From Antedon mediterranea (Eukaryota; Animalia; Echinodermata), in the NCBI RefSeq assembly GCF_964355755.1, contig NC_092678.1:12336352-12400351 (forward strand): 64,000 bases of DNA. Direction: 5' to 3'. This document shows positions 1-64,000 of the stretch, piece by piece. Under the pieces are notes generated by a model that saw nothing but the letters and a program-made list of their open reading frames with translations, was not told the DNA's origin and did not search any database. Both the position numbers and the translations under genes were made by a program. The first letter of the stretch is position 1, and each line of letters starts with the position of its first letter.

Positions 1-351
1 AAATAGTTTGTTTTGGCTTATAATAGAGAACGCAGCATCATAAGTTTACCGATCTTCAGATGAAATAACAACAATCCAGCTTTGATCCCATATGCTTTGC
101 CAATTCAAAAAGTTTAAAAATCACATGAGCAAATATTTAGGCCTACGTATTTGTTTTTAATACCTTTTTAAAAATATAATTTATAATTTGTTTTATTCAA
201 TCTTAGATGACGAAGTTTATTAATTTCATAAGAGAAAAAGTATTGATTTGGAATATTTTATGCCTATCCTAAACTCATGTTTCACTTTTTAATAAGCACT
301 AAGCAAATTTATTGATTCAAGCCATGTACCCTATCTTTCCATTTTAACATA

Positions 352-960
352 AAGCTCTGCCTACACTATAAACTTAATATGACAACAAATGTGATGTGCC
401 GTAGATGGAAAACATGTACAACATTTTCGATTTTTTTTATCACGTGATGGAATTCAGGCATATTATATAATTATATATTCATTTTTCAGCATCTTTCTTC
501 AAAATTATTAGAAAATATTTTTAGTCTTTTCTCATTTCAACACTAAAGCTTTAAAAATGTTAAATTTGGTAGCCAAGCATCATAACCACCAAGCCACAGC
601 TCCACTCCTATAGCGTTAATTCACCTCATAATTGATACATGTTAATATTTTTTCTTATAAAGAAGTATTTTGGTTAATAACAATTAAATGGTAAATTCGG
701 TTGGTTTTGCTCCGATGAGTTTATAAAAAAGGATTTGTAATAATCTACCAAGCGTATTTGCATTTTATTTCAATCGCCATGAACTGCAACTAACGTGTTT
801 GTTTACATTTGACGTAAATACAACTCGTTTGCTGTCTCAATTGTGAGTATGCTTCCTCCATTTTGTATTATATTGTATTGTATCTTTGTAATATATTTAT
901 CATATTTGGGCATATCACCCTCTTTTTGACAAACTAGTTTGATAGTGTAGTGTTAAGAGC
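352..960. mobile_element. Short MITE-family copy (TIR AAAGCTCTGTCTACACTATCAAACT-like), apparently split by ~480 bp of other DNA; relatives at ~6637-6750 and ~13542-13680
   Basis: aaagctctgcctacactataaact at 352 and agtttgatagtgtag near 937 are inverted counterparts. The same termini and internal tgtgatgtgcc/ccaaatatggtagt motifs recur at 6637 and 13542. Confidence 0.5.
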
Positions 961-1499
961 AATAATATCGTGACAATACAACGATGTTGTGTTCTTTTTT
1001 CATTACGTCATTTTATTTGATTTTATTTGATATTATTGTTATAGAAATAAACAGACATAAATGGATACAATTCTAGAATGAAATAAATTTCACTTGTTTT
1101 ATTCAACAAGAAAACGAATGTTTATTTATTTGAGATTGTTACCAACCTAGTGTGTAGCAGCTTTATAGTATTTCATGCTCATCAGATGAAAAAGGAAACT
1201 TCAAACTAGTAACATATTCATAAGTAAATTAAGTAATTTATGACCTTATTGAAGTGTTACAATATCCAATACAAATACAATGTTTGATAAGTAAAACTTG
1301 GTAGCCGTTCACCCTGCTTAGTGACCAACAGTACTACAAAAACAACATGATACATTGACCAGTTAATAAAGCAATGTATTTTGTCACATTCTCGACGCTA
1401 CACAGGGCAAGCGAACAAAAGTTTAAGGCGGTTAATAATGCTAGTAAACAACGACAGTAGTATATTTTGTGATTATATTTTGTCAAGTGTAGAACTAAC

Positions 1500-1670
1500 A
1501 TGACTTATTCAACAATTTTTTCCTATTGTATGCTCTATAATGATTTTAAGGCAATGTCTAACATCTGCCAACAACCTACATCATAAATTTAAACCGACCC
1601 AAAATAATGTAAATATGTATCACATCACAATCCAAGATACAACAGGAGACTTCTACATTGACAATCTACA
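1500..1670 (+). pseudogene. Degenerate duplicate of the plexin first coding exon start (signal peptide plus first Sema strands)
   Basis: SANNLHHKFKPTQNNVNMYHITIQDTTGDFYI aligns with ASDNDVLLEFKPYGNEDLYHVKIHSTTGNIYI of the 1937 ORF. ATG at 1500 gives signal-peptide-like MTYSTIFPIVCSIMILRQCL if one T of the 1516-1521 run is removed. Confidence 0.65.
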
Positions 1671-1936
1671 CTGTTTTTTCCTTTTGTACTTCTTTGACGA
1701 AAAAAATGAAATGATAAATTTACAGCAAATATTTGGTAATATTATGCCATGCTCTTTGGACTCTATATCCAAAAACGAATTACAGGCTGTTTAATAATAT
1801 AACATGGATAGCATGCAGATAGCTAAAATAGGCATAAAGATTAATTGTAGGCCTATTTATTCTCATATTCTGTATTTTACAGTTGTTTTTTAAAATTTTC
1901 TTTCATAAGGTAATGATGTTCTTTCATATTTAAATA

Positions 1937-3854
1937 ATGAGTTTGTCAAAAATGTTAAGCATTTTTGCATTTCTGCTATATTCTACAACAATTTTGCTAA
2001 GCATCCAAGCATCCGACAATGATGTGTTACTTGAATTTAAACCCTATGGAAATGAAGATCTATACCATGTCAAAATACATAGTACAACAGGAAATATCTA
2101 CATAGGAGCTTACAACTCACTGTACAGACTGTCAGGAGATTTCAACATCATTGCTAATATTTCAACATGTTCATCAGATGATTGTGATAACATTAATAAA
2201 ATATTAGAAATTGATTATGATCATGATAGATTGATTGTATGTGGAGGAGGAAACAATGGAAGATGTGAAGTAAGATCTCTTGTGGATTTAGTAACATTAT
2301 ACAAAAGTGATGTAGACAAGGAAATAGTGAGTGAACTATCAGCAGTTGGAATCATTGCACCTGGTGTGTTAGGTGATGGCACTAGAGATAGAGATGATTT
2401 TATTAAACGAAATGTTTTATATGTCTCTTCTGGACATACATCATTAAATCCAGTAGAGTATTCTTACAGGTACATTAATGCTAGAAGACGTCTTGATACT
2501 GATGTACTATTTGGACTCACCAGCCTTGCTTTCAATGCTATCACACCATCTTACAATAAACCCATACAATTTAAAACAGTTTTTAATTACGGGGGATATA
2601 CTTACTTTGTTGCATTTAGACCCAATGATACTTATTACTTTCATTCGCGACTGAGTCGTGTTTGTCAAGACAACTCATTCGTCACATTTTCTGAGATCTA
2701 CATTCGTTGTGTTGTTAACAATGTTGATTATAACTTGGTACAAGACATGTATGTCAGCCCTGTAGGCACTGAGTTGGGCACCTCACTAGGCCTACAAGCT
2801 GGAGATAATGTCCTGTATGGAGTGTTTGCTAAAGGTGATGGAAGTGGAGTTGCAACTGGACAATCTGCAATGTGTATTTACAAGTGGAATGATATAGAAG
2901 ATGCATTCTTCAAGGCCTTAAATGGATGTATAAATGCTAATAATGATGTTCATACTCTAGACTATGCTGAGGATGCTGATTGTTCACAAGTATGATATTA
3001 TTTTCAAACTTACATTATAATAGTCTTGTTACTTATTTGGTGTGGGAACTTTATTTCAAACATGTGGACAGATGTTGTGTTTTCTAAATCGTATGGCAAT
3101 ACTAGTCAATAAGTCTAACCACTCATTCTGATTTGTTTTCAATTATAAGACATGTGAAAAAGTGGATTTATTATAATTCTGAAATTTAATCAGTTTATTA
3201 ACTGATACAAATTCAAGTTAAAAAATACTGTTTGTTTTTAATAATGAAGTCTTTCAGTTTTACTGCTGCTGATATTCAGTCATTGGTGTGTCCACAAAAT
3301 CATGGTAGGCAACTATACAGACGTTATTCCCAAGGCACCTACACAGAAGCAGCAGTATCAGAAGCATTGCTAACAGTTAATGATAAAATACTAAAATCAG
3401 TTACTACAGCAATTGAAGAGGATCGTACAATAGCATTCATAGGCACAGATAATGGACAACTTATTAAGGTTAGTATAAAATTAGTACTGTACGCGACAAT
3501 GTTTTAAATAAAACTATGAATTGTCAATTTAGAAATATCTAAAAGACTGGTGATAATGAGTGAGACATGCATATTTGTCAGCAGCATTTATTCACAGGTT
3601 GTTCTACTTAACTAGCATTCTGCCAATTATTTTTGCTAGTTTTAACACTGCTTAAATGTAGAAATATGTTTTAATAAACTATGTCTTAAATTGATTAAAT
3701 GTTATGTTTTCTTCCAATTTTTCAGGCCGAGTTAACCAACAAAACCTCATCTAGAATGTATGAGTCTGTCACCATAGATACAGGTCAAGAGGTCAGGTCA
3801 GACACATTTATAGATGAAACATCTAATTATATAATAGCACTCACAGCAAAAAAG
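1937..3854 (+). CDS. PLXN: Plexin exons 1-3: signal peptide and Sema domain
   Basis: Hydrophobic N-terminus; Sema motifs NINKILEID, RLIVCGG..NGRCEVR, SRLSRVCQD..FSEIYIRC, YNLVQDMYV, SAMCIY, TIAFIGTDNGQLIK. Confidence 0.92.
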
Positions 3855-6800
3855 GTTAGTTTATTATAATAATATGTTTATATTTCCTTTGATACCAGTC
3901 TTAACTCCCCAATTAAAGCCGGCTTTATCAGATAGACAGTCTTACTAAAGCCACCCCTGTTAGACCATTGTTATAAAACAGTCTTAGCTAAGACCGTGTA
4001 AAGTAACAAATTGAGGGCGTACTTTACACGTAGAGCACAGAGCCATATATATAAAGAGTTACGACATTGGATTTAAGTCACGTGATATGCAGATCAATTT
4101 GTGTCAAACTTGTCTCCGTTAATGCATGTAAAGTATAGGAGCAAGAAATTACTTTAAACTTTTTCTTATATCAAAAAAAATGTAATTACACATTTTACGG
4201 TGGAATATCGACGTGCACAGCGTACAGAACCACTTGCGCCAAAGAATATTTCGCGCGCGTACGCTAGTACATTATAACGTTCGATTGATTGATTTTGGAA
4301 CAAAACATCCCATAACTACGTCCCATTAATAACAATTATGTAATATTTTCAATTCATAATGCATGCTTTGATGACTAAATAAAATAATAAAGTGTCGTGG
4401 ATATATTTGTTAATATATTGAATAGGTATGAACAATATTAAAATAATAAAGGCAAATTATTACAAATGAATGATGAACGAGTCTCTGAAAGTTTGTGTCA
4501 AAAACACGGAGAGCATATACTGTATAAAAAGAGGGGTGAATTTGTATTGGTTCATGCTTTGATGTATCCTGACTTGCATGTAGGCCCTAGTATTTATTCT
4601 TTTGTTATTATAGACACAATATATATATGTTACAAAATTAATACCATTAATAAAATTAATTACTAAAATAAAAACGGAATATAAGCGTTATTTCATAGAC
4701 AAAAAAATCTAAAAATAAAGCAACAACTACAGGAAAACGCTATACAAATAAGACGCGCGCGCCCTCAGCGTCCGAATTCTTTGACACAAACATGGCTTCT
4801 AATCTTCAATGTCGTAACTCTTTATATATATGGCTCTGGTAGAGCACCAAATAATGTAATGTTCGTCACGCTTGTTCAAATCGCAATAACAGTACGTACA
4901 TTTCTACGCGAGAAAATCTATTCTAGGCCTATATAAGAATAATATCGCTGTTATTAATTGATTTAACACTTAAAACTCGTTCAATTTGTTTGTCTTTAAT
5001 GATAACTAATACGTAAAAGCAACAAAAAGAGAGGTTTAAGGCTGTTTATAAGACTCCTTTGAGTAGGCTTTAATTTTAAAGATCGCTTAGAGGTTAAACC
5101 GCAGTATATCAATGTCTATAATAAAGACTCTTTGCTGCGTCACGAATTATAGCCGTCTAAACATTTATAGACCGCTTTGAGCACTTTGTGGATATGTGCG
5201 CTTTATAAATCTTATTATCTTATCTTATAGCAATCCGCCCCTAATTTCAAATTAGTTTATAAAATATTTCTTACAAACTTTTACAAATACCATTCAATTG
5301 TATCCTAAGAAAATGTTAATGTTAAATTTGTGAACTGTTTAATTTGTAAATTGTGTCTTAATATTTCTTTTGTTTAAATACAATTATCGTATTAGTTGGT
5401 CAAGCTACAAGTAGCAAACTGCAGTCGGTTTATCACATGTGATGAGTGTATCAGACCACGTCAACTAGATGCAGATCCTTATTGTGGATGGTGTACACTA
5501 CACAAAAAGTAAATAGAGTTCTTTTTCTTTTTTTTTCAATTCCCAAATTATTATTTTGTCTTTTCCTGCATTGACAAATTATTAGGAGATTTTTTTGTTT
5601 TTTAACTTTTTCAGATATTTTTGCAAAATAATAAACCATGAAAATAAATGTTAGAAATTATTTATTACTGTCTAAAGGCTAAATTATTTCAGGCTTAAAT
5701 ATTTCTTCAATATTTTTTTACAAACAGTTTAAAACAAATCTGAATTCAAATAAAGAATTTAAATGTTCTTTAGTGCAGTTAGCACTTACATTTGTCTTTT
5801 ATTATGTTAGATGTACCAGATTTAAAGAATGCCAACAGTCTCCCTGGTTGCCAAGCAACAGTGCACAATGCATTGAGATTACAAATGTTGAACCACCTTT
5901 TATCCCTAAAACTTTTGAAAATATCAGCGTGAGTTGTGAAGAACAATTGATTAAATTTGTTTTCTAGGCTTTAATATTTAATAATAAAGAACATGCCATT
6001 GGCTGGAGAATGTTAGCACTACTAGTACAAACTATATCTATATTATCGGCACATCTATATTAGGTTCAAGCCTATCCTTAGCCATAGTAATTCTGGACTC
6101 AAACTGGCTGGAGATCCAGTGTACATCTGGCTTGTGATGCTTGTTCACAAAGGGAGTTATCCATTTATATAATAACAAGTTTTAATATGTATGCAACTTC
6201 ATAGCTTAAATGTGTTTATCCATAGATTTCTCTAACTGTTGAGCAACTTCCTTCTTTAAAAATCAGCCAAAATTATAATTGTAAATTTGGTGACTTTCAA
6301 TCATCCGCAATAAAAGATGGAGAAACATTGACTTGTATTTCACCGCCTTTATCACATGTACCACAGATACCAACCAGCCAAGGTGAGTTAAACATTATGC
6401 TAATAAGCTTTACTTTCTGTTTTATTGTTCTTTATTTAATAACTGTAGCAGTGGCTGTACTAGTATTTCACATATGGTATGCATTCTTCCCAGTAGGAGG
6501 TGTATACTATTAATAGCTCATGAGGAAATAGGTTTTAGTACACACTATGGAGTACAGAAATCATGCACTCACTACTCTACATTTGCAACAAGGGGGATTC
6601 CCTAAAGTGACCCTTGTTTTAACCTAGTGATATCTTAAGCTCTGTCTACACTACCAAACCAGATTAACAAAACAAATATGGTAGTGATATGCCCAAATAT
6701 GGTAGTCATATCACATCATTGTCTCCATATATGGGCACATCACATTTTTTGGGAGTCATTTGCACCAACTATTTAAACCTATCTACCTCTGGAAAAAAAA

Positions 6801-9800
6801 AAGAAATTAAATATTACATTCATGTTTTTTGTAGAGATTTTTGTATTTAATTTTCAATTATGTTGTTTTTACCCATAAAATACATTTGAAATTAAGGCCT
6901 AGGCCTACACAGTAGCTAACCTTTAAATGATTTGTTTACAGCTTCTGTAGATGTTATTTTATCAGTTCATTCATCCGTAACTGATGTTGATTTTGTTTCC
7001 ACTGACTTCACATTCTTTAACTGCAGTGCCATTACTTCGTAAGTATTGATTAACTCATTTTTTATAAGAGTGTGGAATAAATAAAAATGTAAAAATATTT
7101 CACTACTTTAACTATTAAATTGTAAACACACATTTTCTAAAGATAACTAAAATAAAAGGATCTGAAATTCAAGTGACACATTATTTTTAAGGAAATGAAT
7201 GTTTATTTAGTTTCTACTGTAGCAGGTTGCAATGTACATAATTTGTTATAATCTCACTGTCATCTTTACCAGGTTGCAATGTACATAATTTGTTATAATC
7301 TCACTGTCATCTTTACCAGGTTGCAATGTACATAATTTGTTATAATCTCACTGTCATCTTTACCAGGTTGCAATGTACATAATTTGTTATAATCTCACTG
7401 TCATCTTTACCAGGTTGCAATGTACATAATTTGTTATAATCTCACTGTCATCTTTACCAGGTTGCAATGTACATAATTTGTTATAATCTCACTGTCATCT
7501 TTACCAGGTTGCAATGTACATAATTTGTTATAATCTCACTGTCATCTTTACCAGGTTGCAATGTACATAATTTGTTATAATCTCACTGTCATCTTTACCA
7601 GGTTGCAATGTACATAATTTGTTATAATCTCACTGTCATCTTTACCAGGTTGCAATGTACATAATTTGTTATAATCTCACTGTCATCTTTACCAGGTTGC
7701 AATGTACATAAGTTGTTATAATCTCACTGTCATCTTTACCAGGTTGCAATGTACATAATTTGTTATAATCTCACTGTCATCTTTACCAGGTTGCAATGTA
7801 CTTAAGTTGTTATAATCTCACAGTCATCGTTAAATACTTAAGGAAATCAAATACAATATATTGATAATATTGTTGTAATGGGACAGTTGTAATTGTGTAA
7901 TATGGTACTGTACAAAGCATACGAGATGTGTTCTTTAAATTTCAAATATATTTTGAATTCTGAACATAACAAATATTAATATAGCTGTGACGGAATTAAT
8001 AAACAGAGTCAAATATTTAAAACTATAACGTGTCAACATTTAATTATTATTGTTTTATTCTTCTGTATTTTGAAATCAGATATACAATATTTCATTAGAT
8101 AACCAATACTTAGTTTTAAGACATTTTGCAACAAGGAACTATCAACTCGTCAGTTCTGTGTTGTGTTTAATTCATTTGCATTACATTATTTATAATCAAA
8201 TAAAAGAAAGGTACCCTTAATCGACTTGAGTTTGTAAGGCAATGACATACTATTTTAAATCATCTTTATTCTTATAATTTGTAATTATGTTTTGAAAGTT
8301 AAAATACTAACATCCAACATTTCTAGAAAATCTAGAAAATTCTTAGTTAAACTTGTCAGCTTCTCTTATTTGTGTTTGCTGTCACTGAAACTAGAACTGT
8401 AAACCTTCTATATTATTTGTTTGTTTGTTTGTTTGTTTCTCCTTATAAGAAAAACAAATATGTGAAAATGTATGAATTGGACTCTTGAAATTGAGAAAAA
8501 TATAAACTTCATCAAGATACGTTTGTGCTCAGAATTGTTAAAAAAATACAATAGATCATTATGTTAATTTATGCCGTATGTGTACCTTAAAGGGTGTTAA
8601 ACCATAATGCCCCTCGTTTTGCGTTTTATGTCCTCTGAGGAGTGGAAAATGATTGAAGTATACGATATAATTATTCTCTTTATTAGAATAACAACATCTT
8701 TATATCGGTGGCATGCGTGTCAAACGGTTATATTACATAATATAATAATGATTGGCACACTTGTAGTGTAAAATAAATACATGGTGTTTTACTTTTAACA
8801 ATATTGTTTTGATTTTATTCTCAATACTGTAGTTGTTCTGAATGTGTTTCAAATTTTACTTGTGATTGGTGTGTCTACGACAACAAATGTACCCATAATG
8901 CATCAACATTGTGCACAGCAGACGACAAAATTATTTTGAATGGAAATGTAAGTAATTATGACTTTTTTTTTTGGTGCTGTATAATCAAATGGAAGCTGAA
9001 CTTGTATTGCTCAAATAAACACTTTTCGAGACAACATGTTTTAGGCTAATTGTTTTTGGAAGGGCTTGGTAAGGTGCAAATTGTTGTAGTAATGTTTGCT
9101 ACCACGGTTCGTAGAGTAACAGTTTACATTTGATCTTCTACTGTTATCAGTGTGAAGAAAAAAACAGAAAATTATCTATTTTTGTAATTATTGCATTCAA
9201 AATGTTTAATGGCATTATTGTTGAAATATCACTGATAAGCTATTGTTTAAATATGTAGGCAGCATCATCACCAAATGGTTTTCAAGGTCAAGGGTCATGT
9301 CCACAAATTTATCAACCAAATGGGGAACTTATTCATGCAAATATACGGAAAGAAGTCAGAATACCAATTAAGAATTTACCAAATGCTACAAAGGTAAACA
9401 TTTAAAGTTAATAATTTATTTTCTCCATGATACTGAAATAAACTGACCTTTATATTCATTCATGTTGATTGAGAGTTAATTCACTCTCCACAAATAGACT
9501 TTTTTAACTCTTTGAGTTTTACTGGGTGGAGTTGTGGCATGGTGGCTATGATGCTTGGCTATCAATCCAAGGTTCCTGACATATTTCAGACCTCTACTAC
9601 CACTACTTGTACTCTTTGTTTATGTAGAGCATCTTGTGTATGTTTGTCTTGTGAACGGGATTGCCACCTTTAAAAGGATTGTGAATGAATTATGGTTTAT
9701 GCTTATGGTTATCCTTGGCAATTTACCTAAATTTATAAAAACAAAACAAACACTACAGTCATGGTAAGACTTGCAGTACATGATTTAAACGGACCCATAA

Positions 9801-12800
9801 TGTTATTCCATTCAAAATGTTAATGGAAAAGAAGTTTACCCAGTGAAAGACTAGGTCATTGAAACAATCTTCCTGTGTGTGTTCTTTTATAAAAACATAA
9901 GTGGTTTATAAAAAACATTCAAGAAACCTGAAGCGTAGTAGTGAGATATGTGTGTGAGATTTCAGTCTACTGTAATCAATCAATTCCCACAAGAGATGGC
10001 ATAGAGTATTAATATAGAATTTTGTGAAGTGATGAATTAGGCAGGATAATTCAATTCAAAACCTCTATCAATGTAGGAAAACATCAACAACCTAAAATTA
10101 GAAGTTTTTATTTGTTTGTCTCTGTTTATTAGGTAAACAACTATGAATGTGAGTTGGAAATTGAAGCACAAGTCGGCAGGATTCCAGCAACAGTTGATGA
10201 ATCAAACTCAAATATCACATGTTCACAATACACTGTAAGCATCTATATATAAATTTACGTAAGGGCAAAATTCGGTAAATCGCGCGTTATTTCTAGAATG
10301 TTTACTCGATGGTATGTAAAGTTGGTTCGTACTTTCGGTACTGATTTTAACCACCTGATGTAACCATGTTTACTAATTAAATTGAATTCGATAATTAGTT
10401 ATTGACGAATAAAACGAGTTTTTAGGTTCAACGATTTGCTCCAAATAGGGGTGTTTTCCGATCGTGGTATACACTGTCTAATGGATGTCCAATTTGAAAA
10501 ATACACGCACACAATAATACGAGGACACTTCGCATTTTCCTATCTCCTCCTACGATAATTGTTTTTAATAGCTGAAAACCGGTTGAACAGTTCGAGTACA
10601 GCATCATAATCTTGAAGACAGGCCGATTTTCTTTAAAAAATGCTATTTTGATAGATTTAATATACGTTTTTACAAATGTATTGATTTGTGATGAATGGAA
10701 CATTCCAAATTATTTGGTTTAACCATAGAGGCATAGATTTAGATTTATGGGCTCCCTTGGAGAATAAACATAAATAGTATTGCAATGATGTACAATACTG
10801 TTAAGGTATTAACCACTTTTGATCGCAATTTGAATCGCAAATTTCTTACTGTGAGTGTTGGTACTGTTAGATATATATAAGCAAAAATATACAAATAAAC
10901 TTTATTACTGTGAGTGTGGGTAGGCCCTACTGTTAGATTATAAACATATAATATACAAATAAATAAACGTTATTACTGACAGTTGCTTCTCAACATTTGT
11001 ATTAATTAATAATTTAAAAATATATAAACGTCGTAGTGGTGTATCGTTACATGTACTTTACTATTTCAATCGACTATGACAGTGAGAGTTTTAACAAAGT
11101 ACTAAATCGTAAATGTTTTACTGTCTTTAGTGGTATATTATTTATAGGCCTATAAAACATTAAAAACAATATTTCGTTACTAAGTAGATAAGAATATATT
11201 TTAAAATGTTTCCTCTTTGTACCTATCTTCTTCCCCCATCCCTCAACCCTTAATGTTACATACAAAACACAAATTGGGTTTGTTTAAATGAGTCCAAATA
11301 AAAAAATTTGACTCATTTTGTTTCTCTCTCGGAAGTAATTCCCAGGGTGCTAATTTTGGTTGACTACATAAATCATCGTGTATATTTATTCGTTTCTGTA
11401 AACGACAATGTATTATAGTCCTGCAGTACGTACATTTGAAATCTCCATTTTTTTCTCGCTGGAAAATACTGTGTATTCGAGAACCATCTGTGGGCACGAC
11501 CTAGATGGTACGCGAGCGAAGCGAGCGTGCCATCTAGTCTATAATAAATTTACGTTAGGGCAAAATTCGGTAAATCGCGCCTTACTTCTAGTATTTTTAC
11601 TCGATGGTATATAAAGTTGGTTCTTACTTTCGGTACTGATTTTAACCACCTGATGTAACCCTGTTTACTAATTAAATTAAGTTAGATAATTAGTTATTGA
11701 CGATTAAAACGAATTAGGTTAAACGATTTGCCCCAAATAGGGGTGTTTTCCGTGGTATACACTGTCTAATGGATGTCCATCTTGAAAAATACTCGCCACA
11801 AAAATGCGAGGAGGCTTCGCATTTTCCTATCTCCTCCTACGATAATTGTTTTTAATAGCTGAAAACCGGTTGAACAGCTAGAGTACAGCATCATAATGTC
11901 GAAGACAGGCCGATTTTCTTTTAAAAAAAAACTATTTTGATAGACTTAAGATACGATTATACAAATGTATTGATTTGCGATGAATAGAACATCCCGATCT
12001 CTCAGTCTGCCAGAGTTTTGTTTAACACAAGTAGGTAAATGTATGAGCCCTTGGTTTAACACATACGGTAGGTAAATATGGGCCCTTTGAGAATAAACTT
12101 GTAATACTTTGACAATACTGTAAATACCTATTAACTATTTTTGGTCCTCATTTGAATCGAGCATTTCTTACTGTGAATGTTCGTACTGTTAATGTAATAT
12201 AAAAATATATACAAAAAAACTTTATTACTGAGATTGTGGATAGGCTTCACTGTTAGATATACAAATAAACTTTATACTGACAGTTCCTTCTCAACGTTTG
12301 TATTAATTAATAATTACCAATAATATAAACGTCGTAGTGGTGTATCGTGACATGTACTTTAATATTTCAATCGATTATGACAGTGACAGTTTTAACAAAG
12401 TATTAAATCGCAAATGTTTTACTGTATTTAGAGGTATATTATTTATAGGCCTATAAAACATGGAAAAAATATTTCGTTACTGAGTGGATAAAGAATATAT
12501 TTAAAAATTGTTCCTCTTTGTACCTATCCGCTTTCCCATCCCTCAACCCTAATGTTACATACAAAACACAAATTCAAAAATTTGGATTTTTGTGGTAAGT
12601 TTCTCCTTCGGAAGTAATTCCCAGGGTGCTGATTTTAGTTGACTACATAAATCATCGTGTCTATTTATTCGTTTCTGTAAACGACAATGTATTATAGTCC
12701 TGCGGTACGTACATTTGAAATCGCCAGTTTTATTACGCTGAAATTACTGTGTATTCGAGAACCATCTGTGGGCACGACATAGATGGTTCTAGTTTTAGCA

Positions 12801-15800
12801 ATTTTTTTAGTCACTAAATGTGAATAGTAACACATTTTATTTAGATGAATTAAAAAATCCAACGTCAATGAGATTTTAACAAGTTTATTAGATTTACGTC
12901 GATTCCATCCATATGATGATGTTGATCTAAATCAAAGCTAATTTTAAACGGACATTTTTATAAAATTGACATAACAAATGCATTAGTTTGCTTAGCCATC
13001 AAAATTTAAAAAAAAGTTTGTTATAAATGGTTTCCATTCATAATAATATCAATAAATGTCATGCTATTGCATACATAGTGCCATAGATGGTTTATTAAAT
13101 TTTAGAAATTAGATTTAGTAAAAATATAGATTAATGGTTTATGTCCTAGATTACGGTTCTGATCATATGTCCAAATGTTTCACTACAGCATTACCGTATA
13201 GTTTTCTAAATAGATATTAGAGTATCTTGTGTTAATATTTTTCCAGTAAACCTGAAACATAAGCGTGTCAGTTTTCTGTAATTGCAATGTGCCTAAAATT
13301 TAATTGTAAAAAGCGTAACGTGTATTTCATTTTAGTATGACTACGCATCTAAGGACAAAAAGGAAGTAAATGTATATATTAGAGTATTTTGGAATGAGAA
13401 TGTAATTGAAAACACTTATCAAGGTTGGTTTCAATTGATTGTTTATATTGATAAGAGTTACAATGCAGCTATACAAATGCCTGGTTCCTTTTTTAACATA
13501 TACCAGTTTTAGTATAAATCAACATACTTCTATTATAGGCCTAAAGCTCTATCTACAATATCAAATTAGTTTGATAAAAATGTGTGATTTGCCAAAATAT
13601 GGTAGTAATAATGGCATCATCATGTCCATAATGGACACATGAAATTGTTATGTCACATACAGTTTGATAGTGTAGACAAACTAGCTTGACAAAAAAGTTT
13701 ATGTGTCCAAATATGGTAGTGACTATCATGTCCATAGGCACATCAATTGCCAATTGCATGGAACTCCATTGCCACCTGGGATTTATGCATTTTATGCGAA
13801 CTCATGTTTTACATTATCTTGCCATTTAGCATTAATACTGTATATCCTTTGGTAAGCTTCAACATTTATATGACAGGTGAGATAAAACTTATTGTTAATA
13901 TTTCTTGCATTGTATATCTATTTACCAGTTACATTGTACAAATGTAGTGTTCAACGTCCAGACTGCAGTCGATGTTATTCAATGAACACCACTAGGTCAG
14001 CACTTGATTGTGTCTGGTGTACTGGAGACCAATGTTCCTACAGTCCATTCTGTTCATCAATAGTGAATGAATGTCCATCACCTGTTATTATTCAGGTAAT
14101 TGGAATTATTTTTCTTCTACTTCTATTCTATTTTAATCTTGTTTCAGGGAATAAATTTGATTGAAAACGCGAATCTGAAACTGAAGAACAAATATTTTAC
14201 TACAAGTCTAAATCATTTCTTAAGTAGGCTTTTATGTTTGTCATTTTTTTTTCAGATTCTTCCCATCTCTGTTGCTACAGTAACTACTCAACCAGAACCT
14301 GATTTCACAGAGGTCATTGAACTATTCGGAACTGATTTTGGACAGATGATGTCAGACATTTACAGCATTACGATAGATAACAAAGAATGTGTAATAGTCG
14401 CTGATGGATTTAACATACATTTACAAAGGTATTTATTGAGAAAAACTTAAATAATATTAAACAATAAAATATAGGTACATTCTTTGGTTATTAAATTACA
14501 TTTTTATTCTTAATAATAGTATACTGTAGTAAATTTTAGGGGAAATAATTGAAATATAATTCCTTAAGAATATAATATAGAACAACAACAAATAGGAAAT
14601 ATACTGACAATTATTGTTAGTTTATTTCCTTTTGTTGCTGTGCAGTTTAGAGGTTACCATTTCCAAGTTGCTAAATTATTATACTATTTATTGATATAAT
14701 TCGCCTAGTTTATATCCCTCGTTGAAATAACCTTTATCAACGCAATTAAAATTGTTACATTTTAAAATTTACTATACCTACACAGTGTGAAATGTAAAGC
14801 TCCTGTGTTTGATAGTTTCTCTCAACATGACGTCATCATAACTGCCCAAGGAAAGACAAGTGCACCTATAGTCTTACTCTATCAGGTATATATTTTTTAA
14901 ATAATGTAAAAAAATATTGTTTGTATGAATGGCAGAAAGTCAAACTAGTTACATTTTAATTAACATTAAACACTAAAATATATTTTACAAAACTATTGTA
15001 GTACGAAAAGTTATTTATACGATTTGTTTGAATATAATGAAATCAGTGTTTGTCTTTAAAATATTAAAAATAAACATAACTTGTATTAAATGTAATACTG
15101 TAGATGTTGTATTGTGTAGAAAGATAACGTGTTTTTATTTTAGAATCCAATTATATCTGAGTTGAGTCCAAGGTTTGGCATAAAAGCTGGTGGAACTACA
15201 CTAACATTCAGTGCATCTAATCTGAACACTGGGAATGACTTAATGGTATCTATTGATGGAAGTGAATGTTTTGTTACAGAGTAAGAAACACAAACTCAAA
15301 GTAATGTATTGATAAGAAAAGGCTAATCTATTAAATGAAATTATAATAAAGTGTTTTTCGTCGCTGCAGTAATGTTACATTTATTTCATCTGCTTCTCTG
15401 CCAATTATTCTATAATAATCTCAAAACTGTATAAATGATTATGTTGGTTATTTTATTTTGTGTCAATTTTTGTGTCAGTATCAATGAAAACCAGATAATG
15501 TGTACGACATCAAACTATACAACATCTGGAGCTAAAGTTGCAGTAACAGTTACATTTGGAAATGCTGTTAGAGATGGTCCTACCTTCACTTACACTACAA
15601 ATCCCACAGTGACTGACTTCCAACCTAATAAAGGCATTCAAGCGTAAGAAGACATACATTGTGTTCTCAATTATAATATATGTATTCGTTCATTGAATAG
15701 ACGATGGAGTACTGCAAAGTATTTTTCTATTACTACGCACAGCTTCAGTAACAATCAGTAATTGATTGATCAATACATTTATTGAATTGGTTGCATACCT

Positions 15801-18800
15801 ATCTAAATTGTTAGGATATTTTTTTTCTAAACATTCTCCTAAAATGTATGATACTGTAGTATATAAATATTTAAAATTAAACAAGACAATGTATATATTT
15901 TAAAATAATTTAAATTTATTGAAATTAAAAATAACGTTTTTATTGCAGAGGTGGTCAAAACATCATAGTGACAGGAACAAATTTTCAATATGTACAGAAA
16001 GCACAGATGTTTTTAAATAGTATATTAACTGAAAATGTAAGATTTAAATTACGATTGGATAAATTTCAATTGAAAGAAAGAACACTTAACTACTAATATT
16101 AGGGCATACTTACATATACCCACCATTAAGTACTTGGTAATGCCAATTTATTTAAAACTTTCTTCTTCAAAATGATTCTATAATTTTGTAGAAATACATA
16201 TTATATCGAAGAATATTATATGAAATAATTGGGCATGAAACAAAATAATTTTTTTTTCTTCCCAGAACTGTATAATTCTGTCAAATGAGAATATGGATTG
16301 TAAAAGTCCACCAGCTGATCTCTCCACATCAGGTAGCAGACGACAGGCAGACCAGGAAGTTTTACCTTTGACATTTTCATTTGATGATTTTGTTCCAACA
16401 TTGAACGGTGATTTCGGATTTTCCGTTTACTCTAATCCAGTTTATTATCTCTTTGATAATAAGTCTTCTTACGGAGAGAAAACGGAAGATGGTGACTATA
16501 AATATGACAACAAAATTGACGAGTTCATGATTCTGATGGTAATTATAATATGTGACATTTTTTTATTTGGTTTTGATTTAAGAGTTAGAATTCATCATTG
16601 TAAACCATTTAAAGCTGTTCGACATAGTCAGTTTTTGTGGATATGATGCCGATTGGGCTTCTTTCCAGCCACTTGATGGTTTTGATTTTTAGTGTCAGGA
16701 AAAGAGTCCTATATTTCTTCTTGTTTAATTTGTAATAACAATTGATAATATTATTCTGATTGCCTGTAAATATTTACAAGGTTTACAATTAAATCTTGCA
16801 AAATTGGACCACCAGAAACACTACATCAATAACATCTTAATTGTCATAAACTTATTCAGTTTCAAATTTCATATATGAAATTCTTATTGGTCAGATGTTT
16901 TGCCCAATTCTGACGTAACTGTAAATTATTCTCATTACAAGTGCGAGAGAACATAACTGACCAATAAATTCAATACATTGCTACATTGGTTCATATAAAA
17001 ATGCAATGGCGTTTTAAACTTGATTATAGTTTTGAGAATCAGTATTTTATTTATACCCAACATTAAAAAAAAGCCTGTATTTACATAATAGGGGTCTGAC
17101 ATCAACCTTGCTAGTAATGTTGAGGATTTTTAAGTGTTCATTGGAAGTGTTAAATGCACTGTAAATTCAATAACACGTACAGTAGTTCTTGTTGAAATAC
17201 CAGATAAGGAACCTAATCCAGTAGATGGTGAAGATCATCCTATTGTTAAGGTAGATCGTGAGCTCACTAGATAATACTTTTAATATTATATATAATATTT
17301 TTATAATATTCAATAGTCCGTAACCAATAATGTCAAAATCACAAATTGTTTTTAAACGAACTCATCAACATTGTAATATTAATTTATTTTAATTTTTAAG
17401 ATGAACTACGTTATTTATGTTGTTCTGTTTTAGTGGCTGTTTAGACTTAGGTTGAATAAGTAAAACAACGTACAGAACTTAGAGACAAAAAAAGTGTTTG
17501 TCAAAATCCTATTTTACGAAATTCTAATTTTAGACTTTGATAGGCCTACTTAAACATTTTTTAATATATTCATACATTATTACTACTAGATTGTTTTTAA
17601 CAAAAAATGTACTACAGAATGTAACCAATGTTAGTGTTTTAATATTGATTGTCTCCAAATAACTTTAGATCCGTCATGGAAATCTAAAGTTCACTTTCGG
17701 TGCAATAAGATATGTAGGCATTGGATTGTCTACCACCGTCATAATTATTATAATTACGGTTGTTGTGATTGTGGCTATCACCATTACAATCATACTTGTC
17801 TACTGGCGTAGATCAAGAATACTCGACAGACAATTGGAAGAAACAACAGTGAGATTTTTTAGAAAAAGTAAGCTAAAAAGCATTATAGATAAACTCAAAC
17901 TATTGATATCATAAGGGGCTTGAAAAGTAAAAGCTAAATTTGGATATATGAGTGATGTAAAATATAACTGATTATTTCTACAAAAATGTCCCATAAACTA
18001 AGAGTAGTGATTTACTTTTTGAAATTAGACGCATTTTGAATTACTATCGCAAGTCTTCTAGAAACGAGTTTTAACAAGTTTTTGTAATAAAACAAGATAA
18101 TTAGAGTGCCTATAGGAATACGCTACTGGAAAACTAATATGCACAATTAATCCAAATGTTTTGCAATTTGTAGCGCCGAGTTTAGTGTTTATGTACTGTA
18201 TATAGATGATGAGGATAGCATACCGGCATTATAATGAAACAATCGATTACACATAAAGCTACATTCAGTATATACGAAAGTCAATAACTACAATCTAAGT
18301 AATTGTTAATAAATTCATTCATATTTAGAAGAAGAAAAAGAAAAGGAGTTTCTAGGAATAGATGACGATAATTCAGAAGTAAGGTATATGGGCATAGTAC
18401 ATGACAGCATAATAGCAAGAGAATTTAGTCAGAGTAAAGAGCATTATGTACAATGTATGCTGTTTCTTGGATGTGAGATGACTCCAGTAATGCAAGAAAG
18501 TGGATATGTAAGATATTGCTACTTGCTTGTGATTACACAACGTTACAAAACATTCAATTAACGCGGGGTGTTACCTCAATGATTAATTGTATTTTGTAAG
18601 GATTTTGCAGTATTTACACCATGTCATCCGAAAGGAAGAAAGGAAGTAGGCAAATTGTTTACATTTAAAAATTCTCAACTTTACATAATCTTTTTTTAGA
18701 AAATTATAGTTTTACATTTATTTACAAATACGTACGAGAATACGATATAATATTATAATATTATTACTTTCATATGTTATGTGGTATTGTTTTATTATTT

Positions 18801-21800
18801 TATAGACTGAACTGTTGGAAGATCATCGAGGTTTACCTGAACTGGATTTGTTTTTGGACGAGAAGTTTCTAATGAAAATAATTAACATTTTAGACAATGA
18901 CTCATCGTTTACATCTGTACAAAGGTATATTAAAAAAAATTGTAATGATTTTAGATTTAGATTTGGATAATAAGTCTATGGTTATGATACAATATCGGTA
19001 CAAACGGTGCAAGGAAGCTGCAATCAGTGTCACTTTTAAGTTACAATGGTTCACGTCTAACTTTGTCTATTATATGGTTCTGGTGGCAGAACACGTAAGA
19101 AAAACCGTTACAGTCTATTGGTTACTATATAATACTATAATTACGCCTACAATTAATACAAACTTTTATCTGTTTTACTTTAGGCAAAACTTTTCCGCTT
19201 TGTTCTTAATGGCTATGGTTGGTGATGATAAAACAGAATATCTATTTCAGTGAGTAATACTCAGTATATACCTTATTAATTTACAATTCTTGTGTATGAC
19301 GTATGCAAGAATGAACGCTAGAATTGGCAGCACTGACTGACTTAAGCGACAAGATGTAGTTGGAAAGTAAATTATCTAAGTCCACAGTAGCAATGATCGT
19401 TATACAATTTAAGTTATTATTAAGTAATTCTATGGTTACGCTTAATTCTAATATGTTGTGTGATTAAATATTTTAGTATTATGGATATGCTTCTAAGCAA
19501 ACATATTGCTAACAAAGTGAAGGCCAAAAATGTCAAGTTAGCTTTAAGCAAGTGGGTACAGTTATTTTGTGTTTTTAATAATTAATTATTAAAACCTAAT
19601 TTGCAAACGTGTGTTTATCAAGTTATGACATATTACTTTAGTGACTGTGAATGTGAAATATACTTCAATATGTACTTATATACTTCTTATATACTTCATA
19701 TACTTTTTATCTATTGCTATATTAATCAAATGTAATATAGCAATTACCTTCAATTACAGAAACGGTGAAACTGTTATCGAACATATGATATCTCACGTGA
19801 TGGCATTATGCATGTATAAATACACAATGGTATGTAAATTATTTTATACATTAATAATTATACCTACATATCATTATTCTTAATAATTAAACTAATGATG
19901 TCCTAAATCAAGTCGGTTTATTATATTAGTAAGTAATATTATGTGATTTGGTTTACGTAATGTAAAATTAGCTTGGTTTGGGTTATTTTCTTAACAAAAG
20001 ATTTTCTTTCTAAATAATATAAGTCTCTTTTTTATTTGTAACAAATTTGACTCTTTAATAGGAATATCAAATAAAGTCCATCAATCATCAATTAATCAAT
20101 CAATCAAATAAGATCAGATCTAAAATAACGTACTGTATATAAATATATTATGTGTGTTGTATACTACTTTCACTTCAATTTTGCAGAAGTATGTATCAGG
20201 GCCTCTTTTGCAACTTGTAGATGCTATAACTACGAGAATAGATAGTGGTGCGGTAGACGCTGTTCATCATCATTGTCAATATTCTTTAGACGAGAACTGC
20301 CTTCTGCCAATTGATGTTACTGGAGAGAATATAGTAAGATATCTGCAAATGTTTTGGAAACATTTGAGTATATAACATATAACACTGAAGCATAATGCTA
20401 CTTGCAAACAATTATTTTAATACATTTTTAGAGCCCATGACAAGTAAATGTGTATATAATAAAAATGTTAAAGAAGGTCAGATAATCCCGCAAATATTTA
20501 ATTATTAGCCAATCCGATAAATACTGAATTTCCACACAAATTCAATGGCATTTTTTTTTCAATTTAGAATTTGAGTTTGGTAGTTGATGAGGAAAAACAA
20601 GAGATTGTGAAAGTAAACAGTTGTGATACGCTATTTCAAGTAAAACAAAAACTGTTAAATGTTATGTTTAAGGAACAACCTTTTTCAAAAAGACCCAACG
20701 TTTCATACGTTCAGTTAGGTGAGTACACCAACAAACAAGCAATTTAATTGTATCTTGCTCCTTTATTCTGTAGATTTCAATTATATAAATACTGTAATAA
20801 CCTAATTTTTTTTTCTAAATCTAGAATGGAGAGTGAATGTAGATCAACGAATTATTTTACAAGATACCGATTTACAGACAGAAAGAAAACTAAAAACAAT
20901 TGCAGATTTTGGAGTAATATTACTATAGTATTTTTTGTTTTGTAATATAAATTAACTGTTAGAAAAATGTATTAAGCCTATAATAATAGGCTTACTAGGT
21001 TGTGTACAGGCCGGACGTCAGTGGACACAAGCTTAACATGACGCATGCACCTTAATTAATTAAAAAAAAATACTTTTCTATACCAGCAGGTTAGCAAACA
21101 AATAAATCAATCACTACTCGGATCGTAAATTTGAAGAATTACTTTTTTTTCAGATTCAAAATAAAGCAGTGGTAGCGTTTGTAGACGTTTGGAAGGAAGA
21201 TATCAACGCGTCAGACCAGTATGATACAATTAAGCAACCAATAGTTGCTAGACATGGTAATAATGATAATATGTATTGGTATACATACTACATTCCAATT
21301 GAACCTTACTAATATATATATAAATCAATGATGTTGCGTAGCACTGTGTAAATTATATATAAATCATACTGTAAATTATAGAAACAGTGCTCATATTCGG
21401 AACATGATCTCATAATCGCGTCGAGCATAGCTCATTGGCGAAAGTTCCATATTTTTTAGTTGTATGAAAAAATGTTTCTGGCTGGATTCGAACCTGCAAC
21501 CTCTCGCTTACAGGGCGAGTATCATACCACTAGACCACAGAGCCATGTATGGTATTATCACAGATTTTCACCCACCAGATACATTCTCTCATACAACAAA
21601 CGCCCTCACAATCAGTGGAGGCTTAACAAGTCAGAATAAATTCCAACTTTAATTCGCAACGGTTTTTTAAATAATATTGTGTATATGTAAATCAATGATG
21701 TTGCGTAGCACTGTGTAAATTATATATAAATCATACTGTAAATTATAGAAACAGTGCTCATATTCGGAACATGATCTCATAATCGCGTCGAGCATAGCTC

Positions 21801-22415
21801 ATTGGCGAAAGTTCCATATTTTTTAGTTGTATGAAAAAATGTTTCTGGCTGGATTCGAACCTGCAACCTCTCGCTTACAGGGCGAGTATCATACCACTAG
21901 ACCACAGAGCCATGTATGGTATTATCACAGATTTTCACCCACCAGATACATTCTCTCATACAACAAACGCCCTCACAATCAGTGGAGGCTTAACAAGTCA
22001 GAATAAATTCCAACTTTAATTCGCAACGGTTTTTAAAATAATATTGTGTATATGTAAATCAATGATGTTGCGTAGCAACATCATTGATTTACATATACAC
22101 AATATTATTTAAAAAACCGTTGCGAATTAAAGTTGGAATTTATTCTGACTTGTTAAGCCTCCACTGATTGTGAGGGCGTTTGTTGTATGAGAGAATGTAT
22201 CTGGTGGGTGAAAATCTGTGATAATACCATACATGGCTCTGTGGTCTAGTGGTATGATACTCGCCCTGTAAGCGAGAGGTTGCAGGTTCGAATCCAGCCA
22301 GAAACATTTTTTCATACAACTAAAAAATATGGAACTTTCGCCAATGAGCTATGCTCGACGCGATTATGAGATCATGTTCCGAATATGAGCACTGTTTCTA
22401 TAATTTACAGTATGA

Positions 22416-22469
<54 letters not shown>

Positions 22470-25400
22470 TTAATATATTTCAACTTTAAAAAAAATCAGT
22501 TTCTCCTTATTTTATGTAATTATAATTGTTCAATAATAAATTAATAATATAAAAAAACAAACAATACTGTTTATAAAGTCACGGTCATTTATACTGAAGA
22601 TTTCTTATTGGTATTACAACAACAAACAGCTTTATTCAGCCAATGAGTGGCAGAATAAACCAATTTATTTGTTGTTGTTGTTGTTTGTGCTATTGTTTTA
22701 TTATTGTTTATGATGTAACTTTACTTTTTAAGAAACTAACATCTACCAAACATCAATCAATGCAGATGGCACTTTCCACATTGTGAGTGATTTTAGTTCA
22801 AATACTTTCAAACATTTACAGTCACCATTAATTGAATAAACAACAAACAATTGATATAAATAAATCTTATTGCTTATTGGACATCTGGTAATGAACTGTG
22901 AACTAAATATTCATTAAAGTAGCTTTACGCTAGTCGATAATTTGACTACACATCAGTTACTGTTGGTCGTTTAGTAGGCGTTCTAGTTAAAAAAAATATA
23001 TTTAGCATACATTGCTTGTCATAACTAGAGACTTGGCAAGTGTAGTTGGTCAGTTTTGATTATTTTGAAATGAACTTTTTTTTTAGTTGGAAGGAAATGT
23101 GTACACGGGTGCGTATGATGCAATGGACGGCGAGAAGCCAAATATTGATGAATCCATCTTTGAAAGGTTAACTGAAACTAAGGTAGGAATAAATAAAAAC
23201 AACATTTTTTGATTTAAACTATTTGAAACAGTTGGTTTTTAATAGGATGCAACTTGACATGCATATGAGACGTATCACTCTAATGTATCTTGTTGTTGGT
23301 CAAACTTGTATTGTCCGTCCATTGTGTCCTCGAAACTTTTTGTATGGGAGTAAACCCGCTTTTATTGTTGTTCTGCATATATCGAACATCATTGGTTTGG
23401 TTTTCCTTAATATTTTACAGTAATAAGTATATTATTATCTCTCATGTCCACAGCATATTTACCAACAGCATGTTGACTCCATAATGAATAATGTATTCAG
23501 CTCATCATCGAACAAAATCCATCTACCGCTATTTGTTAAATATCTTTTTGATTTTCTGGATAACATGGCGACTAAGCATGGTGTTAGTATCAATGAATTG
23601 AAGATATGGAAAAACAACAGGTATTGAAATTGCAATACATTGTTAGATAATGATATATTTAGGTTTTACTCAAAGCTCACAATGGTGTATCTACGATTTA
23701 CATCGAAGAATTGGCTCCTAAGAGGTCTGATTATTTAACATTAAAAGAAACAAGGTTAAGAAATTTAAATTATAAATATTCAAAATTCAAATTAAAAGTG
23801 TAGGCCTAATAATTTATGTTTATATATGAGCGTCTATTTCTTCTTTTATAATGAGCATTTTCCAAATTATTTGTCTTACAATTTCAATATCAGCACGTAT
23901 TTTTTCCATTTTCATACAATGTAATCAAAATAGCAAGAAAAATCAGAAGTGGACTAGATCAATAATCATATTTTTATCCTTTTTTAGTTTAGCTGAAATG
24001 TTTTGGTTAAGAATACTGAGAAACCCTGCTTATGTCTGTGACATTCAACAAACGCCCCCTATTGATATTACTCTCGGTATCATCTCTACTGTTTTCCGAG
24101 AATCTTGGTCAATTGAGCTGTTTGGTTTTAAAAAGGTAAAACGCAAAAGTCAATGTATTTATTTTTGTATTGTATGGCTGCGTATTTTAATGTGCGACGA
24201 CATCTTACCGAGACCGTTTAATGAATATCAGTTTACTACTTTAGCTTCTGTTCAGAATCATATTTGTTCATATTATTGTTTTAGTTTTATATTTGCACGA
24301 TTTTGTTGAAATTAAGAACTAACTGTAGACCTACAGTTTGTCCAAATCTGAAATATCATAAATACACTTTCTTTTGATTATTTGGATTCTAAACCGTCAC
24401 ATTCGCTTCACTGTTTATTCATGTAGACCACCCTACAGTTTCAAAATTATAATTAGGTGATCATTTAGAATAAAATGATCACCTATTGTTATTGTATGAA
24501 ATCTTTATTAGGTGATCATTTAGAATAAAATGATCACCTATTGTTATTGTATGAAATCTTTATTCTTCTTCTTATTCTTATTATTTATTTCTCTCTGTAC
24601 AAATTTGTGTAACAATTATCTCAAAAAGTTTAATGTAAATGATTACCAAAATTTTACAATGTCGTTCAAATACTGTAACTTAGTCCTAATAAGCTTTTCA
24701 GCGTGATCACTCATCCATGACGTCGCGTATACGCCATTTTGTGAAATCACATTGTCAATCATATCTCCATAATTCATTATCACATATTAATGAAATTTAC
24801 TACACGTAAACTTCAGGTCAAAGGTAAAAGTATTAGCAAATAAAAAATTGCGTGTTTCAAGGTCATGCGCGTGAAATCGCGCATTAAAATTTTAAAAAGC
24901 TCAAAATTAAGTTTTGATCAATTTAGAGCATGAAATAGGCCATTTGCGTGTTTCAAAAAATTACTGCGCAAAAACATATTTTTGGCTACGCGAGTTTTAA
25001 AAAGCGTCAAAAATAAAATTTGATGTATACATCACATTCTACTCACAAACCTTAGTACATTCTCCAACTTTGAGTCCATTCCGACTTAAAATAACGCTAT
25101 ACGAGCACGTTAAACATGACAAAATGCGCACATTAAATGTACAAAAGTGCTAAAAATGGTAAAAAGTAGGGCCTTTTTAAAATGAATATAACTTTTCAGA
25201 ATGAAAGGTGACCCCAATTTTTTTAACTTATTATGGAAGCCAATGAGTTGTATAAATAAAATGTATATACACAGTAGACGTACAAAATGGTATGACGTCA
25301 TCATTTGGCCACATGAATTTTGAAAATAGGGGTTTTTCCCCTTTTGTCATAGACCACCATATTCAACAGAGCGCAACTCGCTTATCTGTTATCGATTTTC

Positions 25401-28400
25401 TTTTAATTTTTAACACATTCTACCTCAACCAATTATGTTACTTATAAGTTGCCAATATTTTCTTTTGGATAACGTTATCATGTCTTAAAATTTAAATAAC
25501 GGTGGTTACGTAATTTTACCTACAACGTATATTTGAATACCTTACAGCTCTTCTGAATTAAAGTTGACCTCGATGTTTATAATTTAGTATGATAGCTGGT
25601 GAAATGTAGATATGAATTCATACAAAAATTAAGCCTATCAGATGTTGTGACGTTATCATATGGCCAGTTGAAGTTAAAAAGTAGTTTTTTCATCTCTTTC
25701 GTAAAAGTTATACAATTTTTAAAGAGCGCGCACAGCCCTTCTACGTGCCAAATTTTCTTCCAATTGTTATATTTTATTGCTAAATTCATTATTTTTCAAT
25801 ATTGTTGTCCACAAGTTTTTTTTGATAATGTCATCAGTGCCAAAAACTTAGAACATGATGTGTGTCCGTAATTTCACCTATGCTACACTGTATATAGATA
25901 TACACAGTACAGTATATACTGTACATATTGTATTATGGCATATAATAGGCACAACTCAGCACTATAAGCGTATAATAGGATGGCATACATCAACATTTTC
26001 CGATTGTATGTTAACATACGTGCATGTTTCAAAAATATGAATGTCAATAAAATGATAAAAATGATCACCTATAATTCGTCAAAGTGACGAATTAAATTCT
26101 AGTTATTATTATTTTTTTTTCTTTTTATTGTTTCTGTACACTATTTTGTGTAACAATTATCTCAAAAAGTTTAATGTCAATGATTACCAAAATTTCAGAA
26201 TATCTTTCAAATAATATAACTTAATCCTAATCAGCTTTCCAGCGTGATCCTTCATCCGTGACGTCATTTATACGCCATTTTGTGAAATCACATTATCAAT
26301 CATATCTCCATAATTCATTATGACATATTAATGAAATTCACTACAGGTAAACTTCAGGTCAAGGGTAACAATATTAGCAAATAAAAAGTTGCGCGTTTCA
26401 AGGTCATGCACGTGAAATCGCGCGTTAAAAATTTAAAACGCGCAAAATTAGGTTTTGATCAATTTAGAGCATGAATTAGGCCATTTGCGCGTTTCAAAAA
26501 ATTACTGCGCAAAAATGCGTTTTTGTGCGCACGATTCTTAAAATGCGTAAAAAATAAAATTTGATGTATAAATCACATTCTACTCACAATCCTTAGTACA
26601 TTCACCAATTTTGAGTCCATTCCGACTTAAAATAACGCTATACAAGCACGTTAAAAATGACAAAATGCGCACACTAATTGTACAAAAGTGCTAAAAATGG
26701 TAAAAAATAAGGACTTTTAAAAATGAATATAACTCTTCAGAATGGCAGATGACCCCCAATTTTTTTAACTTATTATGGAAGCCAATAAGTTGTAGATACA
26801 AATGTATATACACATTAGACATACAAAATGGTATGACGTCATCAAATGGCCACTTGAAATTAAAAATTAGGAATTTTTTTCTTTTTGTGTGGGTTATCAC
26901 ATTCAATAGAGCGCATCTCCGTTATTTGAGCCCAATTTTCGCACAACTTTTAGTATGTGCTTGCTCAATTAATTATTCTTGTAATGAGTTGTCAACATTT
27001 TTATTTTGATGAAGTCATCACGCATAAAAACTTGAATAACCTAGGTCGTGTAATTTCAGCTACACCATACATTTGAATATCTTATAGCTCTTCAGAATTA
27101 AAGGTGACCTTAAAGATTATAAGTTATTATGAAAGCTGATGAAATGTTAGATATGAATTCATATTAAAATTAAGCCTATCAGATGTTGTGATGTTATCAT
27201 ATGGCCAGTTGAAGTTAAAAAGTAGTTTTTTAATTTCTTTAGTCAAGGTTATACAAATTTCAAAGACCGCGCATTGCGCTTCTACGTGTCAAATTTTCTT
27301 CCAATCCTTATATTTATTTGCTCAATTCATTATCTTTCGAAATTGTCATCTTCGAGTTTATTTTGAAAATTCCATCATACCAAAAAATTAGAACACGATA
27401 TGAGTCCCGTAATTTCACCTATGCTACACTGTATATAGATATACAGTATATACTGTACATATTGTATGACACATAGGTAGAACTTAGCACTATAGTGTAT
27501 ATGCAATCATGTCATAGGATGGCGTACATCAACTTTTAACGATCGTATGTTAACGTACATGCATGTTTAAAAAATGTTAATTTTATTAAAATGATAAAAA
27601 TGATCACCTATAATTCGTCAAAGTGACGAATTAAATTCTAGTTAATATTTATATCTTTATACATATTATTATATCATGCAAGCAGTTAAAAGCTACCGTA
27701 CTGAGTTTAATAATTATTTTGTAATATTTCATCAGCCATTTAATTTAAAAGTCTATTTTTGGTGAAAGTCATGCCAAGTTTGTTCTTTAGTGCTTTTTTA
27801 ACTTTCATTCTTTATTTCAAAGAGTTCGCCAAGTCATCGACAGATGTATGTAAAAGAGATTCCACGATACCGCCAACTTGTTACTAAGTTCTATAGTGAC
27901 ATCAAGCATACCCCAACTTGTGATCGCATGAACGTTATCGATGAAGTAAATTCTCTTATACAGGTATGTACAAAGACTATCAATATTGCTATTTCTCAAA
28001 GAAATTAATAGGCATAGGTTGAGGCATATGTCAATATACAAACATTGAAAGAAATATGGTAAAATAATATACTAATACTAATGCTTTTTATTCTCAGCCA
28101 TTTAGCACATTGTTTAAGAAGTCGAGTGTGTTAGTGAATCTTCATTCATTTACAGATAAATATTTAAGAGAGGTAAATATAAATAAATTATATACAGATA
28201 TTTTGATAGTGTACCAGAAGAAAAAGATTTACTGATCTATACACGTCGGCTTTACTATACTGTACTAAACAGTTGAACTAATAGTGAACAATTAGAGTAC
28301 TTCAATCAACACTTTTTCATGTATTAAAATTAAAAGAAGGCTTTCCATTATTTTTATTATCCAATTTACATACCAAATAAAATTAATTATTACATGTATC

Positions 28401-28710
28401 TTAGTAAAACAATGTGCATTTCCCGTGCAAACATCATTCTGCCTCTAACATTTATCATTTGAGTAAACGTTGTTAATATTTTAATATTTTAATTAAATAT
28501 CAGGTTAAAGACGCATTCCTTAAAGGTACAAATAGAAATGAAAGTACTGTTGAAGTTTTTACAACAAAAGTAAGTAAGTCGTCGTCGTCGTCGAAAGAAC
28601 AAGCAGCGTATGTCAACTCAGGAATCCAGCAAAGTCGTCGACACAATCAGAAAAGAAGAGAGGACACAGGTGTGATCATACTTTCTGATGATACAAACGC
28701 TGGTTGCTAA
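1937..28710 (+). CDS. PLXN: Plexin (divergent), 36 coding exons, ~1890 codons, one internal TAA at 17131-17133
   Basis: GT-AG exons in consistent phase: 1937-2989, 3250(or 3280)-3468, 3726-3854, 5396-5508, 5811-5928, 6226-6382, 6942-7038, 8833-8947, 9259-9393, 10133-10234, 13336-13423, 13929-14095, 14256-14428, 14786-14885, 15144-15280, 15479-15643, 15949-16036, 16266-16538, 17092-17250, 17669-17867, 18329-18507, 18806-18924, 19184-19249, 19477-19551, 19760-19829, 20187-20333, 20568-20718, 20825-20913, 21154-21256, 22733-22782, 23087-23182, 23454-23620, 23988-24135, 27823-27963, 28098-28172, 28504-28710. The summed length is a multiple of 3. Domain order is Sema, PSI x3, IPT, TM, GAP/RBD. Confidence 0.93.
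4038..4838. mobile_element. hAT-type MITE (801 bp)
   Basis: ~32-bp TIR cagagccatatatataaagagttacgacattg and its perfect reverse complement; 8-bp TSD gtagagca at 4030-4037 and 4839-4846; no ORF. Confidence 0.88.
5396..17250 (+). CDS. PLXN: Plexin exons 4-19: PSI and IPT/TIG domains
   Basis: PSI motifs CSRFITCDECI..DPYCGWC, CSECVSNFTCDWC, DCSRC..CVWC. IPT motifs PIISELSPRFGIKAGGTTLTF and PTVTDFQPNKGIQAGGQNIIVTGTNF. Confidence 0.9.
7223..7828. repeat. 47-bp minisatellite, ~13 near-identical copies, in plexin intron 7
   Basis: Unit caggttgcaatgtacataatttgttataatctcactgtcatctttac repeated head-to-tail without spacers. Confidence 0.97.
10242..11537 (+). mobile_element. Non-autonomous Helitron, copy 1
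   Basis: 5' TC (tctatatataaatttacgtaagggc); 3' hairpin ctagatggtacgc-gagcgaagcga-gcgtgccatCTAG; preceded by A; no TSD. Confidence 0.85.
11538..12792 (+). mobile_element. Non-autonomous Helitron, copy 2 (head-to-tail with copy 1)
   Basis: Starts tctataataaatttacgttagggc immediately after the copy 1 CTAG. Colinear but diverged; ends ggttCTAG followed by T. Confidence 0.85.
17669..28710 (+). CDS. PLXN: Plexin exons 20-36: transmembrane helix and cytoplasmic GAP-like domain with RBD insert
   Basis: TM segment VIIIIITVVVIVAITITIILVYWRR. Cytoplasmic motifs GAVDAV..YSLDE, VKVNSCDTLFQVKQK, EWR..ILQD, LPLFVKYLFDFLD, WKNNSL, FW..ILRNP, SPS..YVKEIPRY..FYSDI. Stop TAA at 28708-28710. Confidence 0.92.
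21473..21544 (-). tRNA. tRNA-derived sequence, identical copy in repeat unit 1
   Basis: Reverse complement of 22235-22306. Confidence 0.55.
21840..21911 (-). tRNA. tRNA-derived sequence, identical copy in repeat unit 2
   Basis: Reverse complement of 22235-22306. Confidence 0.55.
22235..22306 (+). tRNA. tRNA-derived sequence (tRNA-Pro-like D/anticodon arms, TGT in anticodon position); probable pseudo-tRNA or SINE-type Pol III promoter
   Basis: GGCTCTG TGGTCTAGTGGT ATGATA CTCGC-CCTGTAA-GCGAG AGGTT GCAGG-TTCGAAT-CCAGC CAGAAAC A, then TTTTT. A and B boxes are intact. There are 2 acceptor-stem mismatches, 1 T-stem mismatch and C at position 33. Confidence 0.6.
24452..27641 (+). mobile_element. 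Two Helentron-associated (HINE/DINE-like) non-autonomous elements, ~1.6 kb each
   Basis: The 5' head with subterminal IR aggtgatcat...atgatcacct occurs twice (55-bp period), followed by a T-rich microsatellite. Two diverged bodies each end atgatcacct-at-aattcgtca-aag-tgacgaatt-aaattctag (at 26102 and 27641). Confidence 0.8.
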
Positions 28711-29977
28711 TAGCAGTAACTACGCTTTTGTTTATATTTGCAAATACGTACGTTTGTCTGATTAACTATTTTAACTATAATTTAGTTCACTAAAGATTTA
28801 TAGCTACTTAAATAGGCCTATTATAAGTACCAGTACAGATAAAAACGTTCACTGACCATATAAGAAAATATGTATAATAAGCTTTTGACCAATACTAATT
28901 AACATTAAATTACATTTATTAAAATAAATATCAATATTTAATCAAATGGTATAAATAAATATATATTAAAATACGCAGAAATCCAGTTTCAATATGCATA
29001 ATGTAATGTAATACATTTATTTCTTTTAAATATTACCATATATTAATAATAATTATATAAGTGCTTCTAAGGTTTATAAAATGAAAGTTAGTGTATGTGT
29101 CATCCACACGCATGCGCAATTTAGGTAGACTGCAAGACACATCTTATTCTCCCACATTTATATTTACTGATGCACAAAATATTAGCCATCTCTGTAAATA
29201 TTTAAACAATAAGTATTTTGAATTTGAGTAATATCGATATTTTTTGCGTGGCTATAAATATACTAGCCTACTATCATTCATTTAATCACGTGACAACACA
29301 TTCATTGGATATATAATTTAAAGATCACGATTTAAAATGCTTGTTGTTGAATATGCCATGTAACATAATAGGTATTCACTTTGACTAAAAATTGGATAAA
29401 AAATTATTACATGAAAAAAAAATTGTAGGCCTAATTTAAAGCAAAACAAAAATTGGCTGCCAGCCAGTCGGTTTCGGTTACATTTAACCGTTTAATTCGT
29501 CTCTTTTTAGTAGAACTGTTTTGTTTGTTCGTAAGTGAATAACTTGATTAAAACTTCAAAATGGCCTATTCAAAGTCTGAGTTCATGTTTTTTGGGGTTA
29601 GGGTTAATAAACAAGATTTATTATCAATTTTGAATCATATATATTACCAAATATTTTGTTATTGACTAATATTGCTTTGCATTTATAAAATACTGTACAT
29701 CTAAATACAAATATTGCTGAAAAATACCTGCTACATATCAAAAAAAGAAAGTGCCAAATATTTTAATAATAGTTATTAGTAATAAAATATATATTTTCGT
29801 TTAACAAGGTGATACATTTCCAAAATATGTTCTAGTTTCAATATTTAAATACGCAAAATGCAAATATCATAAATACTACATTAAAATACAAAAATGAAAT
29901 TGTAAACATTGTTAAATTTTGAAAATACAACAATGGACAAATCGTAATAATTGCGACGCAATTTGAGACGCTAACTT

Positions 29978-32680
29978 TTAGCAGCAGTCTGTTTTCATTT
30001 TTACAACGTTGTTATACTTTAGGCCGCTGTCATCATCTGTTAAAGAGATATAAATTACAATTGTTATTATTACATAATACCATAACTTATTATATTATAT
30101 GGAATTATAATTATATTATTATGTTTATGAAAATGAAAGAAGTTTTTAATATTAGTATTTTTATATATTTTCTTATCATGCTAAGGATGAACATATTGCA
30201 CACAACGTCTCACACTGTACGAATCATTACAACTCGAGATGCTTTGACCAAAATTAAATATTACGCAGTACTTAAAATAATATAGTATTTTTAGTGTATT
30301 TCCACATGGATATACTGGCAACGCATTCACAAGCATTTAAAATGAGCTAGCACTTTTGATTTGTCAAATTACTTGCGTTGTGCGTAAGTCTTTGCATTGC
30401 GCACCAACCATAATAGCATTCTTAACCTGTCGTAAGCTTCATACACACTTGAACGGAACGAAGGTCTGCGTCGTTTGATTGAATAATGGAAACATTAAAC
30501 AAAGAATTGACAGGACTTTGTCCGTAAAATTAAAAAAATGTAGCTGTATACGGGAACTATGATTTTAGTGATAATTAAGGTAATAATAATAACTCACATA
30601 GCCAGTTCCCCTCATTAGATCCTGCGGTCTTGAAGTCTGGCAACTCTTTTGATGAGTCCCACTTGTCCTTACTGACAAACTGCCATGTTGCTCCATTATC
30701 TTTACTGCGCATGTAACTGCGCATATCCTTGTGAATTCCATAGATATGCCCTTTGGATTGGTCCGAACCAATAACGTTGTGGAGGTACATTGGCAGTGCT
30801 ATTGACGAAAAATGTGAATTATGTGTATTTTTAGGTTCACGGAGAATGATTTAAACGCAATTTATCAAATTCATTTCACTATTCACCATCAGAACTAAAG
30901 TTGCCGATTAAACAAAATGGATATGATTTAAGGCGCTTCTACTTTAACCCCCTCTGCTACTTGATTCGACATAGGGTAGTGGTTTGTGGCAGCTGAAAGT
31001 GTTTAAGTTTGTAGAAGTCCATGGGTCAGTGCTACCATTGGAGTAAAGATACAAAAAATAATAAATCATTAAACTCACCTTTCCATCTCCCATTTGGTGG
31101 ATCATCTTGTACATAACAGGACGGAACAAACTTCTGGGATAGACGTCCATATGAAGGATTACAAGCAAAAATGATGTAATTAGCTGGATCGTTCAATTTC
31201 TTAGTTATTACAAAACCCCGATCATAATAATCTGTCAACATAAAAGCAACACAAATAAAATGCAATGTGGGCAATGTACGAGTTATTCGTTTGTTCTTGA
31301 AATTAATCTAAATATTAATACAGCGTGCTAAAAATCGCAGTAATAACTGAGTTGCATGGTATTTAAAAAAAATAATGTTCACACAGCATTGTATAAAAGA
31401 GCATTAAAACATATTGATAACATAGTATATTAAAGCTGTTTGTATTAGTGGTGAGTGAGTATGGCATTTCTAAAGATCGCACTTGCAGACGTCTACACTA
31501 AATACCCAGACTTGGAACGTAGTGTTTTGGATGTTATCAATTATGGCCTACGTAAAAGAAGGTTTTTTCTTCAAAATATTAAAATGATTTTGTTTACTAA
31601 GCATTGTTAAGAAAGTACCTGGAACTGGACAGTTACTAGAATCTCTGACACACACAGTGTGCTTTCCGTCTTCACATTTATGGGCACCAGCTACACAACA
31701 ATCACACTGGTTAGATCCCAAGTCGTAATGGCAGACACATGTCTGAGTATTAGCCCACTTGCTGTATCTCATCACAGTTTCTTTAGCATAGTTTTGTACA
31801 CGTATCTCTGACGAATAATTATGTACTCTCTTTTATTTTGTGTTTAGAGTTCAATTTGGTTCCATTTTATTCGAATACACTATTAAGAACGTGGTGCTGG
31901 TTTGTAGACTTAAAAACTGTTTTACTAAACATTGAATTGATTAAACTAAGAATACTCAAATAAATCAATGGATAAATTATTATTTTTTATATAACATCTT
32001 GATTTGACTTTGAAACGACCAAATTTGGCGCTTTTCTAATTCGTTCAATACAGTAGCTATGTAATCTTTATACTACCTTGAGACATATAATATTCACAAA
32101 TGGCTGGTAAGATATCGGTACACTCCATAATGTCCCAGTCTCCAAGATCAGTACTGATGTCGTCTCTTGTGTCGTAGATCTCTATATAAGCCGCAGTTCC
32201 ACAGTCTTTATTCGAGCTTGTCCCGGGTCTGTTAGGTAGCCATTTTGTATATGACGCTGATGAACCGTCTGTCCACTTGAACTCAGCATCCTAGTAGTAT
32301 GAAACGTGTAATAATTTCTATATAAATTCACGTCATTCGATTAGCCATGATATATCTTCAACCTTACTTCTTTTATTACATCGTTTTGTTCATGGTATCG
32401 TTTAAAAAAAATTATTATCCTTTAAAAGTAATAAATATAAAAATATAATAATATAATATAATACTTACTCCAAAGTCTTTCAAACCAATCCAATATCTGT
32501 AAGGCGATTGTATAGAAACAAGGCCCCAAAGAAATTGTTGTTCAAAAGCATCTTTGATCGTGACTAATTGCGCATTGTCTGCTTCACAGGCGGCCTTTGC
32601 TGCATCCCAAGTTTCTAGCGTGTTGTTGAACACTCGGTAACACGTTTTCTTGTAAGGTGTATAACCAGGTCGACATAAAT
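29978..32680 (-). CDS. Intact 3' exons of a C-type lectin domain plus Cys-rich domain protein
   Basis: Exons 32680-32469, 32290-32077, 31807-31619, 31231-31079, 30798-30598, 30036-29978 splice in phase with no stops. CTLD: CRPGYTPYKKTCY..TWDAAKAAC..AQLVTI..YWIGL..FKWTDGS..YTKW..DC..WDIMEC..PAICE. Then CVCHYD..CDCC..C..C..C, then SKDNGATW (BNR/Asp-box-like); ends TDCC*. Confidence 0.82.
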
Positions 32681-33243
32681 CTTAGATTTTAAAGTTAATA
32701 GTATATTAATTCACGCAGAATGATCGGTATTTTTTCTAAAAATGGCATTATTACTATAACATAATGGGCAAATTCCAAGATTTTAGCGTCACATATTATG
32801 TATCACATGTGACGCCTTTTAGTGCGATTCGGTTTAACATTGCTAAAAGATAAACATTTTGGCATATATGGCGTGCCATAGGTATACATGAGCTGGAATC
32901 AATGTTGTTGAGCTCGTAAAAGAATACATAAAATAAACAGACGACTAAGGGCTATGTTAAGACATTTGTGTCATGTATTCGTGATACTAGAAAAGATGTA
33001 GATACAGTACGAAAAATGTGTACTGTATAATTACATTGATTGTAAACGAACAAACAGAAATCAAATGTAATGAAACTAGAAAAGAAACTATATTAAACAA
33101 TGTATGCACACATCTAGTTCCAGAATTATTTAAGCATAGACGAAATATTACCAATCTTTGGATGAATTTATAGCCAATAACAAACCTTTACGTTTACTCA
33201 TTTTAAAACGATTTTGCTATAGGTTGTGAAATGTAACGCTTAC

Positions 33244-36210
33244 CACCACATGCAACATTTGGTCTGTCCAAATACTCAAATTAAAAAAGATTGGTAGAAC
33301 CTAGAACTTTTGAGCTAACGGTTGAGTACCACAACAAATCAGCCAACCCGACAAAACGTCGAGTTCCTGGAGCACTTTTACCATTTTTGTCGATTCCTAT
33401 GCGTACACCGAAAGTTGGCTATCCGGCAATCTGAATGGTTCCAAGCTGTAAAATAAATAAAGCATTACTGAATTTTCCATCGTCCTAGTATTTTCTTTCT
33501 TTTGGAAAACTGAAAATGAAAAAAAAAACACCCACGCCAATCGTGTTGAAATAAAGTAAGTTATGTAGGCCGAAAGAACATCTGTCAAGCCTTACTTATT
33601 ATTATTATCATTCTGAGGATGCTCGAAATATTCTTTCTCATTATTCAAAACTTGAAGTAGGTTTCCCCGCATTTTTAACAAGCTTGCTTTGTGGAACCGG
33701 ACATAAATGAATGATATACGGTAACTTTCTTGCAGAATAACTTACATTAAATCGAACAGGAGTTGGACCAGGCATACTTGCGTTTACCACTGTCGGCTGC
33801 AACAGCTGATCCAATGCTAATATACTGGACGTTTTTTTACGTCATTATTGTGAAAGTTACGTCTACCGCTTTTCCTGTTGAGTTCCCCTCATGCCATATT
33901 TTAATCAATAGTATTACATCTTTACTAGAAACATAGACCAGAATACAATATTAATTTGTGATGATAAACATTAAATGATTGTATATATCTGTCAATTAAA
34001 TAATGTACATCAACCAAAATTAATGTTTAGAGACCATCGGTATTTTACATTCAGCAGCAATATTTATAACAGACGTTACCATATCAGCTACAGTATCATC
34101 GTATTGATGGAGATTAGTAAATGTTCCGATGATTGTGAATTTGAAATTATTTAGAATCAATAGGTTTTCCATATTTTCAACCTTGGCTAAAAATCCAGTT
34201 TCTACATTTTGGTCTAGTCTACTTTTATTATATTAAAATTAACAGTTTTATCGAAGAAAGACGCATACCGTTTTACTCACCCTTTATAAACTGAATTAGT
34301 TTCATATAAAATCTTAAATGACATCTTCGGTTCTAGGACTTTGTTAATCAATGTATGGACAGGTACTTCTCCTACCCAGATGTGAGTACATTCATTCATT
34401 CAATTCATTCAACTTTATTTCGTCCACATACGAAAATATTTTTGAGTGCTTTTTCACCATATAGTACAAAAATATATAAAACGTTTCATATAAAAATAAT
34501 TAATTACAATATTTAAAAACACTATATATTATTTAACAATGTACTAAGTGTGAACATAAAACTACTTTTGACTATATATATAGAATAAAATAAAAAAACT
34601 GCAATACATCAAACATTACAAATTATGCAATATCATTTAACAGTCTAATGGAATACGGAACAAAAGAATTAAAATATCGCATTACACTACTATTGCACGA
34701 TCTCAGCACATTTAGTCTTTTTGATCTCATTTTAACATAATATTTATTTAAAGGGTGGTTTGAGTCGTCGCATATTTTTATAGCCTCATTTCTTATGATT
34801 TTGTTGCAAAGGTCATCCAAATTATGTCTAGATCATGTGATCCGATCCTACCTACTTTATTTAATATTCGTTGTAATCTGTTTTTTTCTTCTGTTCTACA
34901 TCCACAGAACCAGGCAACACAACAGAAAGTGAGCACACTCTCAACTATCGAAGAGTAAAAGAAATTTATTACAGTTCTATCTACCTCATAATTTCTCAGT
35001 TTTCTGAGAAAGAACAGTCGTGTATTTCCTTTTTTTATAGTATTTTTACAGTGTTTCTCCAAGCTAAATTTGTTATCAACAGTCACACCTAGGTATTTGT
35101 AGCTTTCAACAGATTCAATTTCCTGATTATTAATGTTTAGGGGAGCCAGAGGAGTACATTTTTTTCGGAAGTCAATTATTACTTCTTTGGTTTTCTTTTC
35201 GTTTAGTAAGAGGCAATTTGCCTTACACCAATTTGAAAAAGCAACGATTTCATCATGATATTCAGTTTCGATAGCTCTGTTTTTTAATAGGCCAACAATG
35301 GCGGTGTCATCCGCGTATTTTAAATAATGTATGCTACTTGAAGTTGACTTACAGTCATTGGTATATAAAATAAATAAGAGGGGGCTAACACACATCCTAG
35401 GGGTTATCCTATATTCGTGTTGATCCCACTCGATTTATAGGCCTAGTTACCAAGAGATACCTTCTGTGTTCGATTATATAAGAAACTTTCAATCCATTTA
35501 ATTATGGATGGGTTAACCTCAGACTAACTCAATCAACTTATCTATTAAAATGGCAGGATTAAGGGTATTAAATGCTGAGGAGAAGTCAGCAAAGGTTACT
35601 CTCGCATAACAACTTAAGTTATTTGTATGCTGGTTTAACAGTTGGGTAAGAGTTAGGATCGCATCATCGACAGATCTGCATGATTGTTATGCAAACTGAT
35701 ATGGATCAATTAAATGGGATAAGGGAGTAATAATTAAGTTACACATACATTTTTAAAACATTTCATCACCGTCGAGGTTAAGGCTATTGGGCGCCAATCT
35801 GCATTCCTATTCCTAACCAGTGCTCAACAGAACCATTGACTACTTTGTCTGTATCGTTTAGAACAACTTACAACGTTATTGGAAGCATCTTGGTCGGTCA
35901 CCTCGATAAATCCGTCAATCCGCGTCTTTAAGAATACCATAGACATCATCGGTGGAAATGTGCTGCGTCTGAAGAGCATAATAACAGAACTCTGTCGAGT
36001 ATGTACAGCATAAAGAGTCACTAACAAATGAAACCGACACTTTGTTAATGCTCCTCTGGTTACTTGTCTTGTTTGTGTTGAATGGCAGCGTGACTTCAAT
36101 TATGGGATCGACGGTTCCTTTTGGAAACTCAACAACAATGTTTATATGCACCGTTTGACCAACGTTAACATAGACGTTACCATCTTCAGACTGCTCGGTA
36201 ATGTTCATCA
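33244..36210 (-). pseudogene. Degenerate upstream exons of the same lectin-domain gene
   Basis: Exon 33445-33244 keeps its splice sites and the phase matching the CTLD exon, but has TAG (33421-33419) and TAA (33283-33281). The exon VYVNVGQTVHINIVVEFPKGT...HWLGIGM / IWVGEVPV..YKG|gtgagt is frameshifted and split by a LINE. Further stop-containing fragments lie at ~33600-34220. Confidence 0.62.
34394..35801 (-). mobile_element. 5'-truncated non-LTR retrotransposon, RT remnant (Rex1/Babar-like)
   Basis: WRPIALTSTVMKCF, SPLLFILYTNDC, KYADDTAIVG, KTKEVIIDFRK, YKYLGVTVD, RLFFLRKLR..FYSSIVESVLTF. Has a (TGAA)n 3' tail, a probable TSD cattc at 34389-34393 and 35802-35806, and frameshifts/stops. Confidence 0.88.
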
Positions 36211-36233
36211 AGAAAGGCGGAAACAAATGACAA

Positions 36234-36641
36234 TGACGTTGACGTTGACGTTGACGTTGACGTTGGTGTTTGACGTTTGACAAGAACAAGAAGAAGAAGA
36301 ACAAGAAGAACAAGAAGAACAAGAAGAACAAGAACAGCAAGAAGAACAAGAACAGCAAGAAGAACAAGAACAGCAAGAAGAACAGCAGAGCAGCAAGAAG
36401 AGCAGCAAGAAGAGCAGTAAGAAGAGCAGCAAGAAGAGCAGTAAGAAGAGCAGCAAGAAGAGCAGTAAGAAGAGCAGCAAGAAGAGCAGCAAGAAGAGCA
36501 GCAAGAAGAGCAGCAAGAAGAGCAGTAAGAAGAGCAGCAAGAAGAGCAGTAAGAAGAGCAGCAAGAAGAGCAGTAAGAAGAGCAGTAAGAAGAGCAGCAA
36601 GAAGATCAGCAAGAAGATCAGCAAGAAGAGCAGCAAGAAGA

Positions 36642-36698
<57 letters not shown>

Positions 36699-36724
36699 GC
36701 AACAATAACCATAACAATAATAAT
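36234..36724. repeat. Compound microsatellite: (GACGTT)n, AAGAAC-type 9/21-mers, 12-mer AGAAGAGCAGYA, (CAG)n, (CAA)n, (TAA)n
   Basis: Directly visible; it explains the poly-L, LLAA and RRAA ORFs in three frames. Confidence 0.95.
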
Positions 36725-36859
36725 ACGAATATGTAATGGGCCAATTCCAGCAGTACGGTAAGTGATCAAAGGCGCAGTGTATGAGAGAGCTCAATTTGAA
36801 AGAAAAGAGTTTACAAGGCAGATTAAAAGACGAATGTGAATGAATGTGAATGTGTCATA

Positions 36860-37680
36860 CTATGTGAACGATGTACACAAACTCATATCTACAACTAATT
36901 GACTTCCATAATTAGTTAAATAATAAATCGGGTCTCTGTGCATTCTAAAGAGCTATAAGAGATTCAAAATAGGTATGACGTCATACCATGTGTACGTCTA
37001 ATATTTACACAAATTCATATCTACAACTAATTGACTTCCATAATTAGTTAAAAAATAAATCGGGTCTCTGTGCATTCTAAGGAGCCATAAGAGATTCAAA
37101 ATAGGTATAATTTTACACAGATTTTGCTTTCGTTATTTTACAGTTCATGGAAATGAAAACAATTTATCAACAAAGAACAATTATCAACAATCAGCGGTAC
37201 CTACGTGCTGTGCACACACAAATGCGCGCTTGACACGAAATATTGTTAAATTTTGGAAACGCTCAAAATGTCCTGAACAACGTTCTAATTTGATTAGAAA
37301 TTGATTTTAGGCATTTTAAAATTTTGACGCGCAAATTTCGTGCAAAATATCTGCGTCCATGTGAATTTTGCTTATATATGTTGACCCTTGGCCTGACGTT
37401 TTTTGTAACAAGCTTTTGTGAAACAAACAGATATAAACTATTATGGATAATATTAATTCACAAAATGGCTCCTCAACGACGACACGGCTGTATAACCTCG
37501 CTGAAAAGCTTATTATGTCTAGGTTTAATAATTAAAGAGAAAGATTTTGTGAATTTTTTATGTTTACGAACATTGAACTTTTGAAATAGTTGCTACAGGA
37601 AAAAGTTTACAGAAAGAAACAAAGAAGAAGATTAAATACCTTATACAATAACATTTTATTCTAAATGATCACCTTTTTAC
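36860..37680. mobile_element. Degraded HINE/Helentron-like remnant related to the 24452-27641 elements, with a ~130-bp internal tandem duplication
   Basis: Shares the tgacgtcatacca..tgtacgtct and atgatcacct motifs in opposite orientation. 36875-36977 is repeated at 37006-37107. Confidence 0.45.
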
Positions 37681-37877
37681 TCAGTTTGTATATCGGCAAA
37701 GTAACTATTACATAACGAATATCTAATCCTAACCATGATAACTATATATGGGGAAATTGAGTAGTCCATTCACAAAATAAGCAATAATAAGAAAAGGGGC
37801 GTGATTTTATGAAATATTAAATACTGTAGGTTATCCCGGGTTTAACAAAATACCCATTATAATAGCCATGTTAGTAC

Positions 37878-40800
37878 TTAACGACATTTCTCTGTTGATT
37901 TAGGAAGTGTTCCCTCATTGAAAACGGAATCACATTTTGCCATCAACTTTGAACATTCAATCTTGTCAGGCTCATTGTACTTTGACTGAGTTAATCTCAA
38001 TTTTTTTCTTATTTTTGCGCGATTATTCTGAAACCAGTGTTTTACTTCTTCTGGCTTCAATTCAAGTAAGATTGCAAAATGGTTTATTTCTCTTACAGAT
38101 AAATATTGCTTCTGAGCGAATTTCCGTTGTAGTTTATAAACCTGTTCTCGTGTAAAAATCACGCGTCGTTTACGCGCTGTTTTTCCTTCTTGGTGCTGTG
38201 CGACGGTTTCTGTTTTAAAAAGTGAATTACTTTCACTTTTCATGTAATTCTTGTTTCTTGGTTGGTCAGATTTTTTAATTATCACTAAAAGACATAAGCG
38301 TAAAAAGCAATACAAGTTAGAAACGATAGCAATAGACACACATACAGATTGAAATGGACTCAAGTTAACAGTTTGGGTAAATTACAATTAATAACTTAAT
38401 CCAAGTAGTAATGTGCTTCTTTGAATGTCACGTTTATGAAAATAGCACTTAATATAGATCCTTTAAGCATTACTAACGAAATTATCAATGTGGTCAAAAT
38501 TGTAGGTCTACAAATTAGTTCTGCTCATAAATGGAACCAATAATGGGAACACTAACGTTACCTCTGTTAACTTATAACTTTTCCCTGGGCAGCGATATTT
38601 TTCGTACATAAGTTGAAGAACCCCTCATAAAAAAAATCACAAAATAAACATGCATAAATCATCAGTCACATGGTTAAGTGAGACCCGTGCCTAAATTTCC
38701 ATAGGCTTTGGTCATGTGTCAGAGAACCATTCGGTACACACATTAGAGGGTGCGCGAGCGAAAGTTTTAGGTCAATTCATGAACGGGCAGCAGGTAAAAT
38801 TTGACGACAGGCCAAACACGTGATTTTCTAGGCTTATGATGTTTGTAGTTCATCATGTGTATGAATATTGATTTGTGGTGTAGGCCTACACATTGGGTTG
38901 ACTGACGATCTCAAAACACACTTAATTTTCATCCAATTTGAAATGGCCAGTGTTCAAACAAAGTTCATAAGTTATTGGTAAGGTGCGAAAGCTCATTAAT
39001 GCCATTTTAAGTATATGTTTTTCGAACGTAATCCGTTCTAACGAATTAGTAATTCGTTTGAACGGATTAATAATCTGTTCAAACAAATTAGTAATCCGTT
39101 CAAACGAATTGCAACATATACAACAAGTGCCATTTAAAGTATATGTTGTAATTCGTTTGAACGGATTACTAATCCGTTCAAACGAATTACTAATTTGTTT
39201 AAACGGATTACTAATTTGTTCAAACGGATTACTAATCCGTTCAAACGAATTACTAATTTGTTTAAACGGATTAATAATTCGTTCAAACGAATTACTAATT
39301 TGTTTAAAAAATACGTTCAAACGAATTAGTAATCCTTTTAAACGAATTAATAATTTGTTTAAACAAATTAATAATTTGTTTAAACGGATTACTAATCTGT
39401 TTGAACGAATTAGTAATTCGTTTGAACGAATTAGTAATCCGTTTAAACAAATTAGTAATTTGTTTAAACAAATTGATAATTTGTTTAAACGGATTACTAA
39501 TTCGTTAGAACGAATTACTAATTTGTTTGAACAAATTAGTAATCCGTTTAAACAAATTATTAATTTGTTTTAACAGATTATTAATCTGTAATAATAACAA
39601 ACAAACTTGACGGGTTGTTTGTTGGTATATATTTACTTCATTGTGTTGGTTCAGAGGATGTTTTTCTTTCGCACCTGCCTTGTATTTTGACTCCAAATTT
39701 GTTAACTAACTTTATCCTGAATACCTAATATCCTAATATAGGACTTATTAAGTACTTTAAAAAGGAGAAACACATAAAAACAAATAAATAAATCCTTTAA
39801 ATTGATGATTTTACATACGTGCTTCTTTGTATAGGCCTACTGTAACTCCTCCCCATGCTCAATATTTGTTGTTTCTATGGAGCGCCAAAAGAGCAACAAT
39901 AATAGTACAAGTATAAAAACAGAAAGAAAACGAAACAAAAAACTTATTATCATGATTTTTAACTTAAAATTTATTTTCGAGTAATTATTCCTTCGTACTG
40001 ATTTTCACTAAAAAATGCGTTAAAATAGATTGACTCCACAGAGTTTTCAGCCCTCTATATAATTTTTGCTCTTTTGACGTTTCATAGAAACAAAACATGC
40101 GAAATTCGCAAACAGTATGTGTGCGAGAAAAACGTCTGTAAAATCATCAATTTAAAAATGTATTTGTTACTTTTTATGTGATTCTTTTTCATTAAAGTGC
40201 TAATTTTAAGGTGTGGTATTCAGAATAAATGTTGGAGTTAAAATACAAGGCAGGTGCGAAAGATAAATATTTGTAATCTTAGGTCTTGGGTCTTAGCTTT
40301 CGTGATATTAGGTCTTAGGGGGTCTTAGCTTTCGTGGTCTTAGGTTTCTAAACAAGTTTGTTGCGTGAAACTCGGCCACTTACAGTGAAACACCAAAACA
40401 ATTAGGATATACATACAATAATAAAATTAAAGACTTCATATTGAAAATTCGTCCATTATTTTTTATTCAGATAACAAACAAACATGCCAATCCACATAAA
40501 CCTTTTTGTAATGCTTCGGCGGCATAGCTAGCGCGCGACCGATACACAATGCGCTAAACCATCGCTGTACGCGCTACTGTGATGCGCGGTGTATGTTATT
40601 TCGAGAGGTACCATTTTGACAATCGTTCGTAACCAGATTAGTTACTTTCAAAAAGTAAAATATTCACGGTCCAGACCGAATATAGTGTCCATATTTATAG
40701 TATATCCCAATAATTAACCTATCTACCGGATTTCGTAAAAAAACGCGAAAAACGAAGATCTTCGTGTTTGGCAGTCAAGCGTTGTGTTTCCAAAAACGAA

Positions 40801-43579
40801 GATCTTCATGTTTGGCCGGCAGCCAAAGTGTTAAACAAATTATTAATTCGTTTAAACGGATTACTAATTCATTTGAACGAATTAGTAATTCGTTTGAACG
40901 GATTAATAATCCGTTTAAACAAATTAGTAATTCGTTTGAACGAATTAGTAATCCGTTTAAACAAATTAGTAATTTGTTTGAACGGATTAGTAATCCGTTC
41001 AAACGAATTACAACATATACTTTCAATGGCACATGTTGTATATGTTGCAATTCGTTTGAACGGATTACTAATTCGTTTGAACAGATTATTAATCCGTTCA
41101 AACGAATTACTAATTCGTTAGAACGGATTACGTTCGAAAAACATATACTTAAAATGGCATTAATGGGCTTTCGTAGTAAGGTATATCAAGGAAAAAAAAT
41201 ATCCGTGGGGAGGCCTACTTCACCCCTGTAAGTTCTTGCTGATAAAATATATTAGCCGTACGACGTTATAACCGATGATTGTATTTTATTAGTTACTCGT
41301 TTACAATGAATCCGCATGAGGAGAGAGAGAGCATGGTCATATAGGGGTATTCATTAGGGGTTGCTCGTATTGATTAAACTATAGAGGGCTCACTACTATA
41401 ATTAGGTAGATCAGATATGAGATGCTATATAGTTCTACATCTCTCTTTGTTAGTTATGAGTTGTATATTTATGATTATATAGAGTTCTTTTGTAAACAGT
41501 CAATTAAGATAATCAAAAGTTCAATTTAATATTGGTTCAACAGCTTAACTTCAATAATCAGAGTTCACGAATCATAACGGGGATTTGGACGTACCACTCT
41601 TCCATATCGCGTGGTCGGCCGTGGTTGGTGTACTTAGGCGTGTGTGATAGTTGTGTGTCGCTGTTGTTGTTTTCCGTGAATACCGGGTCAGGTTCGGATA
41701 CCGGGATGATGTGTCTGCGATTTCTGCGTAACTTTGTACCCTTGATACTTACAATGTATGATCGTGAATTGGTTAAAAATATATTCAATTCACAATCGTT
41801 AATGTGTCTATATTTTGTCTGTGCCTCTTATCCCCTCTCAAAAATAGGTTAGAATGTATGTAGTTTTAACTACATACATTCTAACCTATTTTTTTTTTAA
41901 ATTGTTTGCCTGTACTGACGTATCATCGAAGACTGTAGAAACGATCAGTTATTGTTTCTTCACTCGCGTTTCTTCAATTCTTTAATTGATGTACGAGCTG
42001 TAATATATGCATTGGAAATTAAACTAAGATATCTCTATTAAAAACTAAGATATCTTATTTTCAAATAGAGATGTCTTCCTTTTTAATAGAGATATCTTAG
42101 TTTCAAATAGAGATGTCTATGTTAATATAGATATCTCTTTTAATAGAGATATATTACTTTTAAACTAAGCTATCTTTATTTTCTAATAAATGACAGCTTG
42201 GCGCAACATAATATACCCCAAAGGCAAAACTATTGTCAGTTTATTTCTGTTGTGATTAGGTGTTTTAAAATGTTATGTATGCTGAGGCTGAGGCATTTGT
42301 CAATGATAAATCCAATCAGTTGAGACTTGAAATATCTAATGATATGTATTTTAGTTGTGAGGATGTACAAATGCACATTAATTCCCATATTTCTTTCCGT
42401 ACCCAACTGTATTTTACCCGGTTATTTTGGTTAGGATTTATAAATATTATATGCATGTTTGGCGAGTGAATTAGGATCTGTAATCCAATGTGTAAATATT
42501 TATTTTCCAAATGTGTGTTTTTTGTTATTTTACATACTCTGTATTTGTTTATATTCAACTACATACTGTACATTATATCGTGTCTGTATATGTGCGGAGT
42601 GCTTTAATTGCGTTTTTTACAATAAGTTATGTACGTCGAAGCTTCATATATTCGATAACCATACGTGGGCACGTACTAGAGCGTACCGTAGAGTTGCAAA
42701 TAATTTATTTGAGGGTTATCTATTAAACTACTTTTTATTATCTTATCTAAGAAATCATGGGGACGACCAACATATTTTGCCACGTAGTTTGTGCCAGAAT
42801 TTATATAGATCAAATACCCATACGTTTAAAAAAAAGTTGTAGCAGTTAAACGTTTTGTAAAAACAAATTGGCAAAACTAGCATGTCCTAATAAAAAAATT
42901 AAATTGGCCATGAAATACGCCAGGACGCCGCGCCGTTACATGTCGTGTACTTGTCGGGTTATCTATTAAACTACCTTTTATTATCGTATCTAAGAAACCA
43001 TGTGGACGACCAACATATTTTGCCTTGTAGTTTTGTGCCAGAATTTAGATAGATCAAATATTTATACGTTTAAAACAAAAGTCGTAGCGGTTAAAAGTTT
43101 CGTAAAATCAAATTGGCAAAACTAGCATGTCTTAAAAAAGAAAAATTAAATTGGGCATGAAATACGCCAGGACGCCGCGCCGTTAACTCTCGTGGGCTTG
43201 TCAGATAATACTAAACATCTACTTAAAAAGTCTTACCGTAGTTGATTATTTGTGAGAAATTCTGAGATATTCGATTATCATCGTCTGACATCTGATGGAA
43301 TTTGGTAGAAAAGACGAATGACGACGGCAACGGCGTGCTTTTCGCTACATTATCATTGGTACAAACTATACTTGTTGGTTTTAACGATAAGTGTTTACTT
43401 TCTGTTCCTGCTGACGTAACTCCGTTGTTTGTTTCACTACCTTTGTCGTCTTTGTGGGCATTATTCATAATATCGGCAATAAAATGACGGGTTCGATAAT
43501 TACCCTTGTTGTTGTAGCAATGAGGGTGCCATGTGCCGATGGCTTCTAAGAAAGGATAGGTTGATATTGTTGATTGCAT
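37878..43579 (-). CDS. Divergent NK2-like (NKL) homeobox gene, 2 coding exons (43579-43237 and 38284-37878), 249 aa
   Basis: Exon 1 is 343 nt (phase 1, donor gtaaga) and contains eh1/TN-like RHFIADIM. The exon 2 acceptor cttttag|tg is phase 1. Homeodomain RKRRVIFTREQVYKLQRKFAQKQYLS..E..HFA..L.L.P..VKHWFQNNRAK resembles NK2 RKRRVLFS.AQVYELERRF.QQ.YLS. Confidence 0.82.
38984..41175. mobile_element. Non-autonomous TIR element, IS3EU-like termini (TAY...RTA, 6-bp TSD), ~2.2 kb
   Basis: ~300-bp TIRs starting t(g/a)cgaaagc(t/c)cattaatgccattttaag, built of 21-bp subrepeats (aaacgaattactaatccgttc). TSD gtaagg at 38978-38983 and 41176-41181. Confidence 0.8.
41240..41770 (-). mobile_element. Gypsy/Ty3 LTR retrotransposon 3' remnant (integrase C-terminus, PPT, ~200-bp LTR)
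   Basis: RSYIVSIKGTKLRRNRRHIIPV is typical of the Gypsy integrase C-terminus. On the minus strand the purine tract aaagagaga (41448-41440) is followed by TGTAG...ATCA (41439-41240), which contains AATAAA. Confidence 0.62.
41840..41893. repeat. Perfect hairpin, 26-bp arms, 2-nt loop
   Basis: aaaaataggttagaatgtatgtagtt-tt-aactacatacattctaacctattttt. Confidence 0.9.
42021..42180. repeat. ~21-bp degenerate repeats in both orientations (MITE-like remnant)
   Basis: aaactaagatatctctatta and aatagagatatcttagttt variants. Confidence 0.6.
42712..43186. repeat. ~243-bp tandem duplication
   Basis: gggttatctattaaactac...aaatacgccaggacgccgcgccgtta occurs at 42712-42938 and 42956-43186. Confidence 0.9.
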
Positions 43580-45861
43580 AGTCAAATAAATAATTTTCTT
43601 ACTCTGTCGATCTTTTGATGGCCTGAAGTCTGGAATAAAGGTAAAATTAAACAATAAACAGAAACGTTAAAGGCATTTTTAATTACAAAGCAATTAAAAA
43701 AATAATATGAAAATTGCTACTGTTACTATCAGCAATTATAATTTAAAAAAAACTGCTATCGCACTCAATACAAAACTAATACCAAATATATTGTGATTTA
43801 ATTGGATAAAGTCAAATTAGACTAAGCTAACAAGTAGCTAGAACATGAATCTGATGTTAAATACTAAAATGTATGTTTTTATGTTAAATATAAATATTCT
43901 CCATGGGATACTCAGGTAGCGAGCTTGTCAAAAAGTGAATTGTACGACATCATCCAAAGGTGATAAAACCGAGCAGGAAAGAAGCGTGGAAATGGACTTA
44001 AAGCAGGACGTTAAATCGTAGTATAAATATAGATAATTATTATAATTTGTCCTGTGCTAATCTAACTTTATCCAATTAAATCACTCCTGTACAATTCAAC
44101 ATTCCTTCAGATGTATACAAGCTGTGTCTAACTAAGCTATTGATAGAATTTACATAATCGTTATCACTTTGTGTTGAAAGAAATCAAATTCAATGAATCT
44201 GTATTTAATGAATTCATAATTTATTACATGAAAACAATGTAGAAAGGCAGAGTGGCTAGCGATAAAACAAATAGTGCTAGGCAAGATTTAAGCACAAATT
44301 ATGCTAGACGGTGCTAAACACCAATTTTCAGCAGAATACTATTTTTTAACCCAAAGTTTTGAAAACGTGGTGCATGTTGGCAAATATCCATGACAATTAG
44401 CTTTACAAATTTAAGCAAATTAATGCTAGATGTTCTACAATTATATCTAGTAATGGTAGATACTAGATGTGTCGAAAGTAAGGTATTACAATGGAGAGTA
44501 CAAGAAAAACATAATTGAAAAGATAAACAAATCTTAGAAACAACCCATTCAGGTTGTCTATTGCATATTATAAACTTGTTTTTAATAGACAAACAATTCA
44601 ATGTTGTAAAGAAAAAGAAAGATGAAGTGAATTAGTAACTACAACCTTAAGAGCGTTTAGACGACAGATTATTTGCCCTTTTGTTTATAGAAAGAAAACA
44701 GTAATCATCAATCATCTATTTTATACTTATTATAATAAATGTGTGCTTTATCCAATAATCTACTATGATTCAGTCATACTTACCGAAAAGCACAAAATCT
44801 ACCGTTGTATTAACAATGCGTATCCTTACACTACAACAAGTGTCCAAATTATCAAGAAACTAGGCCTATATACCTATGTAGATACCAGCATGTATATGTC
44901 TTTGGATTTATAATACATATAAATGATTTTATTCCTTTTAGGAACCATATGCAGTGACAACTAACAACAGGATGAAAATGATTGTTATGTATTGTCTCCA
45001 CCAATTGTGCAAACCCTACTCCTTTTATTTGCATATATGAGTAACAAATGAAATTCTAGAAAAATGAGAATATGTAAAATTAGAGGAACGTAATACTGTA
45101 GTAGAAATAGGCAGACTTAAAACAAATTACAATTTTTAGGCGCATGATTTTAAAAGGAAGTTAGTACAAAAGGTATGAAGAACACCAAGGGCAAAGTTAT
45201 TTATGTGCTGTGCAAGACGGATGCGCAATGCGAACAAATCTTGAATTGTATACATGTGAAAATACCTTTGTTGTTATTCGTTTAGAGTAAACACTTATTC
45301 AATTTTAACAATTGTTGTTATTGAAGTGTGTTGTGATGCCCTTTTTGTTGTTTTTGCATTTGGAAATATTTTGAAAAAAAAAAATGTATAACACTACGTA
45401 TTCACTCATGAGAAGCAAACGTTTGTTTCATGAGGGCCCCAACAGCTAGTACATTATACATTAAAAATAAGATAATAAAAAATTATGCCTAAGCATAAAA
45501 AGGTACAGTTTAGGATATTTCGATGGATAAAAAGTAACGTTTTACAGATTTTTAAAAAGTACCTACATACAAAAAGAATCGGTAGAACTGTACACCCGGC
45601 TATTGAAACAACATTGGTTTCTAGTTAATCTTGCAAAAGAACACTTAACGCCTCGTTCTCAAACTATAAATGCTTAGATTATATTTGTTCTTACATAAAA
45701 CAAACTCTATACCACAAACTCACAATGCAAGTACACTCATTCTAGTCACTGTGCTACTAGCAAAATATCATTCTCCAATTCCTTCTGGGCTTTGTTTTAT
45801 AACAGTACTGTTAAATTGTGGTCAATCGTAGTAAATTCACCAGCTCACCTTACTCAAGAAT

Positions 45862-46676
45862 GGGTCATTCTATGTCAAATCACCCAATGGGTTAAACCCT
45901 ACTTTCTTCAAATTTGCTCAAATTTAGTTTTTAGTCGCGCGGACGCGACTCTATAGTTCACTATGTTGGTCGGTCGGTTGATCTGTCGGTCTGTCGGTCT
46001 GTCTGTCGGTCCGGTATCATTATGCGTTTTATCGCTTTCTGACCTTATCTTGATATCAGTTTAATCTAGCTAAGTCAATTTTTCACAGTATATTCCTTAT
46101 GGCCAGGAATCGATGTGGTTATGTTTTCACGGTGCGCAATAAAAAATTACGCGGTCTACGCACGATTTAACGAAATCACGTTTTTAATCATATCTTCACA
46201 ACCATGAATCACAATTAAATAAAATTTGGTACTCATAAATTTCAGGGCATAAATCATCATTTTGCAATACAATTACCTGCGTAGATAATTTTCACAACAT
46301 TTCATCTAAAAACAATTTGTACCACAAGGTCAAATCCTATGTCAAATGGAATAGAATAAGTTATACATCTTTTAAAAATAGTTCTATCTCAAAAGTAAAT
46401 AGAATATTTGGATAGCTTTAACAATTAGCTTTCCAAAGATACCTGGCACAACAAAATCGGTCCACACATTACGGAGATACGATCATTTAAATATAGCCTG
46501 CCGCGTCGCGAAGAAACGACGGCACGTAGCGCGCGAACCGTTGGTCGTATGGCGCTCAAATTAAAAATTTCGGGTTTTTTGGCTAAAAATAACCCCAAAA
46601 AACTAATTTGAGCAAATTTGAAGAAAGTAGGGTTTAAAATGTCATTTTTTTTGGGTGATTTGGTATGGAATGACCC
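45862..46676. mobile_element. MITE with GGG...CCC termini and 4-bp TSD (Sola2-like), containing a HINE-type 5' fragment at ~45927-46280
   Basis: TIR gggtcattc..aaatcaccca..aaaccctactttcttcaaatttgctcaaatt and its reverse complement; TSD gaat at 45858-45861 and 46677-46680. Internal agtcgcg-cgga-cgcgact hairpin followed by a (GTCG/GTCT)n microsatellite. Confidence 0.75.
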
Positions 46677-47179
46677 GAATGCATGAAAGGAAGAATTTAG
46701 GTACTAGCCTCTTATTAAAATAATTCACATTTAAGTTGTATAATTTACGGTAGGCAAACCGTAAAATCACATGCATATATTTATATGTTATCTGGTACCC
46801 GATGAGTAAAAAAAAAATATTATAGTTTAAGTTATATTAAGATGTGTTATTGTATGTGTATCTTTCTAGCCATATTGTAACACGGGCCATTATAGTACGT
46901 TATCATTGCTGGCTACTCATGTAGGTCTAACTTTCATTAAACACTTGATATGTTCGTTTAAATTAATGAGGTAATTTTTATTGCTCCAATTCAGATTTAT
47001 CATCTAAGTTAAATTCTACAATCAATAAGTAGATATGCTCACAAACACGAATTCACACCCGTTGGTCTCATTTCACGGGTGTCCACCTGCCGGACTTATT
47101 CCCATGTGTCTCAGGTTTAAATAATCGACTTGTATATCGCCTACAACCGGACTCATTCCCGGGTGTGCACTCGCCGGAT

Positions 47180-48215
47180 TCCAACTTCCTTTTTCAATTT
47201 CTAATTCTAATATTCCTAGTCTCATCTTAGTAATACTTTGTCTATGTTTGTAATGTGTTACTTTAATTAGATATTTTTCAATTCCAAAATTATATTTAAT
47301 GTATGTGTAATATCGGAGCTTAGAGTGGAACTTCATAGAATTTCTGTCGTTCAATGTAAGCCTTTGTTTAAAACTTGAAATAAAAGTATATATATTATTG
47401 ACCTGTTGTGAGTACCATATGTTACCAAATCCATTTATGCATAGTATTTGTTTTACGTCATTGACCCAACATTGCTTATTTCTTTGAGCTTTTCTATTAT
47501 TGAAAATCATAACATTGTTTAATAAATTTGTCATTATCCATTTTGATTACTCGTATCCAGTAACGAATTATATTAATGATAATTTGAATTTGAATAGTAA
47601 ATCTTCCACATTCTCCTCTCACTGCAACACTTGGTGTAGAAGTACCTATTCCTAGAATGTATTTACAGAATCTTAAATGAACTTTCTCTAATACTGAAAT
47701 ATCATTTAAACCCCATATTTCACTATCATAAAGTAAGATTGGCATAAACATCAAATATATGGTTCCATATATTAACTTGGAGGTTACCAAAACGCCTATG
47801 GTTCAATCCATTGAATGTAAACAAAGCCTGATTAGCTTGTTGACAATTGTGTTCTTTGGCTTTATTCCAATTACCATTTAAGTTGAAAACAACTCCTAAA
47901 TATTTAAAAGATTTGACAATGTCAACTTTCCATTGTATTTTCATTTTTAAAATTGATTAAGATTACCACCATTCTTAAACACTACAATATTACTATTACG
48001 TTAACATTGACAGTTACATTCCAACTTATACCATAGGAGATAACTTGTTTAAAAAATACTGTAGACCATAAACGGTATCACCAAATAATATAAGGTCATC
48101 TGCATAGAGTAGATGATTAATTTTTAGATTTCCTATTTGTGGATTCTATGCTCGTCACCTTCCTCATTTAAAGTTTCACTTAAATCATTTATAAGAATAT
48201 TAAATAAAAAAGACG
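47180..48215 (-). mobile_element. Degenerate non-LTR retrotransposon RT remnant (RTE/RTEX-like)
   Basis: LFNILINDL, LLYADDLIL, FKYLGVVF, PILLYDSEIWG, LEKVHLRFCKYILG..AVRGECGR, ITKMRLG..LEIEKG across frameshifted ORFs. Confidence 0.82.
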
Positions 48216-49070
48216 AGAGTGGCGAACGTACCTGTGATACGTACATTACTTGGAAAACAATCCCAATTCAGACTAGAAATGGGCTAGCCAAAACAATATT
48301 TTTGGCCGGTTCTTATGTGTTAATTTTGTAAAATAAATATAATTATAATATAACATATAAACATACAACGGAATAACAATTAATTTATATAAATGATAAA
48401 AAAAAACTGACTGACTAAGTATTTTGATAATGTTTTTCAAAAAAGTATTTTTTTTTAAACTTTGTTTCTATATAGGGGACAACTTGATATAATTTGAAAG
48501 ACTTTTTTAACTGGTTTAATACCGTTAACAACGAATATTTGGTTATGCGAAGAGTTTAGGTTGAGTTAAGGAGGGCAGTGTTATATAAATGTTTTTCCAA
48601 AATTATATTTTAAATTTCAAGAACAATTTGATGGAATGTTATAATGTGTATAATCGTAAAACAAAAATTCAATGCTGGAGTGTGTTGAATATTTAGATCA
48701 GAAAATTAGCAATTGTGGGGGCTAAACGATGAGCACAAGAGATAAGGCGAATAGGTCTCTAGGTCTCTTTGAAGAAGATATATTTGCCAATATTTGAAGG
48801 GTAGTTATTAGCCCATACATTATTTCAATAATAAATAAATGGAAGAATAAGAGAACAATAAATATTACGGAGAATATGTTTAGACATTACGGAGAATAAT
48901 GAACACCTATGCTTTTTGAAATTTTAGTTTCTACTTTCCTTATTGTTGGAAAAACAATCCCAATTCAAACTAGAAATTTTAATTTGTTAAAGTTCAATTG
49001 ATAATCAATTTCAACTCCGAAAAATTTAGTGTTTTTAAATAGAGAATTACTTGGTCACGAATCATTATAT

Positions 49071-52000
49071 CACCCGATTCTGCTACTGTCCACAGGTGCT
49101 ATCTGTAAAACTATAGAAAGTTATACACGTTGCTGTCTGCTATAAATGCTGTACTTTTAACACATGGTACACTGTCTGTAGCACAGTGTGTGTTGACAAT
49201 TTACAATGATGTACAACCATAGGCAGGTTTTCGTACTGCCATGCAAGAATGGATAGGTGTTTTCCGCCGCTTTTAGGCCTTCTAGTCAATTATTGTTATT
49301 ATTATACGAATTACGTAATTAGTCTAGTAGCTTATCTACCTTTTTAGCAGGGCATAATGAATATTGTAGCTAGGCTAGGCCTACTAGTCTAGAGGGAAAT
49401 CAACCAATTATTTGGTTGGATACGAGTTTAGGGTAGGAAGTTAAGTACGAGTTGGCATGGGTACGAGTCGACCAGGGGTGAATCGACCATAGTACACCCG
49501 GCCGCCCTACTAGAGCATAGGCTACAGGCCTGCAGGAATTGGAAATCTGTCCGAGCTATAGGCAAAGGCCTACATTGGGACGCCCAAAAAAGCCATCCTA
49601 TGAGCATAAAAAGGCCTCGTAGAGCCAGACATGTATTATTAACATACACTACACAGTACTAGTACGTCTACCATTTATTATAGTTCCATGGTACTACGGA
49701 TCACTACTATCTAGGTCTAGTAGGCTAGGGTAGGGTTCCAGTAATTTCGGTCGCGTTTTTTCAGGAGGGCATGTGAGAGGTGAGGTAGGTTAGCCCAGCT
49801 AGGCTAAACTAACATGTAAGTAGTATTCTACCATGGGATGGGAACGAGTCGGCATGGGGGTACGGGTTGATCTTTATCCGTATTCTAGGGTGCTGGTCAA
49901 CCCGTAACGTACCCATGTCAACTCGTACCAAACTTGGCTAACTCGTACCAAAATAATTGGTCAACTCGTACCAATAGCTTTATAGCTTTATTGATAGCTG
50001 GGTTCAAATCTAGGTTGGGACGGTTTTTTCTCATTCTAAAACAGATTTCCTTATATAAATAATAAAATAATATCAACCTATGAATTTAACTGTAATATTG
50101 TATTGTATACATAATATTAGTAGTAATAGTAATTCCCATTGCATTTATTATTATAATATATTTTACGGTTACCCCTTAATTATACTATAGTATAACTTCC
50201 TTGTTATATTTTACAATATTTTCTTCATAATTCAACAATTTTTTTTCACAGCTAATTATTAAACTGAATCATCACACACCAAATCTCATGAAATATCTCT
50301 AGTGTATTTCTCCAAGCTAATCCAGCTACATGGTATTGCCTTGAGGCTAAACTACACTGTATACTGGGCACTACCATCATTCCTGGCCCGTCAACCTGGA
50401 CCACATTATGGTCCAACACAGTCGTGTACTACTGATTCCAAATAGTGAATTACATCCTGTGGTCAAGGATTGATTTGCACTTATGCTTATTTCCTCCAAC
50501 ATACAGAGTACGTAGGGCGTTTAATTTGCTTTTATACCTGTTAATTAAAAAATCGATTATGCCTATTGTTGCATAAAGATCAAATTTAGACTGTAAATAC
50601 TGGGATGATCACCCTTAATTTTCTTTTTCATTTAACAATTTTATTTTTCACAGCCAGAAAAAAGCATACAGGGTTTTTTTTATTCATAACTGTTGAATTG
50701 CATCCCAATACATGGTACCTATTGGTATTATATCTATAATAATAAAGTACTCTCTTATAAATAGATGTATCTCTCCAAACTACTCCAACTACCTAATCTA
50801 ATAATAATACTATAGCATACTACTGTACACTTTGTAGACAAGAAATAAGTTGTATCCACCTAGAGGACTTATGGTAGTACTGTACAGTCGATCGTCCTCT
50901 CATTGGTCTGGTCAACATAATCTACGCCTAGATTATTACAGTAATTAAAGTAGCCTACATTATTACAGAGATTTTTTTTTCTTCAGAAATCAAAGTTATG
51001 TGTATAGAAAGCAGTACTCGTATTAAAAACTAAGCAGGTTGTACTCTTGAACGCAAACTGGCAGGAAAATTTTGAATATTTTTTGTTGTTGAAATGATGG
51101 AATCCTAACTTCAATTTCCACGAACTGGAGACGAAGACATAATTACGACCCTTTTATTTAAATTTATTTGGATAGACCTCCATGTAAATTCATTAAAGGC
51201 TATATGATTGTTTTATATTTTAATATGTGATAGTAGAAAATCATTGTGTATAATGATGACTATGAATCTGATATTTACTTGCATTCTCATCTTTTTTAAA
51301 TTGTATTTACTAGATGTTACGCTCGCTTCGCTCGCGTACCATCTAGGTCGTGCCCACCATCTAGGTCGTGCCCACAGATGGTTCTTGAATACATAATAAT
51401 TTCAGCGTTAAAAAACTGGCGATTTCAAATGTACGTACAATAATATGCCTACATGTCGTTTACAGGAACGAATAAATAGACACTGATTTATGTACTCAAC
51501 TAAAATTAGCACCCTGGGAATTACTTCCGAAAGAGAAACTTGTCACATAATGAGACCAATTGTTTAAGTCAAATTTAAACAAACTTAATTTGTGTTTTGT
51601 ATGTAACATTAGGGTTGAGGGATGGGGAAGAGGATGGGTGCAAAGAGGAACAATTTTTAAATATATTCTTTATCCATTTAGTAACGAAATATTAATTGTT
51701 TTCATGTTTTACAAATAATATACCACTAAACACAGTAAAACATTGCGATGTAATACAGTACTTTGTTGAAACTATCACCGTCCGAGTCGATTGAAATAGT
51801 ACATGATACATCACTACGACATGTTTATATAATGTAAAACAATTTGTGAAAACCACTTCTATTCGGGGAAAATCATAAATTCGATTTAATCGTCAATAAA
51901 TATTAAATTATCTAACTCAACTTAATCAGTAGGCCTAATGGTTTTCAATTGTTTTTTAGAGCCAATTCATACTTAAGTTGGTCCCTACCCTTACCCACCA

Positions 52001-55000
52001 AAGTTGTTCTGCGTTTATGGCATGTGATGCACCGTGATGCCTATCCTCTACTGGCTTTACAACGCTACTCATGCCAGTGAGGGAAGGGTGATGATGTGGG
52101 TGGTTTAACTGCAATAATAAAGATTGGAACATAGTATACGGCGACTGAAAACGCTAGCTCATTATCCGTTTAAAAAAAATGTATATCCAACCTCTGCAGC
52201 TGCACAAATTGAAAACAAAAATGGATCGAATTTCTGTTATGAGTCATACAGTACTTGCCTTTACGACGCCTGAGGGAATAGACACTTGTGGAACAGAGAT
52301 TGGAATGTTCCATTCATCGCAAATAAATACATTTGTAAAAACGTATATTAAATCTATCAAAATAGAATTTTTAAAAGAAAATCGGCCTGTCTTCAACATT
52401 ATGATGCTGTACTCGAGCTGTTCAGCCGGTTTTCAGCCATTAAAAACAACTATCGTAGGAGGAGATAGGAAAATGCGAAGCATCCTTGTATTATTGTCTG
52501 CGGGTATTTTTCAAGACGGACATCCATTAGACAGTGTATACCACGATCTAAAAACACCCCTATTTGGGGCAAATCGTTGAACTTAAATTCGTTTTAATCG
52601 TCAATAACTCATTATCGAACTCAATTTAATTAGTAAACAGGGTTACATCAGGTGGTTAAAATCAGTACCGAAAGTACGAACCAACTTTACATACCATCGA
52701 GTAAACATTCTAGAAATAACGCGCGATTTACCGAATTTTGCCCTTACGTAAATTTATATATAGATAATGCTGGTAATGAATTTACTATTGAAAAAATCAT
52801 GTGTCCACTTATCTCAAATTATGGCACACCTCTAACCTTGGTAATAATAATAATAATAGGATTTTTATAGCGCACATACCACTCCAGAGTGCTCAAGAAC
52901 TGACTGTGTTCTATATGAGTACATTTAATTTACCATATAGTAGTGTTTCCACCATACTTCAACCTGGTAATTGAATACATTTCATCGGGGTAAAATTATC
53001 ACCTTTAACATAAAGTATCCTCCTGAAACATGTATTTGTACTGTACTGCATATACTATTCATTTTGGACTGCATCTACTATTCATTTAATTACTTAATAC
53101 TAATTTGGGTGATTTATGTCTAACTTCAGGAATGATCTGAGGCTAGAAGAACGAATTTCTGCACATATAATTTATATAAAAAATAAACCAATGTTTTCTT
53201 AAAAAATTAACCCCTAGGTTGAAATTTCTTTTGTGTAATATAGTTCATATATTATGTATTAAATAAATTGGTTAGGCCCTATACTGTTTATATTTAAGGA
53301 AAGTTTATATACACTATTATTTTATGCCTACCAATATTAGTATTAATTGTTTATTTAACTATTTTGTCTATAATTGCATTGATTTTTTGTATAGTCCAAT
53401 GGCATTAATGTTTTTCTCAAATCAAATTAGCCTAATAATGCCATATTTAGACACATAATTCATTGATTTCTGATATTCTGTACTTGTGTATGCATTACTA
53501 AAATAGTAGTTATTTTATTTCATTTATAATGTATGTATAAACATTTATTCAGTTCTTTTTTTACCTTTTTAAGTTTAAAAAATATTAAAATACCTATCAA
53601 CCTTTCTGTTATTGTTACTATTATAATATTTTTTGCAGAAGATTGATTTCAATAAAAAAAATTTAAAACATTTAATTTGACTTATACTGTACTATGTTAG
53701 TTCAGGAGATGAAGTGTGTGTTGGTAGAATCTGGTGTGTTTGAGGTTGGTGATGTGAGGTGTATTTTTGTGACTTTAAGACCTAAATTAGATGTTTTCTG
53801 AAGAAAAGAAGCAAATAGGCTTCCCAATAAAATAGTATGTAATAGTGTATATTAAAGTACATTGAATGAATTCGAGCGGAAAAATAACACACATCAAAAA
53901 ACATTCATTTCCTTGTCGAAAAGCGCCCTATTGAACATATAAAAGAAGTTTCAAATGTTTTTAAATTCGAAAAGTATTTTTTATCGATGTTTTTTGTATA
54001 TGTTTTTAAGCAAAATTCTATCCATAACCCTAATTTTTAATGTTCAATGTGATATTTATTGAAGTGCTTTGAATACGTTGACGAAATTTGGAGGTATGAC
54101 ACCTTGTTAGGAGTAGAATCAGCTTCCAGCATTAAATGTTAAAAATAAGTTTATATTACTCATTAATTAATAATAATTATTAATAAATTAATAGAAAACT
54201 AGAGAGGGCGCTTTTCGACAAAGAAATGAACGATTTTTTATGTGTGTTATTTTTCCGCTCGAGTTTATTCAATGTAGTGTAATATACTCTGTTACATACT
54301 ATTTTATTGGGAGTAATTATTTTTGTGTGAATCTTCTTGGAGTTGTTTGAAAGCCTATCCACTTACTTCTTTTCTTCAGAAAACATCTAATTTAGGTCTT
54401 AAAGTGACAAAAATACACCTCACATCACCAACCTCCAACACACCAGATTCTACCAACACACACTTTATCTCCTGAACTAACATAGTACAGTATAAATCAA
54501 ATTAATTGTTTACAATTTTTTTTATTGAAATCAATCTGCCTCAAAAAATATTATAATAGTAACAATAACAGAAAGGTAGATAGTTATTTTAATAATTTTT
54601 AAACTTAAAAATGTAAAAAAAAATACTGAATAAAAGTTTATACATACATTATAAATGAAATAAAATAACTACTATTATTACTAACTACTTAGTAATGCAT
54701 ACACAAGTACAGAATATCAGAAATCAATGAATTATGTGTCTAAATATGGCATTATTAGGCTAATTTGATTTGAGAAAACATTAATGCCATTGGCCTATAC
54801 AAAAAATCAATGCAATTAGACAAGTTACATAAACAATTAATACTAATATTGGTAGGCATAAAATAATAGTGTATATAAACTTTCCTTAAATATAAACAGT
54901 ATAGGGCCTTACCAATTTATTTAATACATATTATATGAACTATATTACACAAAAGAAATATAAATGAATTTATAAGGACATGATGATTATCAAAAATAGT

Positions 55001-57944
55001 CAATATAATTTAATATTATGTTCATATTGTTATATTATATCATAGAGATTTTCAAAAACAAAGTTTGGTAACATTTAGTTTCGGTTTCAGACCTTTAATA
55101 TTTGGAAATAACATAATAATTATAAAACATTCTTTTTTTTAATGCCATTATGCGGTTAAAAACAAGTACAGCAGTATGCATATGTAGATACAGTACACAT
55201 ATATTGTGAGAACACAATTTCAATAATTTCTTTGTTAGTTATCAACCTAGGGGTTAAATTTTTAGGAAAACATTGGTTTATTTTTTATATAAATTATATG
55301 TGCAGAAATTCGTTCTTCTAGCCTCAGATCATTCCTGAAGCTAGACATAAATCACCCAAATTAGTATTAAGTAATTAAATAAATAGTAGATGCAGTACAA
55401 AATGAATAGTATATGCAGTACAGTACAAATACATGTTTCAGGAGGATACTTTATGTTAAAGGTGATAATTTTACCCCGATGAAATGTATTCAATTACCAG
55501 GTTGAAGTATGGTGGAAACACTACTATATGGTAAATTAAATGTACTCATATAGAACACAGTCAGTTCTTGAGCACTCTGGAGTGGTATGTGCACTATAAA
55601 AATCTTATTATTATTATTATTACCAAGGTTAAAGGTGTGCCACAATTTGAGATAAGTGGACACATGATTTTTTCAATAGTAAATTCATTACCAGCATTAT
55701 AAATACAATTTTAAAAAGATAAGAATGCAAGTAAATATCAGATTCATAGTCCTCATTATACACAATGATTTTCTACTATCACATATTAAAATATAAAACA
55801 ATCATATAGCCTTTAATGAATTTACATGGAGGTCTATCCAAATAAATTTAAATAAAAGGGTCGTAATATGTCTTCGTATCCAGTTCGTGGAAATTGAAGT
55901 TAGGATTCCATCATTTCAACAACAAAAAATATTCAAAATTTTCCTGCCAGTTTGCGTTCAAGAGTACAACCTGCTTAGTTTGTAATACGAGTACTGCTTT
56001 CTATACACATAACTTTGATTTCTGAAAAAAAAAAAAATCTCTGTAATAATGTAGGCTACTTTAATTACTGTAATAATCTAGGCGTAGATTATGTTGACCA
56101 GACCAATGAGAGGACGATCGACTGTACAGTACTACCATAAGTCCTCTAGGTGGATACAACTTATTTCTTGTCTACAAAGTGTACAGTAGTATGCTATAGT
56201 ATTATTATTAGATTAGGTAGTTGGAGTAGTTTGGAGAGATACATCTATTTATAAGAGAGTACTTTATTATTATAGATATAATACCAATAGGTACCATGTA
56301 TTGGGATGCAATTCAACAGTTATGAATAAAAAAAAACCCTGTATGCTTTTTTCTGGCTGTGAAAAATAAAATTGTTAAATGAAAAAGAAAATTTAGGGTG
56401 ATCATCCCAGTATTTACAGTCTAAATTTGATCTTTATGCAACAATAGGCATAATCGATTTTTTAATTAACAGGTATAAAAGCAAATTAAACGCCCTACGT
56501 ACTCTGTATGTTGGAGGAAATAAGCATAAGTGCAAATCAATCCTTGACCACAGGATGTAATTCACTATTTGGAATCAGTAGTACACGACTGTGTTGGACC
56601 ATAATGTGGTCCAGGTTGACGGGCCAGGAATGATGGTAGTGCCCAGTATACAGTGTAGTTTAGCCTCAAGGCAATACCATGTAGCTGGATTAGCTTGGAG
56701 AAATACACGATATTTCATGAGATTTGGTGTGTGATGATTCAGTTTGATAATTAGCTGTGAAAAAAAATTGTTGAATTATGAAGAAAATATTGTAAATTAT
56801 AACAAGTAAGTTATACTATAGTATAATTAAGGGGTAACTGTAAAATATATTATAATAATAAATGCAATGGGAATTACTATTACTACTAATATTATGTATA
56901 CAATACAATATTACAGTTAAATTCATAGGTCGATATTATTTTATTATTTATATAAGGAAATCTGTTTTAGAATGAGAAAAAACCGTCCCAACCTAGATTT
57001 GAACCCAGCTATCAATAAAGCTATAAAGCTATTGGTACGAGTTGACCAATTATTTTGGTACGAGTTAGCCAAGTTTGGTACGAGTTGACATGGGTACGTT
57101 ACGGGTTGAACAGCACCCTAGAATACGGATAAAGATCAACCCGTACCCCCATGCCGACTCGTTCCCATCCCATGGTAGAATACTACTTACATGTTAGTTT
57201 AGCCTAGCTGGGCTAACCTACCTCACCTCTCACATGCCCTCCTGAAAAAACGCGACCGAAATTACTGGAACCCTACCCTAGCCTACTAGACCTATAGTAT
57301 TAGTAGTGATCCGTAGTACCATGGAACTATAATAAATTGTAGACGTACTAGTACTGTGTAGTGTATGTTAACAATACATGTCTGGCTCTACGAGGCCTTT
57401 TAATGCTCATAGGATGGCTTTTTTGGGCGTCCCAATGTAGGCCTATGCCTATAGCTAGGACAGATTTCCCATTCCTGCAGGCCTGTAGCCTATGCTCTAG
57501 TAGGGCGGCCGGGTGTACTCTGGTCGATTCACCCCTGGTCGACTCGTACCCATGCCAACTCGTACTTAACTTCCTACCCTAAACTCGTATCCAACCAAAT
57601 AATTGGTTGATTTCCCGCTAAACTAGTAGGCCTAGAAGCCTATAGCTACAATATTCATTATGCCCTGCTAAAAAGGTAGATGAGCTACTAGGCTAATTAC
57701 GTAATTCGTATAATAATAACAATAATTGACTAGAAGGCCTAAAAGCGGCGGAAAACACCTATCCTTTCTTGCATGGCAGTACGAAAACCTGCCTATGGTT
57801 GTACATCATTGTAAATTGTCAACACACACTGTGCTTCAGACAGTGTACCGTGTGTTAAAAGTACAGCATTTATAGCAGACAGCAACGTGTATAACTTTCT
57901 ATAGTTTTACAGATATCACCTGTGGACAGTAGCAGAATCGGGTG
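49071..57944. mobile_element. Giant foldback element: ~3.4-kb inverted arms, ~275-bp spacer, 7-bp TSD
   Basis: Termini cacccgattctgctactgtccacagg and cctgtggacagtagcagaatcgggtg. Arms 49071-53929 and 54205-57944 are reverse complements apart from a Helitron (left arm) and 54960-55241 (right arm). attatat lies at 49064-49070 and 57945-57951. Confidence 0.9.
51310..52764 (-). mobile_element. Non-autonomous Helitron, copy 3, inserted in the left foldback arm
   Basis: Reverse complement of the 10242 family, with TC...CTAG ends. The mirror arm shows the empty site ttgtattta|taatgctgg (~55692-55709, minus). Confidence 0.92.
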
Positions 57945-58321
57945 ATTATATCATGAGTTTCATTAAGCCTATTTTGGTGAAAAAATATAAAATTACATAT
58001 AAAACAATTAATGGAGAGTTTATTTACAATAAAAGTGTAATTTAAAAAGAGTAGTAACATCTGCATAAAGATAAAAGGTGAAGAATTTTGAGGCATTTGG
58101 TAAATCATAGGGTTAAAAGTGTTGGTAGCGAGTTAGATAATAAACAACTCCTAAAGGAAAAACATTACTAAACATAATAAGTGTAACAATGAAGATTATA
58201 ACAATTTAAGAAAATTAATGACTAACGACAGTGTGTGCCACTGATAAAAAGGAGACCAATAGATAAATAAATAATTATACTGAAACATCCGTTTTACGAT
58301 TGCCAAAAAAATGATTTTAAA

Positions 58322-59011
58322 ATAGTGCTAAGCTATAGTCGAGCACAAATTATTCTAGACGGTGACGTGCTTGACATAATTCTGCAACATTTCAGCAAAA
58401 TACTATACCAAATTATGCTAGATTTGTTGAAAACATATTCTAGAAAAAGTGCTGCATTTTGAGAATTATGCATGATTTTTGCTTTGGTTTAGGCCAAATG
58501 ATGTTAGACCTTATAACATTATGCCTAGCATTAATGTTAGATACTAAATGTGTCAAAAAACCACGGATGCTTTGCCTGTTCGTTTACAAGAAGAAACAGT
58601 AGTCATCAAAGCTATCTATGTTGTACATGTTATAATAAATAAGTCCAATAAGCCAATGTTATTTAAATCTTACTTACCCAAAAGTAAAAACATTTACCGT
58701 GGTATCAATGCGTATCCTAACACTACAGTGCAACAAGTGTTTAATCATCAAGAAATTGTATACCTATGTAGATACCAGTATGTGTATGCCCTTGGATTTA
58801 TAATATATATATAATGTTTTATTTATTTAATAAACCATATGCAGTGAAAACTAACGACAACATTAAAAAATAGAAACAGATTTATGTTGATTTGTATGTA
58901 TTGTCTCAACCATTGTTTCAAACCATACTCGTTGTATCATTATTCGATTATAAGGTGTAATGTTTACTCGTGTCTGAGTAACAAATGAATGTCTACAAGA
59001 ATGAATGAGAA
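58322..59011. repeat. Diverged direct duplicate of ~44272-45070
   Basis: Shared blocks in the same order: agcacaaattat(g/t)ctagacggtg, gaagaaacagtagtcatca, tacttacc, caatgcgtatcct, atacctatgtagataccag, gagtaacaaatgaa. Confidence 0.8.
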
Positions 59012-61464
59012 TCTATATATACATATACGTAAGGGAAAAATTCGGTAAATCGAGCGTTATTTCTAAAATGTTTACTCGATGGTTCTATGTCTATAATGAT
59101 GGTTCGTACTTTCGGTACGAATTTCAACCAACTAATATAACCCTGTTTACTAATTAAATTGAGTTAGATAATTAGTCATTGACAATTAAAACGAATTTAG
59201 GTTCAACGTTTTCCGATCATGGTATACACTGTCTAATGGATGTCCATATTAAAAAATACCCACACACAATAATACGAGGATGATGACGATGATTCGCATT
59301 TACCTATCTCCGTCTACGATAATTGTTTTTAATAGCTGAAAACCGGTTGAAAAGCTCGAGTACAGCATCATAATGTGTCTTCTTTAAAAAATCTATTTTG
59401 ATAGATTTAATATACGTTTATACAAATGTATTGATTTACGATGAATTGAACATTCCAATCTTTCAGTTATTATTATTATTATTGTTGTTGTTGTTATTAT
59501 TATGATTAATAATAATTATTTATTAATAATATTATTATTTACAAGTAGGTAAATATATGGGTCCTTGCGGATAAATTTAAAACCTTTAGAAATAGGCCTA
59601 GTATTGCAATACTTTGACAATACTGTAAATACCATTTTTTTATTTATTTCATTTCAATACATCAATAATACCAATTTAATAGATAAAGGTAACGTAACCA
59701 TTAAAACAATAAAAAGAAACACGATATAATACTCTCTCAAACCTAAGAGAGTAATAAAATAAAAGAAAAATAATGTATCGCAAAATTACACCTTATAATA
59801 ATCATTTTGTAAATAATATTATGGGTGCCTTGAATTTTTGGTAATTGTGAATTAAGTGATTATAATTAAGTAATTTTCTTTGATTGATTTTGCAACTAAA
59901 TATGTACCACTTTGTAATTAAAATTAGAATGTTTGCATCACTGTGTGTTTTTCCAAAACCAAAACATATACTTTCTTTGGTGATAATTAAGTTATTGTTG
60001 ATTTTGATACATATAGTGTTTTATATTCTCCCATATTTTCTTTACTAGATCACATTCAAGGAAAATATGTAGCAGCGTTTCCTGCCTTTCCTTGCAAAAA
60101 CTACACATTGGTGAATCGACCTTTGACATCTTAAAGAGCATTGTATTTGTATAAATTATACGATGAATACATTTAAATTGATCATTTTTAAGCTTGGTGT
60201 CATGTGTACAAGCGTGTACATTTGAGAAAAGGTTTTTTCCAATCAAGTTCGTTGTCAAACTCCTTGTCCCATTTAGATTCAATTCCAATTGGCTCTTCAA
60301 CAGTTTTTAATATAATGTGTTTATAAATATAATGGCAATTTCTTGTTTTCACCGAAATAAATATCTGTAATTTAGATTCAACTTCATTAGTTGTGTTTAC
60401 ACCTTGTTCAATTAAGTTATGTTTCCATAGATTTGGAATTGAATTGACAATCTGGTGATATAATAAGAAGTCTGGTTTAAAATTATATTTTTGTTTAAAT
60501 TCGTTTAGTTCTAATATTTTCAGCTTCTTTGTTCACGATATCTTTTACATAATTTACATTTTTAACCAACCAACTTTTTTTTCAACTTTAAATTCTCTTT
60601 CATCAAAACATGAGTTGTTCCATAAAGATTGATTTAAGATGTCTTCTATCGTATACGGTTCTACAATATTGTATTCACTCCACGCAGAGAGTATATCTTT
60701 ATGGAACCTTTCAAATTGTATTAATATTTTTAAAGCTTTAGAATAATAAATGAATACCTATTAACCATTTTTTTGTCGCCATTTGAAGCGCAAATTTCTT
60801 ACTTTGAGTGTGGGTACGGTTAGATATATAAACACATACAAATAAACTTTATTATTCTGAGTTTGGGTAGGCCTACTGTTAGATAAACACATAATATACA
60901 CATAAACTTTATTACTGACAGTTGCTTCTCAACGTTTGTATTAATTTATCATTACAAAAATATAAACGTCGTAGTGGTGTATCGTTACATGTACTTTACC
61001 ATTTCTATCGACTATGACAGTGACAGTTTTAACAAATTATTAAATCGCAAATGCTTTACTGTATTTACTTGTATATCATTTATAGGCCTATAAAACACGG
61101 AAACATATTTCGTTACTGCGTGGATAAAGAATATGTTTGAAAATTGTTCCTCTTTGTACCCATCCTCTTCCCCCATCACTCAACCCTAATGTTATATACA
61201 AAACACAAATTGAGTTTGTTTAAATGAGACCAAATCCAAAATGTGGACTTATTTTGTGAAAAGTTTTTCTTTCGGAAGTAATTCCTTGGGTGCTAATTTA
61301 AGTTGATTAAATAAATCATCGTGTCTATCTATTCGTTTCTGTAAACGACAATGTATTATAGTCCTGCGGTACGCACATTAAAACAAACCCCATTTTTTTT
61401 ATGCTGGAATTACTGAATATTCGAGAACCATCTGTGGGCACGAGCGAGCGAGCGTACTATCCAG
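59012..61464 (+). mobile_element. Non-autonomous Helitron, copy 4 (older, interrupted by a LINE)
   Basis: a|tctatatatacatatacgtaaggg start; colinear with copy 1; ends gggcacgagcgagcgagcgtactatccag|t. Confidence 0.82.
59634..60752 (-). mobile_element. 5'-truncated L1/Tx1-like LINE 3' end (zf-RVT)
   Basis: QFKCIHRIIYTN..LFKM..DSPMCSFCKERQETLLHIFLECDLVKKIW; A-rich tail at the left end; aatacc duplicated at 59628-59633 and 60753-60758. Confidence 0.8.
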
Positions 61465-62124
61465 TTTATAAATTAAATATAATTATAATAATAATAACAT
61501 ATAAACTTAAAGAGGAAGCACAATTAATTTATATAAATCATAAAAAAAACTGAGTATTTTGATTATATTATGTTATTATGTTTTTTTTATGCTGGAATTA
61601 CTGGGTATTTGAGAAACATTTGTGGGCACGATTTAGTTTATAAAATAAATACAATTATAATAATAACATATAAACATAAAGAGGAAGCACAATAAATTTA
61701 TATAAATCATAAAAAAACTGATTAAGTATTTTGATTTTATTATATTATTATGTTTTTTTTTTTAAACTACGTTTCTTATAGGGGACAACGTGTTATAATT
61801 TGGAAGACTGTAACTAATATATATTAATACCGTTATAACCGATATGTTTGATTATACGATGAGTTTAAGTTGACTTAAATGCAGTTCAAAAGAGGCAATA
61901 CTGTAGTATTATATAAATATGTTTCCAAATTTATATTTTAAATTTCAAGAACAATTTGACGGAAGAAGGTTATAATGTGTAAAACCAAAAATCAATGCTG
62001 GAGTGTGTGAATGTTAACATGAGAAATAACCAATTTTGTGTGCTAAACGATGAGCACAAGTGATGAGGCGAATAGCTCTCTTTGAAGGAGATATATATGC
62101 CAAGATTTGAATGGTAGTTATTGG
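61465..62124. repeat. Diverged direct duplicate of ~48325-48813
   Basis: Shared tataggggacaac, aaatttcaagaacaatttga, tcaatgctggagtgtg, gctaaacgatgagcacaag, gtagttatt in the same order. Confidence 0.8.
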
Positions 62125-62989
62125 CACAGGAGAGTGTTTCACCGGAGGTGCTGACCGTAGTGTTTACCTTTTCAATGTTTTACCCACTAGGACAACTGCC
62201 CCATGTAGACCTCCAACTACCCCTAGTGAAACTACAGCTTCGGACAACTACGATTGGTAACCAAGTTAACAAGTTGCTTCTTTTGGTGCACTTGTATTGG
62301 AAATTAAATTGTGTGTGAGGAGGGGACTACCACATTAGGCCTATACATTTCCAATATTTGACGTGAAATTATTATTAACAAAAAAAACTTCTCGGACAAA
62401 ATGATTTCCTCAATTGGCACAGTTTTCATAATAGGAAAAAATCTATGAACCTTTCAAACGAGAGAGAGAAATTTATTTATAATCAATTAATTATTAGTGT
62501 GGGCTTTCTTTAAAAAAAAATTTAAAGTAAAATTAGAAAATCCTTTACTGTGGAATAAAATAAAATGAATATAAATATTTAATGTAGACATAAACACATC
62601 ATGTGTCTTTAGGTTCTATTCTCTCAGGAGTGTGGGGGAAAATGTAAAAAAAAAATCAATTAAAGTTCTTTTATGAAGAGCAAGGTCAAAAACCAAACAT
62701 CATCCTCTTCGGAAGATCAATGTCAATGAAACATCTGACACTGATAAACGTGCAAAATGTGAACATCAATTGGCACAAAATCTTTTTTGGTAAGAAGATC
62801 AAAATCAATCCAGTTTGATTTGAAGAAAAATCTGTTACTGCCTGTCATTGATAACAAACATACATACCTGTTAGCTTACAAGACTCACGCTACACTGCAT
62901 AATCTTGATTATCTACGTTTAGCTTGGACAGATGTGCAAAGAGTTGTGCACTAAAAAGTACTGGGAGAAAAAAAAATGACAAAACATAC

Positions 62990-63907
62990 TAGAAGAGGAA
63001 AATAAGAAACTAAAGAGAAAACTGAGCGAAATGAGTATTAAGGTTAGCGACCTCACAATTGACATTTCAAAACCAAATACAGTAGAAACCGAATCAAATG
63101 ATGGAAGTAAATCTCATATTATTGGTCACTACATTCTTCATGAAAATTTTTCATCATCACACACCGCTATAATGGTGAAACGAGGCGCTACTATAAATGG
63201 TATAACAGATGAACTAAAAGAAAATACCGATCTAAAAAAAATACTCAAATATCATCATACACGGAGAAACGAATGACATATCAAATGGAAAAGATATTGA
63301 ATCAATCGTATTTGAAGTGGAAGACGCCATCACATTCATTATGATTCGAGAACAAAATATATTCATTTACATATCAGCGGTATGTTCAAGGGACACAAAT
63401 ATTGAGGAGGTAGAGATGTTAAACAAACTCTTAGAGGAATTATCAAAGAGACTTGACTGTGCTTTTATTGATATATCGCCAACTTGTACCTATAAATGCG
63501 GATCGATAGATAGCTCAATCTTGACTGATGATCTTCACCTATCATCGGCTGGATCGACGAAAACAGCAAATTGTTTTAAAAATGCCACCCCTTCCATAAA
63601 TCTTGACTTGAAAAAGAAGCTGGCATGGCGACAGATGAAAAATAAACACTGCAATGCACATATAAATCAACAAAGACAACGACAAAACAGAAACAACACG
63701 CACATGTCAGTAAGAAATACACATCAACCAAGAAACAATGGACGACATCAAAACAAAAGCTTGACAAATAAAACTTGCTTGAAGTGTGGACTGTCAAATA
63801 ATCGCGCTAATGAATGTTACTACAAGAAAGGCCTGGTATGTAGATCATGTGAAGAAATGGGACATAAGGCAAGATACTGTGTAAATAATGTGAATTTTTC
63901 AGATTAA
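62990..63907 (+). mobile_element. Frameshifted retroelement ORF1-like remnant: coiled coil, SGNH esterase-like domain, two zinc knuckles
   Basis: LEEENKKLKRKL; RGATINGI; ISAVCSR; DDLHLSSAGS (DxxH block); CLKCGLSNNRANEC and CRSCEEMGHKARYC. Frame break near 63265-63276. Confidence 0.68.
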
Positions 63908-64000
63908 GATTTTTATTATAATAGGCCTAAATTTTATTTTAATTCAATTTGATTTACTTATAACGACGCAAATCATCATCTTGACGGTGAGATCACGAAT

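What the first reader, a model, noticed from the sequence alone, without database searches (positions are those of the whole stretch)
19477..24135. Plexin whose GAP domain has lost all three conserved arginines (candidate pseudo-GAP receptor)
Seen: the spliced exons 24/25 read KNVKLALSKNGETVIEHM where plexins have HPKLLLRRTESVAEKM. Exons 32/33 read WKNNSLAEMFWLRILRNP where plexins have WKSNxLPLRFWVNxIKNP. Established: these Arg residues (plexin-B1 R1677/R1678/R1984; plexin-A1 R1429/R1430/R1746) are required for GAP signalling. All 16 cytoplasmic exons are nevertheless open, correctly spliced and keep fold motifs. Inference: this is a maintained but catalytically dead plexin acting as a decoy, co-receptor or scaffold.
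Basis: partly seen in the sequence, partly recalled or inferred. Interest (0 to 1): 0.8.

Follow-up and report, generated by a model that had tools for sequence, protein, structure and literature searches.

The report
Feather-star plexins lacking catalytic arginines
A multi-copy feather-star gene family encodes plexin receptors that have lost the arginines other plexins use to switch off Rap GTPases but are predicted to keep the normal fold, so they are likely catalytically dead receptors, although the copy in this window also carries a premature stop codon that the sequencing runs examined do not show.

Summary
Observation confirmed. A 36-exon plexin (1937-28710, +) has Ser-Lys at the RR pair and Met at the third arginine. 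The first R of the pair is the catalytic finger. Only 2 of 11 GAP-site positions scored are kept, and the juxtamembrane activation helix is degenerate. The fold is still predicted and 16 cytoplasmic exons are open despite 34% identity to the nearest paralogue.

(1) This copy has an in-frame stop in exon 19 (17131), before the membrane anchor; no contig of four runs carries it, so it is a null allele or a base error. (2) The gene belongs to a recently amplified Antedon family of at least six copies, all arginine-less, with spliced RNA shown for ectodomain exons. (3) Finger loss recurs: 4 of 8 other echinoderm/hemichordate plexins and 1 of 27 others, with one origin rejected.

Best reading: a pseudo-GAP plexin-B subfamily acting without catalysis (0.55); rival: a decaying tandem cluster (0.25). 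No activity assay or cytoplasmic dN/dS was possible. Not found in print or in earlier scan notes.

The parts
1937..28710 (+). Plexin-B-type gene, 36 exons, 1889 codons, one internal stop
   Evidence: Exon model with 35 GT-AG introns; tblastn of A. mediterranea models
1937..2989 (+). Exon 1: N-terminal hydrophobic leader and most of the Sema domain
   Evidence: Pfam Sema E 5e-7; 91% to P0001
3250..16538 (+). Exons 2-18: rest of Sema, PSI and IPT/TIG domains
   Evidence: Pfam PSI, PSI_Plexin-B and TIG hits on exons 8, 12, 15, 16
17092..17250 (+). Exon 19 (159 nt, phase 0-0), last ectodomain exon
17131..17133 (+). Premature in-frame stop TAA (codon 1157); relatives and reads have a Glu codon
   Evidence: all contigs of 4 runs read G at 17131
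17669..17867 (+). Exon 20: transmembrane helix (about aa 1213-1240)
   Evidence: hydrophobic stretch in the translation
18329..18507 (+). Exon 21: degenerate juxtamembrane segment; Pro611-equivalent is Leu
   Evidence: 15% identity to reference plexins against 34-47% in P0014, P0047, P0035, P0041, P0043; pLDDT below 50
19547..19549 (+). Ser codon at the arginine-finger position (zebrafish PlexinC1 R711)
19550..19760 (+). Lys codon split by intron 24, at the second Arg of the RR pair
20568..21256 (+). Exons 27-29: Rho-GTPase-binding domain; patch residues W1807, L1815, T1823, Y1839 read W, I, Q, F
   Evidence: Pfam Plexin_RBD E 7e-11; alignment to plexin-B1; residue list from PMC3166162 passages
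23454..23620 (+). Exon 32: GAP C2 segment
   Evidence: Pfam Plexin_cytopl E 6e-11; PDB alignments
23998..24000 (+). Met codon at the R1001-equivalent; four codons on, Arg replaces the N1005-equivalent (24010-24012)
27823..27963 (+). Exon 34: activation segment; P1050 kept, N1052 is His, K1053 is Arg
   Evidence: Pfam E 2e-9
28504..28710 (+). Exon 36: end of the GAP fold plus a Ser-rich C-terminal extension longer than in most aligned plexins, with a Tyr-Val-Asn motif

Best explanation
This gene is one copy of a recently amplified crinoid plexin-B subfamily whose cytoplasmic region has lost the arginine finger, the supporting arginine and most Rap contacts, is predicted to keep the plexin fold, and likely works as a catalytically dead (pseudo-GAP) receptor. 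Shown: the substitutions, the open frame of the 16 cytoplasmic exons, at least six distinct copies, and spliced RNA for ectodomain exons of the family. Inferred: ligand binding at the variable ectodomain no longer switches off Rap1, because the finger, the switch I/II contacts and the dimerising juxtamembrane helix are all degenerate. Any output would come from the retained Rho-binding domain, the C-terminal extension or partner receptors, or from soaking up ligand and diluting active plexin dimers. The copy in the window is itself a null allele or carries a base error (stop at codon 1157), so the claim is about the subfamily.
For: 2 of 11 GAP-site positions kept; 1 of 8 among strongly conserved ones against 60 of 109 other conserved columns, Fisher p 0.027. 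45 of 50 conserved hydrophobic columns remain hydrophobic. Single mutations at N1005, Q1032, N1052 or K1053 strongly reduce or abolish activity (PMC3787391 passages and section 13). AlphaFold model pLDDT 75.6, pTM 0.75, best Foldseek hits are plexins. The cytoplasmic core is only 192 of 571 identical to the nearest paralogue yet open; rough chance of no stop under neutrality 4e-6. Run X1 has contigs joining exons 12-13, 15-16 and 17-18, and no run shows the stop. Rho-binding patch is 3 of 4 hydrophobic. GAP-independent plexin signalling exists in mice (PMC12963419 passages).
Against: This copy has a premature stop. None of the 9 closest A. mediterranea models (P0001-P0009) is full-length, and three end in apparent intron read-through. 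The stem branch is 3.5-4 times that of the sister paralogue, which fits relaxed constraint. The Fisher test is post hoc and uses a redundant reference set, and Arg-bearing relatives show the same trend (3 of 8 in P0047). The open-frame estimate does not date the arginine loss. The model was built on an alignment of canonical plexins, and the single-sequence model failed (pLDDT 34.5). RNA was laid on exons 11-19 only, and the expressed contigs differ from this copy by about 2-6% over the joined exons. The RBD is not better preserved than the GAP segments (33% against 28-31%).
Confidence: 0.55

Rival explanations
1. A decaying tandem cluster (birth-and-death evolution): the GAP lost function, constraint relaxed, and the many near-identical copies are recent duplicates on their way to becoming pseudogenes, with no job for the cytoplasmic domain.
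For: Premature stop in this copy. Fragmentary RefSeq models of 195-1203 aa. Very long stem branch. Only 55% of otherwise conserved columns kept. Two intron read-through ends of other models match the window's introns, so high identity among copies can reflect recent duplication or conversion. A possible older plexin remnant lies at 1561-1761.
Against: 16 open cytoplasmic exons with intact splice sites after hundreds of amino-acid changes. The stop is absent from all contigs in 4 runs, and spliced RNA exists. P0004 is open across 1029 aa from the IPT domains to the C-terminus.
Confidence: 0.25
2. The working product is the shed or secreted ectodomain (a soluble semaphorin-binding decoy). The cytoplasmic exons persist as passengers or only as an anchor.
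For: The window's stop and the end of model P0001 both fall at exon 19, just before the membrane anchor. Between the window and P0004 the ectodomain is 297 of 349 identical and the cytoplasmic part 621 of 644 (p 7e-10), so variation is concentrated outside the cell.
Against: A stop 17 exons from the end would likely trigger nonsense-mediated decay (general knowledge). Reads lack the stop. The end of P0001 may be an annotation artefact. Passenger exons would not stay open.
Confidence: 0.1
3. The domain is still an active GAP with changed chemistry or substrate, using the Lys or Asn in the finger loop or the new Arg at the N1005 position on another small GTPase.
For: Lys, Asn and Arg lie near the old active site, and P1050 and N1009 are kept. 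Some GAPs use residues other than arginine (PMC3787391 passages on the Asn thumb).
Against: The new Arg is Ser in copy P0008. Switch I and switch II contacts and the activation helix are lost together. Finger substitution abolishes RasGAP activity (PMC9408373 passages).
Confidence: 0.08

Closest known systems
Vertebrate plexins A1, A3, B1, B2, C1, D1 (Rap GAP receptors; PDB 3ryt, 3ig3, 3su8, 5e6p, 4m8n, 5v6r)
   Same: Sema-PSI-IPT ectodomain, one membrane helix, split GAP fold with inserted RBD
   Different: Finger Arg, second Arg, R1001, N1005, Q1032, N1052, K1053 and P611 are all substituted; juxtamembrane helix degenerate; Ser-rich C-terminal extension
Echinoderm Plexin-B expansion (Acanthaster Plexin-B1 to B8; PMC6374515 passages)
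   Same: Falls in a starred 7-row echinoderm clade and groups with Antedon P0014 and P0047 (support 97)
   Different: The paper passages and supplement search show no mention of arginines (0 hits). This subfamily has lost all three and sits on a branch 3.5-4 times longer than its sister
IQGAP1 GAP-related domain (pseudo-RasGAP; PMC9408373 passages)
   Same: RasGAP fold without the finger arginine and without substrate contacts; works like this by analogy
   Different: Cytosolic scaffold whose inactivity was measured. Here the domain is part of a transmembrane receptor, and inactivity and partners are untested
Other finger-less plexins found here (Antedon P0014, Acanthaster P0035, Strongylocentrotus P0066, Ptychodera P0062, Mytilus P0179)
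   Same: No Arg at the finger position
   Different: Mostly independent losses (5 changes; single clade rejected, p-AU 3e-47). Only P0062 has also lost the R1001 site (P0066 lacks that region), and its alignment there is loose

Membership tests
Plexin family | Sema domain followed by PSI and IPT repeats | tested here: met
   Pfam hits on exons 1, 8, 12, 15, 16
Plexin family | Single transmembrane helix joined in frame to the ectodomain | tested here: inconclusive
   Exon 20 encodes it, but this copy stops in exon 19; P0004 is open across the junction and reads lack the stop
Plexin family | Split RasGAP-like fold with inserted RBD | tested here: met
   Pfam, PDB alignments, model and Foldseek
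Catalytically active plexin Rap GAP | Arginine finger (PlexinC1 R711) and supporting Arg (R1001) | tested here: not met
   Ser and Met
Catalytically active plexin Rap GAP | Rap switch I/II contacts (N1005, N1009, Q1032, P1050, N1052, K1053, P611) | tested here: not met
   2 of 7 kept
Catalytically active plexin Rap GAP | Juxtamembrane helix for dimer-driven activation | tested here: not met
   15% identity, conserved motif absent; low model confidence there
Catalytically active plexin Rap GAP | GAP activity on Rap1 | not testable with these tools
   needs a bench assay
Echinoderm Plexin-B expansion | Groups with echinoderm plexin-Bs, apart from plexin-A | tested here: met
   (quick trees, SH-aLRT only, long branch)
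Pseudo-GAP (IQGAP type) | GAP fold lacking the catalytic arginine | tested here: met
Pseudo-GAP (IQGAP type) | Maintained by purifying selection | tested here: inconclusive
   Open frame over long divergence, but no cytoplasmic dN/dS and a long stem
Pseudo-GAP (IQGAP type) | Measured inactivity and a non-catalytic binding role | not testable with these tools
   needs bench work

The most novel reading that the evidence does not exclude
Feather stars have built a multi-copy family of enzyme-dead plexins with diversifying ectodomains on a near-uniform pseudo-GAP tail, working as decoy or recognition receptors beside active plexins. Such pseudo-GAP plexins arose repeatedly in echinoderm, hemichordate and mollusc plexin expansions, giving natural tools to isolate GAP-independent plexin signalling.
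Probability: 0.25. Interest if true: 0.7.

Novelty: new variant of a known kind. Interest (0 to 1): 0.42.

Why it matters
The GAP domain is described as the best-conserved part of plexins from choanoflagellates to humans (PMC6374515 passage), and GAP-independent signalling is known mainly from engineered mouse mutants. Natural, repeatedly evolved GAP-dead plexins would show what a plexin does without catalysis and would add receptor pseudo-GAPs to the known pseudoenzymes. The importance is tempered because pseudo-GAPs exist elsewhere, paralogue degeneration is common in expanded families, and this copy is broken as assembled.

Tried and rejected
No whole genome was held for this window, so copies could not be counted or compared as DNA, and cytoplasmic dN/dS was not computed. 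No RNA holder was on record in the run search; X1 was a guess, later shown to hold spliced contigs. Reads were laid only on 13000-17260, so the exon 24/25 and 32/33 junctions are not checked against RNA. Summed contig depth suggests a multi-copy family (single exonic contigs about 1500-2100 against about 150 for unique intron contigs in X3), but the tool says depth is no copy number, so it is not used. The single-sequence fold failed. The careful tree did not finish; quick trees were used. One search left out 7 of 39 rows (redundant snake isoforms, partials, P0003), and one search used 18 of 39. Codon differences between the window and X1 in ectodomain exons were 10 synonymous and 18 non-synonymous, from 30 places picked from the 40 rows shown of 304, too biased to call selection. 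No close full-length orthologue outside Antedon turned up; these searches are length-limited and word-limited, so this does not date the subfamily. Alternative splicing as a rescue was rejected. Skipping exon 19 would keep the frame but remove 53 residues of the last IPT domain; no joint of that kind was among the 15 of 32 joints shown, and the laid stretch ended before exon 20. The paper search 'pseudoGAP' returned physics papers. No complex prediction was run.
Full report
Gene and origin. The window holds one plexin gene on the + strand, 1937-28710, with 36 exons, 1889 codons and 35 GT-AG introns. Pfam finds Sema, PSI, TIG, Plexin_RBD and Plexin_cytopl on single exons. The only full-length-range hit of exon 1 among 3306 candidates is a plexin-B-like model of the feather star Antedon mediterranea (P0001, 91%). 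Models P0005 and P0009 of that species are identical to the window over exons 21-31 and the last 208 residues, so the window comes from Antedon or a very close relative.

The observation. In the PlexinC1-Rap1B chain 4m8n_A, index 453 is the Arg of the RFW motif. The construct is residues 552-1147, which gives an offset of 548 and also puts N1005, N1009, Q1032 and D1036 on the right letters. R711, the finger (PMC3787391 section 12), is then index 163, the first R of the pair. The window has Ser there, Lys at the second R plus a one-residue insertion, and Met at R1001. An ungapped alignment gives Lys-Asn instead; neither has Arg. All 5 of 8 Antedon models covering the pair and all 6 of 8 covering R1001 agree. 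Alternative junctions do not restore the finger.

The loss is wider than three residues. Of 11 positions scored (ten named in PMC3787391 passages and section 13, plus the second R of the pair), the window keeps N1009 and P1050 only: P611 is Leu, N1005 Arg, Q1032 Thr, D1036 Glu, N1052 His, K1053 Arg. Among columns at least 90% conserved in 27 reference plexins, it keeps 1 of 8 GAP-site columns and 60 of 109 others (p 0.027; post hoc, redundant set). The juxtamembrane helix needed for dimer activation (section 11) is 15% identical to references, against 34-47% in five relatives that keep it and 26% and 14% in P0120 and P0062. Meanwhile 45 of 50 conserved hydrophobic columns stay hydrophobic. An AlphaFold model of the P0004 tail with 32 aligned plexins has pLDDT 75.6 and matches plexin structures (TM 0.72-0.76 for the best hits); the alignment biases this. 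The Rho-binding patch of plexin-B1 (PMC3166162 passages) reads W, I, Q, F, so Rho binding is plausible but untested.

Exon 19 has an in-frame TAA at 17131-17133, upstream of the membrane helix. As assembled, this copy makes at most a soluble ectodomain. Laying 4 of the 5 listed runs (2 samples) on 13000-17260 showed G at 17131 in every contig (5, 8, 8 and 3 contigs). In X3, 522 of the depth keeps the window's letter at 17128, matching the depth of the closest long contig, yet none keeps T at 17131. Contigs drop rare variants, so the stop is a private null allele or a base error. Run X1 has contigs joining exons 12-13, 15-16 and 17-18 with little intron cover, so the family is transcribed and spliced; those contigs differ from this copy by a few percent.

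A multi-copy family. Eight cytoplasm-bearing A. mediterranea models lie on a 26 Mb contig, and six overlap at the C-terminus with 2-19 differences in about 207 residues. That means at least six copies, unless some are uncollapsed haplotypes. None of P0001-P0009 is full-length. Between the window and P0004 the ectodomain is 85% identical and the tail 96% (p 7e-10), while exon 1 of another copy (P0010) is 77% identical. This fits ectodomain diversification, tail constraint or 3' gene conversion; without DNA I cannot separate these.

Maintained or decaying. The tail core is 192 of 571 identical to the nearest paralogue P0014. If half the differences arose neutrally on this branch, the chance of no stop is about 4e-6, so the frame was under selection for much of that time. 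This does not show when the arginines went. The stem is long (2.79 against 0.67; 1.88 against 0.54), so constraint changed strongly.

Not a lone case. Of 150 Sema relatives listed (630 found), 15 had a plexin tail, and 20 more came from a profile search. Among these 35, the finger is lost in 4 of 8 named echinoderm/hemichordate proteins (P0014 Ile, P0035 Cys, P0066 Thr, P0062 Thr) and 1 of 27 others (mussel P0179 Leu). The tree needs 5 changes and rejects one clade (p-AU 3e-47). The sister P0014 also lacks the finger, so in Antedon the finger may have gone first and the rest later. These are database gene models, and single-residue errors are possible.

Mechanism. Shown: substitutions, open frame, copies, spliced ectodomain RNA. 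Inferred: no Rap GAP activity (likely, about 0.9, from published mutants), and a non-catalytic receptor role through the RBD, tail or partners, or as a decoy (0.55 overall). Rivals are a decaying cluster (0.25), a secreted ectodomain (0.1) and altered catalysis (0.08).

Novelty. Searches for 'Antedon + plexin' and for plexin with 'lacks', 'arginine finger', 'pseudo', 'catalytically inactive' found 0 papers; searches listed none on natural GAP-dead plexins by title or abstract. The library lacks most subscription papers. I read passages of PMC6374515 (plus a term search of 4 supplements, one cut when stored), PMC10084454, PMC12183121, PMC9553217, PMC12963419, PMC3166162 and PMC9408373, and passages plus sections 11-13 of PMC3787391. 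Earlier scan notes held nothing on this. Verdict: real, a new variant of a known receptor, of moderate interest, with this copy broken as assembled.

Noticed in passing
window 21315-22425 (intron 29): Three 99-100% identical copies of a unit of about 350-370 nt, each with a tRNA-Thr(TGT) gene (21472-21545 -, 21839-21912 -, 22234-22307 +): two in tandem and one inverted, forming a 351-nt palindrome with a 3-nt spacer. A recent duplication or an assembly artefact.
   Followed up: partly
window 1561-1761: Weak match to the start of plexin exon 1 (E 1e-4 to P0010; E 0.004 to P0001) just upstream of the gene, possibly a remnant of an older copy.
   Followed up: partly
window 37881-38381 (-): Intronless homeobox open frame (Pfam Homeodomain E 3e-15).
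   Followed up: no
window 32060-32681 (-): Two C-type lectin exons, probably part of a larger multi-exon gene on the minus strand around 30500-33000.
   Followed up: no
window 34796-35434 (-): Reverse-transcriptase fragment of a retroelement (Pfam RVT_1).
   Followed up: no
window 24560-26110 and 26103-27649 (intron 33): Tandem pair of a repeat of about 1.55 kb, 84% identical.
   Followed up: no
window 49066-51316 and 55695-57950: Inverted pair of a 2.26 kb element, 98% identical.
   Followed up: no
window 28504-28710; protein P0062: The C-terminal extension contains Ala-Tyr-Val-Asn, and the arginine-less Ptychodera plexin P0062 has the same four letters in its own extension. Tyr-x-Asn is recalled as a Grb2-type docking motif; may be chance.
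   Followed up: no
proteins P0014, P0035, P0062, P0066, P0179, P0120, P0047, P0072: Other invertebrate plexins with degenerate GAP motifs: finger lost in five, R1001 lost in P0120 and P0062, second R of the pair lost in P0047, P0072 and P0066.
   Followed up: partly
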